This document shows, one piece after another, positions 1-64,000 of a stretch of DNA of 64,000 bases. Under the pieces are notes generated by a model. That model had not been told where the DNA came from. It did no database searches and was given only the letters and a program-made list of their open reading frames with translations. The stretch comes from an uncultured Thermoplasmata archaeon. GTDB taxonomy: Archaea; Thermoplasmatota; Thermoplasmata; Halarchaeoplasmatales; Halarchaeoplasmataceae. The stretch spans positions 740-64,739 of the forward strand of contig CAZHUM010000002.1 in NCBI GenBank assembly GCA_964535805.1, written 5' to 3'. The number at the start of each line of letters is the position of its first letter. Position 1 is the first letter of the stretch. The position numbers and the translations under genes were made by a program.

Positions 1-235
1 GGAGGTATATCTTTTACATAACCGATCTCTTTAGGCTCTACTCCTTCCCCGTTCCATTTTAATTTATCGATAAAAAAATCAACATAGTTCTCTTTTGATA
101 GATACTGCTCTATCTCAGGGTTATTAATAAGATAATTTTCGGCATGTATCTTCTCTGGATTCTCCAATTTCTTTACTATTCCACTTATCCTTCTATCGAT
201 TTCTTCTTCTGACATCTCTACATATTCTTTTGTCA
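1..235 (-). CDS. hypothetical protein, N-terminal part only (gene runs past left edge)
   Basis: ATG at 235..233 (minus strand) with an open frame to the window edge. N-terminus reads MTKEYVEMSEEEIDRRISGIVKKLENPEKIH. No motif recognised. Confidence 0.4.
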
Positions 236-241
236 TTTTTT

Positions 242-1123
242 TCACGCTCCATCATATATTTTGTTCACTTCTTTCATAACTGTTTCCCATCCAATTTTAT
301 CAACTATCTTGTTGAATTTACTATATTCCTCTTCGTCTAGTTTTAAATTCTCAGAATGAAATTTGTGAATAGATGATGATTCCACTTTCTCATATCCATT
401 TAAAATATCATCTATCAAAGAAACTATCTCTCCCGCAATCAACACCCTACAAACCTTTAGACCCGGTGAGGGGGCGTCTATGAACACGTAGAATCCGTTT
501 ATTTCACTCAGTTCTTTGACCTTCGATGTTAGTAAACTCGTGCTTGAAGATAGTATCAGATGTTTGGACCATCCATCTTCGCCTTCAACGATCGCTTTAG
601 CTTCTTTCTCGTCACTTCCAAACTCGATATTTCCTTCGGAAAGGTGGAAGTCAACAATAAATTTATCAGAGGTCAACAACTCGTGGTCTATCTTACCAAA
701 TCTTCCTCTTTCTACGATAGAACGAAGTAGAGACAAAAAATGTTCATCTTTTTCGATAAGAGACCTGATACTTTCCTTGATGTTATTACGTCCAGAAGCC
801 GAAGGATTCTCTCTTACTTCCTTGACTCCATCTTCCACCCGGACAGTATAATACCTGCCGTAGAACCAGGGAAATAACGGGGTGTAACCATCTTGATTGA
901 TTAGATTCTCTAAACTATCAGGGCGATCGATCTGGTAGATTATATCTGTTATCGATTCGTCGGTCTCTTCTTTCTTCGACTGATCGCTACATTCTTCATC
1001 ATTAGGAGATACCCGTTCTATCAGACCAGCTGAAACCCCATCTCGTTCTATGTCGTAGCAGAATCTTCTCACTATCATTATTTTTTCTTCTTCTGGTGTG
1101 AAATTCATATTATCACTCTCCAT
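242..1123 (-). CDS. hypothetical protein (293 aa), last gene of the AAA+-led cassette
   Basis: Long ORF with a genuine ATG. Overlaps the upstream gene by 11 nt, suggesting an operon. No recognisable catalytic motif. Confidence 0.55.
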   Translation of the reverse strand: MESDNMNFTPEEEKIMIVRRFCYDIERDGVSAGLIERVSPNDEECSDQSKKEETDESITDIIYQIDRPDSLENLINQDGYTPLFPWFYGRYYTVRVEDGVKEVRENPSASGRNNIKESIRSLIEKDEHFLSLLRSIVERGRFGKIDHELLTSDKFIVDFHLSEGNIEFGSDEKEAKAIVEGEDGWSKHLILSSSTSLLTSKVKELSEINGFYVFIDAPSPGLKVCRVLIAGEIVSLIDDILNGYEKVESSSIHKFHSENLKLDEEEYSKFNKIVDKIGWETVMKEVNKIYDGA

Positions 1124-1886
1124 CGATTTCCAACCATTCTTTTATTTTAACTCCGTTTTCTTTGTAATTTGAAACCCAGTCCGAAAATGAACAAACACCT
1201 TTTTTACACCATTGTTTTGTCAATCCTTGATTCGGAAATGGAGCAACTTTAGATTTTATCTCACTTTTTTTACTATTTAACGACAGTATCATTTTTAGTA
1301 TTTTTAATTCTACATCTAGATAATTTGAATTTTTATTTTTTAATTCAATCTCCGTATCATTTATATTGAGTCCGTTTATATGTTTAATTAGTGATTGAGT
1401 TACTGGTTTTTTAAAACTTGATTTTGGTAACATAATAACTATTTTTTTTGGATCTAAACTTTTTATTTCTTTTTCAAGTGCATCCATATAATCAATAATT
1501 TTTTCTTTGGTAATCTCATCAACGTCTTTTATTGGTTGATAAAACAAGTCTGTAAGCCAATATCCGGAATGGATAAAATTGCATAGTCTAGTATATTTAT
1601 TATCATCATTTTCACAATCTTCAAATTTACTTATTAAATCATTGTCTTCCAAAGGTGTTAACAATGCACCAATTAATCCAATTTGTTTTGCATCTTCACC
1701 AACATAATAAAAATAATTCTTAGATTTAGAATATTTTGGAGGACTTTCAGCTATAAACATAACCCTACACATTTTCTTAGCTTCTTCATAGATATCATTA
1801 AACCTTTCATCTAAGTCCCTTTTTGTTCCGTCAATTTCTAAAATTTTTTCTAAACTGTCCGCCTTTATTTCCCGATAATTAACCAT
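1113..1886 (-). CDS. hypothetical protein (~257 aa), strongly AT-rich gene
   Basis: ORF 1113..1898. The first ATG with a GGTGG ribosome-binding site (MVNYREIK) is at 1886. Composition is markedly AT-rich versus flanks. Contains AESPP and GLIGALL segments vaguely reminiscent of UDG-superfamily motif A; this is speculative. Confidence 0.5.
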   Translation of the reverse strand: MVNYREIKADSLEKILEIDGTKRDLDERFNDIYEEAKKMCRVMFIAESPPKYSKSKNYFYYVGEDAKQIGLIGALLTPLEDNDLISKFEDCENDDNKYTRLCNFIHSGYWLTDLFYQPIKDVDEITKEKIIDYMDALEKEIKSLDPKKIVIMLPKSSFKKPVTQSLIKHINGLNINDTEIELKNKNSNYLDVELKILKMILSLNSKKSEIKSKVAPFPNQGLTKQWCKKGVCSFSDWVSNYKENGVKIKEWLEIDGE

Positions 1887-2037
1887 TTTTTCCACCAACT
1901 TTATATCGACATCATCTCTCTTAAATTTTTACCACGCTCATCAATTTAAATCCACATTTTAACCTATGGAACTTCATCCACCATATCAACCCTTGTCCTT
2001 ACCGACGATGGCCATGTACTCTTTCATCTCTTCGATC

Positions 2038-2637
2038 TCAGTCATCACAAGCACCTCCTTCAGCATCATACAGTACATCCAAAACGTGTTTCCAGCCTTT
2101 CTCGTGAACACATCTCAGAAGGCATTCGAACTTTTCTTTTTCAATATCTTCATCCATGATCTTACTGGTCAATATTAGCTCATCAGATCGATAATCCTCC
2201 ACGATCTTTTCGATGAGGGGTTTAATCTCTTCAGCGATGTAAAATAAGTAAGTTGGAGATTCTTTAAAATCTACGAAGCGTATCCCCGGTATTCTCTCCA
2301 ATAAATCCAGATCCGCATAATGCAAAGATTTGGTTATGTTCAAACTGTATTCATCGATCCAGTTACCTTGAGATAACTTTTTATCCGAAGTGTATTCACC
2401 GAGCAACACCTCGAAATCGTATTCACCCACTTGTTCATTCCATTCTCTGGAATGGAAAATATTTCCGTTCACCGTGTAGTAATCATGTCCCTTATATCTC
2501 CTAGCTTTATCCAGTGCCCACTTGAACAGATAAACCAACCTCTCATCCTCATGGAAAACTTCCCGAAGGATCGTCTCCGCCCGATCTAGATCCTCCACTT
2601 TTTCTCGTTCCCAGAAATACGGGTTTTTTTCACTCAT
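2038..2637 (-). CDS. hypothetical protein (199 aa)
   Basis: The ORF track gives 2038..2745, but the N-terminal 36 codons are an Arg/Trp-rich read-through. An internal ATG (MSEKNPYFWEREK) is preceded by a GGGGGA ribosome-binding site. It directly abuts the stop of the upstream 66-aa gene. Confidence 0.5.
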   Translation of the reverse strand: MSEKNPYFWEREKVEDLDRAETILREVFHEDERLVYLFKWALDKARRYKGHDYYTVNGNIFHSREWNEQVGEYDFEVLLGEYTSDKKLSQGNWIDEYSLNITKSLHYADLDLLERIPGIRFVDFKESPTYLFYIAEEIKPLIEKIVEDYRSDELILTSKIMDEDIEKEKFECLLRCVHEKGWKHVLDVLYDAEGGACDD

Positions 2638-2830
2638 CTTCGTCCCCCGTGAACATACCTTTCTCGATCTCCAACCTCTTCTCCAGTTCCTCACGAACCC
2701 ACGCCAACTTCTCCTCGTACCTTTTCTCCAGGTCCCACAGCACACGTATCTCTCTCATCAGGTCATAGGGAGAAAGGGAGTGAAGGTATCTCCGCTCCCT
2801 GTAGGCTTCCAGCTCTTCCTCACTGATCAT
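2630..2830 (-). CDS. small charged helical protein (66 aa)
   Basis: ORF with a GAGGGAG ribosome-binding site upstream. Its start overlaps the stop of the 54-aa repeat gene by 11 nt. Its stop sits 2 nt before the next start. These are signs of translational coupling. Confidence 0.45.
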   Translation of the reverse strand: MISEEELEAYRERRYLHSLSPYDLMREIRVLWDLEKRYEEKLAWVREELEKRLEIEKGMFTGDEDE

Positions 2831-2984
2831 CTTTCTCCCTCTTGGGGTTCAGCACTGAATCCATCACCTCTACGTCTTCTTTCAAGCTCTTCTTACATAT
2901 CTCCAGGTCATCCCTCAAACTGTTCTTGCAGATCTCTAGATCGTTCTTCAAATTCTTTTTACATATCTCCAATATATCTTTCAT
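2820..2984 (-). CDS. 54-aa protein made of three 11-residue repeats (DLEICKK-S/N-L-K/R-D/E-D), predicted coiled coil with one Cys per repeat
   Basis: Missed by the ORF track because it is under 60 aa. ATG at 2984..2982 is preceded by an AAAGGAGGA ribosome-binding site 7 nt upstream. Translation is MKDILEICKKNLKNDLEICKNSLRDDLEICKKSLKEDVEVMDSVLNPKREKDDQ. It is encoded by three 33-bp tandem DNA repeats. Confidence 0.4.
   Translation of the reverse strand: MKDILEICKKNLKNDLEICKNSLRDDLEICKKSLKEDVEVMDSVLNPKREKDDQ
2875..2973. repeat. 3 x 33-bp imperfect tandem repeat (coding, not CRISPR)
   Basis: The three units are tcttctttcaagctcttcttacatatctccagg, tcatccctcaaactgttcttgcagatctctaga and tcgttcttcaaattctttttacatatctccaat. 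They lie inside the 54-aa ORF. Confidence 0.8.
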
Positions 2985-3108
2985 TTCAAATCCTCCTTTT
3001 CATAAAGTAAGAACCGAAAGGGGGGGTGTGAAAGCGCCCCTCCTCTCGGTCCCCTCCTTCCACTTTCTCTCAGAACGTCCGTTAAGAAAGGTGGAGTCCC
3101 TTTTAGAT

Positions 3109-4596
3109 TCATGCATATCCCCTAACATCTTCCGGCTCTTCTTCGAGGATTCCTAGATAGGAGTGCATCACCTTACTCCCTTTCAACTCCTCTTCGCAGG
3201 CCTCTTCGAAGTCCTCCATCTCCACGTGATCCCTGCCCTTCCGCATCGCCTTCCTTGCAGCGTTCAGCACGGAGTTCCTGATGTGCCCCCCGGAGAACTC
3301 GTACTTCTCGGCGAGGGTTCCGATACACACGTCCTCGCACAAGGGCGTTTCCTCCGGTATGTGGTACTCCCAGATCTTCTCCCTAGCCTCGGCGTCGGGC
3401 AGTGGCATCTCCAACTTCAGGTCAAGCCTTCTCTCGATCGCCCTGTCCAAGCCGATGGCGATGTTCGTGGTGAATATGATCACTCCGTCGTGGTTCTCCA
3501 TACCCTGCAGTATGATGTTGATGACCCTGTTCTCCGACCTGTCGCAGCTGGACACGGAAGGCGATCTCCTCTGCAGCACCGCATCGGCCTCGTCTATCAG
3601 CAGTATACAGTCCTCGTTCAGGGCGTCGAAGAGCTTGCTGGCGTTCTTCTCGGTATTGCCGAAATAACAGTCCACCATGTCTCCGAAGGACACTTGATAA
3701 AGTTCTTTGTCCAACTCGTTCGCTAGAGCTTTGGCTAACATCGTCTTACCGGTGCCCGGGAATCCAGAGAACAATAGGTTCAAACCCTTCCTTTCGCCTA
3801 TCACCGATTTGAGATTCCACTCGTCAAAGAACTTCTCCGAGTTCTTTTGCTGCTCCGATAGTGATAGTATGGACTCTTTCAAATCTGTGGGTAAAACTAC
3901 CTGAGACAGTTCTACATCTGAATCCACTTTTTTCAGGAATTCGTACTCCTCTTTCTCACCGTTTCCCTTGTGCTCTGTTCTCTCCTGTTTCTCCCCGTAG
4001 AGTCCGTCTATCACCCAATCCGATAGTTCGTATCTCATCTTCTCTGGCGAGGTCCGTTCTCTCCTTCTCCTCCTTTCCCTCAGATGTTTCGGTAAGTAAG
4101 GTCTTTCCCTCTCAAACACTTCTTTAATCAGATCAAATCCCAAAAGTTCACCGGATCTAGTCAACCTCTTCCTGCAGTCCTCGACATCTTCACCTGTCAA
4201 CAACCGCAGAGCCATGATGATCTGTTCTCCAGAAGCTGTCGAGTTCGCTGTTGAAACACCGACACCTTTCTTGGAGAACAGCATCAACAAGATTATCTTA
4301 CTCTCATCTTCCACTTCCCAGAACTCGAAGAACTCGTCGCATTCGAATCCTTTTTCTTTCTTCTTTTCCTCAAGTTCTTCATGCTTTTTCTTAAAATATT
4401 CTATCTTCTCGTCTATCCTTTCGGGCGAAGGGTTCATGATCAGATTCTTCGCTTCGTTCAACAAACCATAATAAAAGGTCCTGGCAGCTCTCAAATATTG
4501 TTTATTGTCTTCGAGTTCTTCTACTTCGTCCATGTCCAGATAGTCACCCATCTGGAGTTTTCTTAATCTATCCAAAATCTCATCTTCTTTACTCAT
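3109..4596 (-). CDS. AAA+ ATPase of the classical AAA clade with a ~270-aa N-terminal domain of unknown function
   Basis: Walker A GFPGTGKTMLAKA and Walker B ILLIDEADAV are present. There is a sensor-2-like region SGGHIRNSVLNAARKAM. Start moved to ATG (MSKEDEIL) with a GGAGGT ribosome-binding site 8 nt upstream. The N-terminal half has no recognisable domain. Confidence 0.8.
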   Translation of the reverse strand: MSKEDEILDRLRKLQMGDYLDMDEVEELEDNKQYLRAARTFYYGLLNEAKNLIMNPSPERIDEKIEYFKKKHEELEEKKKEKGFECDEFFEFWEVEDESKIILLMLFSKKGVGVSTANSTASGEQIIMALRLLTGEDVEDCRKRLTRSGELLGFDLIKEVFERERPYLPKHLRERRRRRERTSPEKMRYELSDWVIDGLYGEKQERTEHKGNGEKEEYEFLKKVDSDVELSQVVLPTDLKESILSLSEQQKNSEKFFDEWNLKSVIGERKGLNLLFSGFPGTGKTMLAKALANELDKELYQVSFGDMVDCYFGNTEKNASKLFDALNEDCILLIDEADAVLQRRSPSVSSCDRSENRVINIILQGMENHDGVIIFTTNIAIGLDRAIERRLDLKLEMPLPDAEAREKIWEYHIPEETPLCEDVCIGTLAEKYEFSGGHIRNSVLNAARKAMRKGRDHVEMEDFEEACEEELKGSKVMHSYLGILEEEPEDVRGYA

Positions 4597-4626
4597 ATTC
4601 AATACCTCCAAACAGCGGCGGATAAC

Positions 4627-4643
4627 GGCACCCAACGGGTGCC
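4627..4643. promoter_or_regulatory. perfect 7-bp stem / 3-nt loop hairpin GGCACCCaacGGGTGCC in the leader region of the AAA+ operon
   Basis: Inverted repeat read directly from sequence. It sits about 30 nt upstream of the AAA+ start codon on the minus strand. Confidence 0.5.
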
Positions 4644-4732
4644 CCTTTGCGGCATCTTCCTCCTCTCATAATGCACATCTCCGTTAGTTAACGGCGGTAA
4701 CTGTTATATTAGTAAGAAGTCCTATATATAAT

Positions 4733-4750
4733 TAACGGAACTATCCGTTA
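4733..4750. promoter_or_regulatory. palindromic operator-like site TAACGGAactaTCCGTTA; the same half-site recurs at 4620-4626 and 4681-4704
   Basis: The inverted repeat lies between divergently transcribed genes. TAACGG occurs three times and CCGTTA occurs twice within 130 bp. Confidence 0.5.
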
Positions 4751-4760
4751 CATATCAAAA

Positions 4761-4774
4761 TATTTAAATATATA
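4761..4774 (+). promoter_or_regulatory. archaeal TATA box (tatttaaatatata) for the Csa3-like regulator gene
   Basis: TTTAAATA core lies about 25-30 nt upstream of the ATG at 4794, consistent with a leaderless or short-leader transcript. Confidence 0.55.
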
Positions 4775-4793
4775 CTAGAAGATTATATACTGT

Positions 4794-5588
4794 ATGACAG
4801 CAAAAGATTCAGGAGTTCATATAACAGCTGGCGGTTTTGAATACGACAGGGTATTGGTACCGATGCTGAACAAGTACCCCGTTGATAAACTGGTGATGTT
4901 CAGGTCTAAAGCTTCGCCTTACACTGAAGCGAGGGACCTAGCCGGAGAATTTCTGACCAAACTTAAGGATAACCCGATCGACATCGACATAGTAAAACTG
5001 GATATCTACGACTTCAACGACGTTTTCATAAACACCCTCGACCAGATAAAGAAATACGCGGAGAAAGGTAAGAAAGTTTACATCAACATTTCTCCAGTAC
5101 CTAAATTGGCCACTGTTGCCATGATAAGTGCCGCTTTCCTATCGAGGTACAAAGACAGCCTGGAGATATTCTATGCATCGCCCAAAGATTACCTGATACC
5201 TAAGATGATGGAATATCTCTCAGACATCGAAAACAAGGATTCTTTGGACAGATTGAAAGAACTCGGAGATAGGTTCATGAAGAACGGCACGGCTGTGGGT
5301 GTGCAAGAGTACCAGGAGATACCGGTGTTCCCCATCAAAGAGATCAACGATGTTGACATGGAGATACTGAAGACCATCAAAGAAAAGGAAGGCGTCCAAT
5401 CCATCGAAGAACTCGTAGAAACGATCAACGAAAACCGAAAAGAAGAAATCAAGCGGTCGAGCGTCCAGTATCGTTTAGAGAGACTGGAAGAGAAACGGAT
5501 GCTCGATACGGAGAGAGAAGACAGGCGGCTGAAGATACGACTCAACCGGCTGGGAGAAGTGTACCTGGAAGGATGTATGCACAGCTGA
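4794..5588 (+). CDS. Csa3-like transcriptional regulator (N-terminal CARF/Rossmann-like domain plus C-terminal winged HTH; HFX_2341-like family)
   Basis: N-terminal HITAGGFEYDRVLVPML matches the T/S-x-GF-D/E motif of Csa3 CARF domains. The C-terminal half is basic and helical (RLERLEEKRMLD..RLKIRLNRLGE), typical of a wHTH. It is divergent from a palindrome-rich intergenic region. Confidence 0.5.
   Translation: MTAKDSGVHITAGGFEYDRVLVPMLNKYPVDKLVMFRSKASPYTEARDLAGEFLTKLKDNPIDIDIVKLDIYDFNDVFINTLDQIKKYAEKGKKVYINISPVPKLATVAMISAAFLSRYKDSLEIFYASPKDYLIPKMMEYLSDIENKDSLDRLKELGDRFMKNGTAVGVQEYQEIPVFPIKEINDVDMEILKTIKEKEGVQSIEELVETINENRKEEIKRSSVQYRLERLEEKRMLDTEREDRRLKIRLNRLGEVYLEGCMHS
5531..5584. repeat. 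direct repeat copy 1 (54 bp, 52/54 identical to 7122..7175); encodes the C-terminal 17 codons of the regulator
   Basis: The sequence is gaagatacgactcaaccggctgggagaagtgtacctggaaggatgtatgcacag. Weaker similarity continues about 20 bp further. Confidence 0.85.
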
Positions 5589-5620
5589 ATCAACACGTCC
5601 CGAGCAGGCTAGAGGAATAA

Positions 5621-6238
5621 TCACTCGAATATATCAGAGAACTGTGAACTTATGGTCCTTTTCAATCCGTCCCGTTTCCTTTCTACCCTTAACCCGACTA
5701 CACGATCAATCTCACTGGAATCCAATTTAATATCTTTTTCTAAAAGCTTTTCTCGTATACCTACAAGATCGTCAAAGAATTTTTCTTTGTTCGGATCATC
5801 CTCAATCCTATCCATATAAGCTTCCGCTTTGGCGGCTATCAGATGTTCGTTCGTCGGCACGTGGACTCCCCTGATTAACTCAGAGGTTTCAGTCATATTC
5901 TGAAGGACCTCTTCCGTTAAAAAGTGTGAGCCTCCGGCATCTATCAATTCAACGGTTATATTTTTATCTCCAATAGTTGCAAAAAAGGTGATACTCGCTC
6001 CATCGGTTTCGATATTGAACGATCCGTTCAGCTCCTTTGCTACCTCTTCTAAACGATCATAGAACTCTTCATATGGGTCGGTAGGAAAGGGATGTACGTC
6101 TATGTCTTTAGTACTCCTTACATTTCCAAATCTATACAACACCGCTGAGCTGCCGAGCAGTAGGATATCTATTCCGTGTCGATTGAAGGCTTCAACAAGT
6201 TTTTTAACACATTCGTAGTGCTCTTTTTCATCGATCAT
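5621..6238 (-). CDS. minimal nucleotidyltransferase-fold protein (205 aa)
   Basis: LLGSSAVLYRFGNVRSTKDIDV matches the GS-x(9-13)-DxD signature of the pol-beta NTase superfamily. It overlaps the upstream gene by 4 nt (ATGA). Confidence 0.6.
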   Translation of the reverse strand: MIDEKEHYECVKKLVEAFNRHGIDILLLGSSAVLYRFGNVRSTKDIDVHPFPTDPYEEFYDRLEEVAKELNGSFNIETDGASITFFATIGDKNITVELIDAGGSHFLTEEVLQNMTETSELIRGVHVPTNEHLIAAKAEAYMDRIEDDPNKEKFFDDLVGIREKLLEKDIKLDSSEIDRVVGLRVERKRDGLKRTISSQFSDIFE

Positions 6239-6972
6239 CTAACAGAGACCTCCTTTATCTTTCCCTTTCCTAGAGCGTTTTGCTTTTCTTTTATATAATT
6301 CGGAAGTTCAACATCGAATTCATTCGGTTTTTTACCACCGTAGCCAGAATAACCCAGCCATAAAAGTTTGTCTTTCATGTTCTGACTAAGTTTCAACCCT
6401 TCAAAGATTTCCTTACCGGCCTTGACTTCTCGTGGAAGATAAGTGGATAAAAAAAGCAGAGCCGTATCCGTTCCGTCGAGTATAGGTAGTTCATATGTTT
6501 GGCCAAACAATTTCAACTTGACCTTCTTTTCAGCAGAAAAATCATAGACAAAATAATCTAATTCACCAAAACCTGGATCTTCGTTGAAAACGACCATAGT
6601 TCTCTCCGGAACATAATCCGCATATGCATTCCCAGAAAAACAAATAAATGCATGAGATAAACCTTCGTGTTCGAACACGGAATTCAATGAGAGTAATTCA
6701 GCATAATAACCCATGGCCGCCCAGCAATTGATCAGTATCGATGGATCCACTGCGAAATACTCACCACGGTTTAATTTTATTGTCAAGTAATAATCCATAG
6801 ACTTTTTTAAAAATTGATCTGCCAAGTTTTTATTGTCTTCTAACATATCCTTTCTTTTAAATCTCTTAGGCGGATTTAAACTAATATATTTTTTAATCAA
6901 CCATCTGGGAGGTACCCTCATGTCTTTTTCATCGAGGGTCGGTATATTATGGACTTTATGTTCTCCTTCCAT
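6235..6972 (-). CDS. hypothetical protein (245 aa), upstream partner of the nucleotidyltransferase
   Basis: ORF with a 4-nt overlap with the NTase gene. AT-rich. No Rx4-6H HEPN motif and no obvious HTH seen. Confidence 0.5.
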   Translation of the reverse strand: MEGEHKVHNIPTLDEKDMRVPPRWLIKKYISLNPPKRFKRKDMLEDNKNLADQFLKKSMDYYLTIKLNRGEYFAVDPSILINCWAAMGYYAELLSLNSVFEHEGLSHAFICFSGNAYADYVPERTMVVFNEDPGFGELDYFVYDFSAEKKVKLKLFGQTYELPILDGTDTALLFLSTYLPREVKAGKEIFEGLKLSQNMKDKLLWLGYSGYGGKKPNEFDVELPNYIKEKQNALGKGKIKEVSVR

Positions 6973-7121
6973 AAAATCACAATATATTAACTATTAATTA
7001 AGTTTTCTGTTTACTTAGCTATGCATTAAGTCTTTAAACTGTTGAACGATATATTAACTATCTTACCCCCCCTCAATTCTCTAACCTATATCAGATTATC
7101 TGAGTCTATGAGTAGAAAGAG

Positions 7122-7175
7122 GAAGATACGACTCAACTAGCTGGGAGAAGTGTACCTGGAAGGATGTATGCACAG
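7122..7175. repeat. direct repeat copy 2 (non-coding remnant of the regulator 3' end)
   Basis: The sequence is gaagatacgactcaactagctgggagaagtgtacctggaaggatgtatgcacag. It has two mismatches versus copy 1. Confidence 0.85.
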
Positions 7176-7215
7176 GCGAATCATCACTTCCCAAGCAGGA
7201 ACCTTGTTCCAGTCT

Positions 7216-7725
7216 TTACAGCACTTCGACTTCTTTGATCTTTATGTCCTTGGCGGGCACGTCGGCATGTCCTCTCTCCTTCAAGGTGTCCACGTCACCT
7301 ATCTTCTCCACAACGTCCATACCATCCACAACTTTGCCGAATACACAGTAGCCCCAACCGTCTCCGGTTCTGTCCCAGTCCAGTCCATCGTTATCCTTCA
7401 GGTTGATGTAGAACTGTGACGTTGCCGAATGCGGTTTACCCGTTCTAGCCATGGCTACGGTTCCCTCCTTGTTCCTGTGACCGCTTTTTTCCGCCTCGTT
7501 CTTTACCGGTCCGTAGGTGGTGTCTTTCTGGATCATACCCGGTTTGAATCCACCGCCCTGCACCACGAAGTTCGGGATGACTCTGTGGAATATCGATCCT
7601 TTAAAGAACCCGTCTTCTGCATACTTAAGAAAGTTTTTCACGGTCTCTGGTGCGTCGTCATCGAAAAGCTCTATCACCAACTCTCCTTCCGTCGTTTTCA
7701 TCTTTACCTTGGTGTTATCTGACAT
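7216..7725 (-). CDS. ppiB: peptidyl-prolyl cis-trans isomerase, cyclophilin type
   Basis: LVIELFDDDAPETVKNF, FHRVIPNFVVQGGG and GTVAMAR..PHSATSQFYIN are canonical cyclophilin motifs. They closely resemble E. coli PpiB. Confidence 0.9.
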   Translation of the reverse strand: MSDNTKVKMKTTEGELVIELFDDDAPETVKNFLKYAEDGFFKGSIFHRVIPNFVVQGGGFKPGMIQKDTTYGPVKNEAEKSGHRNKEGTVAMARTGKPHSATSQFYINLKDNDGLDWDRTGDGWGYCVFGKVVDGMDVVEKIGDVDTLKERGHADVPAKDIKIKEVEVL

Positions 7726-7847
7726 GTTATCTGAGCAGGTGATTATCGAAGACACTTATTAACCTATTCTATGGAAAGGTTATGGATCAAGCTAGAAACA
7801 TATGTGGAAAATTTTTATAATGACAAGACGCTGTAGAACTGATACCC

Positions 7848-8171
7848 ATGAAATTCATATCCATGCTGATAGCACTCACTCCGGATGCGGACAAAGAAAA
7901 GCACCACGCGAAGATAGAAACGGACATGTACGAACTGCACGTCAATCTAGTAAAGAACCAACAAGAAGCGCTGAAAGTGGCAAAAGACAAAGCAGAGACC
8001 GATGGTGTGCAGTCCATCATGCTGTGCCCTGGTTTCACCCATGAACAGGTAGCAGAAATATTCAACGCATTAGACAATGTGTCCGTCACGGTGGCAAGGG
8101 GCGACGGACCCAGCGGTCAGATAGCTAAGGATGCCATGGAAAAGGCGGGATGGACCTCAACAAACGAATAA
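7848..8171 (+). CDS. hypothetical small protein (107 aa)
   Basis: ORF with a TATA-like tttttataa about 25 nt upstream. No motif recognised. Confidence 0.45.
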   Translation: MKFISMLIALTPDADKEKHHAKIETDMYELHVNLVKNQQEALKVAKDKAETDGVQSIMLCPGFTHEQVAEIFNALDNVSVTVARGDGPSGQIAKDAMEKAGWTSTNE

Positions 8172-8271
8172 ATTTAACATAATCTAAGAAACAAGCAGCC
8201 CGGAAATTCCATCATCTAATTCATCTTTAGCTTCCATTAACTGTTCCCTCTGGCAGGTGTAGTACTCTTTT

Positions 8272-8688
8272 TTATCTCCTGTTTTTATCATCAAAGTATT
8301 GTCTAGCATCTTCGCCGTCGTCGTAATATCTGATGATCTTTTTACGTGGCTTGAATCCCAGTTCTTTGTAGAACTGGTAGGCACCCTTGTTGCTGACTCG
8401 GACGGTAAGACTCAATCTTTTGGCGCTGATCCTTTCAGATAATGCTTCCACAAGAGCGTAGCCGATACCCTTTCGTCGGTGCCTTGGATCTACTGCTATG
8501 GAAACTATCACACCGCTTCTGGTACCCATGGCATAGCCCACTAATTCGTCATCATTCATTGCCACCAAGAAGAGCGGGCTTCCCATGTATGACGGAAATA
8601 TCTTTCTTCCGTAGGGTTCTTTGAAGGACCTGTTTTCGATATCGAGTATGCCATCGAGATGTTCCTTCTTACATTCTTTTATATTCAT
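8272..8688 (-). CDS. rimI: GNAT N-acetyltransferase, RimI-like
   Basis: GNAT motif A is VDPRHRRKGIGYALVEA. Size and layout are typical of ribosomal-protein alanine acetyltransferase. Confidence 0.75.
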   Translation of the reverse strand: MNIKECKKEHLDGILDIENRSFKEPYGRKIFPSYMGSPLFLVAMNDDELVGYAMGTRSGVIVSIAVDPRHRRKGIGYALVEALSERISAKRLSLTVRVSNKGAYQFYKELGFKPRKKIIRYYDDGEDARQYFDDKNRR

Positions 8689-8704
8689 GGTATTATCGCC
8701 TTTA

Positions 8705-9382
8705 TCAATAGTTTCCCATACCAACTTTCATGGATCCCTGGGTTTCTATCCAACCTTGGCTATCCGTTATCTCGATATATGCTCGATCCGTATATTCATT
8801 TCCGTTCCAGCCGAAAACCCACCATGTATTTTCACCACATAGTTCTACTGAGATATGGATTTCATCGGTATAATTTTCGTCGAACTCAGCATACAATATT
8901 CCCGTGTAACTATAGCATTTTAATCTATCTTCCCAGCTTTCGGGATATGGAAAATCGCAATCCTCCTGTTGGATATCAGTTTTTGGATAAAGCATGAGAT
9001 CATTACCCAAAGGCTCCTTTGTATTCACTGTTTCTTCAGAATGTATATCAAAAGCAGCATACTGTTGTGAAGATATGTTTGCTATACTAACCGATAACAT
9101 TGGGCCATATTCCGTTTCGATGTATGATATGTTCCAATTGGCTGGTATATAACCTGTTTCAAGGATGTTTTCGTTGGGCGTTTGTCCGTCCTGGGTTGGA
9201 TAAGGCACGTATAAGATTATCTCGTCTACATCATTATTACCCACATCTACGTCTATTTGATATTGATATCCGCTGGAATAACTTTCGTTCTTAAGATGTC
9301 TAGCGTACAGAAAAAAGCCTGCAACGGCCGCTGCTATCACCACCACGACTATGACTAGAATTGTAATTATCGTGCTTTTCAT
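8705..9382 (-). CDS. membrane-anchored or secreted hypothetical protein
   Basis: The N-terminus is a hydrophobic segment IITILVIVVVVIAAAVAGFFLY. The remainder is an acidic extracellular-looking domain. Confidence 0.5.
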   Translation of the reverse strand: MKSTIITILVIVVVVIAAAVAGFFLYARHLKNESYSSGYQYQIDVDVGNNDVDEIILYVPYPTQDGQTPNENILETGYIPANWNISYIETEYGPMLSVSIANISSQQYAAFDIHSEETVNTKEPLGNDLMLYPKTDIQQEDCDFPYPESWEDRLKCYSYTGILYAEFDENYTDEIHISVELCGENTWWVFGWNGNEYTDRAYIEITDSQGWIETQGSMKVGMGNY

Positions 9383-9506
9383 GTATTGTTACTCCGTCTG
9401 TAGTCATGGGATACGTTACGATAAAAACATTGTGCTCACTTGGGGGCGGATTCACCATTCCAGTGACCACAATACTTATGTATGGTGGGTTATATGATTA
9501 CTATAG

Positions 9507-9743
9507 GTGTCTATATTGAGCGAAGTGACCACTGTTCAAGTCAAGAAAAAAACATTAAAAAAACTACAGATGGAAAAGGAATACCCCAGACAAACGTATG
9601 ATGAGATCATATCAAATATGATCAAGGTCTATGATGATGTCAAGAAAAGTAACCAATACGACGAATTTCTACATAAGATCCAGCAGCCCAAGATGAAAGA
9701 ACTTTGGGACAATCCGGACGACGAGGCTTGGGAAGATGCTTGA
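9507..9743 (+). CDS. putative antitoxin (small DNA-binding protein) of the MazF-like module
   Basis: 78-aa ORF that overlaps the toxin gene by 8 nt. N-terminal TTVQVKKKTLKKL looks like a beta-strand plus helix, as in RHH/AbrB-type antitoxins. Confidence 0.45.
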   Translation: MSILSEVTTVQVKKKTLKKLQMEKEYPRQTYDEIISNMIKVYDDVKKSNQYDEFLHKIQQPKMKELWDNPDDEAWEDA

Positions 9744-10050
9744 ATCAGGGGATGTCGTATTGACAAAGGTACAATTCACAGATACCTTCGAAATAAAGAG
9801 AAGACCTGCTGTCGTTCTTTTCGAAGAGATGAACAATGTGGTGATCGCCGGTATAACAAGTAATTTGAATATGGTTGGGATCCCATTATCCAAAGAAGAT
9901 GGGGCGATTAAGGAGAGTGTTATTAAGTTGAACTACATCTTTACGGTATCCAATCAGATGGTAGAGAGAGTCTTATTTAAATTGAATCAGGACAAAAAGG
10001 AAAAAATCTTTGAAGAGATGAATAAAAAACTACGTTCTCTAAAAGATTAA
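9736..10050 (+). CDS. MazF/PemK-family endoribonuclease toxin
   Basis: GDVVLTKVQFTDTFEIKRRPAVVL...VVIAGITSN follows the PemK/MazF pattern GDIV-x-V-x-FPF-x(5-8)-KxRPALVL...V-x-ITS. Confidence 0.65.
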   Translation: MLESGDVVLTKVQFTDTFEIKRRPAVVLFEEMNNVVIAGITSNLNMVGIPLSKEDGAIKESVIKLNYIFTVSNQMVERVLFKLNQDKKEKIFEEMNKKLRSLKD

Positions 10051-10126
10051 ACTGAATTCACTTCTAAGTTTCGCAACTCCGTTGTAAACTTCTTACTCAT
10101 GAGTAAGTTACTTTAGAGTAAGCAGA

Positions 10127-10564
10127 TCATACCTCGTGCTCGATACGCTCGCCGGTGGTCATATACACCACGCGTTCGGCGATGTTACAGGCGTGGTCGG
10201 CGATGCGCTCCAGATACCGTATCACCAGTACGTACTGGGTACCCAGTGTGATAGCCTTGGAGTCCTCCATCATGTAGGTGAGTGTTTCCCGGAATATCTC
10301 GTCGTAGAGTGCATCGACCATCTCTTCCTTTTCGTATATGATGTCGATGGCCTTTCGGTCCTCTTCAACGAAGGAATCTACCGCACGGTCCACCATATCT
10401 ATGGTCAATTCTGCCATGTGCGGTATGGAAACTAATTTCTTCAGATGTTCTTTATCCAGCATCCTCTTTGCCACCTTAGCGATATCTTCGGAATATCGAC
10501 CTATACGGTCAAGATCGGTTATTATCTTGAGACAGGTACCGATCATACGCAGATCTCTGGCCAC
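10127..10564 (-). CDS. PhoU-domain protein, apparently N-terminally truncated
   Basis: YLERIADHACNIAERVVYM is the PhoU repeat signature. The ORF begins at a GTG with an in-frame stop 30 nt upstream and no ATG. It is about 1.5 PhoU repeats long and overlaps the 3' end of the upstream membrane ORF. Confidence 0.55.
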   Translation of the reverse strand: MARDLRMIGTCLKIITDLDRIGRYSEDIAKVAKRMLDKEHLKKLVSIPHMAELTIDMVDRAVDSFVEEDRKAIDIIYEKEEMVDALYDEIFRETLTYMMEDSKAITLGTQYVLVIRYLERIADHACNIAERVVYMTTGERIEHEV

Positions 10565-11030
10565 CGGCGCTTGTAGAGATTATCAATGCATCTTTAGTAC
10601 TCAACTTTTGTATAAAAATAGATAATATCAAAACTGAAAGGGATATCAAGAAAAAGCCAACAATCATCAATCCATTTTTAATATTATAAATAAAAAATTC
10701 AGGGAATAGAAAATAGTAATCGATGAAAATGCCTAGAAAGGTTATCCAGAAAGTAACAAGGAAAACCCTTTCAAAAAAAGTGTTTGGCTGCTCTTTGAAA
10801 GCTTCCTCTTTAATCTTTCTTGAGATAATACCGAACAACAAAACAACATATAGGATAGTGTTAATAGGAAAATTTAGTAAAAAGATGGTAATCATAGTGT
10901 ATAATAAAAAACCAGGTGTATAGTAAGCGGCAGGATTTCCTAAAGCTAGACCAGATATACTAGTAAGAGAGAATAATACGATCAACAGGCCAAACAAGTA
11001 TACCTTGATCAATTTGTTTAGATCGTTCAT
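10509..11030 (-). CDS. hypothetical polytopic membrane protein
   Basis: Multiple hydrophobic helices. AT-rich. The 3' end overlaps the PhoU ORF by 56 nt. Confidence 0.4.
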   Translation of the reverse strand: MNDLNKLIKVYLFGLLIVLFSLTSISGLALGNPAAYYTPGFLLYTMITIFLLNFPINTILYVVLLFGIISRKIKEEAFKEQPNTFFERVFLVTFWITFLGIFIDYYFLFPEFFIYNIKNGLMIVGFFLISLSVLILSIFIQKLSTKDALIISTSAGGQRSAYDRYLSQDNNRS

Positions 11031-11093
11031 TTTATTCTAATCCCGACATAACTGAATAAGGATACGATTATATTTTCTTTTCTATCTACAGAC

Positions 11094-11243
11094 CATTCAA
11101 CCTTCGATCAGCTCTTTCTGCTGTCTGCTCCACTCTTCATTGGAGGTCTTTTTCAGCCACTCTACATACAGATCGATGAATTTCAACCTCTCTTCGAAAT
11201 TCCTTTTTCTTTCTTCCTTTAACTCATCCAAGTCGATATTCAT
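11094..11243 (-). CDS. 49-aa charged helical peptide, translationally coupled to the NTase gene
   Basis: ATGA start/stop overlap with the upstream NTase gene. Translation is MNIDLDELKEERKRNFEERLKFIDLYVEWLKKTSNEEWSRQQKELIEGG. Below the ORF-track length cut-off. Confidence 0.3.
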
Positions 11244-11806
11244 TTTGACCACCCGAGATAGTACTTCGCATCCTCGATAGAAATTTCTAAGGCATCCAAA
11301 TATTCTAGTAGCTTGCCAGTATTTAGATTTTTCTCGAAAAGTTTGAACAAAAATCTTGCATCTTCTATGTCCTTTTCAGAACCCATGAATAGTTTAAAAG
11401 CTATTTGTTGTTCAAGAGGAGATATGGGCAGGCGTTTTTCATTTAACAGAACGGTTATCGAGTTCTCAAGTGCTTTTCTATCCATACCAGTATGTTGAAA
11501 TTTGAGTTCTATGTTAGGAATGATCTCACCCTTATAGGCAAAACGAACTGCTATCTTATCCATCAAATACCCTTCATATGCATCTTTCACATCTGAAGTG
11601 ATTATACACTCGAATTCACCACTCAAATTATGCCACAAATCTTCAAATTTTTTATAAGATATATTTTCACACACAACGTCGATATCTTCACTCGTTCGAT
11701 TTCTCCCAAATAAGATCGCTACATAGCCAGATAAGAAGATATGAGAAATATTCAACTGGGATAGATTTTCTGAGAAGTAGATTGCCATCTCATCCAACTT
11801 GTTCAA
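11240..11806 (-). CDS. nucleotidyltransferase-fold protein, paralog of the 5621..6238 gene
   Basis: LSGYVAILFGRNRTSEDIDVV aligns with LLGSSAVLYRFGNVRSTKDIDV of the other NTase. It shares a downstream P-x-E-x-IA-K segment with it. Confidence 0.55.
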   Translation of the reverse strand: MNKLDEMAIYFSENLSQLNISHIFLSGYVAILFGRNRTSEDIDVVCENISYKKFEDLWHNLSGEFECIITSDVKDAYEGYLMDKIAVRFAYKGEIIPNIELKFQHTGMDRKALENSITVLLNEKRLPISPLEQQIAFKLFMGSEKDIEDARFLFKLFEKNLNTGKLLEYLDALEISIEDAKYYLGWSK

Positions 11807-11911
11807 TTCCTTTTCCAGAGATATTCTATCGCCGTTGTAATTCAGTTCTATCTCATCGCCTCCACGTAAATGGCTTTTTTCACCATGTTAACATTGATGT
11901 GTAAAATTTCG

Positions 11912-12172
11912 TCATTCCGTATTCAACTTCCTCAGTTCCTCGGGGGTTATCAATCCCTGCGCCAGGAGATCGAAGGTGTCGTCTATGGTGACGATCCTCT
12001 CCACGGTATCGAAATCTATGTCTCCACCGCAGCACTGCTTGTAGACTTCCTTCACCTTCTCGTAATAGTGGATATCTTCATCGGGGTACTCCGGTATATC
12101 CAATTCTCCCATCTCGCACATAGCGACTAACCTTTTGATCTTCCTTTCCTCTTCTTCTTCCACTCTGACCAC
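11912..12172 (-). CDS. hypothetical small protein
   Basis: 86-aa ORF lying 105 nt upstream of the NTase paralog. No motif recognised. Confidence 0.3.
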   Translation of the reverse strand: MVRVEEEEERKIKRLVAMCEMGELDIPEYPDEDIHYYEKVKEVYKQCCGGDIDFDTVERIVTIDDTFDLLAQGLITPEELRKLNTE

Positions 12173-12309
12173 CTTAATACCGAGTGAATATTTTGATGGT
12201 TTTTAAGCTTTTTTACTGAAAATTATGTGAAGGAATGTAGATTGACCAAGGTGCGTCCAGAATATTCCCAAAGAAAAAAACTTTATACGTTACATTCATT
12301 TAATAATTC

Positions 12310-15309
12310 ATGGAGGAAGAAACTCCAGTCTTCTCCCTAAAACCAGAGTTGACCGGAAGAGACGAGGAGATCGAAAGGCTTGACAATCTATTCGATAATA
12401 CCGTCAAGGGGAAAGGCTCCACTGTTTTCATCTCAGGAGAAGCTGGTATCGGTAAGACCAGGCTCGTAGAGGAACTCATAAACACTGCAGAAGCAGAGAA
12501 CGCCAAGATAATCCAGGGATGGTGCCTCGCAGACAGCTTGGAGCCGTTGATGCCCTTCAAAGAAGGGCTGAGAGACGCGGGGCTCTCCCACTTCGTATCT
12601 AAGAATCCGCCACCGAAGGTGATCTCCGCTTACCTGATAGACATCTCCGGTATATTGATAGCAAAAGCGGAGAGAGAGAAAACGGAGCTGGACCCGGACA
12701 TCTTCGCATCCATGCTCACCGCCGTTGAGAACTTCGTAAGCGACTCGCTTTCCATGATGGGTGAGGAACACGGCAGCAAGTTGAACAGCATACGATACGG
12801 GGAGTTCGAGATACTAGTACAGTCTACATCCGAGGTGTCCATCGCTGCGGTCATCGAGGGGACCCACAGTGAATTTTTGATCAACGATATGAGGGACACC
12901 CTGAAGAACGTAAGCTCCGAGTTCAGCTCATGGGAGGGCGACATGAGATGTGTCGATAAGGTCAAACCCAAGGTCGATTGGTTCATCGAATCCAGAAAGT
13001 ACGAAGGGAGGCACTTGGTGGACGACCCGAAGATCAGGCAGGAGAACCTTTTCGACAACGTTCTCCTGGGGCTGAGAAGGATATCTGCCGAGCGTCCGGT
13101 AGTCGTTTTCATAGACGACCTCCAGTGGGCCGACCCGTCCTCGCTAAACATGCTCCACTATCTCTCGAGGAACACAAGAGATAACGGTGTTCTTATACTT
13201 GGAACGTACCGTCCAGAGGATATTCTGGAATTGTCATCAACAATTCCAAATGTCGATGGAATTTGCCAGAAAATTCCAACAGATGTTTCTGAAACGTATG
13301 ATGGAAAAACCCATCCGCTGAAGACGACCATGCAGAATATGAGCAGAGAAGACCTCTTCGAGACAGTGGAGCTGAGCAGGCTCGAGGAATCGACTGTCGA
13401 GGAATTCATGGAGAAAACACTGGGTAAAATAGAATTGAAGAGCGGGTTCGTTAAGGAAGTATACAGAGAGAGCGAGGGCAACCCGTTTTTCCTTCTCGAA
13501 GTAACCAAGATGCTGATAGAAGAAAAACATCTGATAAACGAAGATGGCACGTGGAAGATCAAGGATCCCGAGGAGGGTATCCACATACCGTCCAAAGTGT
13601 ACGACGTAGTGGTAAGACGACTCGAGAGGTTGATCCAAGAGCAGAGAGACCTCTTAGAATGCGCTAGCGTGGTGGGTGAAGAGTTCGAGAGTTCCGTGGT
13701 TGGAGAGGTCACGGGGATGAACAGAGTGAACCTACTGAAGAATCTGAACAAGATCGAGAGGACTCACAACTTGATACATTCCATAGAAAAAAAATACCGG
13801 TTCGACCACTCTAAGATAAGAGAAGTTCTCTACAACGGTATAAACGAGGAGCTGAGGCAGGAATATCATCGTATAATCGCCGATACCTACGTAGAGCTGT
13901 ACCAGGATGATATCGAAACCGTGATCGAGGATGTCGCAAATCACTACGACCTAGCGGAGGACGAAAGGGCGGGAGATTACTTGATACGAGCAGGAAACAA
14001 AACCAAGGACAGCTTCGGCAACGAGGAGGCAGTACTTTGGTACAAGAAATCTTTGAAATATCAACTTGAAAATACAGATCTAGCACAGGTATACAAGAAG
14101 ATGGGTGAGATACATTCTTTGACGGGGGACTACAAGGAATCTATAGAATATCTGGAAAGGGCTATCCCCAATATCGACGAAAGGGAAACCCAGGTTGATC
14201 TTTACTGGGATATAGCAAACGCCTACGAGAGGATGGGGGAGTACGATAGGGCATTGGAAGAATGCGAAAAAGGCTTGGATATTAATAAGGATATAAATAC
14301 CTCCGGTAAATCAAGAATCTTAGGGATGATGGGGTGGATATACATGAGAAGAAACGACTATGACAACGCTGAAGAAGTCCTTTTCCGAGCCCTTGAGGTA
14401 GCAGAGAGTATTGGGGGTGGGGATGAGATCGGGTACGTTTACAGCTTCTTAGGCAATTTCTACGATAACAAAGGTATCTACGACAAAGCACTGGATTATT
14501 ACAAAAAATCTCTTGAGATATTCCAGGAGATAGGGGATGTTATTTACCGATCGAAGGCACTGAACAACATCGGTTTGGTCAACTGGAAGATCGGGAACTT
14601 CGATAAGGCTGAAAAGTGCTACAGCGAGAGTTTGGAGATCAAAGAGAACGTGGGAGACAAGCACGGTATACTGGTCACCTTGGCAAACCTGGGCAGTCTA
14701 CACGAAGATATGGGAGATTACGAGAACGCCCTGGAAGAACACAAGAAATGTCTGGAGATAAGTGAGACCATCGGAGACAGTTTCAGTTCCTGCGTGGCCA
14801 GGTTCAATATCGGTTCCCTCTACAAAGTAAAAGATGAGATGGGGAGAGCTATGGAGTACTTCGAAGAAAGCCTAGCTCTGTGTAAAAAGATTAACAACGA
14901 TTGGATACAGGTCCATAATGAGTGTGAGATCGCCCATATAAAAGCGAATGAGGGTGATTTTGAGAGGGCTTTGGAATTGATCGAAGATGCTCTGAATAGA
15001 ACTAGAGAAATGGGTGCACAAGCCGAGGAGGGGCTTTGTCTTAAGGTCAAAGGTATCATCCATAGAGAGATGGAGGAATATGAGGAGGCAGAAGATGAGT
15101 TAAGAAAAGCTGAAAATATACTAGATGAAGTGGGCGATAAGAAAGAGATGGCTAAGACATATCTGGAATATGGGAGATTGTTCAAAGATAGGGGGGAATT
15201 TGGCAAAGCCCGCGAGAGATTGGAGAAGGCAAAAGAGATGTTCGGAGATATGGGGATGGGGATCTGGGTCGATAAAGCAGATGAGGATATGTCAACTCTA
15301 GATAGTTAA
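12310..15309 (+). CDS. STAND-type NTPase (AAA_16-like) with a roadblock/LC7-like insertion and C-terminal TPR repeats (999 aa)
   Basis: Walker A is GEAGIGKTRL and Walker B is PVVVFIDDLQWAD. About 120 aa between them (ISAYLIDISGILIAKAERE...EILVQSTSEVSIAAVIEG) follows the roadblock/MglB pattern. Residues 560-990 contain many TPR-like repeats (e.g. EEAVLWYKKSLKY, YDRALEECEKGLDI). Confidence 0.7.
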   Translation: MEEETPVFSLKPELTGRDEEIERLDNLFDNTVKGKGSTVFISGEAGIGKTRLVEELINTAEAENAKIIQGWCLADSLEPLMPFKEGLRDAGLSHFVSKNPPPKVISAYLIDISGILIAKAEREKTELDPDIFASMLTAVENFVSDSLSMMGEEHGSKLNSIRYGEFEILVQSTSEVSIAAVIEGTHSEFLINDMRDTLKNVSSEFSSWEGDMRCVDKVKPKVDWFIESRKYEGRHLVDDPKIRQENLFDNVLLGLRRISAERPVVVFIDDLQWADPSSLNMLHYLSRNTRDNGVLILGTYRPEDILELSSTIPNVDGICQKIPTDVSETYDGKTHPLKTTMQNMSREDLFETVELSRLEESTVEEFMEKTLGKIELKSGFVKEVYRESEGNPFFLLEVTKMLIEEKHLINEDGTWKIKDPEEGIHIPSKVYDVVVRRLERLIQEQRDLLECASVVGEEFESSVVGEVTGMNRVNLLKNLNKIERTHNLIHSIEKKYRFDHSKIREVLYNGINEELRQEYHRIIADTYVELYQDDIETVIEDVANHYDLAEDERAGDYLIRAGNKTKDSFGNEEAVLWYKKSLKYQLENTDLAQVYKKMGEIHSLTGDYKESIEYLERAIPNIDERETQVDLYWDIANAYERMGEYDRALEECEKGLDINKDINTSGKSRILGMMGWIYMRRNDYDNAEEVLFRALEVAESIGGGDEIGYVYSFLGNFYDNKGIYDKALDYYKKSLEIFQEIGDVIYRSKALNNIGLVNWKIGNFDKAEKCYSESLEIKENVGDKHGILVTLANLGSLHEDMGDYENALEEHKKCLEISETIGDSFSSCVARFNIGSLYKVKDEMGRAMEYFEESLALCKKINNDWIQVHNECEIAHIKANEGDFERALELIEDALNRTREMGAQAEEGLCLKVKGIIHREMEEYEEAEDELRKAENILDEVGDKKEMAKTYLEYGRLFKDRGEFGKARERLEKAKEMFGDMGMGIWVDKADEDMSTLDS

Positions 15310-15420
15310 AGACGCTTAATTTCCGCCTTCCGGTATACATTCTGGGCACTAGAAGAACCGACCTCACCACACTTTTCGATTTCCAGGCACGATAAATTAA
15401 TAATACAACGATCCAAATCC

Positions 15421-15984
15421 ATGACCATGTCGTGGATAAGAGAAGTCGAGGAATCCGAAGCAGAAGGTAAACTCAAGGATATCTACCAGGAGATCATCAA
15501 ATCCAGGGGTAAATTGTCCAATATAATGAAGGTCCACTCCCTCAACCCTAAGGCGATGAGAGCGCACATGGATTTTTACATGTCGATAATGTTCAAGGCG
15601 AGGAAACTCAAACGGGTGCACTGTGAGATGATCGCGGTGGTCGTCTCCGCCGCCAACGGATGCCGGTACTGTATAAACCATCATTCCGAGGCACTAAACC
15701 ATTACTGGAAAGACGAAGAGAGGATACATAAATTGATAACCGAGCCGGAAAACATAGGTCTCAGCGATAAAGAGATAGCCATGGTCTATTACGGTAGGAA
15801 ACTGACCTCCTCACCCGAACTCGTGACCGAAGAAGATGTAGATACTCTTAGGAAAACCGGCCTTACAGACGAAGAGATACTCAACATAAACCTGATCGTC
15901 AGCTACTTCAACTTCGTAAACCGGGTCGCTTTGGGCCTGGGTGTGGAATCCACCAAGGAAGAAATGGAGGGCTATGATTACTGA
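15421..15984 (+). CDS. carboxymuconolactone decarboxylase / AhpD-like peroxidase family protein
   Basis: CRYCINHH is the Cxx(x)CxxH core of the AhpD/CMD fold. Confidence 0.8.
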   Translation: MTMSWIREVEESEAEGKLKDIYQEIIKSRGKLSNIMKVHSLNPKAMRAHMDFYMSIMFKARKLKRVHCEMIAVVVSAANGCRYCINHHSEALNHYWKDEERIHKLITEPENIGLSDKEIAMVYYGRKLTSSPELVTEEDVDTLRKTGLTDEEILNINLIVSYFNFVNRVALGLGVESTKEEMEGYDY

Positions 15985-16000
15985 AAATGGAGTTTAGAAG

Positions 16001-16858
16001 ATGGTGTCTTTTATCTTAGAGATGGCTGGGAGTTTCGCTGTAGCCGTCGGGGGGTTTCTAGCCTTGATGAAGATCATTGTAAGCATGAGGGCACGAAAAG
16101 AGGTTTGGGACATATTCAAAAAGATGGAGGAAAGGGGCGATTTTCAAAGAAGGGAGGGCACCAAAACGGGCTACGGTATGCCGGATTTAGTAGGTAAAAC
16201 AGCGGGAAGGGAGATTTACGTACACCCAGTAAGATCAATGGGCGGTAAAAAACCCAGACCTTCAAAAACGGTATATGCCGTAGAAAGTAAACTGAACATC
16301 GATGAGGATATAATCATCTTTTCACCTGACACATCAGAGATGGACGAGAAACTACCGATTTTAGACGCCCCCCGTTTAGAAAAGTACGGTTATAACGTAG
16401 CTTCTGAGAGACATAAAAATCAGGGGATTGTGGATAAACTCCTCAATAAAGAAGTTGCCAACAGAGTGAACCGTTTAATAGTTAAGAACGGCGACCGTTT
16501 CAGGGCTGTTATAATCGAATCGGGGTTAGTCATGTTCAGCACCTTTAAAATCGAAAACCGCAGCGAGAAGATGAAAGAAAATATCGACGGCCTGGTCGAA
16601 CTTGTAGAACTGATGGAAGATAATTATACTGATCTAGAAGATGAACAGGACAATGAAAGATTAAAAGTGGTAAGAAAGAAAAGTAACTTCGTTTACGTCG
16701 ATTTAGCACTGATGGGTGCGGTTTCCGCATTGGCCATCTATATAATTTACTATCATATGATCGATCTGTCTTTCTTCTTCGTGAATCTAGGTGTGGTCTT
16801 GTTCATGATAAGCGCTTTAAGAGCTTATTCTATATCTCATACTAGAGGATGGCTTTGA
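16001..16858 (+). CDS. hypothetical membrane protein
   Basis: N-terminal and C-terminal hydrophobic helices flank a charged central region. Confidence 0.45.
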   Translation: MVSFILEMAGSFAVAVGGFLALMKIIVSMRARKEVWDIFKKMEERGDFQRREGTKTGYGMPDLVGKTAGREIYVHPVRSMGGKKPRPSKTVYAVESKLNIDEDIIIFSPDTSEMDEKLPILDAPRLEKYGYNVASERHKNQGIVDKLLNKEVANRVNRLIVKNGDRFRAVIIESGLVMFSTFKIENRSEKMKENIDGLVELVELMEDNYTDLEDEQDNERLKVVRKKSNFVYVDLALMGAVSALAIYIIYYHMIDLSFFFVNLGVVLFMISALRAYSISHTRGWL

Positions 16859-16882
16859 ATCCATATCATCTTGGATTGACGT

Positions 16883-18373
16883 TTACACCCTGGACCACAG
16901 TCCCGACAGCCTCTTGGTCCCCCACAAGCTGTTGATCTCGTAAACCGCCACCACTTTTTCATAGATATCTATCAGATTAAATGAATTACCCAACAGGCTC
17001 CTCTGGTAGATGCTGCTCAACGAGTTGGCGTTCACTATGATAGTCCCCTCCACACTCAGGAAGTGGGGGTGTGAAGATGTCCCGGTCAACACGAGATCGA
17101 TCCCGGAATCTACTACCTCTCTCAACAGGTCTCCGCTGTCCTCAAGCAGACCTTTCTCACGGCTGTGTGGTATGGGCAGAAGATTGTGATGTAGGAATAT
17201 CCCTTTGAAATCCTCTTCCCGGTCCTCGAGGTCTCTAAGTAGTGCGGTCCTCTCCGTCTTACCGACTATACCGATGGGTGAGTCGTACTGAGATGAAGCT
17301 ACGCCCTGGAGAATGATATCGTCGTTGGACCACGTTTGATCCAGTTCACCGAAGAACTTTGAGAATAGATGATAACCGAGGTAATTCAAGTCACGACCCG
17401 CAGGTGTATACACCACGGGAGCGTAGATCCTTGACAGGCGCTCGTGTGCCACCTGATAGTCCCGGGAGATGCCCTCTCTGACTATACCACCGCAGTGGAC
17501 CACTACGTCCGGGTCCAGGTTGTTGATGGTGTTGATAGCGTTCTTGAAATGTCTTTTAAGGAACACCCTGGAATCGGATATGAATGTATTAGAAATGTGA
17601 GCTATCCTGCATTCCCTCTTTCCGAAATCAGAAAAAATACGCTGTGTCTTCCTTGGAAAATCGAAGCGCTCCTCCCTGCCGTCCACTCTCTTAGTTATCA
17701 CGCTCTTACCTTTCTCGTCGATATCTATGATGTTGTAGGAGTTGACGTCTCCGTACCTCGTTTTGGTCGAAGAAACGGTTCCAGCATTTATCAGAACGGA
17801 GTCTTCTACCCGGTACACATTTGGATAATGCCGATGACCGGATATTATCAGATCGACATCCGAGTTGATGAACAGTTCCAGCAGATCACCGGCGTTGGAC
17901 AGTATGTTCCTCTCTCTTCCCGCCATGGGTATGGGTATGGTGTGATGGTGCAGCACGATTATCTTGATGGATTTGTCGTTGAATTCGTTCAACGCTTCCT
18001 CGAGAAAATCGAATTTTACCATGCCCACTCTGCCGTTGTTGCTGTCGGCTATGGCGCTGTTGACGAATATAACGACCGCATCATCGAAATCGTTGAAACC
18101 CGTGGATGGGCCGATGTAGTCTTCGAAAAGTTGAACTCCGCCGTTCCTTGCATCGTGGTTTCCCGGTACCACCACGTAGGGGACCTCCAACCTCTGGAAA
18201 AATCGCTGGGCTTCTTCGTACTCGGACAACCTACCACTCTGGGTGACGTCTCCGCTGTGTATCAATAGGTCGTACTTACCGCTGTTTATCTCTTTAAGAA
18301 CTTTCTCTAAAACCTCGCCGTTGAATTCGCTTCCACCATCGATGTGGGTGTCCGATATGTGGATTATCTTCAT
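16883..18373 (-). CDS. tandem calcineurin-like metallophosphoesterase (two MPP domains)
   Basis: Domain 1 has ISDTH..GD(x)n..GNHD..HH..GH. A second copy of the same motif series lies in residues ~260-496 (ISNTF..GG..HHN..GTSSH). Confidence 0.8.
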   Translation of the reverse strand: MKIIHISDTHIDGGSEFNGEVLEKVLKEINSGKYDLLIHSGDVTQSGRLSEYEEAQRFFQRLEVPYVVVPGNHDARNGGVQLFEDYIGPSTGFNDFDDAVVIFVNSAIADSNNGRVGMVKFDFLEEALNEFNDKSIKIIVLHHHTIPIPMAGRERNILSNAGDLLELFINSDVDLIISGHRHYPNVYRVEDSVLINAGTVSSTKTRYGDVNSYNIIDIDEKGKSVITKRVDGREERFDFPRKTQRIFSDFGKRECRIAHISNTFISDSRVFLKRHFKNAINTINNLDPDVVVHCGGIVREGISRDYQVAHERLSRIYAPVVYTPAGRDLNYLGYHLFSKFFGELDQTWSNDDIILQGVASSQYDSPIGIVGKTERTALLRDLEDREEDFKGIFLHHNLLPIPHSREKGLLEDSGDLLREVVDSGIDLVLTGTSSHPHFLSVEGTIIVNANSLSSIYQRSLLGNSFNLIDIYEKVVAVYEINSLWGTKRLSGLWSRV

Positions 18374-18374
18374 C

Positions 18375-18806
18375 TCACTCCCTCGAGATGTGGGTTTCCA
18401 TAGAGTGCCTTTGGATGTCCAAAAGGTCTCCCAAGGTCATTATACCGATTATTTCGCCCCTCTCTTTCACCAATATGTGTTTGATGTTCTGTTTGGACAT
18501 CAATTCGAGGACCTCCCTTATCTTCGCGTTGATATCGGAGGTTATCAGATCCTCGTTCATGATCTCTGTTACCTTCATATCCGGTTTCCGCCCCTTAGCC
18601 ACTACCTTCCTCTTTATGTCTCCATCTGTGAAGTACCCGATCACCTCATCCCCTTCCACTACTGCCAGAGAGCTGATGTTGAATTCCACCATCTTCTGTG
18701 CGGCTTCCCTTACTGTGCTGCTCGAGTCTATACCGATCAACCTTTTTGTAACGAACTGCCTGATCGGAAGGTCCAGTTCGTAAATATTTGGTAGATTATG
18801 GTTCAT
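18375..18806 (-). CDS. CBS-domain pair protein
   Basis: Two CBS motifs are present (SSLAVVEGDEVIGYFTDGDI and KHILVKERGEIIGIMTLGDL). Only 1 nt separates it from the phosphoesterase gene. Confidence 0.8.
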   Translation of the reverse strand: MNHNLPNIYELDLPIRQFVTKRLIGIDSSSTVREAAQKMVEFNISSLAVVEGDEVIGYFTDGDIKRKVVAKGRKPDMKVTEIMNEDLITSDINAKIREVLELMSKQNIKHILVKERGEIIGIMTLGDLLDIQRHSMETHISRE

Positions 18807-19683
18807 CTTCCATCACCTCCTCCAGTCCGGAGAAAACGTCTTCCAATATGACCTTCAAGGTTTTTTCGAAATCCACATTTTCTACCACGGTTATACCTCC
18901 CTTCAAAGCCATGCTGACGACGTAATCGTGTATCTCCCTGATGCGATCTAAGCGGTCTATGTATCGACTCGGGTCCCTCAGACTACCCTCTTCTCGAGAG
19001 TGGAAGTGCTGTATGTGTTGTTCGATATCCGGCACATCGAGAACGTATTGATAAGTGTGGGCGGATGATTTTCTGTCTGTCTGGATGAACCCCGGTACGA
19101 TATGCACCCCGTTCAGAACCATGTTCAGTCCCTCCTTACGTCCTCGGTTCATCACGGCGACCAGCCCCTCGCTCACCAAGCTCACCTGCTGCTCGAAGGC
19201 GTAGATCAGTTTATTGCTGACGAAGGGTGTCCTCAATTTATCGCATGCGGTAAAAGTTGATTGGTGGAGTGTGGGTATCAGTTCCGGTGATATTATGGAA
19301 CGCATTATCTCTCTGATCGTGTCGGTTCCGATAACCCTGTTGATACCGAGACGATGTCCGATCTCGGCGGATAAGCTCGACTTACCAACACCCGGACCTC
19401 CGCCGATCATGATGAAAAGCGGCTGATCAAGGTACTTTATCTTCCTCCTCACCCGGTAGTATCGCTCTTCAAGGTTTCTGTTTCGATGCTTCAGTTCTTT
19501 AGATACCATGTCCTTGATCTCTGAAGAGCTTATCTCTTCGAAGCCCTCCTTTTCTATCCTATCTTTTATATTCTCGACTATCTCGTACGCCTCTTCCACG
19601 GTCATGCCCAAACTGGATATCGACCTTGCAAGGATCCCCTTCGAGAACGGATACGTTTTATCACCTTTCTTTACTTCAACCAT
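18796..19683 (-). CDS. 2-phosphoglycerate kinase
   Basis: P-loop is IGGGPGVGKS. Overall length and N-terminal region match the archaeal 2PGK family. The gene overlaps the cDPG synthetase gene by 8 nt. Confidence 0.7.
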   Translation of the reverse strand: MVEVKKGDKTYPFSKGILARSISSLGMTVEEAYEIVENIKDRIEKEGFEEISSSEIKDMVSKELKHRNRNLEERYYRVRRKIKYLDQPLFIMIGGGPGVGKSSLSAEIGHRLGINRVIGTDTIREIMRSIISPELIPTLHQSTFTACDKLRTPFVSNKLIYAFEQQVSLVSEGLVAVMNRGRKEGLNMVLNGVHIVPGFIQTDRKSSAHTYQYVLDVPDIEQHIQHFHSREEGSLRDPSRYIDRLDRIREIHDYVVSMALKGGITVVENVDFEKTLKVILEDVFSGLEEVMEDEP

Positions 19684-21103
19684 CTGAGTGCCTCCTTTTT
19701 GCTTCTTTACATAGATCTATTATCGCCTTTTCAATGTTTTCGATGGTACCGCCCACGAGTACGGGTTCGTTGTGCATGAACACTACGTCGACGTTCTTCC
19801 TCTTGGCGGTCACCGCGGCAACGTCTATGGAAGCCGCTTTTATCTCGGTGAGCAGGACATCGCTTTGAGCCAATCCTTCTTTCAGATCTTTTCTCAGAAG
19901 TGGTCTATTCGAAAGGTGAGTGGTTATGCCGGTCACTTCACAGTCGTAGTCTTCCTGCACACTTTTTTCTATGATATCGGCTACCTCTCCCTTGGCTGTC
20001 GTTGCGATGAATACCTTTTTTCCACTTATGTCACCGAGGGGCTTAGGTCTGAATACAGTCAGCGCGATGTCCATATCTGGATTGATCTCTCTGATCCCTT
20101 TGTACACCGCATCGACTTTTTCCTTATCGGCCACCGGTTCTTCACACATGGTGACGATGGCTAACTGAGAGGTCAATATGCGGTACTCTCCCAAGTATCC
20201 TGTTATGTGCTCTATGGGTTGTCCAGCCCCCACCAATACGATCCTCTTGTCGGTCTTAACCGGAGGGAAGGTTGCTCCTGAGCCCTCCATTACCACGAAC
20301 TTTTGCGGTATCTCGTTCGTCATCATGGCTCCCTGCAGCACGTTGGAAGAGAACGGATTGCCGGCCATACCCCCACCGCATCTCCTGCAGCCAACTGTGG
20401 GAACGTCACCGAGCAGAGCGTCCTCCCAGTAGTCAGATGCTGCGTGGCCGCCTCTCTCTGCGACGGATATCAGAGTGTCCGAAGACATCTCCATCTTGGA
20501 GGTGTCCACGTAATCTGGCTCCGGCGGTCCCCCTCTGCCCATGCATACTACGACCGGGTCGAAGTTCTCTTTTTTGAGTGTCTGGGCCACGGTGACACCC
20601 ACGGCTGTTTTTCCCACCCGTTTAGCGGTCCCTATTATCGAGATGCTGGGTTTCTCGAGTATTTCGTCTTCTCTAGGAGGGTCGTAAACGAAGTCCGCCC
20701 CCATGTAGGTTACCTCGTGTTTGAGTGTCCTGCAGATCAGATTGAATCTGCTTTTGTAGTCAACCACGGGTTCGTCGGAAAGGTCCAACACGATATCCGG
20801 CCCTGTCTCCTGGATGGCTTTTTCTAAAAGATCGAAAGGTAGTTCATCGTCGCTTTTATCCATGTAGACCACGTAATCCACATCCTCGCCTCCCAGCTCT
20901 TCGATAGCGTTCTCCACTTTTTCGGTTCCGCCCAGGAAGACCAGGGAGACTATGATCCCATGCATCTCCTCTATCTCTTCCAGCGTCCACTTGGTGACCG
21001 GTGGATAATGTTCTCCGTCCACCAAACACAGTATCCTTTTATCCCTTAAAATAGCCTTATTACGCTCTAATAAGTGTACAGAACCCTTTGAAGATTTTCC
21101 CAT
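19676..21103 (-). CDS. cyclic 2,3-diphosphoglycerate synthetase
   Basis: About 475 aa. Family resemblance to Methanothermus cDPGS. It is co-operonic with 2PGK, the other enzyme of the cDPG pathway. Confidence 0.65.
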   Translation of the reverse strand: MGKSSKGSVHLLERNKAILRDKRILCLVDGEHYPPVTKWTLEEIEEMHGIIVSLVFLGGTEKVENAIEELGGEDVDYVVYMDKSDDELPFDLLEKAIQETGPDIVLDLSDEPVVDYKSRFNLICRTLKHEVTYMGADFVYDPPREDEILEKPSISIIGTAKRVGKTAVGVTVAQTLKKENFDPVVVCMGRGGPPEPDYVDTSKMEMSSDTLISVAERGGHAASDYWEDALLGDVPTVGCRRCGGGMAGNPFSSNVLQGAMMTNEIPQKFVVMEGSGATFPPVKTDKRIVLVGAGQPIEHITGYLGEYRILTSQLAIVTMCEEPVADKEKVDAVYKGIREINPDMDIALTVFRPKPLGDISGKKVFIATTAKGEVADIIEKSVQEDYDCEVTGITTHLSNRPLLRKDLKEGLAQSDVLLTEIKAASIDVAAVTAKRKNVDVVFMHNEPVLVGGTIENIEKAIIDLCKEAKRRHSDG

Positions 21104-21209
21104 CTCTGATTCACCTGGTTTTTAAACACCTTATGGAACAAACGGTATATTTGGTTTACGCTCTAAAGTCAAATATTAAACCTTTTATCCAACCCCTCTT
21201 TACGGACGG

Positions 21210-22097
21210 ATGATGAAAGTGGGTTATCCCTGCCTGAACCGGACCTTGGAGTGCACTTCCAGTAGAACTTTCAGGTTGAAGAACTACGGCGAAAAAAGGT
21301 TGAAGGAAACCGTGGAGGATAATCTAGAGTGCTTGAAGAAGATCTTGGCATTCAACGTTAAAAATGATCTATATTTCTTCCGCATCACGTCGGATCTGGT
21401 GCCCTTCGCATCTCACCCCGTCTGCGAGTTCGATTGGCAGGGCTATTTCAAGGATGGATTCCGAGAGATAGGTGATTACATAGAAGAAAACGATGTGCGG
21501 ATATCCATGCACCCGGACCAGTTCATCGTTTTGAATTCGAACAAAGAGGAGGTTTACGATAGAGCGGTGATGGAATTGGTGTATCATGCGGATGTATTGG
21601 ATTCTATGAACCTAAAAACCGATGCGAAGATACAGCTTCATGTCGGCGGGGTCTACGGTGACAAGGAGAAAAGCATTGAGCGGTTCATCGAGAGGTACGG
21701 TGAACTGGAACCAAAGGTCAAGAGAAGATTGGTCATCGAGAACGACGACAGGAGCTACTGTCTGAGAGATTGTCTAGATATCCATCAAGACACTGGAGTC
21801 CCGATTTTGTTCGACAGCTTCCACCACGAGTTGAACAACAGTGGAGAGCCGCTCGAGAGGGCATTCGAGCTGTTCACTAGCACTTGGAAAAAACAAGACG
21901 GGCTTCCCATGGTGGACTACAGCAGTCAAAGGACGGGAGGTAAAAGGGGTTCACACGCAGAGAGCATAGATCCAGCACACTTCCGGTCATTCCTAGATGA
22001 CACTTCGAACTACGATTTCGACCTCATGCTGGAGATAAAGGACAAGGAAAGGAGTGCTCTGAAGGCGCTGGATATCATCCCACGGGACAGGTTGTAG
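21210..22097 (+). CDS. uvdE: UV damage endonuclease UvdE
   Basis: The N-terminus VGYPCLNRTL resembles UvdE GYVCINLSL. Size and conserved acidic/His positions fit the UVDE family. Confidence 0.75.
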   Translation: MMKVGYPCLNRTLECTSSRTFRLKNYGEKRLKETVEDNLECLKKILAFNVKNDLYFFRITSDLVPFASHPVCEFDWQGYFKDGFREIGDYIEENDVRISMHPDQFIVLNSNKEEVYDRAVMELVYHADVLDSMNLKTDAKIQLHVGGVYGDKEKSIERFIERYGELEPKVKRRLVIENDDRSYCLRDCLDIHQDTGVPILFDSFHHELNNSGEPLERAFELFTSTWKKQDGLPMVDYSSQRTGGKRGSHAESIDPAHFRSFLDDTSNYDFDLMLEIKDKERSALKALDIIPRDRL

Positions 22098-23436
22098 AGC
22101 TCCAGCCGGCGAAACCGCCCAGAATTACCGAGAGATCTTTCCAGCCTTCTCTTTTCAACAAACTGGCGGCTATCATAGAACGCAGACCGCTCCCGCAGAA
22201 GATGTAGACATTTTCACCCTTAGGTATTTCTTCTAGGTTCTCCATGATATGAGTTATGTGTATGTGGTGTGCATCTTCGATCTCTCCGTCCTCTTCCAGC
22301 TCGCCGTCGCTCCTGACGTCGAGTATCCATAGGTCCTTTCCGCTGTCTAGTATGCCGCATAACTCGTGTACGGAGATAGTATCCACCGAGCTGCTCTCTC
22401 TTCCGGACATGTGCCAAGCCAGCATGCCCCCCGACAGGCGTCCTTCGATATTGTCGTAGCCCATCCTCTCGAGGTAAGTTACTGCGGTCGATGGATCCCC
22501 GGACTCATCCACGAGTAGTATCGGTTTATCGTATGGTAAAAACCAGCCGGCGAAGTTGGGGACGCCCCCTAGCCATATTGAGATAGCACCTGGTATGTGT
22601 GCTGCTCCGAAGCTGAGTTCTTTTCTGGTATCGAGTATCACAGCGTCCTTTGCCTTTTCAGCGAATTCTGCAGGGGCCATAAACTTGACGGGTGTGGCGT
22701 CGTGAAGTAGGGGAGCACCGTCCTGATTCAACTGCTCCATCTTGGCGAAATAGGGCGGGTACTCTCTCATCGTCGCTGCCTTCTCAGCGAATTCTTGTTG
22801 GGTATCCACCTGCAGTTTCGGGTTGCGGTCCCTTTCGATCCCCACTGTGGTCCATTTTCTTTCCGCTATACTCTCTCCGCAGACGGATCCAGCTCCATGG
22901 GCGGGACAGACTATCACTCCGTCACCGAGGGGCAGCATCTTGTTGAAAATGGAGTCATACAGCTTGCCGGCCATCTCTTCCAACCGATCCTCTCCGTAGA
23001 AATCTATACGGCCGACGTCGCCGGCGAAAAGAGCGTCTCCCGTGAACACGACCCATGGCTCACCGTCGGGATCGTAGAGAATATAGCTCCTGCTTCCCAG
23101 GGTGTGTCCAGGTGTATGGATCGCCTCTAATTTCAACCTCCCGATCTTCCAGGTTCGCCCCTCCTCCGCAAGCTTTCCGTATCCGTAGTCAAGCTCTTCC
23201 TCCGCATGCCATATATCAGCACCGGTTTTGGACTCCAATTCCATAGAACCTATAACATAGTCCTCGTTCCTATGGGTCTCGAACACGTCCGTGATGGTCA
23301 TACCTTCTCGAGATGCCAGCTCTACGTACTTATCGGCGTCCCGCCGGGGGTCGATCACCGCCGCTTTGTTCCTATCTCCTATCAGGTACGAGTAGTGTGC
23401 TAATCCCTGGGATTCTATCCGCTCTAGTATCGTCAT
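22075..23436 (-). CDS. MBL-fold metallo-hydrolase fused to two rhodanese domains (persulfide dioxygenase-like)
   Basis: HTPGHTLGS is the metallo-beta-lactamase motif. Two rhodanese modules each carry an active-site Cys loop (VIVCPAHGAGS; IFCGSGLRS). Confidence 0.8.
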   Translation of the reverse strand: MTILERIESQGLAHYSYLIGDRNKAAVIDPRRDADKYVELASREGMTITDVFETHRNEDYVIGSMELESKTGADIWHAEEELDYGYGKLAEEGRTWKIGRLKLEAIHTPGHTLGSRSYILYDPDGEPWVVFTGDALFAGDVGRIDFYGEDRLEEMAGKLYDSIFNKMLPLGDGVIVCPAHGAGSVCGESIAERKWTTVGIERDRNPKLQVDTQQEFAEKAATMREYPPYFAKMEQLNQDGAPLLHDATPVKFMAPAEFAEKAKDAVILDTRKELSFGAAHIPGAISIWLGGVPNFAGWFLPYDKPILLVDESGDPSTAVTYLERMGYDNIEGRLSGGMLAWHMSGRESSSVDTISVHELCGILDSGKDLWILDVRSDGELEEDGEIEDAHHIHITHIMENLEEIPKGENVYIFCGSGLRSMIAASLLKREGWKDLSVILGGFAGWSSTTCPVG

Positions 23437-23547
23437 GCTTTATCTCCTCTTGATGTTAAACACACCATTTTAAAAAACTTTTTCTAGATAAAGGAAAAAC
23501 CAAAAGATTAATATTGCGAATTCTTGGATTCTATTCCAGGTGAAAAG

Positions 23548-24054
23548 ATGTCAAAAGGAATAGTACTGTTGGAGAACGGATTCGAGGACTCCGAATTGAT
23601 ATACCCGTACTTCCGTCTACAGGAAGCGGGGTACGAAGTGGACCTAGTGGCTTCAGATGACAGCGAAACCTACGAGAGCAAACACGGTATGAAGATGAAG
23701 CCGTCTAAATCTGCAGGTGATGTGGATGTGAGTGAATACGACGTACTGGTCGTACCGGGAGGAAGAGGTCCGGATCGGATGAGGATAAAGGAATCCATGG
23801 TCCAATTGGTGAAGAGAGCCGATGAAGAAGGGCTTGTTATCGCATCGATATGTCACGGAGCACAGCTTTTGATAGAAGCCCATGTAGTCAAAGGGAAAAA
23901 GATGACCTGCTGGAAATCCGTCGCCACGGATCTTAAGAACGCAGGTGCAGAATACATGGATAAAGAAGTCGTGGTAGACGGTAACTTCGTGTCGTCCAGG
24001 ATGCCTCCTGACCTACCGGCGTTCATGAGGGAGACTCTCAAGGTACTTGAATAA
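23548..24054 (+). CDS. pfpI: DJ-1/PfpI family intracellular protease
   Basis: LVVPGG and the ICHGAQLL nucleophile-elbow motif are present. The start is the PfpI-like MSKGIVLLENGFEDSE. Confidence 0.85.
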   Translation: MSKGIVLLENGFEDSELIYPYFRLQEAGYEVDLVASDDSETYESKHGMKMKPSKSAGDVDVSEYDVLVVPGGRGPDRMRIKESMVQLVKRADEEGLVIASICHGAQLLIEAHVVKGKKMTCWKSVATDLKNAGAEYMDKEVVVDGNFVSSRMPPDLPAFMRETLKVLE

Positions 24055-24056
24055 AT

Positions 24057-24656
24057 TTATTCGAAGTAAAGTCTTGCGCCCATCACTATGGTGAACAGCA
24101 TGACCGGGATCGAGCCGATGAATTCCGGGATAGCCGGTCCCATGTTATAGGGAATGGAATATACGAGCCACACGGCTGCTCCAGCGAGTATCACCGTCGC
24201 CAGGATGAAGATGCCCCATATTGGCTCTACGAAATCCCAGAGTTGATCCGCTCCCATGAGTACCATACCTCCGATAGAAAGTGCATAGAATAGGATAGTA
24301 ACGTACATGTGCGGTTCGGTCCCTTTTGGGAACACGCCTAGTAGTATAAGTGATATCATCCCGATCAAGAATAAAGTAGTTCCCAGCACTCCCACCTTTG
24401 TTTCCACGAATCTCCAAATACCCATGGTGAATATCACCGCGGCTATCCCCCCTACGATGAACCCAAAGTTGAGGATATTGCTGTACTGGTATTCCACCCT
24501 GCCAAGGTCACTTATCGCGTTATCTGACCAGCTGAAGCTGGGGTGAACTAGTATTGCGATCCCTATGAAAAGGTAGATTATTATCGGTGTTGCGATACCG
24601 CAGATACCTGCGAACTCTTCAGGAACCAAATCTTCTATGTCCATCACATCGATCAT
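24057..24656 (-). CDS. hypothetical membrane protein (DUF998-like)
   Basis: Six predicted hydrophobic helices. Confidence 0.45.
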   Translation of the reverse strand: MIDVMDIEDLVPEEFAGICGIATPIIIYLFIGIAILVHPSFSWSDNAISDLGRVEYQYSNILNFGFIVGGIAAVIFTMGIWRFVETKVGVLGTTLFLIGMISLILLGVFPKGTEPHMYVTILFYALSIGGMVLMGADQLWDFVEPIWGIFILATVILAGAAVWLVYSIPYNMGPAIPEFIGSIPVMLFTIVMGARLYFE

Positions 24657-24811
24657 TTTTTTGTCCTCCGATTAGGGGTCGATATCGTACGACCCGATTA
24701 GGTAAATAAACCAAAGAATAAAAAGTTTTTTAGTAAAAGATCAACAGGGAATATTTTACAGACCCTACAAAAAATATAATTAATGGGTATGATAATATCA
24801 TATTTGATTGC

Positions 24812-25054
24812 ATGATTAAATTGAAAGCAAAGGTAGGAAAGAGAGGACAAGTAGTCATTCCAAAACCTATTAGAGATATGTTCAACATCCATCCAGCGAA
24901 CGAGGTGTCTTTCAGGGTCGAAGATGACAAGATAATAATTGAATCTAGAGATCCTGAGACAATATTCAACGAGTACGTCTCCGAGATAGAAAAGAAAGAA
25001 GAACCTAAAGATATAGACTGGGATTCTAAATACTATTCGCAATTTGGTGGTTGA
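24812..25054 (+). CDS. vapB: AbrB/SpoVT/MazE-fold antitoxin (VapB-like)
   Basis: KVGKRGQVVIPKPIRDMFNI is the swapped-hairpin motif. The gene overlaps the PIN gene. Confidence 0.7.
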   Translation: MIKLKAKVGKRGQVVIPKPIRDMFNIHPANEVSFRVEDDKIIIESRDPETIFNEYVSEIEKKEEPKDIDWDSKYYSQFGG

Positions 25055-25055
25055 T

Positions 25056-25469
25056 ATGTACTACTTCGATAGTAATATTTTCATCCTACCAGCGTTATAC
25101 GATGGGAAAAAAGCTAGAAAAGCCAAGAGTCTACTCCATGATGTGGTCAGAGGTGATATCGAAGCAGCCACCTGTACACTAACCTTGGATGAAGTGACTT
25201 GGATAATAGCAAAAGAATCGACGAGAGAGCAAGCTCTGAAAGAAGTTGAAAGAATATTAGAATTTCCTCATCTAGAGATATTAGATGTGAGATCTGAAGA
25301 TATGATATCTATGATACGATACATGAGAAAGTATGATCATTTAAATCCTAGAGATGCAGTCCATCTTACCGTGGCTCTGAATAATGGGATCCACACTATT
25401 GTCTCCGATGATGACGATTTCTTGGGGATCAAAGAGATTTCATGGATGAAATTGGATGACAATGGTTGA
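25056..25469 (+). CDS. vapC: PIN-domain ribonuclease toxin VapC
   Basis: YFDSNIFI..D..D..IVSDDDDF shows conserved PIN acidic residues. It is paired with an AbrB-type antitoxin. Confidence 0.75.
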   Translation: MYYFDSNIFILPALYDGKKARKAKSLLHDVVRGDIEAATCTLTLDEVTWIIAKESTREQALKEVERILEFPHLEILDVRSEDMISMIRYMRKYDHLNPRDAVHLTVALNNGIHTIVSDDDDFLGIKEISWMKLDDNG

Positions 25470-25474
25470 GGATC

Positions 25475-25798
25475 ATGAAAGGTGAAAAAAGCTCGATCTA
25501 TTTCGATCCGAAACACTACGATGCCATGTTCACCATGACCGATGATATCCCATTTTACTTGGACTGTGTAAGTGATTACGACCAACCGGTTCTGGAGCTC
25601 GCGTGCGGGACGGGGAGAGTTACCGTACCGATGGCTGAAAGGAAGGTAGAGTGGAAGATAAGGATACTCTTCCCTAAAGAGATCGACGCACTGTTGAAAT
25701 ACAACGGGTTCCAGATCGAGAATAAGTACGGGGATTTCGACCGCACGGAGTTCACCGGCGATTCAGAAAAGCAAGTGATAATTTGTAAGAAGGTGTGA
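25475..25798 (+). pseudogene. internally deleted class I SAM methyltransferase remnant
   Basis: Motif I (VLELACGTGR) joins directly to a typical MTase C-terminal strand (LLKYNGFQIENKYGDFDRTEF). About 100 aa of the core is missing. The frame is continuous, so it may be a short expressed remnant. Confidence 0.4.
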
Positions 25799-25802
25799 CA
25801 CC

Positions 25803-26384
25803 ATGGACGATCTCGTATCCGTGTTGGAAAATGCTGAATTGAAGTTTCACGGGAGTCTCATTGAGCTGGTAGATGCTGGGAAGGGCAGGATAAAGGGTCA
25901 GCGGTACTACAAGGTCATATCGAAAGATTCGACCGTTTTGATCCTGAGCATTTACCGAGGTAAACCACCATATTACAGGGGGTGGGTAGAGCTCTTCTCC
26001 GTCGATCCCGAATTCTACGGAAGCGGATTAGAAAAGAGATTGATCGGTTCGATATCTCAGTGCACCGGTCCAGGCGAGAAACTCTTCGTCGAGTACGAGA
26101 ATGACCATGAAACGGCAGTGTGCTTGAGCAGAGGATATCCAGTGGAAGTGTCCCGCATGGGCTTCTTGATGCTTGAGAACGGATACACGTGGTTCAAGGA
26201 TTGGTACTTTCCCGAAGGGTTCAACGAGGGAGGACAGAAACTGCAGGGCGAGAAACCCATCGATGAAGAGCACCGGAGAAAGCACCTGGAAGACATCGAT
26301 AAGAGGGTGAAAGAATTTATGGATACAGAATCGGATGATGGAGGATATCTGATCCATGCAAAAAGGAGAGCCAGAAAGGTTTAA
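25803..26384 (+). CDS. hypothetical protein (193 aa)
   Basis: ORF; no motif recognised. Confidence 0.45.
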   Translation: MDDLVSVLENAELKFHGSLIELVDAGKGRIKGQRYYKVISKDSTVLILSIYRGKPPYYRGWVELFSVDPEFYGSGLEKRLIGSISQCTGPGEKLFVEYENDHETAVCLSRGYPVEVSRMGFLMLENGYTWFKDWYFPEGFNEGGQKLQGEKPIDEEHRRKHLEDIDKRVKEFMDTESDDGGYLIHAKRRARKV

Positions 26385-26428
26385 ATTCTACGCCCGAGTG
26401 GATAGCAAAAAGGATTTGAGATGTTAAG

Positions 26429-27391
26429 ATGGAAAAAAACAGACTCGAAATAAGGAGTTTCACAGAAAGTGACTACGAAGATATAGTCAAGGTACACAAC
26501 ACCGTGTATCCAGAATACAAGATATCAGTAGAAGAATTGAAGAGATGGGACGAGAAGAGGGAGGATAAGATAATATTCAATAGATATGTGTGTGAAAAAA
26601 ACGGTGAGATCGTAGCGGAGGGTGTCCACAACCAATCCTCACACTTCTACCATCCCCAGAAATTCTGGGCTGAAATCGTGGTGCTTCCTGAATACAGAAA
26701 ACAGGGTGTCGGTTCGGCTCTTTATCGATATATCATGGATGTGCTAGAAGAGCACGATCCCATAACTATCAGAGGGGAAGCTAGGGAGGACAACCAAGAG
26801 GGTATCAAATTCATAGAGCACAGAGGATTCAAAGAGGATAGAAGGAACTGGGAATCCCACCTGTACCTGGATCAGTTCGACGCCGGGGAATACGATGATC
26901 TGTTGAAAAAGGTATCAGAGCGGGGTATCGAGATCAAAACGTTAAAGGAGTTGAAATCCGATCCGGATAGAGATAGGAAACTGCATAGATTACACAATAT
27001 CCTCTTGGGAGACATACCGAGTTCGGAGGAACACACAGACGTAGACTTGGATGAGTTTAAAAAATCGATCTACGATAACCCCAACCTGATCCCAGAGGCG
27101 TATCTCATCGCGGTCCATAAAGGCGGATACGTCGGAGAGACTAACCTCTGGAAAAATCAAGAAGCCGACTACTGGGACACCGGCTTGACAGGGGTGATCA
27201 AAGAATACCGTGGGATGGCGATCGCTACGGCACTCAAAGTTAAATCCTTAAAATATGCCAAGGAGAACGGATGTCCGTACACGAAAACATGGAACGATTC
27301 GACGAACGAGGGTATGCTGCATATAAACGAAAAGCTTGGATTCGAAAAGAAGCCGGCTTGGATCTCATTCGTTAAAGAGATAAAAAAGTGA
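26429..27391 (+). CDS. GNAT-family N-acetyltransferase with two GNAT-like halves
   Basis: The acetyl-CoA-binding motif is RKQGVGSALYRY. The C-terminal half has a second GNAT-like fold (YRGMAIATALKVK). Confidence 0.65.
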   Translation: MEKNRLEIRSFTESDYEDIVKVHNTVYPEYKISVEELKRWDEKREDKIIFNRYVCEKNGEIVAEGVHNQSSHFYHPQKFWAEIVVLPEYRKQGVGSALYRYIMDVLEEHDPITIRGEAREDNQEGIKFIEHRGFKEDRRNWESHLYLDQFDAGEYDDLLKKVSERGIEIKTLKELKSDPDRDRKLHRLHNILLGDIPSSEEHTDVDLDEFKKSIYDNPNLIPEAYLIAVHKGGYVGETNLWKNQEADYWDTGLTGVIKEYRGMAIATALKVKSLKYAKENGCPYTKTWNDSTNEGMLHINEKLGFEKKPAWISFVKEIKK

Positions 27392-27394
27392 TGA

Positions 27395-27871
27395 TCAACG
27401 CTTTCTGGCCGTTTTTACTTCTCCCCCACATATACGGCAGTCATCCGTGGGTTCTTTGTACCATCTACCGCATTTGGTGCACCTGTAGGTCCAACTGTAC
27501 TCTTCGGTTATACCTTCCTGTGAGATGCCTTTGTAAGAGATGCCCAAGTTCTTCGCCATGTTTTGGATAGCGTAGTCGTCGGTGAGTATCACCGCATCTA
27601 GATGTATGGCGAGAGCTATAACTTCGATATCGGTATCGGATAATCGAACAAGGTCTCCGGTGTTTTTTGCCCTCCGTCTAACGTCCATCACAGCTGCTCC
27701 AGGGGGGGTAACGGTCTTCAGACCTACGGCCTTCATGTTCATCAACTTCCTGAACCATCTACCGCCTTTTTTGATCTCTTTAAGCACACCTGGTGGTATG
27801 TACATGGGGTCTGTGAGCGGAATATCCTTTCCGGAGAGTATCACGGAGGTGTCCAGTACGTACTTCATCAT
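27395..27871 (-). CDS. nob1: Nob1-like PIN-domain endonuclease with C-terminal zinc ribbon
   Basis: PIN N-terminus (YVLDTSVIL...SDTDIEV..A...ILTDD) plus a CTKCG..x(10)..CRICGG zinc ribbon. This matches archaeal Nob1 architecture. Confidence 0.6.
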   Translation of the reverse strand: MMKYVLDTSVILSGKDIPLTDPMYIPPGVLKEIKKGGRWFRKLMNMKAVGLKTVTPPGAAVMDVRRRAKNTGDLVRLSDTDIEVIALAIHLDAVILTDDYAIQNMAKNLGISYKGISQEGITEEYSWTYRCTKCGRWYKEPTDDCRICGGEVKTARKR

Positions 27872-27909
27872 TATATCATCGTGTAGGTCACTATTAGATT
27901 TTTGGCTTA

Positions 27910-29514
27910 TCATCTGAATGAAGTGAAACTCAGTATCGTATCCAATGCCCTCTCATCCTCGACTATCTTGCTCAGCTCATCTTTGTCCTTGGGTCTTTTT
28001 CTGAAGATGGCGGCGGCTCTTTTCCTGCCGATGCCCGGGATAGCTTGAAGCTGCTTGTAACTGGCTTCGTTCAGATAAAAGGGATGGTGGATCCCAGTAA
28101 CGCTCCTGTAGCCGTGGTCAGTGATCATCACATCGTAGTATCTACTCAATTCCAGGGGGTATTCAACACCGACCAAGAGGGGATAAGTGCCCACCTGTCT
28201 TCCGAAGGTGATGCTGCCCTCTTTTTTCTCCATGTAAACATCCTTGAGTACTATCCCTTCTGGAACTACCAGCTTCAACATTTCCTTATCTATATCTTCC
28301 CTCACCTTCTTCTTGAACTGCTTGAATTCTTTTTTGTACTTCAGCTCGAATTTATCTCCTTCTGACAGAACCTGGCGGATGTTGATCCGTCTCAGTAAAA
28401 GTCCCTGTTTAAGAACGCTTTCGAGAAATCCGTAGTTCAATTCATAGCTCTCAGAACTCTCTCCTTTTAGTCCTCCGAGGAAGTTCAGCCCCGGCAGGAC
28501 CTCGGGCATACCGGTCTCGCCCCTCTTTCGGCCAACCTGATTTACTATCTCTATTGCCTTTTCTACCTCTTCTGGACAGGTGTTCAGGTCGTTAGCCTCG
28601 ATTACATCGGGATCCGCAGATTCCATGCCGAAGGCTAGAACGTTCCCAGAAGTAGTGTATTTCACCAGGAGCTCCATTATCTCCCTGGACTGTTCTTGGC
28701 TGTTGGCTATAACAGCGGGATTGGCGTTGTCTACGTGTAGAACTTTGATATCTGGACAGGCTTCTCTTATGCCTCGGAGCAGTTTTTCGATCTCACGTGG
28801 TCTGGGCGTTGGTGTCTCGGTCCTCCCTATCCCTTCGGCCTTATAACTCATTATACACGACTGCCCACCGAGTCTGAAGTGTCGGAGTCCCAGATCATAC
28901 ATCTTCTGGATCTCTTCTATGATATCCTCCTGATCGCGGAATTCTGGCTTCCCGTAGTGGGGTTCGGAACAGAAGGCACAGCCTCCGGTGAAGTACCTTA
29001 CACACCCCCGGTAGGTGCTTATCTCCGGTATCAGCGGATCCGGGAACATGGGATGTTTTTCTACGACCCCGGCCCCGAGTTCCAGCCAGCGATTTCTCTC
29101 TTCCAGGGTCGCCCATCTATCCACCGGCTTTCCCTTCAAATAACCGTAAAAGTAAGCTCCAAGGTCCTTTACCGATCGGTGGTCGTATCCATCTATATCC
29201 GAGTATCTGGCGAGTGGACCTCCCAAAAATGTTTGAGGCTCGGTTCTTGCGATCTCTTCTGCCTCTCTTTGACTCATAGGGGTCCCGCTGAGGTACGTGC
29301 CGGGTACGGTGACCCCGCCGTGTACAAGCAAGATCTCCGATGGCGGCAGACCCGTTTCACGGTAGGTATCGATGGTGATATAATCCCAATCCATACCGAG
29401 TTCTTCACACACGCCGGCTAGCATCCTGGGTTCAGTGGAAATGAAGGGGGGTACACCGAGCTGTGCGGGCTCGTCCACGTATCCATCTAATATGGTCACA
29501 TAGGGCTTTTTCAT
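27910..29514 (-). CDS. radical SAM enzyme with C-terminal helix-hairpin-helix
   Basis: The cysteine cluster is CVRYFTGGCAFC. The C-terminal IPGIGRKRAAAI is an HhH motif. The ORF-track start is a GTG, so the first ATG (MKKPYVTIL) was used. Confidence 0.65.
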   Translation of the reverse strand: MKKPYVTILDGYVDEPAQLGVPPFISTEPRMLAGVCEELGMDWDYITIDTYRETGLPPSEILLVHGGVTVPGTYLSGTPMSQREAEEIARTEPQTFLGGPLARYSDIDGYDHRSVKDLGAYFYGYLKGKPVDRWATLEERNRWLELGAGVVEKHPMFPDPLIPEISTYRGCVRYFTGGCAFCSEPHYGKPEFRDQEDIIEEIQKMYDLGLRHFRLGGQSCIMSYKAEGIGRTETPTPRPREIEKLLRGIREACPDIKVLHVDNANPAVIANSQEQSREIMELLVKYTTSGNVLAFGMESADPDVIEANDLNTCPEEVEKAIEIVNQVGRKRGETGMPEVLPGLNFLGGLKGESSESYELNYGFLESVLKQGLLLRRINIRQVLSEGDKFELKYKKEFKQFKKKVREDIDKEMLKLVVPEGIVLKDVYMEKKEGSITFGRQVGTYPLLVGVEYPLELSRYYDVMITDHGYRSVTGIHHPFYLNEASYKQLQAIPGIGRKRAAAIFRKRPKDKDELSKIVEDERALDTILSFTSFR

Positions 29515-29522
29515 CTGCTTTA

Positions 29523-29819
29523 TCACCCTTTCTCTAACCTCTTCTTCGCCTTTTTTATCGTCCCGCTCGTGATAAGTGTCCTCACTTTTCCACCGCCTAC
29601 TTTCATACCGTTCAGTACATCGACAGTCCTCTCCTTGTACCTGTGATCACATCTGATAATACCCTCCTCACCGGTGAAAACGGTCAGCCACGGTTGGATC
29701 TCCTCGTATTCTTCACGTGAAAAATTTCTCCTTATTGCCGAGATCATGCCCCGACGGTCAGTGCTTCCTCCTTCGATGAAGAAAGAGATGTACCGCTTCC
29801 TTTTACCTTCGACTGCCAT
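29523..29819 (-). CDS. RNase P protein subunit Pop5 (Rnp2)
   Basis: KRKRYISFFIEG and GIIRCDH...VRTLITSGTIKKAKK match the Pop5 pattern (KRRYL.LEV...GIVRC...SGTIKKA). Confidence 0.6.
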   Translation of the reverse strand: MAVEGKRKRYISFFIEGGSTDRRGMISAIRRNFSREEYEEIQPWLTVFTGEEGIIRCDHRYKERTVDVLNGMKVGGGKVRTLITSGTIKKAKKRLEKG

Positions 29820-29859
29820 GGTGGTCAATCTATTCACTATATAAAAAGAGTTCACATCG

Positions 29860-30381
29860 CTAGTCGGTGTACTCGGGCATCTTCTCGATCAAGACATAGA
29901 TGATTACGAATATGAGGACACCGAAAAATATCGAAAGCGGTATGGCGGTCATGGAGTTCATCTCTATATTCAACGCGCTGTACCTGGCCGTGTAGATACC
30001 TCCCCAGGAGATGGCAAAAGCGAGGAGAAGATTTAAAATCAGATTTTTGTTCCAAGAATTTTTGAAATCGTTGAGCATCTTGTTTCTTCTCTCACCGCGG
30101 GTATCTTTTTTGATGCTCCTGACTAGCACTTCTCTGTTAGCCAGGTTCCAACTGGCGTAGAGTGCGAAGAACACACCGAGTATGACCACAAGGTTAAGGT
30201 TGGTGAAATCCAGGTATCTGTTCAGAACGTAGAATGATACGCCGGTCACCATTATACCCAAGCTGTTCAGTGCCCTTTTCTTCAGAAACACGCCGGTGAT
30301 AGAGATGAGTCCTCCGACGACGGGGAGAAACCAGTACGATGTCGGATAGGTGAACAGGGCTGTAACTACAGCTGTTGACAT
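29860..30381 (-). CDS. hypothetical membrane protein (4 TM)
   Basis: The 5' part of the ORF-track ORF overlaps the DUF58 gene in another frame. An internal Met (MSTAVVTALF) was taken as the start. Confidence 0.4.
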   Translation of the reverse strand: MSTAVVTALFTYPTSYWFLPVVGGLISITGVFLKKRALNSLGIMVTGVSFYVLNRYLDFTNLNLVVILGVFFALYASWNLANREVLVRSIKKDTRGERRNKMLNDFKNSWNKNLILNLLLAFAISWGGIYTARYSALNIEMNSMTAIPLSIFFGVLIFVIIYVLIEKMPEYTD

Positions 30382-30419
30382 CACGATTATAGGTGCGGTT
30401 ATCTCCTGGTCCTTCAGAT

Positions 30420-31685
30420 CTATTTTCTCATCTCGTATCGTCTCACCACCTCTAAAGCCGCTTCCAAGGGTTCGTTGGGATCCCAATCCACTACGATGGC
30501 GTACTTCCACAGCTTGTTGATCAGGTTCCTGCGCTCCATCATCAATATCTTCTCGGCTACGGGGTCTTCGATGTCCTGCTCTGAAAGTTCTATCGCCAAG
30601 GGAGACGGGGATACTATCAATAGGTCGTACTCGTTCCTCCAGAGGTCCACCACGGTCTTCATAATCTTCGGGTCCACCAGAGGAGACACTATTATCACCA
30701 TGCTCTTGCTCGGGAAGAACCTGTTTATCACCCATTTTGCGTCCTCAAGATCCCACAGACCGCCCTGGCTCGGGTTGCATAGGCTGTCCATTATCTCGTA
30801 GAATTGATCCCTTCCGAAGCCGGGATATACCCAGTTGAGGAAATCTCCCAGTATGACCATCCCCACCCTGTTCCTGTCCTCTAAGATCGAAGCTGCCATA
30901 CTCGCCGCCGCTCTGATCGATGCGTTGTTCGTGTTCCTCTCCACGGTACCCACGTTCGAATCCATACCGGCATCTATCAAGATGATCACGTCGGCGCTCT
31001 GCTCTCCCTCGTACTCGTTGGTTATCGGGTGCATGTACCGAGCGGTCGCCCTCCAGTTTATCCTCTTCATCTCATCGCCCATCTGATACTCCCTGAGTGC
31101 GAAGAACTCGGAACCCACTCCGATGGCACCGGATCTAATATTGCCCAGCCAGTTCTTCGTGTACTTGGGTCTGATATAGACACGCTTGATGTCTTCGATC
31201 TTGGGAAGTATGGACAACTTGATCATCTCTTCGGATTTCCACTCGCGTGTGTAGAGCTCGAATGGGTCACGGTACCTCAATCGGATGGGACCGACCTTAC
31301 CCTCGCCCCTTACGGGACAACAAATCTTGTAGTGTATAGATCTGGTCTCGCCAGGGCCGATCTCGAATATGTTGTGGTTCGTCCCCTGGCTCACATCAAG
31401 TCTGGGTGATATCTCGTCCAGGACTTCTAGATATTTTATCGCATCTCCATCGTTCGTGAAGGAAGTGATGATATCCACCTCGTCGTCCTCGTAGACCTGT
31501 GTAACCTCTACCTCCCTGTTGATATCGATTTGGAGTTCATCTGGCGGTGCGTAGAGCAGCCCGAAGACGAGTATCGATATGGACGGTATCGATAGAACGA
31601 GCAGAACCCAGCTTCTGAGCAAGAGGCCGAAGATCACGGCCAAAAGGGCGAATCCAGCTATGTAAAAGGAAGAGAGGGTTCTCAT
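30420..31685 (-). CDS. DUF58 protein (vWA-like partner of MoxR ATPases)
   Basis: FFALREYQMGDEMKRINWRATAR is the DUF58 signature. Two N-terminal TM helices are present. The gene directly abuts moxR. Confidence 0.8.
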   Translation of the reverse strand: MRTLSSFYIAGFALLAVIFGLLLRSWVLLVLSIPSISILVFGLLYAPPDELQIDINREVEVTQVYEDDEVDIITSFTNDGDAIKYLEVLDEISPRLDVSQGTNHNIFEIGPGETRSIHYKICCPVRGEGKVGPIRLRYRDPFELYTREWKSEEMIKLSILPKIEDIKRVYIRPKYTKNWLGNIRSGAIGVGSEFFALREYQMGDEMKRINWRATARYMHPITNEYEGEQSADVIILIDAGMDSNVGTVERNTNNASIRAAASMAASILEDRNRVGMVILGDFLNWVYPGFGRDQFYEIMDSLCNPSQGGLWDLEDAKWVINRFFPSKSMVIIVSPLVDPKIMKTVVDLWRNEYDLLIVSPSPLAIELSEQDIEDPVAEKILMMERRNLINKLWKYAIVVDWDPNEPLEAALEVVRRYEMRK

Positions 31686-32636
31686 CTACTTCACTTTGGG
31701 GACGGGCACCTTTTTGAGTATCTGGTCGATTATATCTGCCGGGTCGACACCCATTATCGCGGGACTGGGTTTAAGGACCAATCTATGTGAGAGTGCTTCC
31801 TTGGCTAGGAATTTAACATCATCCGGTAGAACGTAGTCTCTGCCCATCACCGCCGCGTTGGCCATGGAGACCTTCATGAGAGCAAGACTGCCTCTGGGAC
31901 TGGAGCCGACTTCCACCTGGCTGTGCTTCCTGGTCATCTGCACGATGTTGACGATGTAGTTCTTTATGTCGTCGTCCAGATGCACTTCTTCTACCGATTC
32001 CTGCATCTCCAGTACCGTCTTCGGATTGGTCAGCTTCTTGGTTTCCACTTCATCGGTCTTCCTATCTTTTCTCCTACGAAGGATCTCTACTTCGTCTTTC
32101 TGGCTCGGATAACCGACATCCAAGCGCAGCATGAACCTGTCCACTTGTGCTTCCGGGAGCGGGTACGTTCCCTCGTACTCGATGGGGTTCTGCGTGGCTA
32201 TGACGATGAAAGGCGGTGACATCTTGTGCGTTTCACCCTCGATGGTCGTCTGTTTCTCCTGCATAGCTTCTAAAAGGGCGGCCTGGGTCTTCGGTGGAGC
32301 CCTGTTGATCTCGTCCGCAAGTAATATGTTCGTGAATATGGGCCCCTTCCGCATCTTGAACTCTCCGGTGTTCCGGTCGTAGATGAACGACCCGGTTATG
32401 TCAGCGGGCAGCAGATCCGGGGTGAATTGGATCCTCTTGAAATCACACCCTAGAGCATCGGCAAAACAGTTCGACATCATGGTCTTCGCTAAACCTGGGA
32501 AGTCCTCGAAGAGGATGTGTCCGTTGGCCAAGAAACCGACGAGTGTTTTTCTCAGCACTCTTTTCTTTCCCACTATGGTCTTGCTCACTTCGTTGATCAA
32601 TCCTTTTCCTATCTTAGATACTTTTTCTATCTTCAA
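31686..32636 (-). CDS. moxR: MoxR-family AAA+ ATPase
   Basis: Walker A is FPGLAKT, the MoxR-type PGxAKT variant. Walker B is LLADEINRAPPKTQAALLEAM. The C-terminal region is conserved. Confidence 0.85.
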   Translation of the reverse strand: MKIEKVSKIGKGLINEVSKTIVGKKRVLRKTLVGFLANGHILFEDFPGLAKTMMSNCFADALGCDFKRIQFTPDLLPADITGSFIYDRNTGEFKMRKGPIFTNILLADEINRAPPKTQAALLEAMQEKQTTIEGETHKMSPPFIVIATQNPIEYEGTYPLPEAQVDRFMLRLDVGYPSQKDEVEILRRRKDRKTDEVETKKLTNPKTVLEMQESVEEVHLDDDIKNYIVNIVQMTRKHSQVEVGSSPRGSLALMKVSMANAAVMGRDYVLPDDVKFLAKEALSHRLVLKPSPAIMGVDPADIIDQILKKVPVPKVK

Positions 32637-33301
32637 CTCCAGTCCTCCATTCTATTGATCAAATCTATTATTTTTCTTCTGTAATCTTCATCTTTCTTGA
32701 ACGATCTTCTTGAAGATAGGGATTTATTTTCCCTGCACAACTCCCTATAGTGATTACAATTTATAAGGAATTCGGTGATAACGTCGTCATCGACCTCTTC
32801 TATGAGCCTATCATTATCCTCAAGGAGCTCGTCTATGTGATCTGGTGAATATCCCCTTTCCTGTTTCATCTTCTCGACGAAGTCGTCCATGAGTCTCCCC
32901 TCCAGCATGGCTCTGCTGGTTTCCAATCCCTTTGAGGACCGATTAACCAGATTGGATGTTCTGTTCAATCTAGAACCGACTATTATATCCAGCTCGTTTT
33001 GATTTCTCCAGGTGACCAAGGGAGAGGTTTTATTGTGGAATATCTTCATCAAGAGGGTAGCGACAATCCCCAAAGCCAGTATGATCACCAGCCATCTTAC
33101 ACCTCCACTGTTTCCCACCCAGGGAAGGGACACCAAAAGAAAAAAAGCGAGGATGAGGGCTATAAAGGTGAATATGCTGTCGAGATGATCTAGACCTGAT
33201 TCACGGTTACCTAAAAATGAACTGTATTTGAATCGAGGGACCGCGCGGATGAGGAAATCATCCTCATGCTCATCTTCCATTTCTTCTTCCCATTTGGTCA
33301 T
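32633..33301 (-). CDS. 2-TM membrane protein, paralog 1 of a four-member family
   Basis: An acidic N-terminus and two TM helices are followed by a domain containing W-R/K-N-x-NEL and VGS-K/R-L. It overlaps the moxR start by 4 nt. Confidence 0.5.
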   Translation of the reverse strand: MTKWEEEMEDEHEDDFLIRAVPRFKYSSFLGNRESGLDHLDSIFTFIALILAFFLLVSLPWVGNSGGVRWLVIILALGIVATLLMKIFHNKTSPLVTWRNQNELDIIVGSRLNRTSNLVNRSSKGLETSRAMLEGRLMDDFVEKMKQERGYSPDHIDELLEDNDRLIEEVDDDVITEFLINCNHYRELCRENKSLSSRRSFKKDEDYRRKIIDLINRMEDWS

Positions 33302-33474
33302 CTAGGACCTCCTACCTCGCTGTTTTAAGTTGGAGGAGTAATAATAAATTACATAACTTTCTATAAGACATTTGTGCTCTATAATGCTATTTATACTCCT
33401 GTAGTTTTGTTTGTATAGATTTTTACACTCGTTAACGATAAATTAAAAGAAAGGGGTTTGCTTATTTATCAAAG

Positions 33475-34779
33475 CTATGTATATACGAGACGACAAGCCC
33501 AACTAGTAAGGCAGGGGTTAGGACACATTGGTTCGTTTTTATCGCTGACATACAATCTAGTTGGATGTATTCCACCGTTCAATATCTTAACACCAAGAGC
33601 ATCAAAACCCGAAAAAGTCGCCGTTATTTTTTCTTCAAGGGTTTTACCGAACAAAATAGTTTCGTCGCTCTTCCGCTTATAACGGACAAGCATGTTCATA
33701 TTATCATCGTATCTCATCACCTGATGGAAATGTACCAAACCATTGTTTTTATCAGTTTTAAAAGTAGTAAGGAAAAAGTTGTCCTCAGGTATTATTGTTA
33801 TTACACCATTATAGTCAAGTTCTGTGATTTCATAAAAGTTTAGATGCTTTGTACTTACCATCTTCACTATAGAACTAATATATTGCCCTCTAGTATTGGT
33901 TACCGTATATTTAGTTGTAGTTATTAGTCCAATCTGAGATATTACCTCCGAAGTTATATTTACCTCCGAATTAACCGTATCTACACCCCAGACAGTAAAC
34001 ACTTCTGTGTATGGGTTAAATGAAAAGGCCATTTCAGGAGTTGTTTGAACCAATATATATATAGACTGAGATGCCCCATCGCTTTGCCTTGTGACGTTTA
34101 GTTTGATTGCCTGATTCAAAATTGTGTTCTCAGGTACGTAAAGTGTTTCAGATACCGCTACATTTTCTCCTGGTTGTGCAGTAATTTCTGTTGGTGGTAT
34201 TGCACCTTGTAAAACCCATCCTTCAGGTATTGTTGATTCATCCGCTTCTAATGTAAATGTTTCTTGTGCCATAATATTTTCATTCCTGACATGGATTGTA
34301 TCTGTTGCTGATGTTCCCGGTGCTATGTCCAGGGGAATAACACATTCATGTCCAACATTGTTACCTTCATTCGATTCAGCGATTGTATCTGTTGTGTCTA
34401 GGACCAGTTCGAAGTTCACTTGATAAGATGCAAGTGCCTCCACTACGTATTTAACTCCTTTAATCCCACCAGCTCTGATTGGCGGTTCAACCCATATATC
34501 AAATGTTTCTGTTGGTTCCTGCCAGAAACCAGCTGTTTCCGCATATTTTAATTCCATCCAAAAGCCATCTTCAACATCTGCATCCCCTATATTTTCTATG
34601 TATATAGTCATTGGTAATTCTTCTCCTTCTATTACAGGATAAACAGCGCCTATGCCCTTACCTACTAAATCCGGTTGTCTTTGTTCCGCTTGTACCGCTG
34701 TAGCTGGCATTATAGCCAACCCACTAAAAACCAATAAACCAATCACTAACAGTGACGGTCCTATTTTACTTATATTCAT
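33475..34779 (-). CDS. secreted or surface protein with N-terminal CARDB-like domain
   Basis: A signal peptide is followed by DLVGKGIGAVYPVIEGEELPMTIYIENIGDADVEDGFWMELKY, which has a CARDB-like pattern. It is flanked by AT-rich DNA. Confidence 0.5.
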   Translation of the reverse strand: MNISKIGPSLLVIGLLVFSGLAIMPATAVQAEQRQPDLVGKGIGAVYPVIEGEELPMTIYIENIGDADVEDGFWMELKYAETAGFWQEPTETFDIWVEPPIRAGGIKGVKYVVEALASYQVNFELVLDTTDTIAESNEGNNVGHECVIPLDIAPGTSATDTIHVRNENIMAQETFTLEADESTIPEGWVLQGAIPPTEITAQPGENVAVSETLYVPENTILNQAIKLNVTRQSDGASQSIYILVQTTPEMAFSFNPYTEVFTVWGVDTVNSEVNITSEVISQIGLITTTKYTVTNTRGQYISSIVKMVSTKHLNFYEITELDYNGVITIIPEDNFFLTTFKTDKNNGLVHFHQVMRYDDNMNMLVRYKRKSDETILFGKTLEEKITATFSGFDALGVKILNGGIHPTRLYVSDKNEPMCPNPCLTSWACRLVYT

Positions 34780-35033
34780 GTATATCTCACCTATCAGAAG
34801 TAATGTATTGTTATTATTTATATTTATCGCATATTAGATATATATATATATAATATAGTTTCGATACTTCTTCTCCTCTCATCATCAACCACCCGGTTGA
34901 CAATGTATTACAACCCTGCAGTTATGATCACAACTTCACTGGAACACATTACCTGGCTGAATACCTTTCTAACTTGTCTACATATATAAGAGAGGTTTGT
35001 GTATCTAATTTTCAGTTTCCTTATGTATTTCTT

Positions 35034-35702
35034 TTAACTCCAGTTTTCCATCCTACCGATCACAATTTCGATCCATTCCCTATAATCATCATCAGATTTT
35101 TTATTAATTTTCATATTCGAAAACAACTTTTTATCTCCTCCCGTTTCACGATAATCTTTACAGTGTATAAGGAAATCCGAGATAACATCATCTCCAACGA
35201 AGTTCCGTAATCTGTTAGGATCCTCTAACAATTCTTTTACTTCACTATCAGATAATCCTCTCTCATACTTCATCTCCTCGACGAAGTCGTCCCTTATCCT
35301 CTCTTCCAGCAGTGCTTGACTCATCTCCAATCCCTCGGAAGACCTTCTAACCAGGTCGGAGGTTTCTTTCAACTTGGAGCCGACTAACAGATCCAACTCG
35401 TTTGTATTTCTCCAGCCCATCAACGGACAACTTTTATCATAAATTGTCTTAGCTATAAATGATGCAACTATAGACAGGCTCAAAATAATTATAAACCAGC
35501 GTATCATCCCACTATAAGGTACCCACCAAATCGTCAATAATATAATAGCTGAAAGGAAAACAATTACAAATGAAAAAATATTTTTGAAGCGATCCACCCC
35601 GGATTCACGATTACCTAGTGCAGCGCTGTGTTTGAATCTCTGAGGCATGCGTACGAGATTATCGTCTTCGAATTCGTCTAGATATTCTTCTTCAAATTTC
35701 AT
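35034..35702 (-). CDS. 2-TM membrane protein, paralog 2
   Basis: Same architecture as paralog 1. The C-terminal ~110 aa are near-identical to paralog 3. Confidence 0.55.
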   Translation of the reverse strand: MKFEEEYLDEFEDDNLVRMPQRFKHSAALGNRESGVDRFKNIFSFVIVFLSAIILLTIWWVPYSGMIRWFIIILSLSIVASFIAKTIYDKSCPLMGWRNTNELDLLVGSKLKETSDLVRRSSEGLEMSQALLEERIRDDFVEEMKYERGLSDSEVKELLEDPNRLRNFVGDDVISDFLIHCKDYRETGGDKKLFSNMKINKKSDDDYREWIEIVIGRMENWS

Positions 35703-35724
35703 TGTGAACCGACCTCTATTATCT

Positions 35725-36396
35725 TCAACTCCAGTTTTCCATCCTATCGATCACTTTTTCGATCCGTTTCCTATAATCTTCATTTGATTTTATGTCTACT
35801 TCTACATTCGAAAACAACTTTTTATCTCCTCCCGTTTCCCGATAATCTTTACAGTGTATAAGGAAATCCAAGATAATATCATCTCCAACGAAGTTCCGTA
35901 ATCTGTTAGGATCCTCCAACAATTCTTTTACTTCACTATCAGATAATCCTCTCCCATACTTCATCTCCTCGACGAAGTCGTCCCTGATCCTCTCTTCCAG
36001 CAGTGCTTGACTCATCTCCAATCCCTCGGAAGACCTCCTAACCAGGTCGGAGGTTTCTTTCAACTTGGAGCCAACAACGACATCCAATTCGTTTCTATTC
36101 CTCCAGTTTATGAGTGGTATGCTCCTTTTATGGAATATCCTCAACAGTAGAGAAACTACGATTCCCAATGCTAACAATATACACATCCATCTCAATGCAC
36201 CGCTATTTTTTATCCAGGGAATTAATATGAGAAGGAAAAAGGCGAGGATAAACGCTATAAAAGTAAATATGCTGTCTAGATAGTCTTTACCAGTTTCGCG
36301 CATCCCTAATGCCCCTTTTTCCCTATAATCGCAAATACCTGGGGCCAAAAAATCGTTTTCAACCTTTTCTTCCCATTCTTCATGCAATTTCATCAT
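35725..36396 (-). CDS. 2-TM membrane protein, paralog 3
   Basis: Its 3' ~400 bp are over 95% identical to the paralog 2 region. Confidence 0.55.
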   Translation of the reverse strand: MMKLHEEWEEKVENDFLAPGICDYREKGALGMRETGKDYLDSIFTFIAFILAFFLLILIPWIKNSGALRWMCILLALGIVVSLLLRIFHKRSIPLINWRNRNELDVVVGSKLKETSDLVRRSSEGLEMSQALLEERIRDDFVEEMKYGRGLSDSEVKELLEDPNRLRNFVGDDIILDFLIHCKDYRETGGDKKLFSNVEVDIKSNEDYRKRIEKVIDRMENWS

Positions 36397-37259
36397 ATAC
36401 CCCCTCCTATCTCTTTCTTTAGTTTATTGAGACCACTCAAAGCCCTTCTCCTGTCCTCATCACCTAACTCATGAACGCTGTACCTTGCCTCCTCGAACGT
36501 TTTCGTCATATCTGATATGATCGATGAATCTATTCTCAGTTTCTTCACTGCCAATCTCCTGAACTCGCGTGGTGTCATGGAATCGTTATCCTTCAGACCT
36601 CTTTCCTCCAGTGTGTTACACATCCTTTGATAACTCCGTATTATGGTTGAGCGTACATCCTTACCTTGGTGTAGCTCATCGATCGTCTCTTCTACATCAG
36701 AAGTGATCTTTTCCCTCATACCCCCTTCCAATTTTTCTTTCTCGGTTTTCAGTTTATTAACAACGTATGTATTTGCTTTCTTAAATATGTAGATATACAC
36801 GATCAACATCAAGATAACTATTGGTATCAATAGAGCTAATGTATTAGAATAGTTTGCGTAGTAAAAGGTGCCTCCGGGGAAGATTGATGTGAATGATTTG
36901 ATAAAGGGGAGTAATTTCAACATTATAATGAAAACTATACCGCCAAACACATAACCCAGTAGTTTTACTCCCATCTCAAAAGCTTCTTCCTTATCCTTCG
37001 TAAATTCATAAACCGCAGCTGCCGAAGCAACTACCAAACTGGATATAAAGATATAAAAAGCTATCTTGAAAGGAAACTGCACAACAGTAGATCCATCGGA
37101 ACCCCCCGATTCGGAGGCGGGTGCGATCAGATCCGGTGTTTTCTCCCCTCCAGTAAAAACATACGGATAGGCATTGAGCAGGTTCCCTATAGCCCAACAA
37201 GTTAGGAGCAGAAGAAGTATACCAATCAAGACTATGGTCTTTCTACCCGTACTATTCAC
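36393..37259 (-). CDS. DUF4129-like membrane protein (paralog A)
   Basis: The C-terminal conserved block is MTPREFRRLA...FEEARYSVHELGDEDR. TM helices are present. It overlaps the next gene by 4 nt. Confidence 0.55.
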   Translation of the reverse strand: MNSTGRKTIVLIGILLLLLTCWAIGNLLNAYPYVFTGGEKTPDLIAPASESGGSDGSTVVQFPFKIAFYIFISSLVVASAAAVYEFTKDKEEAFEMGVKLLGYVFGGIVFIIMLKLLPFIKSFTSIFPGGTFYYANYSNTLALLIPIVILMLIVYIYIFKKANTYVVNKLKTEKEKLEGGMREKITSDVEETIDELHQGKDVRSTIIRSYQRMCNTLEERGLKDNDSMTPREFRRLAVKKLRIDSSIISDMTKTFEEARYSVHELGDEDRRRALSGLNKLKKEIGGGI

Positions 37260-37296
37260 CTAATAAAATAAGGTTATTTGTTATATAAGAGTGTTT

Positions 37297-37896
37297 TCAC
37301 CCCAATCCCTCCATCTTGTCCATCACCCTCTCGATCCTTTTCTTGTAATCCTGGGGAGTCTCCCTCGACCTGTCCGAGAACAATCTCGCCGCGCCGCCTG
37401 CGTCCCTGAAGTCCTTACTGGTCTTCAGGAACTCGTAGATGTCTTCGTCCCCTATCTCTTTCTTCAATTTTTCCATGTCATCCATGAGCTCATCTATCTC
37501 ATCTGGAGAGAGACCTCTGTCCTGCTTCAAGCTCTCGATGATGTGGTCTTTCAACCTCTCCTCTAGCAGTGCCTGGCTGGCATCGTATCCCTTGAAAGCC
37601 CTCTGTACCAGCTCCGAGGTCTCACCCAGCTTGGAGCCGACCCGCATGTTCAGCTCGTTCTTGCGCTTCCAGCTCTCCAGGGGCTGTGATCGGCGGTACA
37701 TCAGAAGAGCTACGATGCTGGCGATGATCCCGAGAGAAAATATGCTGATTGTCCACCGGAGCATGCCGGAATAGGGTGACCACGGTATGAACACTATGAG
37801 CATGAATATCATCAGAATGGTCACGAACTTGAACACATTCTCGAAGCCTTCTCTCTCTTTCTTGTATTCCTTTTCAATCCGTTCCATGGGCACCAC
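37297..37896 (-). CDS. 2-TM membrane protein, paralog 4
   Basis: Same family; contains WKRKNELNMRVGSKLGETSELV. Confidence 0.5.
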   Translation of the reverse strand: MVPMERIEKEYKKEREGFENVFKFVTILMIFMLIVFIPWSPYSGMLRWTISIFSLGIIASIVALLMYRRSQPLESWKRKNELNMRVGSKLGETSELVQRAFKGYDASQALLEERLKDHIIESLKQDRGLSPDEIDELMDDMEKLKKEIGDEDIYEFLKTSKDFRDAGGAARLFSDRSRETPQDYKKRIERVMDKMEGLG

Positions 37897-38782
37897 CTCC
37901 CAGCTCGTCTCTCAGAGCGTTCAAGCTTGTCATCGCTTTCTTCCTGTGCGTATCACCGAGTTCATGTCTGCTGTACCTGGCCTCTTCGAACATGGATGTG
38001 AGAGTCTCGAGAGTCCCTTTACTGACATCCAGCCTTCTCACAGCAGTTACTTCGAACTCCCTGGGAGTCATGAAGTCATCCTGCTCTACGCCGGTGTCTT
38101 CAAGCACACGGCACATGGATTGGTAACAGCGTATCACGGTCGATCTAACGTCCTTACCCTTGTACAACTCGTCCACTGTTTTCTCCACGGTCGATGATAT
38201 CTCATCCCTGATATCCTCTTCCTCGCCGAGCTCCATCTTATCGTACAGGTAACTGTTCACTCTGTAGTAAACGATCACACCCAATAAGCCCACCCCGACC
38301 AGCAGCAGTATAACTCCACCGATGGACCCACCTATCAGCGGTATTGGACTTCCACCGGTTCCACCATCGCCAGATGGCGGCTCTATGGCGTCCCCGATTT
38401 TCATCTGGCCAGGAGAAAATATAAGAACGAATATCAACATGGCCAACCCGGTGCCTATCGCAGTTGCTATAAGTTTAACCACCATGGTCTTGTCCTTTTC
38501 TATCACGGCTACAGCTACTGCCAGTATAGAAAGTACGATCAGAGCTCCGATAAAGAAGTAATATATGTACTTGATGAGTTTTGCATCCGCCCCCTCTACC
38601 TCACCCGTTCCAGCACTCCCCTGGTTGAACTCCGGATACTCGTCCTCCCCTCCGCCGTATATATGCGGCAGCGTATACAAAAGGTTGCCCACCGCCCAGG
38701 AGGCCAATATCAAAAGAATTACCGCTATGCCGAGGACTGTTTTCTTATCCAGGTTTCCACCTAGTTGAATAATTAGGTCCAA
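37874..38782 (-). CDS. DUF4129-like membrane protein (paralog B)
   Basis: The C-terminal block is MTPREFEVTA...FEEARYSRHELGDTHR. A Gly-rich segment and TM helices are present. Confidence 0.55.
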   Translation of the reverse strand: MDLIIQLGGNLDKKTVLGIAVILLILASWAVGNLLYTLPHIYGGGEDEYPEFNQGSAGTGEVEGADAKLIKYIYYFFIGALIVLSILAVAVAVIEKDKTMVVKLIATAIGTGLAMLIFVLIFSPGQMKIGDAIEPPSGDGGTGGSPIPLIGGSIGGVILLLVGVGLLGVIVYYRVNSYLYDKMELGEEEDIRDEISSTVEKTVDELYKGKDVRSTVIRCYQSMCRVLEDTGVEQDDFMTPREFEVTAVRRLDVSKGTLETLTSMFEEARYSRHELGDTHRKKAMTSLNALRDELGGGAHGTD

Positions 38783-38846
38783 TTGTTATAATAAAGTTTT
38801 GCAAAAAAAGGATAAAAAGTAAATATGCCACTTTGTTGTTTTTAAC

Positions 38847-40136
38847 TTGATGGATATTAATAGGCCTTCGATGCACATATTGACCATCCTTATCGTTGTA
38901 ATGCTCTTTTTTAATTTCAGCTTTTTAGGAATTGTAAGATCCGATGACGGCGATCTGGCTGATTCAGCCTGGCCCTGCTACAAAGGTGACATGAGACGAG
39001 TTGGAAGGAGCGAACAGGACGTGTCTAAAAACGGCCGTGAGATCAGATGGAATCTTTACATCAACCGATACAAGGTTACTTCGTCTCCATCGATAGGGGC
39101 CGACGGTACGATCTACCTGGGCTCGGACACAAACAAGCTGTATGCGGTCACACCGGATGGAGAGATCAAATGGACACAAAAGATCGGTGAGACGCCTAGT
39201 GATTTCTTCGGAGACGATGCCACTTCGAGAAGCTCTGCTTGCATAGGTCCAGACGGCACCATCTACATCGGCTCTTCCAGTAAAAAGATGTTCGCTATCA
39301 ACGAAGATGGAGATATGATATACAACTATTCTACAAACGAGAAGATCGATTCTTCACCCATCCTGGACCCCAAAGGGAACCTTTATTTTGGAAGCACGGA
39401 CGGATATATCTACAAATTAAATGATTCCTTCGGGTTGGAATGGAAGTACGATACGGGGAGCAGTATAGTATCCTCACCAGCTATCGATGAAGACGGTACT
39501 GTCTACATAGGTAATAAGGAGGGGGAGTTATTAGCATTCAATCCCGATGGAGATATCGAGTGGAATTATTCCTGTGAAAGTGAGATCCAGTCTACTCCTG
39601 CGGTCTCCGATGAAGGCGATATCTATTTCGGGACGTGGGAAGGTGTTGTATACGCACTGGACGGAGAGGGAAACGAACTCTGGACGTACGAAACCGAAAG
39701 CTACATTGAATCATCCCCTTCCGTCGATAGAAACGGTGTGATATACATGGGCTCCTGGGATCGTAACTTGTATGCATTGAACCCCGATGGTTCTTTGAAG
39801 TTGAAGTACGAGACTGCCAGCATGGTACGGTCTACTCCGATAATTGATAAGAACGGCATGATAATCTTCGGCTCTGACGATTCGAATATATACGTGCTTA
39901 CACCGGATGGAAGATTAGACTGGAAGATAAGCATACAAGATAAAGTCCTATCTTCACCCGCTCTAGGCGAAGACGGGACCATATATGTGGGTTCAGGGGA
40001 CGGAAGATTATATGCCATCAACGAAAAAAGCCATAAGGACAAGATAGAATCCATTTTCTGGACGATTGTCCCGATAATAGTCATCATCGTAGTCGTCTTT
40101 TTATTCGTTATACTGATCAAATTAAGAGAGAAATGA
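38847..40136 (+). CDS. PQQ-like beta-propeller repeat protein with signal peptide and C-terminal TM anchor
   Basis: About eight repeats of SSPAI..DGTIY-I/V-GS.D..LYA...DG...W. The C-terminus is IVPIIVIIVVVFLFVILI. Confidence 0.75.
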   Translation: MMDINRPSMHILTILIVVMLFFNFSFLGIVRSDDGDLADSAWPCYKGDMRRVGRSEQDVSKNGREIRWNLYINRYKVTSSPSIGADGTIYLGSDTNKLYAVTPDGEIKWTQKIGETPSDFFGDDATSRSSACIGPDGTIYIGSSSKKMFAINEDGDMIYNYSTNEKIDSSPILDPKGNLYFGSTDGYIYKLNDSFGLEWKYDTGSSIVSSPAIDEDGTVYIGNKEGELLAFNPDGDIEWNYSCESEIQSTPAVSDEGDIYFGTWEGVVYALDGEGNELWTYETESYIESSPSVDRNGVIYMGSWDRNLYALNPDGSLKLKYETASMVRSTPIIDKNGMIIFGSDDSNIYVLTPDGRLDWKISIQDKVLSSPALGEDGTIYVGSGDGRLYAINEKSHKDKIESIFWTIVPIIVIIVVVFLFVILIKLREK

Positions 40137-40140
40137 TCCA

Positions 40141-40944
40141 ATGATATTCTATTTCCCTGGAAGAAAATTCCCAAGTCTATCTGTGACCGGTGAAAGGTGC
40201 TCACTTTTCTGCCCTCACTGTAAAGGTGAATATCTCAAGGGGATGGAAAACGTGGATACACCTGATAAGCTGTATGAGCTAGCTGTAAATATGGAAGAAA
40301 AAAAATACCTGGGATTTCTCCTAAGTGGTGGATGTGACGAACATGGAAGGGTGCCTTTGGAAGGTTATTACGATACTATAAAAAGAATCAAGAAAGAAAC
40401 ATCTCTAAAGATAAATGTCCACACTGGACTACCCGACGATAAGATGGTTAGGGAACTGACTAGAACGGATATAGATGTTATTTCATACGACGTCATCGGC
40501 TCCCGAGAGGTTATCAAGAATGTGTATGGACTCCACAGGACACCGGAAGATTACTATCAAGGTTACAAAAGGCTAATCGAGCACGGAGTTGACACCGTTC
40601 CACACATAACCGTAGGTCTAGACGAGGATAAACTCAATGGGGAACTGAAGGCCTTGTATCAAATCCGAGACGCTGAAAAGATAATCCTGAACTCTCTAAT
40701 ACCTTCGGATTACGGACGCCGTGTGAAAACGGACGATTTCTTACTCGTTTTAGACCATGCTCTAGACGTGAGTGATGCTGAGATAGTCCTTGGCTGCATG
40801 CGGGAGAAGGGGAGAGCTGATTTGGAGATCGAGTCCATAAAAAGGGGAGTTTCAGGTATAGTCAATCCGTCTTTGAAAGCGAGAAGATGGGCTGGATCTA
40901 GATACGATATAGTGAGAAAAGAAGTCTGCTGTGCCCTAGAATAG
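40141..40944 (+). CDS. small radical SAM protein
   Basis: CSLFCPHC is the CxxxCxxC radical-SAM triad. GFLLSGG resembles the SAM-binding GGE motif. It starts 4 nt after the propeller gene. Confidence 0.6.
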   Translation: MIFYFPGRKFPSLSVTGERCSLFCPHCKGEYLKGMENVDTPDKLYELAVNMEEKKYLGFLLSGGCDEHGRVPLEGYYDTIKRIKKETSLKINVHTGLPDDKMVRELTRTDIDVISYDVIGSREVIKNVYGLHRTPEDYYQGYKRLIEHGVDTVPHITVGLDEDKLNGELKALYQIRDAEKIILNSLIPSDYGRRVKTDDFLLVLDHALDVSDAEIVLGCMREKGRADLEIESIKRGVSGIVNPSLKARRWAGSRYDIVRKEVCCALE

Positions 40945-40945
40945 C

Positions 40946-41809
40946 TCACTCGTATATACTGCCTTCACCAGAGTATCTTTTCTTTATAGGATACATTATG
41001 TAAACCCATACAGAATAAGCGACGATGAACCCCAATGATAATAGAGAATACGGATAAGTCCTGTTCAAAGGTAGATCTGTGATGATATCGTACTCGACGG
41101 TGGCGTTGTGAGTAGTATTCATGACCACGTAGTATTCCTCGAATTTTACACGAGGGTCGGGCATGTTATATTCGAAGGGTTCTTGATATTCAGCCTTCTT
41201 GGGCTTATTGACACCCCGGTTGAGATACAGATCTGTCCTGTTGGCCTCGTAATCTTCTATGGATAGGACCTTGACGCTGACTTCAACTAATTCTAGGTGA
41301 CTCAAGTTATGCGTATCCAGCACTCTAACATTGATCTGGTCGGTGAAGATGTAGTTGAACCTACCGCGAGGAACGAAATATATCGTCTCGTCTTCGGAGG
41401 TATAAATGTCAACTTTATGACTTGATGTGGTATGTTTTTCTATCTGAGCGGGTATGAATGGGGTCGCCGTGATACCGAGTATGATTATGGATATAATTAT
41501 TATCGTGTACGCCTTCTTCATGGAGTGCTGGGCCATGATAAATTTTGCACTTTCGCTCTTACGGTACCTTATCTCCAGGATTCTGAAAGCGAATGACTCT
41601 ATGGCAAGGACCAGCAGCCATAGATAAACAATCACTAGGGGGAAAAATATAGGTAGATAAAAGGGTTTAAACTTGGCGCCGGTCAGATAAACGAAAAGTG
41701 AAAATATCACTACAATGGCTATAGTTTGTGGGATGTAAGCAAGTTTAGCCAATCTCTTTACCCTTTCGATTTGGTATGCTCCTTCCAATTTGCTGTATTC
41801 ATCATCCAT
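40946..41809 (-). CDS. hypothetical membrane protein
   Basis: Several TM helices and a large extracytoplasmic domain. Confidence 0.45.
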   Translation of the reverse strand: MDDEYSKLEGAYQIERVKRLAKLAYIPQTIAIVVIFSLFVYLTGAKFKPFYLPIFFPLVIVYLWLLVLAIESFAFRILEIRYRKSESAKFIMAQHSMKKAYTIIIISIIILGITATPFIPAQIEKHTTSSHKVDIYTSEDETIYFVPRGRFNYIFTDQINVRVLDTHNLSHLELVEVSVKVLSIEDYEANRTDLYLNRGVNKPKKAEYQEPFEYNMPDPRVKFEEYYVVMNTTHNATVEYDIITDLPLNRTYPYSLLSLGFIVAYSVWVYIMYPIKKRYSGEGSIYE

Positions 41810-41859
41810 TGAATTCCCTACGATATATTTACTTTCAGCATATCTATATATTTGTTCAT

Positions 41860-43095
41860 TTATAGAAGTTTCGCTTTGAATTTAGATATCAAGAAGGGTG
41901 CGGCGTACTCGGGTACTTCCATCTCATCTCCCAGCTCGAATTCCTTTTCCCCGATCTGTATAGAATCGATTTTTGGCACGATGTCGAGAGATACCTTGTA
42001 TTGTTTATCTGACAGGTAAGTCGGAACCGCACTCACCAGAGGATTAAATCCGTCCAACTCGTCTAGCGGTATGGTAACTACTGTCAAGAATGAACCCGCG
42101 TGGATCGAATTCTGCAGTCTGATCAATCTCTTTGTATCACCGGTGACGGGTTCGTCAGTGGTGCCCACGATATCTTCACCGATCTCCTGGATATTGTGTT
42201 CATCGATTATACCCTCTATGATCTTCTGGAATGTATCCACTTTGACCTTTGATTTCTCTGGAAAGATGTCAAGGACGCCTTCATCGACGACCAATTTCCA
42301 TTTGCCTTCTGTATAAAGGTGTTTGTAAAGCCCCTGTGCGGTTTTTTTGCCGATGCCGTGCTTCTGCATCATCTCTTCCAGTACCTGGTCTTCGGGGAGA
42401 GATGACCATCTCTTCAGTAACTGTATGGTCAACTTTCTAGTTCTCTTCCTCCATCCGCCTTCTTCCTCAGGTGGTAGTTCGGGGCTCTCCGCATGTGTAG
42501 CGAATTCCTGGAAACGGTCGACTTCGAACACTTTTTTAGGGAGGATCACATCGGGGTCTAAACCCTTTCCAGTGATGTAATCCACTATCTCCCTTCTAGC
42601 CTGCCTGGACATTGGGTGGACGTCCTTTCTCCTAACGTGGATGTGATAACCCCTATGGCCTGAGAAATTGACGGTGATATCCTCTTCATCGAAGCCAAAA
42701 TCATCGAGTAAGAAATCGTCTATGAGCAGTTTCGTTTTCTTCCTGACCAGTTTCAACTGTTCTACGTAACACAACTCTTCTCCACCGGGTAGGTGATCCG
42801 CGTCCAGATCGAAGACGAGATCGGCTCCCAGCCAATCTTTGTCCTTCATGGGGGCATAGGGGTTTGAATAGTAAGCTGTTGAATAGTATGAATGGATCGG
42901 GATCTTCTTACGTAGGAACGAGACCACTTCCTTTTTCGTATCGAAGGCTACCGGTCGATGCATACCGCTCCCTCCCATGTAGATGAATGCGTACTCTCTC
43001 ATAGTGAATCGGGGAGGGAGTATGGGTTCTATGCTGTTGTAATGCTCTCTCAATACCCTCGATAGGAAGTGTCGTGTCTTTGCCTCTCTGTCCAC
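41860..43095 (-). CDS. priS: DNA primase small (catalytic) subunit PriS
   Basis: DLVFDLDADH is the catalytic acidic motif of archaeo-eukaryotic primases. SGHRGYHIHV is the second conserved block. Confidence 0.8.
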   Translation of the reverse strand: MDREAKTRHFLSRVLREHYNSIEPILPPRFTMREYAFIYMGGSGMHRPVAFDTKKEVVSFLRKKIPIHSYYSTAYYSNPYAPMKDKDWLGADLVFDLDADHLPGGEELCYVEQLKLVRKKTKLLIDDFLLDDFGFDEEDITVNFSGHRGYHIHVRRKDVHPMSRQARREIVDYITGKGLDPDVILPKKVFEVDRFQEFATHAESPELPPEEEGGWRKRTRKLTIQLLKRWSSLPEDQVLEEMMQKHGIGKKTAQGLYKHLYTEGKWKLVVDEGVLDIFPEKSKVKVDTFQKIIEGIIDEHNIQEIGEDIVGTTDEPVTGDTKRLIRLQNSIHAGSFLTVVTIPLDELDGFNPLVSAVPTYLSDKQYKVSLDIVPKIDSIQIGEKEFELGDEMEVPEYAAPFLISKFKAKLL

Positions 43096-43196
43096 GGACT
43101 ATGGTAGATACATAAAAGTATTATAAGATTTTTGAGTGGGGCCTCGATTACCAATAAACAAAATCTTTATTAACACCCTTAGATGCATCATATTCC

Positions 43197-44057
43197 ATGG
43201 GTCACATCGCTAAGATATCGGGGATGTTCACTTTCATGATACTGCTTTTCGCAGCTATAGGGTTCCTAGTCGGTGAATTCTTCTTTGGAAACTGGATGAT
43301 GGGTATAATCATCTTCCTTGTAATAGCGGGCGTGATGAACTTTGTAGCATATTTCTACAGCGACAAGATAATATTGAAAAGGTATGGCGCACAGATCATC
43401 GAAGAAGGGGAGAACCCGCGTCTGTTCAATATCGTCAAAGAGGTCGCCTACGAAGCAGATATCCCGATGCCAAAGGTGGCTATAGTGCCCATGGGAGTTC
43501 CCAATGCCTTCGCAACGGGAAGGAACGAAAAGAACGCTGTTGTAGCAACCAGCCCGCCGCTTCTACAGCTGCTCGATGACGACGAGTTGAAGGGGGTGCT
43601 CTCCCACGAAGTGGCCCACATCAAGGACAAAGACATGCTCATAATGAGTGTCGCAGCCACACTTGCGGGTGCGATCACCTTCGCAGCAAGGATGGTCTGG
43701 TGGAACATGTTCTTCAGCCGAAGAAGGATAAATCCAATATTTTTGGTTGTCATGATCCTGGCCCCCATCGGTGCGATAATGATAAAGATGGCGATATCGA
43801 GGAAGAGGGAGTATCTCGCAGATGAGGAGGGTGCTAAGATCTGCAAGAACCCGAACGCATTGGCTGATGCTTTGGAGAAACTGCACTACCAGAACAAAAG
43901 AAGTCCGATCAAAAAAGGAAGTCCAGCATCCGCATCTCTATTCATCGTCAATCCTTTCAAGAAGAGCGCTTTCGTCAACCTTTTTTCCACTCATCCACCT
44001 ATGGAAAAAAGGGTAGAGCGTCTGAGAAAGATGGCAGTCGAGTTCAGCTATCTTTAA
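43197..44057 (+). CDS. htpX: zinc metalloprotease HtpX (M48)
   Basis: HEVAH zinc-binding motif, four TM helices, and EYLAD..GA downstream. Confidence 0.85.
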   Translation: MGHIAKISGMFTFMILLFAAIGFLVGEFFFGNWMMGIIIFLVIAGVMNFVAYFYSDKIILKRYGAQIIEEGENPRLFNIVKEVAYEADIPMPKVAIVPMGVPNAFATGRNEKNAVVATSPPLLQLLDDDELKGVLSHEVAHIKDKDMLIMSVAATLAGAITFAARMVWWNMFFSRRRINPIFLVVMILAPIGAIMIKMAISRKREYLADEEGAKICKNPNALADALEKLHYQNKRSPIKKGSPASASLFIVNPFKKSAFVNLFSTHPPMEKRVERLRKMAVEFSYL

Positions 44058-44099
44058 TCGTGAGAATTTTTAAGTACCTAAGTATTTATGCTGTTAGAG

Positions 44100-45032
44100 A
44101 TGGTATGCTGTTCAGCCCCAGGCAAGGTCATACTTTTCGGAGAGCACGCAGTTGTTTACGGCAAACCAGCCATAGCGCTGTCAGTGAATAAAAGAATATC
44201 TTCAACTATCTCATGGGGAGATAAAAAAACGACCATAAATCGGATGGAGTTGGACGAAGAAAAACAGCCGTTTTTGGTCAAAGCCATGGAGAAAACAAAT
44301 ATCGAAGAACCGCTTTCTATCACCACTAAAAGTGATCTGCCAAGCGGAGCCGGGATGGGATCATCCGCTGCGCTCGCTGTTTCTCTCTTGGGCTCACTAC
44401 ATGCTTTGAAAGAAGATGAGGAAACGGATGAAACAATAGCGAAGGAAGCTTTCGATGTGGAGTACGAAGTCCAGGGTAGTGCCAGCCCCATTGACACTTC
44501 TACATCCGTGCACGGTAAGGCGATCTTCATATCGGATAGAAAGGAAAAGAACCTACTTTGGTCCATCTCTAAAGGAGATAAATTATGGAATATACACCAC
44601 TTGGACATCCCGAAGATGAATTTGGTCATCGGGCATACTGGGGTCCACGCTCCCACAGGCCCCCTCGTAGAGATGGTCGGTGAATTTTACAATACCAATA
44701 ATTTTGCCAAAGAGGTCGTCGATGAGATAGGCCGCGTCGTCCGACAAGGGAAAAAAGCGCTTAACGATGGTAACCTTGAAAAGATTGGAAGTTTGATGAA
44801 CAAGAATCACAAACTGCTGAGGATCTTAGGAGTTAGCCATCCGAGATTGGAATCGTTGGTGAGATCGACTAGAAAACATTCATATGGATCAAAATTAACA
44901 GGAGCCGGTGGAGGTGGCGCAATGATATCTTTGACAGATGAACCGGAAAAGGTAGCTGAGATAATCGAGAAACGAGGAGGGGAACCATATACGTTCAAAC
45001 CTTCAAAGTACGGTCTACGTTTAGAAGAATAA
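44100..45032 (+). CDS. mvk: mevalonate kinase
   Basis: SAPGKVILFGEHAVVYG and the GHMP ATP motif PSGAGMGSSAA. Start moved to ATG (MVCCSAPGK). Confidence 0.85.
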   Translation: MVCCSAPGKVILFGEHAVVYGKPAIALSVNKRISSTISWGDKKTTINRMELDEEKQPFLVKAMEKTNIEEPLSITTKSDLPSGAGMGSSAALAVSLLGSLHALKEDEETDETIAKEAFDVEYEVQGSASPIDTSTSVHGKAIFISDRKEKNLLWSISKGDKLWNIHHLDIPKMNLVIGHTGVHAPTGPLVEMVGEFYNTNNFAKEVVDEIGRVVRQGKKALNDGNLEKIGSLMNKNHKLLRILGVSHPRLESLVRSTRKHSYGSKLTGAGGGGAMISLTDEPEKVAEIIEKRGGEPYTFKPSKYGLRLEE

Positions 45033-45336
45033 TTGAGTTGATTACTGATATTTTTTAATAGACTACATTTGATAATAGATCGATGAGGGATTCAGCTAGC
45101 TATAGATTCTATAACTCCTTTACATCATTCGCGGATCTGAATACTAGAGGGGTTCTGTCTGACGGTATAATCTATCTAAAATGTCATCGTGCCAGTGAGA
45201 CGGAGATACAGCTTTGGATAAGATGAGTTAAAATGAGTCAGGGTAAAACACAACCAAAATTGCTTCACTCTGTTACACGCGAAGGGAAACTTCTAGATAG
45301 CTAGAGTTATAACTGAAAGATAGAAAGGAGTTGTGT

Positions 45337-45717
45337 TCAGTAGGGTCTTATCTTCTTACGGTCTACTGCGATACCGCTTGGTGTTACTGCTAGGAAATTA
45401 TTGCTCAGAGCTGCTACGTCACCAGTTACATCATTCGCCACAGCTTTCAGTTCGCTCTGTACTCTGTTCATGGCTTCTTGATTCCCAGCAATTGCATCTA
45501 TATCGATCAGTAAGATATTGCCGTCGTAAACGATATCCGTGATATTCCTTACATCTTCGTACCTGTGGATCTCAGCAACTTTGATCATCACATCCGCTTC
45601 AACCTCTATACCACCTTCTTCCATGAGCTCTCCGAGGTCGATGTACTCTTCCGAGCCGAGTTTTTCTCCCTTCTTCGCTTTTTTATGGGTCTTCTTCTTA
45701 AAGAAATCTCCGATCAT
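45337..45717 (-). CDS. sepF: cell-division protein SepF homolog
   Basis: DVMIKVAEIHRYEDV..ITD..YDGNILLIDIDAI fits the SepF/DUF552 core. The ORF-track start is a GTG, so ATG (MIGDFF) was used. Confidence 0.6.
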   Translation of the reverse strand: MIGDFFKKKTHKKAKKGEKLGSEEYIDLGELMEEGGIEVEADVMIKVAEIHRYEDVRNITDIVYDGNILLIDIDAIAGNQEAMNRVQSELKAVANDVTGDVAALSNNFLAVTPSGIAVDRKKIRPY

Positions 45718-45764
45718 ACGCTTCACTTCACGGGTGTATGTTTACAAGGGCATAAAAATGTATC

Positions 45765-45784
45765 GGAAAATCTTGCGATTTTCC
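45765..45784. promoter_or_regulatory. perfect 20-bp palindrome GGAAAATCttgcGATTTTCC upstream of the sepF TATA box
   Basis: Read directly from sequence. A second, imperfect copy (ggagaaaatcttgcgattctcc) lies at 45819..45840. Confidence 0.5.
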
Positions 45785-46070
45785 AAACACTTCTCAAGCA
45801 AAGCTTTCGAAGTCTATCGGAGAAAATCTTGCGATTCTCCAAAGATCCCTCTGCCTTCACTTTCTTCCCTTCGGTCGTAAAATGATGGCCACAGAATAAA
45901 AGGTTCTACTTCTACATCATTTATTCACGATGTTCATAAAGGATGTAGACGACGGGATTCTGTTCAGAATATTCGCTGCGCTCATATTCTAAACGCTCAT
46001 CTATTAAAATAGATTCGCGAACCAAGGTTCTCAACCCTCTACCTCCACTTTCCTCCCGTTGGTCGTAAAG

Positions 46071-46144
46071 TGCAGGCGACGGGATTCGAACCCGTGCAAT
46101 TAGCTTGGAAGGCTAAGATCCTAACCAGACTAGATCACGCCTGC
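46071..46144 (-). tRNA. tRNA-Trp (anticodon CCA), no intron, CCA tail not encoded
   Basis: Reverse complement is GCAGGCGTGATCTAGTCTGGTTAGGATCTTAGCCTTCCAAGCTAATTGCACGGGTTCGAATCCCGTCGCCTGCA. It folds as a cloverleaf with a 7-bp acceptor stem, a GTTCGAATC T-loop and anticodon loop TTCCAAG. Confidence 0.8.
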
Positions 46145-46475
46145 TATGTGTGAGAGTGTTAATTCATATTACTATTATATCCTTTTTGGTCTATATCCTC
46201 AGAAATTATTAAAACGTCGTTACCTATACTTACGGAGAAGGTGCATATCTATCTCCGCGGATAAAAGATGTTGGTGGAATTTCAAGGTTCTGATATTTAT
46301 CTTAGGTATCTGTGGTTCTGTTGCCGTTTCATTGATGCTTTGGAACGTGCTGTATGGTTTAGCCTTTGCTTTTTTTTACTTTTTTGTTATAGGTAGGATG
46401 TGGAAGTTTATCGATAAAATATGATTCCTTTTATCAATCATTGGTTTTATATTTGACTTCTTATATCGGTTAATC

Positions 46476-48674
46476 ATGCAGAGGATATTCATCGGAGTCG
46501 CATGGCCCTATGCCAACGGGCCGATACACATAGGCCAGGTAGGTGGATGCTACCTTCCACCGGATATATTCAAAAGATATCACGAGTTGAAAGGGAACGA
46601 AGTCCTCATGGTCTCGGGTTCCGACCAGCACGGAACCCCAGTGACCATAGAAGCCGATAAAGAAGGCATCACTCCGAAAGAAGTAGCGGAGAAGTACCAC
46701 GATATAAACACCAAGGCGATCGAGGATCTGGGTATACGATTTACGCTATTTACATACACCATGAATCCAACGCATAAGAGGGTGTCTAGGGATTTGTTTA
46801 AAACCCTGTACGATAAGGGGCATATCTTTCTGGATTCCATGAATACCTTCTACTGCGAAAATTGTGATAAATTCCTGCCGGATAGATACGTACAGGGTGA
46901 ATGTCCCGTCTGTGGCCAGGTGGATATCAGGAGCGATCAATGCGACGAATGCGGGACCATCTTGGATCCAGAAGATGTTCTAGAGCCGAGATGTATGTTC
47001 TGCGGAGAAGTGCCCTCCCTCAAGGAGAGCGAACATTTCTTCCTCAGATTATCTGGTTTCCAGGAAAAACTGGAAGAGTATGTGGAGGACAAGGATTATT
47101 GGAAAAATCACGTATTGAATTTCACCAAGGGATGGCTGGAAAAGGGATTGGAGGACAGACCGATCTCCAGGGATATGGAATGGGGCATATCCGTACCCGT
47201 TGAAGGCTACGAAGACAAGAAGATCTACGTATGGTTCGAAGCCGTCATCGGATATCTATCAACTGCAATACTGTGGTCGGAGAATACCGGTAACGACTGG
47301 GAGGTATTCTGGAAGAACCCAGATACAAGGCACTATTACTTCTTAGCCAAGGACAATATACCGTTCCACACGATAATCTGGCCCTCGATGATAATGGGCT
47401 ACGACGAGGAGTTGAACCTACCATACAACGTACCCGGGAACCAGTATATGTTGCTCGAAGGGGAGCAGTTCTCAACGAGCCGGGGTAGGGTGGTTTCACT
47501 CACCGACGTACTGAAGGATTTCGATGCCGATGCGATCAGATATTACATCACCGCCGTCATGCCTGAGCTCAAGGACACTAGCTTTTCATGGGAGGACTTC
47601 AAGGAGAAGAACAACTCCGAGCTGGTGGGCAATCTAGGCAACTTCATACACCGTGTTCTTTCTTTTACACACTCTAAATTCGGGTGCATACCGGAGATGG
47701 GAGAACTAGATGAGAGGGACGAGGAGATAATCGAGATCATCGACGAAAAGGTAAAAAAGATAGACGGTGCCCTGAGTCAATGTAAATTCAAAGAAGGGCT
47801 CAAGTATTTACTGAAACTATCCAGAGAGGGGAACAGGTATTTCAACGACAAGGCACCATGGCACCAGATCAAAGAGGATAAAGAGAGATGTGGAACGACA
47901 CTACATATATCTTTGAAGATAATAAAAGCTATAGCGATCGCAGGGTCTCCTTATCTCCCGCACACCATGGATAAGTTATGGAACGAGTACCTAGGAGAAT
48001 CCGAGTCTTTCGATGAAAGAAGGTGGGAATATGCCTTGAAATCATTAAACACTGGATTCGAGCTCGAGAAACCCGAGCCATTGTATAAGAATATAAATAT
48101 AGATGAGATTTTCGAAGAAGAGGAAGATATCATGGACGATCTAAAGAAGCTGGACCTTAGAGTAGGGAAAATAACGGAAGTCGAAGAACATCCCAACGCA
48201 GATAAATTGTACATCGCTAGAGTCGATTTGGGGTGTGAAAAAAGAACACTAGTAGCAGGTCTGAAACCCTACTACGATAAGGAAGATATGCAGGGTAAAA
48301 AGATCGTGGTCGTCTGCAACCTAGAACCCGCTAAATTGAGGGGCGTGACTTCAGAAGGGATGATGTTGGCCGCCCAGGAAGGAGATACGGTATCTCTTCT
48401 AAAGGCTGGTGGGGATATCGGGTCATCCATCGAAGGCACCGAAAAGGGTGCTGAACAGATTTCATTCGGCGATTTTAAGGAATACGATTTTATCGTTGGC
48501 AGTTGGAGCGACGGAGCCCTAGATGTTGGTAAAGAAGTCGAAGCGCTCGAGCAAGAAGGATTCGGTGGTACGAGTGTAGTTTACGTTAAGGACGGTAAGG
48601 GAACGGTGCTAAGAGACGATTCTGGTGTGATCCATCTTGATAAAGAAGTAAGTCCCGGCAGCGAAGTCTTGTAG
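46476..48674 (+). CDS. metG: methionyl-tRNA synthetase with C-terminal tRNA-binding (EMAP/Trbp111-like) domain
   Basis: PYANGPIHIGQ (HIGH region), two Cys4 knuckles, FSTSRG (KMSKS region), and C-terminal LDLRVGKI...EGMMLAA. Confidence 0.95.
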   Translation: MQRIFIGVAWPYANGPIHIGQVGGCYLPPDIFKRYHELKGNEVLMVSGSDQHGTPVTIEADKEGITPKEVAEKYHDINTKAIEDLGIRFTLFTYTMNPTHKRVSRDLFKTLYDKGHIFLDSMNTFYCENCDKFLPDRYVQGECPVCGQVDIRSDQCDECGTILDPEDVLEPRCMFCGEVPSLKESEHFFLRLSGFQEKLEEYVEDKDYWKNHVLNFTKGWLEKGLEDRPISRDMEWGISVPVEGYEDKKIYVWFEAVIGYLSTAILWSENTGNDWEVFWKNPDTRHYYFLAKDNIPFHTIIWPSMIMGYDEELNLPYNVPGNQYMLLEGEQFSTSRGRVVSLTDVLKDFDADAIRYYITAVMPELKDTSFSWEDFKEKNNSELVGNLGNFIHRVLSFTHSKFGCIPEMGELDERDEEIIEIIDEKVKKIDGALSQCKFKEGLKYLLKLSREGNRYFNDKAPWHQIKEDKERCGTTLHISLKIIKAIAIAGSPYLPHTMDKLWNEYLGESESFDERRWEYALKSLNTGFELEKPEPLYKNINIDEIFEEEEDIMDDLKKLDLRVGKITEVEEHPNADKLYIARVDLGCEKRTLVAGLKPYYDKEDMQGKKIVVVCNLEPAKLRGVTSEGMMLAAQEGDTVSLLKAGGDIGSSIEGTEKGAEQISFGDFKEYDFIVGSWSDGALDVGKEVEALEQEGFGGTSVVYVKDGKGTVLRDDSGVIHLDKEVSPGSEVL

Positions 48675-48685
48675 ACTCATGGTAG

Positions 48686-48711
48686 AACACCGCTGCGACA
48701 CAGGTGTTTTA
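48686..48711 (+). terminator. hairpin AACACC-11nt-GGTGTT followed by a TTTT run, the metG terminator
   Basis: The inverted repeat plus T-tract lies 12 nt after the metG stop. Confidence 0.5.
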
Positions 48712-48857
48712 TCGTATCTTGGTGCGACTATATTAATAATTTTAATATAATAATATTTAGGCATATCAAATTCAGTGCTTGAAAACGAGCTTTTTTCTTG
48801 AAAATTACCTGGAATTTAGCGAAAGTTTTTTATATTAATAAAAGATTATACCTCTGG

Positions 48858-48876
48858 GGTCGGTGAATGACCGACC
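48858..48876 (+). promoter_or_regulatory. perfect hairpin GGTCGGTgaatgACCGACC in the 5' leader of the 72-aa gene
   Basis: It sits between a TATA-like ttttttatattaat (~48825) and the GGAGG ribosome-binding site at 48890. Confidence 0.45.
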
Positions 48877-48901
48877 TTAATATTCAAACGGAGGAAAGAA
48901 A

Positions 48902-49120
48902 ATGAGTATGAAGAAAATAAGTGTAGACAAAGCTCAGGAGATAGCCACGAAAAAGGGATTGAAACCCGGATTAGTAAAGGGAACCGATGGAATCCAATTT
49001 ACAAAGGGTAATAACCCAAGGCTTGAAACCATAGACTGGGGCGAGTTCAAGAACAAGCTCGCCGAGAGAAATCTAGCAGTTTATGAATCTGGCGGCTGGA
49101 TGAAGATAATGAAAAAGTAG
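48902..49120 (+). CDS. hypothetical small protein (72 aa)
   Basis: GGAGG ribosome-binding site 8 nt upstream of the ATG. Followed by a long oligo-T terminator at 49141..49171. Confidence 0.5.
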   Translation: MSMKKISVDKAQEIATKKGLKPGLVKGTDGIQFTKGNNPRLETIDWGEFKNKLAERNLAVYESGGWMKIMKK

Positions 49121-49140
49121 GACTAAAAAACGGTCCCAAT

Positions 49141-49171
49141 CTTTCTTTTTTTTATTTTTTTTTATTCTTTT
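49141..49171 (+). terminator. oligo-T archaeal terminator (ctttcttttttttatttttttttattctttt)
   Basis: Extended T-tract 20 nt after the stop codon. Confidence 0.5.
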
Positions 49172-49237
49172 GAAACGTGATTTTTGTATACATTTGTAAA
49201 ATATTTTTATATAGTCGTCGATTACTCATCTATCAGC

Positions 49238-50920
49238 ATGATAGAAGTTGAGAGTAGATGGGGGCTTTCCAAAAGTGGGAAGTTTTGGTTTGATGACAAG
49301 GAGATGGTATTCCCGAATATACTCTACATAGACGACGGTATTATAGATGAATATGTAAAAGGAGACATAGATGGGATCTCATTTTCTGATAGTGAAGATT
49401 CAGATCTGAAAAGGTCAATTTCCCTCTTCCAAGAGAACGGTTTCAACATACCACAATCCTTCGGATATCCAGACTTGATAGGAGGTGACGTAGTGGAATG
49501 CTCTCCCCCTAGATCCTTTTTCCAGGTCCTTTACGACCAAGAACCGAGGGAGGATGCCGGCATATATGTGATCGCTAACGCCCCGGAATTGTTCACGAAT
49601 CCAAAGTACTTCGTGGATAAGATTTTGAGTATAAGGAAGAAAATCGGTTATCACAAACTTCTCTACACCCCGGGCATAGCGAGACCGAACAACATCGCCC
49701 TCTTGAACTACCTAGGCATAGATCTATTCGATACCATCTACTGTGATCTGATGAGTTTTAAAGGGATAAAAACAACGGATTGGCTGAATATCGATGCACA
49801 TGGTTCAGAACAGAACCGCGTTCTAATGAAAGAAGAGCTTGATATTATCAAAAAAAGCATAAGATGTGGACGTGTAAGAGATCTAGTCGAAACACGTGTC
49901 AGAAGTGAGCCTAGATTGGTGGAGATGCTCAGATGTACCGATGATCACTATGATGATTACTCTCATAATATACCCGTTACAGGTGAAAAAGTATTCATTA
50001 CGACCTATGAAGGTCTGTATAGACCTGATATCCGACGATTCAGGAATAGGCTTAGAGAAAGATACGAACCGCCGGAGAGGGATGTGCTGCTGTTACTTCC
50101 ATGCTCCGCTCGAAAACCCTATTTCCAATCTAAGACCCACGGTATGATAAGAGGAGCGGTCAATCAGGGAAACTGGACCGATGTACATGAAGTGACCCTC
50201 ACGTCACCGATGGGCGCCGTTCCCCGTGATATTGAGATGTTCTACCCGGCCCAGCAGTACGATATACCGGTATCGCATAAATGGCTGGAAGAAGAGAAGA
50301 GCATGATTCTTGAGACCCTCGAAACCATAATAGAAAAGGGTGATTACAGTACGATAATTTGCCACCTCCCACCAGACATGGATTTCGTGAGGGAGAGCAT
50401 AGATTGTATTGATACAACACGGGGCAGGCATCCGACTGACGATACGTCGCTCGAAAATCTAGCTGAAAGTGTTGTAGAGAACACAAATCCTGGCAGGAGT
50501 TACCAAGAATTCCTTCATCAAAACATGACCTCTTTTGCTGAGTTTCAATTCGGTCCAGCAGGTAGAAAACTTACTGAAGGAGCCGATATAAAAGGCAGAT
50601 ACCCGAACTACCGCATCATGAAAGGAGAGGATCAGATAGGCATGCTCGTTTCGGAGAGAGGGCTGATATCCCTAACTCTATCAGGAGGAGAGATACTTCT
50701 GAAAGAAGATGAATACGTTGTTGAGATCGATGATTTCAGGCCCAAAGGGACCGTCTTCGCGGTAGGAGTCAAAGATGCCGACGAAAAGATATGTCCCGAA
50801 GACGATTGCGTTCTAGCAAACGAAGGAGAACTGAAGGGAGTGGGAGTTGCGGTGATGTCCGGAGGGGAGATGATATCCGCTGAGAGAGGGGGAGCGGTCA
50901 GGAGCAGACACTACGTGTAA
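49238..50920 (+). CDS. arcS: archaeosine synthase ArcS-like protein (TGT-related region plus C-terminal PUA domain)
   Basis: LLLLPCSARKPY is a PCS..KPY motif typical of the ArcS/DUF5591 region. The C-terminus VVEIDDFRPKGTVFAVGVKDADEKI...GELKGVGVAVMSGGEM has a PUA-like fold. Start placed at the ATG 25 nt after the TATA tttttatata. Confidence 0.55.
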   Translation: MIEVESRWGLSKSGKFWFDDKEMVFPNILYIDDGIIDEYVKGDIDGISFSDSEDSDLKRSISLFQENGFNIPQSFGYPDLIGGDVVECSPPRSFFQVLYDQEPREDAGIYVIANAPELFTNPKYFVDKILSIRKKIGYHKLLYTPGIARPNNIALLNYLGIDLFDTIYCDLMSFKGIKTTDWLNIDAHGSEQNRVLMKEELDIIKKSIRCGRVRDLVETRVRSEPRLVEMLRCTDDHYDDYSHNIPVTGEKVFITTYEGLYRPDIRRFRNRLRERYEPPERDVLLLLPCSARKPYFQSKTHGMIRGAVNQGNWTDVHEVTLTSPMGAVPRDIEMFYPAQQYDIPVSHKWLEEEKSMILETLETIIEKGDYSTIICHLPPDMDFVRESIDCIDTTRGRHPTDDTSLENLAESVVENTNPGRSYQEFLHQNMTSFAEFQFGPAGRKLTEGADIKGRYPNYRIMKGEDQIGMLVSERGLISLTLSGGEILLKEDEYVVEIDDFRPKGTVFAVGVKDADEKICPEDDCVLANEGELKGVGVAVMSGGEMISAERGGAVRSRHYV

Positions 50921-50925
50921 TCGTT

Positions 50926-52446
50926 TTACACTTTTTTGAAGGCTGGATGTTTCTCCAGTATCATGCCTTCTATGGTCATCGGGTTCTTGTGTTTTGCCAA
51001 CTTTACGGCCTCTTTAAGACACATCTCCTTCTCGGAGTAGATGGTGAAAAGCAGTTCGTCTTTGTCGATTTTATCTCCCTTCTTTTTGTTCAGTATGATG
51101 CCGCCGGTTTTACGGTATGGTGCTCCTGCGGTCCTTACTATCTCGATTATTCTGTGATTGTTAACATTGTTCACATAACCGTCTTCTACTGAGCAAATCT
51201 TCTCGGAATAATCTCCTAGATGTATATCATCGGATTCGACTTCAGGATCTCCGCCTTGGTAATCTATGATCTGCTTCATCTTCTCAAGGGCCTCACCGCT
51301 TTCCAGTAACCTTTCAGCTTCCTTTTTTCCCCGACCTTCTCTCATACCCCCCTGTTCTAGTACCATCCCTGCGAGGGAGGTAGATTTTTCCAGGAGGCTG
51401 TTGGGGACCTCCTTACCCTCTAAGGCCATGAGTGCTTCTCTAGCCTCCACCGTGGGACCGACCGCCTCACCCACGGGCTGATCGCCGTAACTCAAAGCAC
51501 ATCTAACATCGATCCCTATCTCTTCACCGATCGCGACGAAATCTCTAGCATACTTTCTGCCTAGTTCCATTGTTTCTACCTTTGTATTCATGCCGATGGG
51601 GATGTCCATGACCAGATATTCTGCTCCACAGGCTTTTTTCTTGGACAGAACCGATGCTAAAACCTGGGCATAAGGGTCTATCCTCAAGGGATATTCCGCA
51701 CGTATTATTAAATCGTCTGCAGGAGCTAAATCTACCGCCCCGCCCCATGCGATGACACCCCCTATCTCCTCGGTTATGTTCTTGATCTGCTCTGTGGTTA
51801 GTGACACGTTTGTGAGCACTTCGAATATGTCCGCTGTGCCTCCCGCACTGGATATCGCCCTTGAACTGGTCTTGGGTATCATCAATCCGGCGGCTGCAAC
51901 TATAGGGACTATCAGCAGCGTGATCTTATTGCCAGGAACACCACCTATACTGTGATGATCGAATATCGGATGTTTGTCGAAATCGATAGAGATCCCGCTG
52001 TCGATCATAGCTAATGTCAGGTTCTTCGTTTCGTTGATATTCATGCCGTGTGAGTAAACTCCGCATACGTAGGCGGAGAGTTCTATATCGGAGAGTCTTT
52101 TCTCAGCTATATCGTTGATTATCTCCTTTATAGCGTGTTCGCTGAGTTCCTTTCCCTCCAACTTCTCCTTTATGTGATCGATGGATTCTGGTCTCTTCGT
52201 TGGCAACAGATCCAACTCGTCCCCGTCTTCCGCATCCAACTTATCAGACACCTTGTGAAGTACACCGACCTCGTCCTTTTTGACCAGTGTACTCGATGTT
52301 TCGACTATCGCTGTTACCTTTTTACCTCCTTTGGATACCTTCACCCTGCTCTGACTGCGCATCCCGAGTTTCTCCGCATTTATCTGATTAAGTACAACGG
52401 TCATCTCGCCTGCTTCTAAATCTATCTTTTTGGCTTTCAAATTCAT
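50926..52446 (-). CDS. deoA: AMP phosphorylase (thymidine-phosphorylase family with N-terminal extension)
   Basis: Pyrimidine-nucleoside-phosphorylase core (SIGGVPGNKITLL, TSSRAISSAGGTAD) plus the AMPpase-specific N-terminal domain. Operon context with RuBisCO. Confidence 0.85.
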   Translation of the reverse strand: MNLKAKKIDLEAGEMTVVLNQINAEKLGMRSQSRVKVSKGGKKVTAIVETSSTLVKKDEVGVLHKVSDKLDAEDGDELDLLPTKRPESIDHIKEKLEGKELSEHAIKEIINDIAEKRLSDIELSAYVCGVYSHGMNINETKNLTLAMIDSGISIDFDKHPIFDHHSIGGVPGNKITLLIVPIVAAAGLMIPKTSSRAISSAGGTADIFEVLTNVSLTTEQIKNITEEIGGVIAWGGAVDLAPADDLIIRAEYPLRIDPYAQVLASVLSKKKACGAEYLVMDIPIGMNTKVETMELGRKYARDFVAIGEEIGIDVRCALSYGDQPVGEAVGPTVEAREALMALEGKEVPNSLLEKSTSLAGMVLEQGGMREGRGKKEAERLLESGEALEKMKQIIDYQGGDPEVESDDIHLGDYSEKICSVEDGYVNNVNNHRIIEIVRTAGAPYRKTGGIILNKKKGDKIDKDELLFTIYSEKEMCLKEAVKLAKHKNPMTIEGMILEKHPAFKKV

Positions 52447-52450
52447 GTTC

Positions 52451-53680
52451 TCACATCCATTTCTCCAACGCCTTTCTCAATTCATCATGCTCTTTCGCGT
52501 ATACTTCCAATTCGATGCCTTCTACTGCAGCGTCCAGTGCCTGCACCATGGCGGCTCCACCGGCTCTAACGCCGTCAGGGTGACCGGAAACTCCTCCTCC
52601 AGCTTGGATCTGCACATCAAGACCGCTCTTTTCAAGGAGCGGGGGGATCAAGCCAGGATGAAGTCCGCCGCTTGCCACCGGTATCACCTTTTGGGCTTCG
52701 CTCATCTCTCCCAACAACATCTCCTTGGAACGCAATTCTTCCTCTACATTGGCGTGCATCTTACCTACACCGTAAGTACCTGTATGGAATGAATCCCCTC
52801 CGACCATCCTTACTAGTGCCGCGATAACAGGCATGGATATCCCGTGATCCGGGTTCCTGGTGATAGCACCGTGCATGGCTCTGTGAACGTGAATCGGTAC
52901 ATCTACAGATGGGTCCTCGGCAAGAGCCTGGACACCGGAGAATCCTACGGTCAGTACGTCTACCATCAACTGTCTAGCACCGTTCTCCAGAGCTAGGTCG
53001 GCTGCATCCAATATGCGGTGAGCGGAGGTGCTTATGTTGTGAGCGTGTATCATCTTGTGACCTTCCTCCTCGAGCAGGTCCAATTTCTCACTCACCTTGT
53101 TGACCCTGTCCCCGAGGGGACAGAAATCCTGGTCAACCAGGGTTTCATCATCCTTGGAGTTCGTAAGACCTCCTTTACCGGCTTCGTAAACATAATCTGA
53201 GAACTCCTCTGGAGGAAGTCCGATCTTGGGTTTGACTATGGTACCGATGAAAGGTTTTTTGGGCCTCCCCATCAGCTTTCTCAAGCCGTCTATTCCGAAC
53301 TGAGGGCCGGGATATCTCTGTACGATATCGGGGGGTATCTGTATATCCTCTAGCCGTACTCCGTCTAGGGTTTCAAGCCCGAAAAGGTTTCCCGCTACAA
53401 TGCTGAGTATCTGCGGTGTCTCACCGAGTTCGCCTGAGAAATCTATTATGGGGTAACCTATAGTCACATAATTTCCTTGGGCTTTTACCACCTTGGCACC
53501 GTACCTTTCGAATATGTCATCGGAAAGGGTAGTGGGCATGGTCCATGTGCCAGTAGATTCCTCTTCAGCGATCCGAATACCTGCTGTTTCTATGGGCAGG
53601 TCGCTCTTTACTTTGTACTCACAAATAAGATACTCTTCTGGGTCTAATTCTTCACCCAAAGCTAGATAATCTATCATCAT
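52451..53680 (-). CDS. rbcL: ribulose-bisphosphate carboxylase, type III
   Basis: GGLTNSKDDETLVDQDF matches the RuBisCO GGLDFTKDDENVNSQPF region. The C-terminal VSGHPDGVRAGGAAMVQALDAAVEGI is the loop-6 region. The length is about 410 aa, the form III size. Confidence 0.9.
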   Translation of the reverse strand: MMIDYLALGEELDPEEYLICEYKVKSDLPIETAGIRIAEEESTGTWTMPTTLSDDIFERYGAKVVKAQGNYVTIGYPIIDFSGELGETPQILSIVAGNLFGLETLDGVRLEDIQIPPDIVQRYPGPQFGIDGLRKLMGRPKKPFIGTIVKPKIGLPPEEFSDYVYEAGKGGLTNSKDDETLVDQDFCPLGDRVNKVSEKLDLLEEEGHKMIHAHNISTSAHRILDAADLALENGARQLMVDVLTVGFSGVQALAEDPSVDVPIHVHRAMHGAITRNPDHGISMPVIAALVRMVGGDSFHTGTYGVGKMHANVEEELRSKEMLLGEMSEAQKVIPVASGGLHPGLIPPLLEKSGLDVQIQAGGGVSGHPDGVRAGGAAMVQALDAAVEGIELEVYAKEHDELRKALEKWM

Positions 53681-54591
53681 TTCATCTCCTTTATTATTCT
53701 ATATGCCCCCGAGGGCGATATAATACCTTCCTCGGTGACTATGGCATCTATATAGTCATCTGGGGTGGCATCGAAAACCGGGTTTCTTATGGTCACGCCA
53801 GGGAACAGTGACGGATCGACGATCTCCTTTGGATCTCTTTCCTCTATCTCAACCAGATCACCGAAAGCCGTCTCTTTGGAAAATTTATACGTTTCAGCGC
53901 AAACCGTCACCGGTACCCTGGCTTCGTGGGCAGAGAGAGCTACTTGGGATGTCCCTATCTTGTTAATCACAGCACCGTTGGATGCTATGGTATCCGCCCC
54001 GATATAGACTTGATCTATGTCCTGCATGAAGTATCTGACAGCGGAGTCCACTATCAGAACAACTGGGATGCCGTAGTCAACGAGCTCTCTCACCGTTATA
54101 TAGCCCTGCTTTTTCGGCCTTGATTCCGTAGCAAAGACCCTTAACTCTTTACCTTCGTCCCATGCGTACTTTATAGCACCAAGAGCTAGGGAACTGTTGC
54201 AGTGTGTCAGTATCATATCTCCGTCGTTTATCCTCTTACCCCCGTACTCAGCGATCTTTTTAGCTGCTTCGTAAGACTTTTTAACGAATTCGTCCGCCCT
54301 TTCCTTTACAGTGAATTTTGCGGTTTCCACATCATTGAATTTTGGGTAAAGTACATAATCAATCGCATTTGATAATGATATCGCTGTGGGTCTAGTGGAT
54401 AAGACCATCTCTTTGGCTTTCTCCATCTCTGATTCAAACTCCTCAAGGTCGTTTCCCCTGAACTGCTGTACCGCTTTCTTCATTGCGACCGCACCCGCCC
54501 GAGCTATCTTGGCGGCCCCCCGAATCTCCATGGATTCTATCTTCTCTGCTATCTGTTCTATCGTCAGTTCATCCCATTCATGATATTTCAT
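53677..54591 (-). CDS. ribose-1,5-bisphosphate isomerase (eIF-2B alpha/beta/delta-like)
   Basis: e2b2-family fold (GADTIASNGAVINKIGT, CAETYKFS). It overlaps rbcL by 4 nt. Confidence 0.85.
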   Translation of the reverse strand: MKYHEWDELTIEQIAEKIESMEIRGAAKIARAGAVAMKKAVQQFRGNDLEEFESEMEKAKEMVLSTRPTAISLSNAIDYVLYPKFNDVETAKFTVKERADEFVKKSYEAAKKIAEYGGKRINDGDMILTHCNSSLALGAIKYAWDEGKELRVFATESRPKKQGYITVRELVDYGIPVVLIVDSAVRYFMQDIDQVYIGADTIASNGAVINKIGTSQVALSAHEARVPVTVCAETYKFSKETAFGDLVEIEERDPKEIVDPSLFPGVTIRNPVFDATPDDYIDAIVTEEGIISPSGAYRIIKEMK

Positions 54592-54609
54592 GCATATCTA
54601 AATAACTGT

Positions 54610-55281
54610 TTAACAGATAAATCCTTCGTTGTATTTCTCTACTTCCTCGTACACCCGCCAAAGGTTTTTGTCTTTGATCACCACGTCAGCGGATTCGATC
54701 ACAATATCATCGTTGGGGTCGAATGCTATCCCAAGGGCAGCCTTTTCAAGCATGGGGGCATCGATGAAGCTGTTGCCTACTGCAGCACATTTCTTTGGTG
54801 AAAAGTCTAACTCGTCCATCAGCTTGTCGAAACTGTGACCTTTGTCGTTGAGTCTAACCTCCAATGTACCGCCCTTCAGTCCTACATTCTCATCATCAAT
54901 GATATCGTTTGCCATCACCCTATCAAAATATCCTTTAGAGATACTGTGGGCTAGTGGTTTAAGCCCTCCGCTTATAACTGCCAAAGAGTATCCTTCTGAT
55001 TTCAATTGGTTCATCGTCTTCTCGAAACCTTCCATCAACGGTACACCATCCAAAATACCGATGATATCATCCCTACTTATCTCCGATTTACATGCTCTCC
55101 AGAGGGCGATATCCCTTTTTATGAACTCCCGATCGTCTATCTCACCGTCTAGATAAGCTTGAAGGGAATCTTCGTTGCTGACACAGAAATAGTCGTGCAC
55201 CCAGGACCATGAGCTGTGGACATCGACCAAGACTCCATCCATATCGAAAATTATAAGTTTTATACTATCGACCATGCTCAC
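54610..55281 (-). CDS. HAD-superfamily phosphatase, phosphoserine-phosphatase-like
   Basis: IIFDMDGVL (motif I), the conserved Ser/Thr region and GNSFIDAPMLEKAALGIAF (motif IV region). Confidence 0.7.
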   Translation of the reverse strand: MSMVDSIKLIIFDMDGVLVDVHSSWSWVHDYFCVSNEDSLQAYLDGEIDDREFIKRDIALWRACKSEISRDDIIGILDGVPLMEGFEKTMNQLKSEGYSLAVISGGLKPLAHSISKGYFDRVMANDIIDDENVGLKGGTLEVRLNDKGHSFDKLMDELDFSPKKCAAVGNSFIDAPMLEKAALGIAFDPNDDIVIESADVVIKDKNLWRVYEEVEKYNEGFIC

Positions 55282-55305
55282 TAACTCTTCATCATCTAGA
55301 AATTT

Positions 55306-57924
55306 TTACCGCCAGACCTTCTTCATGATGTTCTTGTAGTTCCTCATCTCTTCCAAAACCTTTTCGTAGTCTTCATCCTCTTTTGATTGATTTGCTCTCT
55401 TGAGGATATCTATCTGTTTGGATACATCTACGCCAGATATTTTTGCTTTTTTCAACTCGGTCTGGGCCTTTTTCACAAGATGTTTTAATTTGCCTGGGAC
55501 TTCTTTTAATATTTCCTCCTTTGCCATCTCAGCATACTCTTCAGCTTTGTCCCAATCACCGACCGATAATTCACCCTTGGCCTTGTTCAACAACTCATTT
55601 GCTTTAGTTGTGTCTATACCCATTACCTCTGCATCGAATATCAAGCTCTCAACATTTGAAAGGGATGTCTCAGCCTCTGAAAGGGGCTCTCCTATCGCTG
55701 TTACCTTTTGTTCCGCCTTGGAAAACATCTCCAAAGCAGATTTATAATCGTCTACATCCATAGCACTTCTTGCTTCTTCTAGGTAGTTTTCTATTTCCTC
55801 GAAATCGTGGTCCATGCTTTCTTCTAGTTTTAACTCGATAGAGACCATCTTTTCGTCCATCTCCTCCTTCAATATACTCAAAAGCTTGTCTCTGCTTTTT
55901 TCCAGGGATTCAAGAGCCATATCTAGATCTTGATGGTTCGTGCTTTTTAAGGCGTCGTTGATTATCTCTTTTCCACCCTCTATTTTGAATCCAACCTTTT
56001 TGGAACGTGTGAGGATATCTTTTATTTCATCAGCCTTTTCTCGGATATCAGCGACTGTGATCTCTTCTTCGACGACCCCAGGAACTTTATCCACCTCAAC
56101 AAAAACCTCCTCTTGCTCTACTTCCGTTATCTCGGGTTCTTCCCCTTTTTCAAACTCGGTAACCTCACCAGCTAGTACATTTTCCATCTCTATAATCAGT
56201 TCATCAAGGTTAGCGATGGCTTCATCGTATTCTCCGCTGTCAGCTCTGTCCTTTTCTTCCTTGATCATCTCCAGGTACCCTTTATAGTCCAGACCATCTT
56301 CTTTCATCTCCTTTATCCTGGACTTGGCCTCGTCTATTTTCACCATGACCCGTAGTATCTTTTCCGTATCTTCTACGATCTCTTCCGCTTTTTTCAGTGC
56401 CTCTTCGTATTTTTTCTCCCCTTTGAGCATGTGGACATCTTCGACCCCTAGTTCCAATTCATCAGTGTGTATTTTAGTGTGCGATATCTGATCTAGATTA
56501 TTTTCCGCTTCTTTAATTTTTTCTTCTATATCCACCATCAGGTCTGCTTTCTGTTCAGACATTGCGAGCTCTTCTTCTAATTCTGCTTCAACCTCTGCAT
56601 GATGCAACTGCTCTTCGATCTTCCCTAAAGTACTATCTAAAATACTCATGGCCACGTCGTATTCACCCTGATTCACTTTTTTCTTGGAATTTTTTAATGC
56701 CTTGAGATATGGTGTGTAATCCATATCTTCTTTATCCAGTTCCCTAATCTTTTGTTTCCCTTCCAGGAACCTTTCGTTGAGCTGTATTATCTTGTCCGCT
56801 TTGTTGTTAAAATCCTCGATGGTGTTAAGTGCGTCGATATAGTCTCCTTCCTTCCTAGCCTTCATGGTCACCTTGATCAGATCTTTTACGTTATCCAAGT
56901 TGAATTTCGTTTTCTTGATTTCAGAAAAATTGTCTTTTGCAATTTTTATCTTCTGATCCAGTTCCTTTTTAATCTTTCCTTTTTTCTCATCTTCTTTTTG
57001 CCTTTCAAGTGCCCTTTCTTCCTCTTCTTTTTTATGCTTAGATATCTGCTGATCACAATTTTCATACATGGATTCTAGATATTCGATAGAAGATGCATAG
57101 TCTCCTTCATCAGCCAGCTTTTTTGCCTCTTTGAGTTTATCGATTTCCTCTTCGTAATCGATACCCAGGTCTTTCATCTCTAATATCATGCCTTTACATT
57201 CTTTGATCTTATGGAAGATTTCGAATACCTGTTCCGAGTGTTTAGATATTTCTTCCAGTAATTCCAATCCCTTTTCGTAATTATCAGCTTTCTTCTCTTG
57301 TACGGTCCGTTTAAGGAGGGTTTTGATGTCATTGATATCTATCTTTGTGTCTCTTAGATCCGATATCTTAGACCTTGCTTTCGCCAGCTCTTCATCGAAT
57401 CGTTCTACAAGCTCAGGGTCGATTTCTTCCTCTTCGACCTCTTCTTCAAATTCTTCAGCTTCTGCAAATTCAATACCACAAGAAGGACACTTATTAGCGT
57501 CTTCAGGCACCTCTGCCCCGCACTCTGGACATTCGAAGACGATCATCTCTGATTCATCTATCTCTTCTTCCACCTCTTCATCTTCAACTTCTTCTTCGAG
57601 TTCTAAATCAACGTCCTCTTCGATCTCTTCTTCGGTTGCCTCTTCTTTCACTTCTTCCTCGATCTCTTCTCCACTCTCTTCAGGACCTGCGCCCCCACCT
57701 CCGATGGTTTTAATGGTTTCGATGAGTTCTTCATCTTCAATGTCCCCTTCTAAAGTCTCTATCATCCCACTTATATCTTCCTCTGGCTCACCGGTCTCGA
57801 TTTCATCGGCTATATCAAACAGATTTAGGTCAACACCGCAGACTGGGCATTTTTCTGATTCTGCAGGAATCTCAGAGTCGCATACTGGACATACTATTGT
57901 TTCTTCTTCAGGCAATGTGAGCAC
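55306..57924 (-). CDS. large acidic coiled-coil protein (872 aa) with two Cys4 zinc ribbons and about six internal ~110-aa repeats
   Basis: The zinc ribbons are CPVCDSEIPAESEKCPVCG and CPECGAEVPEDANKCPSCG. They are separated by poly-Glu tracts. Then come repeated units each containing a G-I/L-D-Y/V...GDY-x-x-A TPR-like helix pair. The protein is highly charged. Confidence 0.6.
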   Translation of the reverse strand: MLTLPEEETIVCPVCDSEIPAESEKCPVCGVDLNLFDIADEIETGEPEEDISGMIETLEGDIEDEELIETIKTIGGGGAGPEESGEEIEEEVKEEATEEEIEEDVDLELEEEVEDEEVEEEIDESEMIVFECPECGAEVPEDANKCPSCGIEFAEAEEFEEEVEEEEIDPELVERFDEELAKARSKISDLRDTKIDINDIKTLLKRTVQEKKADNYEKGLELLEEISKHSEQVFEIFHKIKECKGMILEMKDLGIDYEEEIDKLKEAKKLADEGDYASSIEYLESMYENCDQQISKHKKEEEERALERQKEDEKKGKIKKELDQKIKIAKDNFSEIKKTKFNLDNVKDLIKVTMKARKEGDYIDALNTIEDFNNKADKIIQLNERFLEGKQKIRELDKEDMDYTPYLKALKNSKKKVNQGEYDVAMSILDSTLGKIEEQLHHAEVEAELEEELAMSEQKADLMVDIEEKIKEAENNLDQISHTKIHTDELELGVEDVHMLKGEKKYEEALKKAEEIVEDTEKILRVMVKIDEAKSRIKEMKEDGLDYKGYLEMIKEEKDRADSGEYDEAIANLDELIIEMENVLAGEVTEFEKGEEPEITEVEQEEVFVEVDKVPGVVEEEITVADIREKADEIKDILTRSKKVGFKIEGGKEIINDALKSTNHQDLDMALESLEKSRDKLLSILKEEMDEKMVSIELKLEESMDHDFEEIENYLEEARSAMDVDDYKSALEMFSKAEQKVTAIGEPLSEAETSLSNVESLIFDAEVMGIDTTKANELLNKAKGELSVGDWDKAEEYAEMAKEEILKEVPGKLKHLVKKAQTELKKAKISGVDVSKQIDILKRANQSKEDEDYEKVLEEMRNYKNIMKKVWR

Positions 57925-58071
57925 CTCTTAAGTATAGTAAAAAACGTAGTGTGTATTTAGTTTTTTACATTGATTATTAAATAAAAACTCAATAATCTTC
58001 TATGTTCTATGTCCTTCGAACTACGAAAACTATCCAAAAGATTTTATGTACGTACATATCATGGAAAATCG

Positions 58072-59337
58072 ATGACTCTTATCGAAGAATGCGAAAAGGG
58101 TGTGCCCGACTACGTAAAGAGGGCGGCATCGGAAGAACCGGTGACACCAAAAGAGCTTTCCAGGTTGGTCGCCGGTGGACTCGCCGTTATACCGAGGAAT
58201 GTCATCCATGATCCTGTTCCCAAACCCATAGGGAAGGGATTGAAGATAAAGGTGAACGTGAATCTTGGAACATCAAAGGATAAACACGACCTTGAATCCG
58301 AGCTCCAGAAATTGAAGGTCGCCGAGAAGTACGGTGCAGATGCGGTGATGGATCTCAGTACAGGGGGAGATATCGACAAGATCCGCAGGAGGATCATCAA
58401 GAGCACGAAACTCCCTATAGGTACCGTACCGATATACCAATGTGGACTGAAGAAGGCAAGAGAGAGCGCGGTCGTGGACATGAGCTCTGACGATATATTC
58501 AACAGCATCAGACTTCACGCCCAAGACGGTGTGGACTTCGTAACGATCCACTGTGGTGTGACTAAAGCTGCTGTACAGAGTTTAAAAGAGAGTGGAAGGC
58601 TCACCGACGTGGTCAGTCGAGGAGGGTCATTCCTGGCTGCATGGATACTGCACAATGGAGAAGAAAACCCCCTGTACTCCGAATTCGACTACCTATTGGA
58701 GATCGCTAGAGAATACGGCCTAACTTTGAGCCTGGGAGACGGATTCAGACCTGGATCTATCGCGGATGCCACCGATAGACCTCAGATCCAGGAATTGATC
58801 ACCCTGGGAGAACTCGTTAAAAGGGCAAGAAATGAGAAGGTCCAGGTGATGGTCGAAGGACCGGGACACGTGCCGATCGATCAGATAAAAACGAACGTCG
58901 ATATAGAAAAAGAACTCTGCAACGGTGCACCATTTTACGTGCTTGGACCCCTGGTGACCGATTTCGCACCGGGTTACGATCATATTACCGGAGCAATAGG
59001 AGGTGCACTGGCTGCATATCACGGTGCTGACTTTCTGTGTTATGTTACTCCCGCCGAGCATCTAGGCCTGCCCGATGTCGAGGATGTTAAAGAAGGCACT
59101 ATCGCGAGTAAAATAGCGGCTCATGCAGCGGATCTCGCAAGAGGGATAAACAGAGATATCGATGATGAAGTATCCCGGGCGAGAAAAGAGTTGAATTGGG
59201 AGACCATGTTCGACAGGGTGGTGGACCCGGAGAAGGCAAAAAGGTTCAGAGAGGAGAAGAACCCCAGCGATGAAGACGCCTGTTCCATGTGTGGAGATGT
59301 CTGTGCGTTCAAGATCCTGCAAAAATATCTAAAATGA
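58072..59337 (+). CDS. thiC: phosphomethylpyrimidine synthase ThiC
   Basis: C-terminal CSMCGDVCAFK (CX2CX4C). The start is the short ThiC start MTLIEECEKG. The TATA ttttatgta lies about 25 nt upstream. Confidence 0.9.
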   Translation: MTLIEECEKGVPDYVKRAASEEPVTPKELSRLVAGGLAVIPRNVIHDPVPKPIGKGLKIKVNVNLGTSKDKHDLESELQKLKVAEKYGADAVMDLSTGGDIDKIRRRIIKSTKLPIGTVPIYQCGLKKARESAVVDMSSDDIFNSIRLHAQDGVDFVTIHCGVTKAAVQSLKESGRLTDVVSRGGSFLAAWILHNGEENPLYSEFDYLLEIAREYGLTLSLGDGFRPGSIADATDRPQIQELITLGELVKRARNEKVQVMVEGPGHVPIDQIKTNVDIEKELCNGAPFYVLGPLVTDFAPGYDHITGAIGGALAAYHGADFLCYVTPAEHLGLPDVEDVKEGTIASKIAAHAADLARGINRDIDDEVSRARKELNWETMFDRVVDPEKAKRFREEKNPSDEDACSMCGDVCAFKILQKYLK

Positions 59338-59392
59338 GGATATCCACCAATACTTTTAAGTAAAACGATGATAACTCAGGAAAAGTGATATA

Positions 59393-59668
59393 ATGGAATT
59401 CAACGTTTTGGAAAAAACGGAAAACAGTCTTCAGATAAAGGTTTTAGACGCCGATGCCAGTGTTATGTATCCCATAATGGAACAACTGTTATCCGACGAT
59501 AGGATCGAGGAAGCGAACTACTCAGTGGAGCATCAGGAGCTCGATGATCCAGTATTATATCTCAAGGCAAAAAAAGGAGAGGATCCGAAGGAGATCTTGG
59601 TGGATAATGCGAAGGCGATCCAGGAGCAGTTCTCAGATGTCTTCGAAAAGCTGTTCGAAGAAGAGTGA
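59393..59668 (+). CDS. rpoL: DNA-directed RNA polymerase subunit Rpo11 (RpoL)
   Basis: 91-aa protein. The N-terminal beta-strands plus acidic C-terminal helix fit RpoL/Rpb11, although the GEDHT motif is degenerate. Confidence 0.6.
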   Translation: MEFNVLEKTENSLQIKVLDADASVMYPIMEQLLSDDRIEEANYSVEHQELDDPVLYLKAKKGEDPKEILVDNAKAIQEQFSDVFEKLFEEE

Positions 59669-59709
59669 CCTAGATAAAACTTGACCCTGGTACTCGAGGG
59701 GAGATAGGT

Positions 59710-61002
59710 ATGGAAAGCGAGGTGGGGATAGAGGTTTTTTATACGTCTAGTCCCGGTATAGGAGGAAGGCTGAAAAAATATCCTGAAGATTTTCAGGTGA
59801 AGGAAAATATCGATAAAGACAAGATCGAAGGCGGGGACGGCGAATACACGATAGCGAAGGTGTGGAGCAGGAACTGGGAAACGAACCGACTGATAAGGCG
59901 GTTCTCCAAGCTTTTGGGGATCAGCCGAAGAGGTATCTCTTTTGCCGGCACGAAGGACAAAAGAGCTGTGACGACACAGTGGATGTCTTTCCACAAGGAA
60001 CCGGAAGGACTAGATATCATCGATCTCAAGGACGTGGAGATATCGGATATCAGAAGATCTCACAGACCACTATACATCGGAGCACACGAATCCAACACCT
60101 TCGATATAACGGTCAGGGAGATCGATTTAACTCCTGATGAGATAAAAGAAAGAACGGATTCGACCGGTAACGAGATCAAAGAAGCCGGTGGATTTCCCAA
60201 CTATTTCGGCGTTCAGCGTTTCGGTACTCTCAGGCCTATAACCCATCTGGTCGGTAAAAAGTTGATCAGGAGCGATTTCGAAGGGGCCGTGAAGATGTAC
60301 ATAGCCAATCCCATGGAAGGCGAGAGCGGTGGGTGCAGGGAAGCGAGGGAACGTTTAGAGGAAACGTGGGATTATAAAGAAGCGCTCTACAACTATCCGA
60401 AGATACTAACTTTCGAGAGGTCGATGATCCAGTACTTGGCTAACAATCCAGAGGATTACATCGGGGCACTCAAAGTTCTACCGGATAACCTTCTAAAGAT
60501 GTTCATACACGCTTACCAGTCATACCTATTCAACAAGATGCTGAGTAAAAGATCGCAGGATGGACTGCCCTTGAAAGATGCACTTCCAGGGGATATATTA
60601 CTGCCTGCGGACAGGGACGGTGCACCCAATGTCGATACACCCGTCCATATAACAAGCAGTAACGTAGAAAAAGCATCTAAGATGGTGAGGGACGGGAAGG
60701 CATACGTGAGTGCACCACTGTTCGGTTTCAGCTCTAAGTACTCGGAAGGAGAACAGGGTGAGATCGAGAGAAAGATCATCGAAGATGAAGATATCGATAA
60801 AAGAGATTTCGTTATTCCAGAGATATCTAATCTTTCTTCCAAAGGGACCAGAAGATCTATCTTCGCTCCGGTTTACGATCTAGATTGGAGGGCTTCCGAT
60901 TGTGTCAACATCGAGTTCACGCTTTTAAAAGGTACTTACGCTACAACACTGCTCAGAGAATTTATGAAGCTTCCAGAAGATAAGTCTTATCTTTACAGTT
61001 AG
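59710..61002 (+). CDS. truD: tRNA pseudouridine(13) synthase TruD / Pus7-like
   Basis: FAGTKDKRAVTTQW contains the TruD catalytic Asp motif (GTKDKRA). Confidence 0.85.
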   Translation: MESEVGIEVFYTSSPGIGGRLKKYPEDFQVKENIDKDKIEGGDGEYTIAKVWSRNWETNRLIRRFSKLLGISRRGISFAGTKDKRAVTTQWMSFHKEPEGLDIIDLKDVEISDIRRSHRPLYIGAHESNTFDITVREIDLTPDEIKERTDSTGNEIKEAGGFPNYFGVQRFGTLRPITHLVGKKLIRSDFEGAVKMYIANPMEGESGGCREARERLEETWDYKEALYNYPKILTFERSMIQYLANNPEDYIGALKVLPDNLLKMFIHAYQSYLFNKMLSKRSQDGLPLKDALPGDILLPADRDGAPNVDTPVHITSSNVEKASKMVRDGKAYVSAPLFGFSSKYSEGEQGEIERKIIEDEDIDKRDFVIPEISNLSSKGTRRSIFAPVYDLDWRASDCVNIEFTLLKGTYATTLLREFMKLPEDKSYLYS

Positions 61003-61355
61003 AACATATCCTTGATCTTCAGCATATCTAAGAAGGAGGCATCGATCTTCACCTTTTTACGGGCGTATGCCTCCATGGGCTTCATCTCTTTGTTTATCAA
61101 TTTTGTGAATGTTTCAGTATCTGTATTGATGACTATCTCGGATTTCTTATAGTCCCCCTCCTTAATATCCCCTACGTCATTCCCGGAGATCGAAAAATGA
61201 AAATTGCCATCGTCTTCAAAGAGGACTGAGACACTGCGTTCGAATCCATCCAATTTCTTCTGCAGCTTCTCGCTCTCTTCTATCCTACCTCGGAACTCAT
61301 CGATCATCTTCTGCAATTGTCCTTTCATCTCGTCTTTGTCTGTCATGGATATCAA
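60999..61355 (-). CDS. SCP2 sterol-carrier-like domain protein
   Basis: 118 aa. The VSVLFEDDG...ISGNDVGD..GDYKK...INTD..TF..L pattern is typical of SCP2 folds. Confidence 0.45.
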   Translation of the reverse strand: MISMTDKDEMKGQLQKMIDEFRGRIEESEKLQKKLDGFERSVSVLFEDDGNFHFSISGNDVGDIKEGDYKKSEIVINTDTETFTKLINKEMKPMEAYARKKVKIDASFLDMLKIKDMF

Positions 61356-61398
61356 CTTTTAACGTCTATAATCAGGGGTGAGTAAAAAAGGTTTCTTT

Positions 61399-62046
61399 CT
61401 AAAATTCATCCAACTTCTTTGTCTTATGAAGGTTCATCAGATCCTGGCAGGTCTTCCAAGACCTTCTTACATAGGGTGGGAGCTCGCCTTTTTCTTTTAT
61501 CCATCTTTTCAGAAAATTTCTCGTCACCGGATCCGAGGGGTAGCCGCTGCCGATATCATCACCGATCTCCTCGGCTATCCTTTGGACTTCCAGATCTCTT
61601 CTAACCTTTGCACATATAGAAGCTGCGGATACTACCGGATAAGTGTCATCCGCCTTGTGCTCCGATACGAGCTTCACGTTCACCGCGAGCTTGGATTTGA
61701 TCATCCGAGCGAATTTTTCCTCGTTGGCGGAAGCGGAATCCACGTATGCAGTATCACCGTCGGAGCACAACTCGTTGATGATCGATGCAAAGAAGTCCGC
61801 CTCCATCTGGTTCATTGTTAACTGTGTACGCAGAGCGTCGATGTCCTGTGCGGATACCACCCTCCCTGCACAGCTCGCCATATCATAGATCTCTTTGGAT
61901 AATTCATCTCGCCTATTCGCCGTGTGTCTCTTAGAGTCCTTGACCTCCAGCTCTACGAGCTTACCGTCATCCTCGAGACAAACACCCGCTACCACCAGCG
62001 GTCCGATGACCGGACCCCGGCCTGCTTCGTCCACTCCACATATCAT
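61399..62046 (-). CDS. rnhB: ribonuclease HII
   Basis: The N-terminus MICGVDEAGRGPVIGPLVVAG is the RNase HII DEAGRG motif. Confidence 0.9.
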   Translation of the reverse strand: MICGVDEAGRGPVIGPLVVAGVCLEDDGKLVELEVKDSKRHTANRRDELSKEIYDMASCAGRVVSAQDIDALRTQLTMNQMEADFFASIINELCSDGDTAYVDSASANEEKFARMIKSKLAVNVKLVSEHKADDTYPVVSAASICAKVRRDLEVQRIAEEIGDDIGSGYPSDPVTRNFLKRWIKEKGELPPYVRRSWKTCQDLMNLHKTKKLDEF

Positions 62047-62123
62047 CGGCTAAAGCAGTTTAACATGGAATAAAAGTTTTTGCATGGATAAGTATAAAAA
62101 TAGGAGGAAATCATTTCGTGACG

Positions 62124-64000
62124 ATGAGGATCGTTCTCAGAGGAACCGTGCAGGGAGTGGGCTTCCGTCCCACGGTTTATAGAGTGGCAGAGAAACTCGA
62201 TTTGAAGGGTCACGTCAAGAACCTGGGTAACGAAGTGGAAGTTATTATAGACGGGGACCTAGATATATTTCTGGAGGAACTGAGAAGAGAACTGCCACCC
62301 TTAGCCGAGATAGCCGAGGTGGAGGTGGAGGATAGGGCAGTCAAAGCTGATACATTCAAGATAGTGAAAAGCTCGAACGGAGAGAAAAGATCTTCGACCA
62401 TACCCGTGGACACCGCCCTGTGCCCGGAATGCCTTGAAGAACTGAAGAGCGGAAAAAACCGAAGGAGCGGTTTTCCTTTCATAAACTGCACCAACTGTGG
62501 AGCTAGATATTCAACCATCCAAGAACTACCGTACGATAGAGCTAATACGACCATGGAAAATTTTCCACTCTGTGAAGTGTGCGTGGAGGAGTACAAGAAC
62601 CCGACGGACAGAAGGTTCCACGCCCAGACCATATCGTGTAACAAGTGTGGACCTAGTTACGTCCTCTTCGACAAACAGAAGAATAAGGTAGGTGGTATCG
62701 ACGAATTCTCTGCTCTATTGGATCAGGGAGAGATATGTGTGGCAAAGAGCTGGGGCGGGATGCACATAATCTGCACGCTGGAAAAGATACCAGAGCTGAG
62801 AAAAAGGTACGGTAGAAAACAGAAACCCTTCGCTTTGATGATGAGGGATTTGGAGACCGTAAGAAAATATGCGGTGGTAGAAAGAGAAGGCATTCTGACG
62901 GGACCTAGGAGACCCATTATGGTTTACACCAAAAAGGACATAGACAGCAAATCGATGGAATACGCGGCGCCTGGATTACCCACGGTGGGCATCATGCTGC
63001 CTTATACTGGACTCCATCACTTGTTATTCGATAAAATAGATCATGATACTTTAGTCATGACCAGCGCCAACCCTCCAGGTGAGCCCATGATGATCGATAA
63101 CGAAGAATCCTTCAAGCTCGATTTTGACTACTTCCTGCTTCACAACCGTAAGATCGCCAACCGTATAGATGACTCGTTGATAAGAGTCCATGGAGACCAT
63201 CTTTCTATTATAAGAAGGGCAAGAGGGTTCGTTCCAGATTACTTTGAGTTCAGCAAAAAACAGGTGATGGCATCAGGGGCGGATCAAAGCGGCTGTCTGG
63301 CTCTTTCCAAGGACGGAAGATTGTACCCAAGCCAGTATTTGGGTGATCTACGTTCCTACAACGCAAAAAAGTTCTACGAAGATACACACGACTACCTAAC
63401 TTCGATCCTTGGTATCGATGAAATAGAAAGAGTAGCGGTCGATCTGCATCCGTCTTACCAGAGCAGGAGATTGGGGCTTGAGTACGCGGAGCGATACGAT
63501 TCGGAATTGATCGAGATCCAGCACCACTGGGCCCACGGGGCTTCACTGCTCCTCGAACACGAATTGGACGACATCGTATGCATCGCCGTTGACGGAACTG
63601 GATACGGTGAGGACGGGCAGAGCTGGGGTGGTGAGATACTCTACTGTAGAGCGGATAGATACGAGAGGATGGGGCATCTAGAGACGTTCCCTCTTTTGGG
63701 TGGAGAAAAGGCGGTGGAAGAACCGGAAAGACTGGTATATGCCATCGAGAGGTCCAGGGACATAGAGAGCGATAGATTCGAACAAAATAAAAGAAATATA
63801 CTGGACAAACTCATGGAGAACAGCGTTTCCACGAGCAGTTTCGGCCGTCTGCTGGACGCGATTTCATGTGCGCTGGATATATCATGTGAGAGGACATACC
63901 AGGGCGAACCCGCTATGAAGTTGGAAAAGTATCAGATGCTGGGCGACGACGGTATCGATTTCGACGTGAATATAGACGGTGATACCATATGTACATTGGA
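62124..64000 (+). CDS. hypF: carbamoyltransferase HypF, N-terminal ~625 aa (gene continues past right edge)
   Basis: Acylphosphatase domain (VQGVGFRPTVYRVAEK), two Cys4 zinc fingers (CPECLEEL...CTNCG; CEVCVEEY...CNKCG), YrdC domain (KSWGGMHI) and the start of the Kae1-like domain. AGGAGG ribosome-binding site at 62102. Confidence 0.9.
   Translation, partial: MRIVLRGTVQGVGFRPTVYRVAEKLDLKGHVKNLGNEVEVIIDGDLDIFLEELRRELPPLAEIAEVEVEDRAVKADTFKIVKSSNGEKRSSTIPVDTALCPECLEELKSGKNRRSGFPFINCTNCGARYSTIQELPYDRANTTMENFPLCEVCVEEYKNPTDRRFHAQTISCNKCGPSYVLFDKQKNKVGGIDEFSALLDQGEICVAKSWGGMHIICTLEKIPELRKRYGRKQKPFALMMRDLETVRKYAVVEREGILTGPRRPIMVYTKKDIDSKSMEYAAPGLPTVGIMLPYTGLHHLLFDKIDHDTLVMTSANPPGEPMMIDNEESFKLDFDYFLLHNRKIANRIDDSLIRVHGDHLSIIRRARGFVPDYFEFSKKQVMASGADQSGCLALSKDGRLYPSQYLGDLRSYNAKKFYEDTHDYLTSILGIDEIERVAVDLHPSYQSRRLGLEYAERYDSELIEIQHHWAHGASLLLEHELDDIVCIAVDGTGYGEDGQSWGGEILYCRADRYERMGHLETFPLLGGEKAVEEPERLVYAIERSRDIESDRFEQNKRNILDKLMENSVSTSSFGRLLDAISCALDISCERTYQGEPAMKLEKYQMLGDDGIDFDVNIDGDTICTL

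Follow-up and report, generated by a model that had tools for sequence, protein, structure and literature searches.

A two-domain metallophosphoesterase and a CBS-pair protein recur beside the cyclic 2,3-diphosphoglycerate genes of many salt-lake archaea and bacteria

The 64,000-nucleotide stretch of DNA analysed here (the window) belongs to a halophile-related Thermoplasmata archaeon and carries, between positions 16883 and 21103 of its minus strand, four co-directional genes. In order, these encode a cyclic 2,3-diphosphoglycerate (cDPG) synthetase (cDPGS; 475 aa, 19676..21103), a 2-phosphoglycerate-kinase-like kinase (2PGK; 295 aa, 18796..19683), a stand-alone CBS-pair protein (143 aa, 18375..18806) and a metallophosphoesterase (MPE; 496 aa, 16883..18373) made of an N-terminal domain (residues 1-245, 17639..18373) and a C-terminal one (residues 246-496 plus the stop codon, 16883..17638). 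An earlier note had described this array, and the list of open reading frames returned all four genes at exactly the same coordinates. The same set of products, with the Pfam families CpgS_N, ATP-cone, CBS and Metallophos, comes from independent gene calls on public contigs whose MPE is identical. The reported overlaps of 8 nt (cDPGS/kinase) and 11 nt (kinase/CBS) are correct, but the supposed 1-nt overlap between the CBS and MPE genes is in fact a 1-nt spacer: the CBS stop codon TGA occupies 18375-18377, followed by a single base (18374) and the ATG of the MPE (18371-18373).

A 106-bp intergenic region (21104..21209) separates the cDPGS gene from a divergent UvdE gene and is probably the promoter region of the operon. 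An A/T-rich TATA-like element, TTTAATATTT, can be read at 21171-21180, and a Shine-Dalgarno-like AGGTGA at 21111-21116, 7 nt ahead of the cDPGS ATG. A scan of the region with a sigma-70 model, which is not applicable to archaea, gave nothing above shuffled sequences. At the operon end, a 24-nt spacer (16859..16882) lies between the MPE stop codon and that of a convergent 285-aa gene. From the tight packing of the genes and the opposite orientation of the flanking ones, we infer that the four genes are co-transcribed. No fifth conserved gene was found beside the cassette across the compared loci. None of the four proteins contains hydrophobic segments, and all are predicted to be soluble.

The roles of the first two genes are established for their homologues in Methanothermus fervidus, where the kinase turns 2-phosphoglycerate into 2,3-diphosphoglycerate (2,3-DPG) and cDPGS closes the latter into cDPG at the cost of ATP. 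Both identities, already proposed in the note, hold. The cDPGS aligns over residues 21-466 with the crystallised M. fervidus enzyme (PDB 8ORK, E=5e-139), it has its P-loop GTAKRVGKT and a further set of 83 invariant columns in common with 14 diverse homologues, and cDPGS homologues carry the CpgS_N domain (PF27272). The kinase has an N-terminal ATP-cone (PF03477, E=3e-10) followed by a P-loop kinase domain, and its best NCBIfam match is the 2-phosphoglycerate kinase model NF003259 (304 bits, under the curated equivalog cut-off of 343); no solved relative was found for it. The two genes are homologous to the M. fervidus pair (8ORK/8ORU), with a full-length alignment of cDPGS and an adjacent kinase of the same family, but differ from it in the lower-scoring kinase, in the halophile-related host and in the addition of the CBS and MPE genes to the operon. 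In 24 of 28 clustered sources (the window plus 27 fetched loci), the kinase gene comes after cDPGS.

The operon had also been taken as a sign of thermophily. This argument fails, because cDPGS homologues occur as well in gut Methanobrevibacter, in Methanosphaera, in Natronorubrum and other haloarchaea, and in high-GC soil bacteria. The amino-acid thermophily index of the window equals that of Natronorubrum control loci, and a scan of ten large proteins of the window found no methanogenesis genes.

The MPE matches PF00149 in two stretches (98 bits), and its AF2 model contains two MPE-type folds (pLDDT 93, pTM 0.92). Its description as a double phosphoesterase is right as to the two domains, but not as to two active enzymes, since the metal site of the C-terminal domain is lost. 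The metal-binding motifs are intact in the predicted catalytic N-terminal domain only, where all five (D8-x-H10, G41-D42, G71-N72-H73-D74, H142-H144 and G179-H180-x-H182) are invariant across 98 homologues. The top sequence and fold matches of this domain are GpdQ of Enterobacter aerogenes (E=8e-11 by sequence, E=2e-12 by fold) and Rv0805 of M. tuberculosis, with which it shares the binuclear-metal MPE fold and every motif, although at just 16-23% identity and in a wholly different genomic context. Both GpdQ and Rv0805 form dimers, in keeping with the fusion of two domains found here. The N-terminal domain also has family-specific basic residues: in the same 98 homologues R76, R115 and K204 are invariant, and R153, R155 and R206 are present in at least 90%. 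Most of these basic positions are common to cDPGS-linked single-domain homologues, and R115, R153 and R155 have no basic counterpart in the GpdQ alignment.

The C-terminal domain is 32% identical to the N-terminal one (E=7e-34) and is its conserved pseudo-enzyme copy, with five of the seven metal-ligand positions replaced. The substitutions are D8 to N262, H10 to F264, D42 to G296, N72 to G326, H73 to R327, H180 to T432 and H182 to S434, and H396 is retained. Across more distant relatives, the decay of this metal site is progressive. An MPE fold devoid of metal ligands is likewise found in Vps29, chains of which are among the fold matches, and in the B-subunits of archaeal and eukaryotic DNA polymerases. 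Here, however, the inactive copy shares a polypeptide with an active paralogue, equals or exceeds it in conservation and has many invariant polar residues, which points to a part in ligand binding or in an obligatory pseudo-dimer interface and not to a scaffold role. A fold search returned no fused active-plus-dead MPE tandem among solved proteins.

The CBS protein matches PF00571 in two stretches (81 bits), and its closest solved relative is PH0107 (2YZI, E=4e-33). The ribose-binding GxxTxxD pattern is retained in both CBS motifs: among 43 distinct orthologues, G57, T60 and D63 of motif 1 are invariant, and G121 and D127 of motif 2 are kept in 93-95%. Its C-terminal tail, ETxISRE, is also conserved at E137 (95%), T138 and I140. 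We propose this protein as the regulatory partner of the phosphoesterase; that it senses adenylates is plausible, and its ligand and any contact with the MPE are matters of conjecture. An analogy is offered by the CBS-type family II inorganic pyrophosphatases, which are P-O-P hydrolases set by adenine nucleotides on their CBS pair. The CBS protein matches their CBS region (NF011447, E=1.3e-10), but with 40.5 bits against a cut-off of 522; in addition, the pyrophosphatases have a DHH catalytic fold instead of an MPE, and they carry the CBS pair as an insertion within one polypeptide, whereas here it is a separate protein.

The four-gene linkage is not unique to this genome. The identical order cDPGS-2PGK-CBS-MPE was found in 31 loci (14 genome loci, 16 metagenome loci and one Logan contig with an identical MPE) from Thermoplasmata, Saliniplasma, Natronoplasma, Methanomassiliicoccales, Aminicenantes, Brocadiia, Bradymonadales and other lineages. 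The cassette is shared by many archaea and bacteria of salt lakes, and we found no earlier report of it in the literature searched. The CBS gene is always immediately upstream of the two-domain MPE (46/46 loci), usually with a junction of stop codon, one nucleotide and ATG, and moves with it in rearranged cassettes, where the pair is either divergent (locus L075) or convergent (L107, L108) to cDPGS-2PGK. The layout in Bipolaricaulota is divergent.

This recurrence, together with three further independent architectures, bears out the proposed functional tie of the CBS protein and the phosphoesterase to the cDPG genes. Of 31 assessable high-GC soil loci, 29 have a single-domain MPE homologue (about 40% identity, same signature motifs) directly upstream of cDPGS, at 39-201 nt, and such a homologue also precedes cDPGS in an Actinomycetota MAG. 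Elsewhere, cDPGS-2PGK is followed by a divergent two-domain MPE (36% identity), and the CBS gene is missing. Finally, in haloarchaea (Natronorubrum and its relatives) the same first two genes are followed on the same strand by another metal-dependent phosphoesterase, but this is an unrelated 260-aa PHP-domain protein and the CBS gene is absent. Among named relatives, the PHP protein comes nearest to a nucleoside bisphosphate phosphatase and to a cyclic-phosphate diesterase, scoring far under the cut-off for each, and its gene looks like a non-orthologous displacement of the same step. Since independent architectures agree, the context gives good support for a metal phosphoesterase whose substrate is cDPG or 2,3-DPG, and the MPE probably uses one of these two compounds.

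We tentatively read the four genes as a cassette for cDPG metabolism whose last two members may form a regulated breakdown module. The binuclear-metal N-terminal domain of the MPE would hydrolyse a phospho-bond in the compound that the pathway makes, most likely opening the cyclic pyrophosphate ring of cDPG to yield 2,3-DPG, although we put forward ring opening specifically with some reserve. The metal-less C-terminal domain would be the fused, non-catalytic half of a pseudo-dimer, perhaps binding an anionic ligand. The CBS-pair protein would sense adenine nucleotides or ionic strength and gate the hydrolase accordingly, thereby preventing a futile cycle between the synthetic and degradative steps encoded on a single transcript. 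The closest solved relatives of the N-terminal domain, GpdQ and Rv0805, are diesterases, and each phosphorus of cDPG should bear a single negative charge, as in a phosphodiester. The conserved family-specific Arg/Lys residues would suit a polyanionic substrate.

We know of no gene for the cDPG-hydrolysing activity of Methanothermobacter thermautotrophicus, and the cassette gives a first testable gene candidate for a cDPG-degrading enzyme. Several observations count against a breakdown module. In the fetched Methanobacteriales and Methanopyri genome loci cDPGS stands alone, with no linkage within 10 kb and no MPE near cDPGS in Methanobrevibacter, Methanobacterium or Methanosphaera; the single-domain homologue of Methanobrevibacter is elsewhere in the genome, and a 32%-identical two-domain relative is unlinked. 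Moreover, the M. thermautotrophicus activity, whose gene is not assigned in a review (PMC1224877), is described there, after Sastry et al. 1992, as a membrane-bound hydrolase that converts cDPG into 2,3-DPG and is inhibited by K+ and phosphate. As summarised in that review, its reaction is the one proposed for the MPE and its regulation parallels the proposed CBS gating, but its membrane location differs from the predicted solubility of the cassette proteins.

Alternatively, though we consider it unlikely, the MPE could be a 2,3-DPG phosphatase that takes off one phosphate to give 2- or 3-phosphoglycerate, either fixing how much 2,3-DPG is available to cDPGS or finishing breakdown after another enzyme or the reverse reaction has opened the ring. 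Kinase-CBS-MPE is the tightest conserved set, and Rhodohalobacter sp. 8-1 and four metagenome loci (L086/L087, L094, L095) have this trio with no cDPGS in flanks of 2.5-10 kb, which fits 2,3-DPG better than cDPG as substrate unless cDPGS is elsewhere in those genomes. 2,3-DPG is also the one metabolite common to the kinase-linked and cDPGS-linked architectures, and a bisphosphate phosphatase is among the named relatives of the haloarchaeal PHP protein. However, the soil single-domain MPE pairs with cDPGS without an adjacent kinase, the closest solved relatives are not monoesterases, and encoding both a kinase and a phosphatase for one bond on a single transcript would simply waste ATP in a cycle unless the two were under strict gating.

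It is more doubtful still that the MPE is a signalling-nucleotide phosphodiesterase (for cAMP, 2',3'-cNMP, c-di-AMP or Ap4A) with the CBS protein as nucleotide receptor, both regulating osmolyte synthesis and leaving cDPG itself untouched. There are precedents for free-standing CBS-pair proteins with c-di-AMP as ligand and osmolyte systems under their control, the ribose-binding pattern of both CBS motifs would agree with such a role, and the relatives of the MPE include class III cyclic-nucleotide phosphodiesterases (Rv0805, GpdQ and the CpdA model, this last at 70.6 bits, far under its curated cut-off of 225). Nevertheless, the linkage holds in lineages without any CBS gene, and GpdQ lacks the extra conserved Arg/Lys in the alignment. 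The different phosphoesterase fold in the same haloarchaeal slot is easier to understand if the enzyme acts metabolically on phosphorylated compounds of the pathway itself. That the CBS and MPE genes have nothing to do with the cDPG genes beside them, as passengers or as an anti-phage module, is extremely improbable and already contradicted by the neighbourhood statistics. Weak matches to models of anti-phage phosphoesterase and CBS proteins, namely NF053862 (74.9 bits) and NF053863 (26.7 bits), and to PADLOC PDC-S10 and PDC-S60 would favour it, but the former are far below the curated cut-offs (420 and 260 bits) and the latter span only residues 1-75, a generic N-terminal MPE motif. Furthermore, the linkage recurs in several independent architectures, and gene order is kept across archaeal and bacterial phyla while the flanking genes all differ.

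The four genes of the cassette lie co-directionally on the minus strand of the window, exactly where the earlier note had placed them: a cyclic 2,3-diphosphoglycerate (cDPG) synthetase (cDPGS; 19676-21103, 475 aa), a 2-phosphoglycerate-kinase-like (2PGK-like) kinase (18796-19683, 295 aa), a stand-alone CBS-pair protein (18375-18806, 143 aa) and a tandem metallophosphoesterase (MPE; 16883-18373, 496 aa). Independent gene calls on public contigs with an identical MPE give the same 475, 295, 143 and 496 residues, and the Pfam families of the four products are CpgS_N, ATP-cone, CBS and Metallophos, respectively. Two of the junctions described in that note, with overlaps of 8 and 11 nt, were correct, but the 1-nt overlap assumed between the CBS and MPE genes is in fact a 1-nt spacer (TGA-g-ATG in the window sequence), with a Shine-Dalgarno-like GGGAG just 5′. 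The cassette is bounded by a divergent UvdE gene (21210-22097, plus strand) and by a convergent gene for a 285-aa protein with a hydrophobic C-terminus (16001-16858, plus strand). A scan for bacterial promoters and terminators, inapplicable to archaea, gave nothing exceeding shuffled sequences at the operon. At 1.5 kb from the operon, the plus strand encodes a 999-aa AAA_16 ATPase with a long TPR array, a MalT-like STAND architecture (12310-15309), followed by a CMD-family gene and then the 285-aa gene; the synteny of these last two with the cassette extends to related Thermoplasmata (loci L001 and L004).

The first two genes belong to a known pathway, and all parts of the cassette to known superfamilies. 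The window cDPGS aligns with the crystallised and assayed enzyme of M. fervidus (PDB 8ORK) over almost its full length (E=5e-139, residues 21-466 on 4-450), an identical protein on public contigs is assigned to PF27272 (CpgS_N), its P-loop GTAKRVGKT follows the family pattern GT[GA]KR[IV]GKT, and 14 homologues of 47-64% identity agree with it in 83 invariant columns. On these sequence grounds (near-full-length homology, P-loop and invariant residues) its identity is secure. In the kinase, an ATP-cone (PF03477) spans residues 3-80 and the P-loop matches begin at residue 85; the top family for the protein is 2-phosphoglycerate kinase (NF003259), at 304 bits, below the curated equivalog cut-off of 343, and a search for a solved relative found none. 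The kinase superfamily also includes enzymes with other substrates, such as mevalonate-3-phosphate 5-kinase. The name 2PGK-like thus rests mainly on the fixed place of the gene 3′ of cDPGS, which holds in 24 of 28 clustered sources (the window plus 27 fetched loci). Homologues of the two proteins convert 2-phosphoglycerate to cDPG at the expense of two ATP (PMC1224877, PMC12136491). In Ca. Methanohalarchaeum thermophilum (locus L170), cDPGS is followed by a 264-aa protein without a Pfam match (7515-8309), and a separate 151-aa ATP-cone protein is encoded upstream (4812-5267); together they may represent a split 2PGK.

The linkage of the four genes is not unique to this genome, and the co-occurrence check called for in the earlier note revealed it in many archaeal and bacterial lineages. 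A cDPGS profile run against one genome per GTDB species yielded 80 loci. Those arranged as cDPGS-2PGK-CBS-MPE come from Thermoplasmata, Ca. Saliniplasma, Ca. Natronoplasma and Methanomassiliicoccales, as well as from Aminicenantes, Brocadiia, Bradymonadales and unclassified bacteria. The same order also occurs in one bin labelled Aenigmatarchaeota (L013), a label that is doubtful and probably a binning artefact, because the genes flanking the cassette duplicate those of a Thermoplasmata MAG (L014). In a Bipolaricaulota locus, the CBS-MPE pair is divergent from cDPGS-2PGK. A metagenome scan with an MPE profile gave 32 two-domain loci, and the pooled tally amounts to 46. The CBS gene lies directly upstream of MPE in all 46, and the kinase upstream of both wherever the contig allows, with the exception of L097. 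A co-directional cDPGS is found upstream in 31 of the 46 and a convergent one in two (L107 and L108); it is absent from the flank in five, and the other eight contigs are too short. Across the loci compared, no fifth conserved gene was found beside the cassette, whose flanking genes vary by lineage. Bacterial and archaeal MPEs are equally close to the window protein (55-65% identity), which indicates a lateral spread of the cassette.

The MPE had been described as a protein of two calcineurin-like phosphoesterase domains. Two such folds are indeed present, but only the N-domain (residues 1-245) keeps the metal-site motifs, which the C-domain (residues 246-496) has lost. Both domains are paralogous (32% identical, E=7e-34), and the AF2 model (pLDDT 93, pTM 0.92) retains the MPE fold in the C-domain. 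The five motifs of the superfamily (PF00149), DxH, GD, GNH[DE], H and GHxH, provide seven metal ligands, and those of the N-domain (D8, H10, D42, N72, H143, H180 and H182) never vary across 98 aligned homologues, which also keep the catalytic H73. In the C-domain, the five motifs read SNTF, HCGG, PAGRD, HHN and GTSSHP, with 5 of the 7 ligand positions replaced; the changes from N- to C-domain are D8 to N, H10 to F, D42 to G, N72 to G, H73 to R, H180 to T and H182 to S. The C-domain is nonetheless conserved at least as well as the N-domain, with many invariant Arg, Asp, Asn, Ser, Tyr and His residues. Remoter two-domain relatives (30-47% identity) show intermediate states, such as P0367, which retains DTH, GD, HHH and GHKH, pointing to a progressive decay of the metal site after the duplication and fusion of a single-domain enzyme. 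The dead domain may bind an anionic effector, and it probably stands where an ancestral homodimer had its second subunit. The MPE would then be a clean example of an enzyme homodimer turned into a fused tandem of active and pseudo-enzyme copies, an arrangement for which no solved protein was found among its structural relatives.

Other lineages place different phosphoesterases beside the cDPG genes. Single-domain homologues of about 270 aa share about 40% identity with the N-domain and also its signature (PGNHDxRN.GY, DSSxPD..GRVG, HHH..P.P.TGRERN...DAGD and GHKHVP). Of 31 high-GC soil loci that could be assessed, 29 have such a gene 39-201 nt upstream of cDPGS (in the high-GC subset of L118-L160, e.g. 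L124:5925-6770 and L155:7956-8792). The layout there is MPE-cDPGS-GlpX (class II FBPase)-Rho, with 2PGK not adjacent, and an Actinomycetota MAG shows MPE-cDPGS-2PGK-transaldolase-Rho (L046:9138-10001). A marine two-domain form (36% identity) sits 3′ of cDPGS-2PGK without a CBS gene. In haloarchaea, cDPGS-2PGK is followed by a PHP-domain phosphoesterase of about 260 aa (motif DLHVHTxxSDG), which replaces both CBS and MPE. This variant was seen in five Natronorubrum-type loci and in the scaffold-level haloarchaeal assembly GCA_000383975.1 (L016:12442-13236, L017:12456-13247, L018:12406-13185, L020:5023-5802, L021:12242-13021 and L169:8502-9281); the closest named relatives of the protein are a 3′,5′-nucleoside bisphosphate phosphatase and a ribosyl cyclic-phosphate diesterase, each match falling well short of the respective cut-off. 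Metal-dependent phosphoesterases of differing folds are thus repeatedly recruited beside the cDPG genes, a classic signature of a missing pathway step.

Several loci depart from this pattern. In the fetched Methanobacteriales and Methanopyri loci, cDPGS stands alone within 10 kb, and a phosphoesterase was not found in the Methanobacteriales neighbourhoods. Methanobrevibacter, which has cDPGS, encodes elsewhere in its genome, unlinked to that gene, a single-domain MPE of 247-264 aa with the family signature (GRERNVLSDAGD, GHKHVPN). Such genes occur in loci L113-L117, L120-L122, L126, L127, L129 and L156; the one in L117 (7941-8735) is flanked on one side by an aldo-keto reductase/ferredoxin gene and on the other by a gene for an NYN-domain RNase. 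A 32%-identical two-domain relative is likewise unlinked. Upstream of cDPGS, 28 of 34 Methanobacteriales loci have a conserved ORF of about 95 aa (MYKDEMIQLHQFLVYVLKYL..., e.g. L023:9632-9919), with a median start offset of -578 nt and on the same strand as cDPGS in 24 of the 28.

What the MPE acts on can be approached through its relatives and its neighbours. The N-domain, predicted to be catalytic, would hydrolyse a bond in cDPG or in its open form, 2,3-diphosphoglycerate (2,3-DPG), and the conserved basic residues R76, R115, R153, R155, K204 and R206, of which R115, R153 and R155 have no counterpart in the alignment with GpdQ, would suit a polyanionic substrate. We favour the ring opening of cDPG. 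Among solved structures, the diesterases GpdQ and Rv0805 come nearest, ahead of purple acid phosphatases, and the phosphorus atoms of cDPG each bear one negative charge, as in a phosphodiester. Moreover, the MPE fold is able to cleave P1,P2-disubstituted pyrophosphates, as do LpxH and ADP-ribase-Mn, and soil lineages pair a single-domain MPE with cDPGS alone. Finally, a cDPG hydrolase activity exists: that of M. thermautotrophicus, reported in 1992, converts cDPG to 2,3-DPG, is membrane-bound and inhibited by K+ and phosphate, and was not assigned to a gene in a review (PMC1224877). However, the proteins of the cassette are all predicted to be soluble, the 19-residue Kyte-Doolittle mean peaking at 0.95 in MPE and nowhere exceeding 1.15 in the others, and the AF2 model of MPE is globular, in disagreement with the membrane association of the methanogen activity.

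A 2,3-DPG phosphatase is the alternative that we keep alive, since 2,3-DPG is the sole metabolite common to all architectures and kinase-CBS-MPE trios occur without cDPGS in their flanks. These trios comprise L086, L087, L094, L095 and that of Rhodohalobacter sp. 8-1 (GCA_037646475.1, L163:8673-11497); cDPGS was absent from flanks of 2.5-10 kb, 10 kb in the Rhodohalobacter case, and their CBS stop and MPE start are about 12-20 nt apart, compared with 1 nt in the window. A DUF1611 gene downstream of the Rhodohalobacter trio was considered as a cryptic cDPGS relative and rejected, as it corresponds to DgcN (562 bits, cut-off 480) and lacks profile similarity to cDPGS (probability 0.5%). A class III 3′,5′-cyclic nucleotide phosphodiesterase would agree with the diesterase fold, but the CpdA model (NF008359) scores 70.6 bits against a cut-off of 225, which leaves it as a structural relative only. 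Nor does the CBS-MPE pair look like an anti-phage system: the NCBIfam DS9 and DS11 models for defence phosphoesterase and CBS proteins reach 74.9 bits (cut-off 420) and 26.7 bits (cut-off 260), and the PADLOC matches span only residues 1-75 of the MPE, a generic motif, so this possibility was rejected.

If the genes for synthesis and breakdown are expressed from a single mRNA, ring opening by the MPE would call for a gate against a futile cycle. The CBS protein is the obvious candidate, given its conserved motifs, its C-terminal tail and its strict adjacency to MPE. It consists of two tandem CBS motifs, a standard Bateman pair (PF00571, two stretches, 81 bits), and its nearest solved relative is the uncharacterised PH0107 (2YZI, E=4e-33). 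A GxxTxxD sequence, compatible with ribose binding, is kept in both motifs across 43 distinct orthologues, archaeal and bacterial, which also share a highly conserved tail, ETxISRE (window 18375-18398), a candidate docking peptide for MPE. The CBS protein might thereby gate the MPE and prevent the cycle, its contact and its ligand both being conjectural.

Taken together, the CBS-MPE pair could be the long-missing cDPG hydrolase, a pseudo-dimeric metalloenzyme gated by nucleotides or ionic strength, within a cassette that would be a self-contained make-and-break unit. The PHP protein of haloarchaea and the single-domain MPE of Actinomycetota would fill the same role, and cDPG would be in wide use among halophilic anaerobes, archaeal and bacterial alike, as a horizontally exchanged anionic osmolyte and counter-ion to K+. 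We advance this joint reading tentatively, giving it rather less than an even chance. If true, cDPG would be no speciality of hyperthermophilic methanogens, to which a 2023 structural paper states it to be exclusive (PMC10690619). Independently of that reading, the synthesis genes are widespread among halophilic Thermoplasmata, haloarchaea, gut methanogens, soil Actinomycetota and several bacterial phyla, and in many carriers they are welded to a specific family of uncharacterised phosphoesterases with a dedicated CBS partner. Full-text literature searches for CBS or MPE genes linked to cDPG, for the PHP variant or for a cDPG hydrolase gene found none. Three things appear to be new: the conservation of the four genes as a cassette, the subfamily of cDPGS-associated MPEs with its tandem of active and pseudo-enzyme domains, and how broadly the pathway is distributed among halophiles and bacteria. 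The old question of which gene hydrolyses cDPG, and how its turnover is controlled, is now directly testable: the substrate can be made enzymatically, and cultivable carriers exist in Natronorubrum (PHP variant) and the Rhodohalobacter sp. 8-1 isolate (kinase-CBS-MPE trio). The compound is also under development as a commercial extremolyte (PMC12136491).

The operon had also been taken as a sign of thermophily, of which it is no evidence. Homologues of cDPGS occur in Methanobrevibacter, Methanosphaera stadtmanae, Methanobacterium, Natronorubrum, Halalkalicoccus and high-GC soil bacteria, so the gene is unsuitable as a genomic marker of thermophily. Composition was equally uninformative: the IVYWREL index of 0.435, which would correspond to 72 °C, is matched by Natronorubrum control loci at 0.433, the index being inflated by acidic proteomes. 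The single tRNA of the window has 55% GC. A Thermoplasmata MAG has the MPE and cDPGS orthologues nearest to those of the window (88-90% identity), and Ca. Saliniplasma and Natronoplasma come next; these two genera belong to Halarchaeoplasmatales, an order of halophiles described from the sediment of soda-saline lakes. Other window proteins are of archaeal type (ArcS-like, AMP-phosphorylase-like and a MetRS with a tRNA-binding domain), and a median pI of 5.3 marks the proteome as moderately acidic. Elsewhere in the window, the minus strand encodes an 872-aa protein (55306-57924) with 29% Asp+Glu and a pI of 4.4, in which only a zinc-ribbon motif, around residue 130, could be recognised. Two stretches of low GC, at 1-2000 (33%) and 34001-36000 (38%), stand out from a background of 41-51% and are possibly foreign DNA.

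Follow-up and report, generated by a model that had tools for sequence, protein, structure and literature searches.

MoxR proteins are chaperones that work with VWA partners (PMC12067865, PMC11834572). In the Bat operon (Bacteroides aerotolerance) and the mycobacterial moxR1 operon (MRP subfamily), a DUF58 gene comes directly after a MoxR gene (AAA_3), both being part of a membrane-protein operon (PMC11834572, PMC12067865). The predicted arCOG01314/DUF4350 complex (Makarova, Galperin and Koonin 2015, PMC5898192) combines MoxR with a protein of Ig-like and vWA (DUF58-type) domains; small membrane proteins of 2-3 TM and 5 TM helices are described in its neighbourhood, as are Ig-like surface proteins. 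This archaeal neighbourhood of MoxR, Ig-vWA and small membrane proteins was predicted to form a secretion or membrane-remodelling complex, whose Ig-vWA protein is considered probably secreted (PMC5898192). The bifidobacterial PFNA cluster (FN3 protein, MoxR, DUF58, transglutaminase) likewise joins MoxR-DUF58 to a membrane partner and an Ig-fold surface protein (PMC12067865), and the MoxR-vWA ternary conflict systems (Kaur et al. 2020, PMC7159879) unite MoxR, a vWA-like partner and further components. Finally, a Streptomyces plasmid (NZ_CP108633.1) is annotated in RefSeq with the order DUF4129-hypothetical-MoxR-DUF58-hypothetical (325, 176, 329, 448 and 200 aa), each gene being present once.

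We compare these systems with a locus in the window, a 64,000-nucleotide stretch of DNA from an uncultured Thermoplasmata archaeon. The locus is an expanded form of this known, widespread MoxR operon type. Its genes all lie on the minus strand and are listed here in the direction of transcription, with open reading frame coordinates that agree with those of the preliminary description:

37874..38782, minus strand: A1, a DUF4129 membrane protein (Pfam DUF4129, E 1.5e-11)
37297..37887, minus strand: B1, a two-TM hairpin with a helical domain, 196 aa (gene call, paralog alignment)
32652..37295, minus strand: strain-variable block A2-B2-B3-CARDB-B4, 4.64 kb (blastn of L094 against the window; junction alignment)
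36393..37259, minus strand: A2, a second DUF4129 protein and first gene of the variable block (Pfam DUF4129, E 1.3e-12)
35725..36396, minus strand: B2, a B paralog (4-nt ATGA overlap with A2)
35804-36075, minus strand: tract in B2, partner of the B3 tract and ~97% identical to it
35034..35702, minus strand: B3, a mosaic B paralog (alignment with B2; tree)
35113..35384, minus strand: gene-conversion or recombination tract in B3 (DNA alignment with B2, columns ~341-612)
33475..34779, minus strand: secreted CARDB-domain protein (Pfam CARDB, 5.4e-8)
32633..33301, minus strand: B4, a B paralog (4-nt TTGA overlap with MoxR)
31686..32636, minus strand: MoxR AAA+ ATPase (Pfam AAA_3, 2.6e-64; AAA_lid_2, 2.4e-22)
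30420..31685, minus strand: DUF58 protein (Pfam DUF58, 1e-18)
29860..30381, minus strand: E, 173 aa, ~4 TM helices, no known family (homologous genes in relatives)

The genes listed by the preliminary description are all present; it passed over E and the B4/MoxR overlap, and the array that it placed downstream of MoxR lies upstream (5') in the direction of transcription. The 4-nt overlap that it reported after each DUF4129-like gene applies to A2/B2, while A1 and B1 overlap by 14 nt, using the ATG at 37887 as the B1 start, which is also the start in the gene calls of L094. The B4/MoxR type of overlap recurs in L008. The start of E was set at the ATG at 30381, although the open frame continues upstream; a 173-aa E gene is also called in L091 and L094. 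A membrane-anchored beta-propeller gene stands divergently beside A1 and is kept across the clade.

Unlike the Bat and moxR1 operons, in which MoxR heads the operon, the locus places DUF4129 and B genes before MoxR; it has neither BatA/BatB-type VWA membrane proteins nor TPR proteins, and its DUF58 protein lacks the DxSxS motif. A scan of 12 window proteins revealed no DUF4350 protein, and the Ig-like CARDB gene is a lineage-specific passenger, both in contrast to the arCOG01314/DUF4350 complex. The B family does not figure in the description of the PFNA cluster (PMC12067865). The Streptomyces locus has the same five-gene order, similar protein sizes, a second product with ~2 TM helices and a polytopic fifth one, but no homology to B and E is detectable in its second and fifth proteins (9.9 bits, TM region only), and its genes are all single-copy.

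The preliminary description had recognized two DUF4129-like proteins sharing an MTPREF...FEEARYSxHELGD block, and both are borne out by Pfam matches and a pairwise identity of 39%. Each has four predicted TM helices (in A1 at residues 16-34, 76-94, 104-122 and 153-171, its inner loop being rich in K/R) and two outer loops, which are 30-41 aa long and not alike in A1 and A2. The DUF4129 domain is C-terminal and, by K/R counts, would lie inside the cell. TgpA-type transglutaminases have a C-terminal DUF4129 domain. Compared with these proteins and the PFNA cluster, the locus differs in that it has no kinase and that a Pfam scan found no transglutaminase core in A1 or A2. All relatives have A1, the ancestral copy (orthologs in L001, L094, L008 and L009); in the A tree, the A2 pair sits next to the A1/L008/L009/L010 group.

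The four-paralog, two-TM family is also real. B2, B3 and B4 share 38-45% of their residues with B1, and 55 alignment columns are invariant. Even B1 and B4, the pair furthest apart, align with 38% identity over 182 aa (BLASTP E 5e-50); paralogy is far above chance. The WRNxNEL...VGSKL domain is conserved among these local paralogs, as had been proposed, but not across the whole family, whose shared motifs are SGxLRW, RAxxGxxxSQ, DxxxxxFL and a C-terminal [M/I]ExWx tail. B4 ends in a tail of this type (MEDWS) and the Trp tail is kept throughout B2-B4, whereas B1 has lost it and ends in KMEGLG. B varies in its N-terminal tail, its TM hairpin and its charged helical domain. An AlphaFold2 model of B consists of the TM hairpin and a helical bundle (mean pLDDT 77.6); the helical domain, of ~110 aa, is probably cytoplasmic and the outer loop predicted to span 8-9 residues, with in/out orientation here and for the soluble part of DUF58 taken from charge bias only. 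A profile search returned 171 representative clusters, 92 of them with E below 1e-10 and all of ~200 aa, and B is hence not a lineage oddity. None of the 171 is covered by Pfam or NCBIfam models. Homology to DUF7269 (PF23933) is plausible from profile matches that reach from the TM hairpin into the beginning of the helical domain: 15 of 126 B members match at E <=0.01 (best 1.2e-5), while B1 and B4 score 16.4 and 14.0 bits, and no B member reaches the gathering score of 29.1 bits.

Across archaea (archaeal AlaRS in L012) and bacteria (PNPase in L013; the Streptomyces plasmid), 57 of the 61 informative loci carry one A and one B, with B placed between A and MoxR-DUF58, which establishes A-B-MoxR-DUF58-E as a conserved module and the window copy as an expanded one. 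B, which the preliminary description had taken for a partner membrane protein, is thus a core gene of the module, not an accessory, and has no family annotation. E, whose homologs follow DUF58 in 18 loci, is the fifth conserved gene. The single-copy order A-B-MoxR-DUF58(-E) is found in L002, L004, L006, L008 and L094, and A-B-DUF58-E without an adjacent MoxR in L084, L012, L026, L028 and L088; in most loci the core module is present once, in synteny with neighbouring housekeeping genes. Among the 61 informative loci, only those of the window and L001 have extra B genes for a MoxR-DUF58 pair, apart from L009, whose additional B is a truncated remnant. The amplification had rightly been called unusual.

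The phylogeny supports local duplication. In a neighbour-joining tree of B, the proteins of the window, L001, L008, L009 and L010 form a clade with 96% bootstrap support, within which B2, B3 and B4 group at 100%, and the A tree runs parallel. By these trees, the duplications took place within this clade. In its 3' flank, B2 still has the first three MoxR codons, 'TTGAAGATA', as expected from local duplication. B2 and B3 are ~97% identical over a ~270-nt 3' tract but only ~50% in their 5' halves, with distances of 0.14 for the C-terminal and 1.00 for the N-terminal half.

We next compare the array between strains, and copy number proves variable. L094, a single-run Logan assembly, is 98.0% and 98.5% identical to the window in its two flanks (blastn), lacks 32652-37295 and keeps B1 as its sole B. 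Its junction, 'ATGACCAAATGG|AGGACTGGAGTTGA', consists of the two ends of B4: a relic of 26 nt, made of the first 12 nt and the last 14 nt. The 12-mer is unique in the window, where 0.03 chance occurrences are expected. Since L094 retains this relic, the block was lost there by deletion, and the junction is not an empty site. The sister species L001 lacks B3, its ortholog of A2 contains an in-frame TAG stop, and L009 has a three-gene insertion at the B/MoxR junction and, beside MoxR, a second B that is truncated. When the window is compared with L001, sliding identity is 0.53-0.75 within the block and 0.84-0.91 outside it; block proteins share 50-66% of their amino acids and neighbouring proteins 80-99% (B1, 91%). 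The synonymous divergence dS is saturated in the block (1.8-2+) versus 0.7-1.0 in the flanks, and the third-position GC content (GC3) is 0.44 in A2, 0.45 in B2, 0.41 in B3 and 0.29 in the CARDB gene, versus 0.74 in B1, 0.67 in MoxR and 0.70 in DUF58. Plain in-place divergence does not fully account for this saturation and low GC3. An exchange of the block among related strains by homologous recombination is possible, and compatible with our main explanation. The crude dN/dS ratio of block orthologs is 0.13-0.20, and the block genes appear to be under purifying selection where they are present.

The CARDB gene is an unrelated, lineage-specific passenger inserted in the array. Its product carries a signal peptide and ends in a Cys-rich tail; the gene is flanked by long AT-rich spacers of 254 and 173 nt, and its homologs in L096 and L097 stand alone, away from MoxR; the one in L096 is near Cdc6 and an integrase. 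In contrast to the block, MoxR is 99.4% identical to its L001 ortholog (dN 0.004, dS 0.73). The DUF58 protein has an N-terminal TM hairpin, a beta-sandwich region (weak match to 5bxg, a beta-sandwich protein) and the VWA-like DUF58 domain. In place of the canonical DxSxS MIDAS, 40 orthologs carry DAGMDS/DARRES, and standard metal-mediated VWA binding may therefore not apply.

We consider it probable that the locus is a conserved five-gene membrane module, with locally duplicated A and B genes that undergo ordinary birth-and-death and recombination, and with MoxR acting on a membrane complex. An A-B cassette beside MoxR would have been duplicated in tandem within the Thermoplasmata clade; A2-B2 and B4 would have been kept, B3 would have become a mosaic by gene conversion with B2, and the unrelated CARDB gene would have been inserted. 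In this account, A2 gained its stop codon in L001, and the entire 4.6-kb block was deleted in L094. Gene order, overlaps and predicted topology suggest that MoxR, via the VWA-like DUF58 adaptor, may drive the ATP-dependent assembly or remodelling of an A+B+E membrane complex by acting on the cytoplasmic domains of these proteins. The overlapping genes may fix the A:B ratio, and likewise B:MoxR.

The same observations bear on other explanations. It is unlikely that the extra copies are functionless duplicates being lost, with only A1-B1-MoxR-DUF58-E mattering. The deletion in L094, the A2 stop codon and missing B3 in L001, the low GC3 and the merely truncated second B of L009 are all consistent with decay, but the extra ORFs of the window are all intact (six counted), dN/dS remains 0.13-0.20 over a divergence with saturated dS, the A2/B2 and B4/MoxR overlaps are preserved, B2-B4 retain the Trp tail that B1 has lost, and B4, not B1, takes the canonical MoxR-overlapping position. 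The preliminary description instead suggested diversification under selection, whereby positive selection keeps and diversifies the paralogs to vary the envelope or surface, and alternative A/B/CARDB sets alter the cell's display; its observations of paralogy and rarity stand, but this interpretation is not supported. Between species, the locus indeed diverges most within the block, which also differs in content between strains and includes a secreted protein, and the outer loops of A1 and A2 differ. However, a dN/dS ratio this low with saturated dS indicates no excess of amino-acid change and gives no signal of positive selection, the amplified family exposes only ~8-9 residues, the CARDB homologs found elsewhere have no link to MoxR modules, L001 has an interrupted A2, and L094 does without the block altogether. 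We therefore regard this explanation as quite improbable; the absence of the block from a 98%-identical strain looks more like gene birth-and-death than like a surface-variation system.

It is rather unlikely that the block is a horizontally acquired island, a foreign A-B array with CARDB placed between B1 and MoxR. In the trees, B2-B4 and A2 fall among the B and A proteins of this clade and away from distant lineages; the edges of the block show no integrase, transposase, tRNA or flanking direct repeat; and the B4 relic in L094 and the MoxR start codons behind B2 point to deletion and local duplication. An island would nonetheless fit the low GC3 of A2, B2, B3 and CARDB, the presence or absence of the block between 98%-identical strains, the sharp edges to which window-L001 dS saturation is confined, the integrase near the CARDB homolog of L096 and the L009 insertion at the same B/MoxR junction. 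Highly improbable is a MoxR-vWA biological-conflict (defence) system, whose A and B paralogs would be sensors or effectors diversifying against viruses. Such ternary systems are on record (PMC7159879), strain-variable content is typical of defence loci, the beta-propeller gene beside A1 is conserved in the clade, and MoxR exceeds the Pfam bpMoxR threshold (33.3 versus 27 bits), but beneath a far stronger AAA_3 match (215 bits). The MoxR P-loop is of the ordinary GLAKT form, not the GXXXTAKS variant of the beta-propeller and FtsH systems (PMC7159879). No protein matches a PADLOC model, domain scans found no peptidase- or nuclease-type effector domain, VMAP, iSTAND or FtsH component, and in most loci a single-copy core module lies in synteny with housekeeping genes.

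Returning to the conserved module with locally duplicated genes, the extra A and B paralogs may provide alternative membrane partners for a single, highly conserved MoxR-DUF58 engine. The turnover of duplicates and their deletion in a near-identical strain identify the array as a strain-variable expansion. A role in surface variation is unsupported; the block is a real and rare expansion of the module, yet one that is dispensable in a 98%-identical strain.

The array is an expansion of a known, uncharacterised type of MoxR operon, real and locally unusual, which proceeded by tandem duplication, gene conversion, insertion and deletion. All genes of the array lie on the minus strand of the window, as do MoxR, DUF58 and a further membrane protein, E, that the preliminary description had missed.

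38782-37874, minus strand, A1, DUF4129 membrane protein, 302 aa
37887-37297, minus strand, B1, two-TM protein, 196 aa
37259-36393, minus strand, A2, DUF4129 membrane protein, 288 aa
36396-35725, minus strand, B2, two-TM protein, 223 aa
35702-35034, minus strand, B3, two-TM protein, 222 aa
34779-33475, minus strand, CARDB protein, 434 aa
33301-32633, minus strand, B4, two-TM protein, 222 aa
32636-31686, minus strand, MoxR
31685-30420, minus strand, DUF58
30381-29860, minus strand, E, membrane protein, 173 aa

The array is therefore upstream of MoxR, and not downstream of it as was originally stated. An overlap of 4 nt had been reported between each DUF4129 gene and its successor; this holds for A2/B2, whereas A1 and B1 overlap by 14 nt. 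B4 and MoxR also overlap by 4 nt. Long AT-rich spacers, of 254 and 173 nt, are found only around the CARDB gene, and the 254-nt spacer upstream of it contains a (TA)n-rich palindrome (34831-34856) that may be a promoter or insertion-scar sequence. On the 3′ side of DUF58, the window carries E, an RNase P Pop5-like gene and a radical SAM gene. Divergent from A1 on the plus strand (38847-40136) is a PQQ/BamB-like beta-propeller that has a signal anchor at its N-terminus and a TM helix at its C-terminus; the same neighbour occurs in three compared loci (L001, L094 and L009), and may or may not be part of the module. Rfam and tRNA scans gave no match inside the interval. The lowest-GC stretches of the window are at 1-2000 and 10000-11500, where 1-kb values are 0.29-0.39 compared to a mean of 0.45.

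The MoxR protein is of the MRP type, matching the Pfam domains AAA_3 (215.4 bits, cut-off 27) and AAA_lid_2 (78.9 bits), and its translation shows the Walker A and Walker B motifs (GLAKT and DEINR). MoxR ends at 31686 and DUF58 starts directly downstream at 31685, an adjacency shared by those compared loci that contain MoxR. The DUF58 protein passes the PF01882 gathering threshold (67.8 versus 23.4 bits). The canonical VWA MIDAS motif DxSxS, expected at the end of the first strand, is absent from the window's DUF58, which there reads IDAGMDS (IILIDAGMDS region); at the MIDAS position, 40 module DUF58 proteins mostly have D-A-R-R-E-S where the window has D-A-G-M-D-S. Hydropathy predicts an N-terminal hairpin in DUF58, about 4 TM helices in E and zero TM segments in MoxR. 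A1 and A2 are 39% identical to each other, and both pass the DUF4129 (PF13559) gathering threshold of 24.8 bits (44.7 and 48.0 bits). They are only 288-302 aa long and neither matches Transglut_core or DUF3488 in Pfam at E up to 1, which sets them apart from TgpA-like proteins. From hydropathy and K/R counts, the A proteins are predicted to cross the membrane with four TM helices; their N-terminus and DUF4129 domain would be intracellular, and two loops of 30-41 aa would face outward.

The four B proteins are indeed paralogs, as first proposed, the most distant pair being 38% identical (E 5e-50). Word-indexed protein searches returned few B relatives, and an exhaustive profile search was needed; it recovered 171 cluster representatives, of which 92 have an E below 1e-10; all 171 are about 200 aa long and matched end to end. 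None of the 126 scanned family members passes any Pfam threshold, and no NCBIfam model matches the family. The sole recurrent Pfam signal is a sub-threshold one to DUF7269 (PF23933), with a gathering score of 29.1 bits that none of the 126 exceeds: 15 of them reach an E of 0.01 or better, B1 and B4 score 16.4 and 14.0 bits, and B2 and B3 are unmatched. An AlphaFold2 model built from 84 sequences (mean pLDDT 77.6) has its TM hairpin at residues 35-61 and 66-91 and, after it, a helical bundle (111-220). Foldseek found no match to this model in the PDB better than E 5, PDB sequence searches with A, B and DUF58 gave no significant match, and the possibility that the B helical domain is a diverged DUF4129 was rejected (hhalign probability 2.8%). 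According to hydropathy and K/R counts, both ends of B are on the same side of the membrane, joined by a connecting loop of 8-9 residues. A C-terminal [M/I]-E-x-W-x tail, with a penultimate Trp, is present in 91 of 147 full-length family members and could be a docking motif. It is retained in B2-B4 (MENWS, MEDWS; for B4 at window 32633-32650) and lost in B1 (KMEGLG) and in its orthologs in the sister-species locus L001 and in L094.

We now turn to the same genes in other genomes. Using the invariant A motif FEEARYSxH, we retrieved 80 metagenomic loci and scored them with our own HMMs; 61 were informative and 57 of these carried one A and one B. In the visible neighbourhoods, a lone B lies between a lone DUF4129 gene and MoxR-DUF58, and a multi-TM protein of ~180 aa usually comes next after DUF58. 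The carriers include archaea (an archaeal AlaRS in L012) and bacteria (PNPase in L013). Therefore, A-B-MoxR-DUF58-E is a conserved module, of which B and E are the unannotated members: one DUF4129 gene, a B gene overlapping or abutting it, MoxR, DUF58 and the ~180-aa multi-TM protein. The window carries all five genes, and their order is repeated in L002, L004, L006, L008, L094 and the 57 single-copy loci. A scan of genome contigs matched only L001, and a metagenome scan seeded with the B-family alignment had zero matches. A Streptomyces plasmid is annotated as DUF4129 / hypothetical / MoxR / DUF58 / hypothetical; its second gene was rejected as a B homolog, scoring 9.9 bits across the TM region only.

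Some loci depart from this arrangement. A soda-lake sediment contig (L084:1619-13441) has three tandem [A-B-DUF58-E] modules with no MoxR among them; they are mutually divergent, and each groups with different family branches. L012, L026, L028 and L088 likewise lack MoxR between B and DUF58. L008 has a lone A-B pair overlapping MoxR, while L009 has A-B, a three-gene insertion and a truncated second B abutting MoxR. In this part of L009 (5806-8114), the insertion includes a UPF0175-like gene and an AAA_14/DUF4143 ATPase, and the second B is a C-terminal remnant of ~105 aa with zero TM helices that retains the 4-nt MoxR overlap. Rearrangement seems to recur at the B/MoxR junction.

Close relatives differ in copy number. 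The Logan contig L094 is 98.0% identical to the window across 43138-37296 and 98.5% across 32651-26002, and replaces the intervening 37295-32652, the block of A2, B2, B3, CARDB and B4, by only about 47 nt, giving the order A1-B1-MoxR-DUF58-E with one A and one B. This stretch ends in ATGACCAAATGG|AGGACTGGAGTTGA, which joins the opening 12 nt of B4 to its final 14 nt; the relic 12-mer is present a single time in the window, against a chance expectation of 0.03. The retention of both B4 ends argues that L094 is a deletion derivative and that the block is dispensable. The B4 relic makes a 14-codon mini-ORF (ATGACCAAATGGAGGACT..., L094:7029-7073) that overlaps the MoxR TTG start, so in L094 MoxR may still be translationally coupled to some extent.

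The Thermoplasmata MAG locus L001, with flanks of 81-84% nucleotide identity to the window, has the order A1-B1-A2-B2-CARDB-B4-MoxR-DUF58-E and has no B3. Protein identity is 80-91% for flanking genes, 99.4% for MoxR and 96.9% for DUF58, and 64, 66, 60 and 50% for the block's A2, B2, CARDB and B4. Sliding nucleotide identity is down to 0.53-0.75 precisely in the interval from about 37215 to 32757. We saw no direct or inverted repeats at the block edges and no mobile-element genes at the block. The L001 ortholog of A2 (9314-10159; window 36393-37259) is interrupted once, by an in-frame TAG at codon 181 (DETI*ALYDG), and the DUF4129 sequence beyond it stays in frame and fully conserved; a nonsense mutation of very recent date, a sequencing error or read-through could each explain the TAG. 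The sole further assembly of this gene (L095) is 100% identical and is not independent evidence.

The origin of the copies can be read from neighbor-joining trees (200 bootstraps; 34 sequences for B). One clade (96%) unites every B protein of the window and L001 with those of L008, L009 and L010; within it B2, B3 and B4 form a group (100%) and the B1 pair another, and the A tree runs parallel. The paralogs are thus local duplications, as the phylogeny suggested in the preliminary description was meant to decide. In the 3′ flank of B2, the opening three codons of MoxR are preserved as TTGAAGATA, as expected if the duplicated unit crossed the B/MoxR junction. B3 is a mosaic, its ~270-nt 3′ part being ~97% identical to B2 and the 5′ halves ~50%. 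The CARDB protein passes its Pfam threshold (PF07705, 33.4 versus 22.7 bits) and its gene has the lowest GC3 of the locus (0.29); homologs in other archaea are stand-alone genes, and we read it as a probable passenger insertion. Its family is small and archaeal, with proteins of ~430 aa that have a signal peptide and a conserved, Cys-rich C-terminal tail (RLDTxD...PxCxN..C....C); the genes occupy variable regions, and one (L096) adjoins Cdc6 and a phage-type integrase.

In Nei-Gojobori comparisons with L001, block genes have a dN/dS of 0.13-0.20 with saturated dS (1.8-2+), and flanking genes have a dS of 0.7-1.0. The copies are therefore under constraint rather than positive selection at the level of whole genes. 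The block's excess of synonymous divergence and its low GC3 suggest that older alleles were exchanged through recombination, that expression is low, or both. MoxR has a dN of 0.004 at a dS of 0.73, the background value, on which ground a recent transfer was rejected as the cause of its high identity to L001.

These data weigh on several explanations of the extra copies. Diversification under selection for surface variation, as originally envisaged, is disfavoured by the block's dN/dS values, by the minimal exposure of B and by the apparent dispensability of the block. If the copies were purely decaying, one would not expect intact ORFs, preserved gene overlaps and purifying selection, and we disfavour this explanation as well. 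A block that arrived as a foreign island fits poorly with the A and B trees and with the B4 relic in L094, though an exchange of the block between related strains is possible.

Compared to known systems, the locus differs from the Bat (Bacteroides aerotolerance) operon, where BatA/BatB VWA and TPR proteins follow DUF58; the Pfam scan gave no VWA or TPR matches. MoxR-vWA ternary conflict systems have a third component (VMAP, iSTAND, FtsH or a dedicated beta-propeller) and effectors (PMC7159879), none of which were found by the Pfam, NCBIfam or PADLOC scans; the window's own beta-propeller is signal-anchored, PQQ/BamB-like and on the opposite strand. With PADLOC empty and such effector domains absent, a defence system was rejected. 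For the predicted arCOG01314/DUF4350 secretion complex, the MoxR, Ig-like/vWA protein and membrane proteins of 2-3 TM and 5 TM may correspond to those of the locus, a likeness at the level of architecture; a DUF4350 match is absent from the 10 locus proteins and two neighbouring window proteins (PMC5898192).

MoxR ATPases act as chaperones together with VWA partners (PMC12067865, PMC11834572), and an archaeal neighbourhood of MoxR, Ig-vWA and small membrane proteins is a predicted secretion or membrane-remodelling complex (PMC5898192). Because of this literature, we propose that MoxR-DUF58 would assemble or remodel a membrane complex of A, B and E from the cytoplasmic side, with extra A and B copies serving as alternative partners. 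The three L084 modules, with no adjacent MoxR, are compatible with one ATPase serving several membrane sets. A more far-reaching version, to which we give little credence, treats A and B as interchangeable cassettes that would act as specificity factors or adaptors for a single near-invariant MoxR-DUF58 motor. By gaining, losing and recombining A-B cassettes, strains would direct the motor towards other clients in the membrane or envelope, perhaps in interactions with viruses; the B2/B3 recombination tract, the L084 modules and the B C-terminal tail, which could be a docking motif, fit this version.

By itself, the array reveals no new kind of system. Of greater use is what came out on the side, namely that the five-gene module and the unannotated B family are now defined. 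To our knowledge, MoxR-DUF58 operons are among the most widespread prokaryotic AAA+ systems still without known clients, and their DUF4129-linked type now has two further fixed parts: the E membrane protein and the B family, which comprises 171 clusters, lacks a model in Pfam and NCBIfam and has a conserved Trp tail at the C-terminus. The array is also a natural gain/loss experiment, with two strains 98% identical and differing only in the block, and could reveal a phenotype. Because the membrane partners multiply while the ATPase stays single and almost invariant, our results point to A and B as the client-facing parts, making them concrete targets for pull-down and complex modelling.
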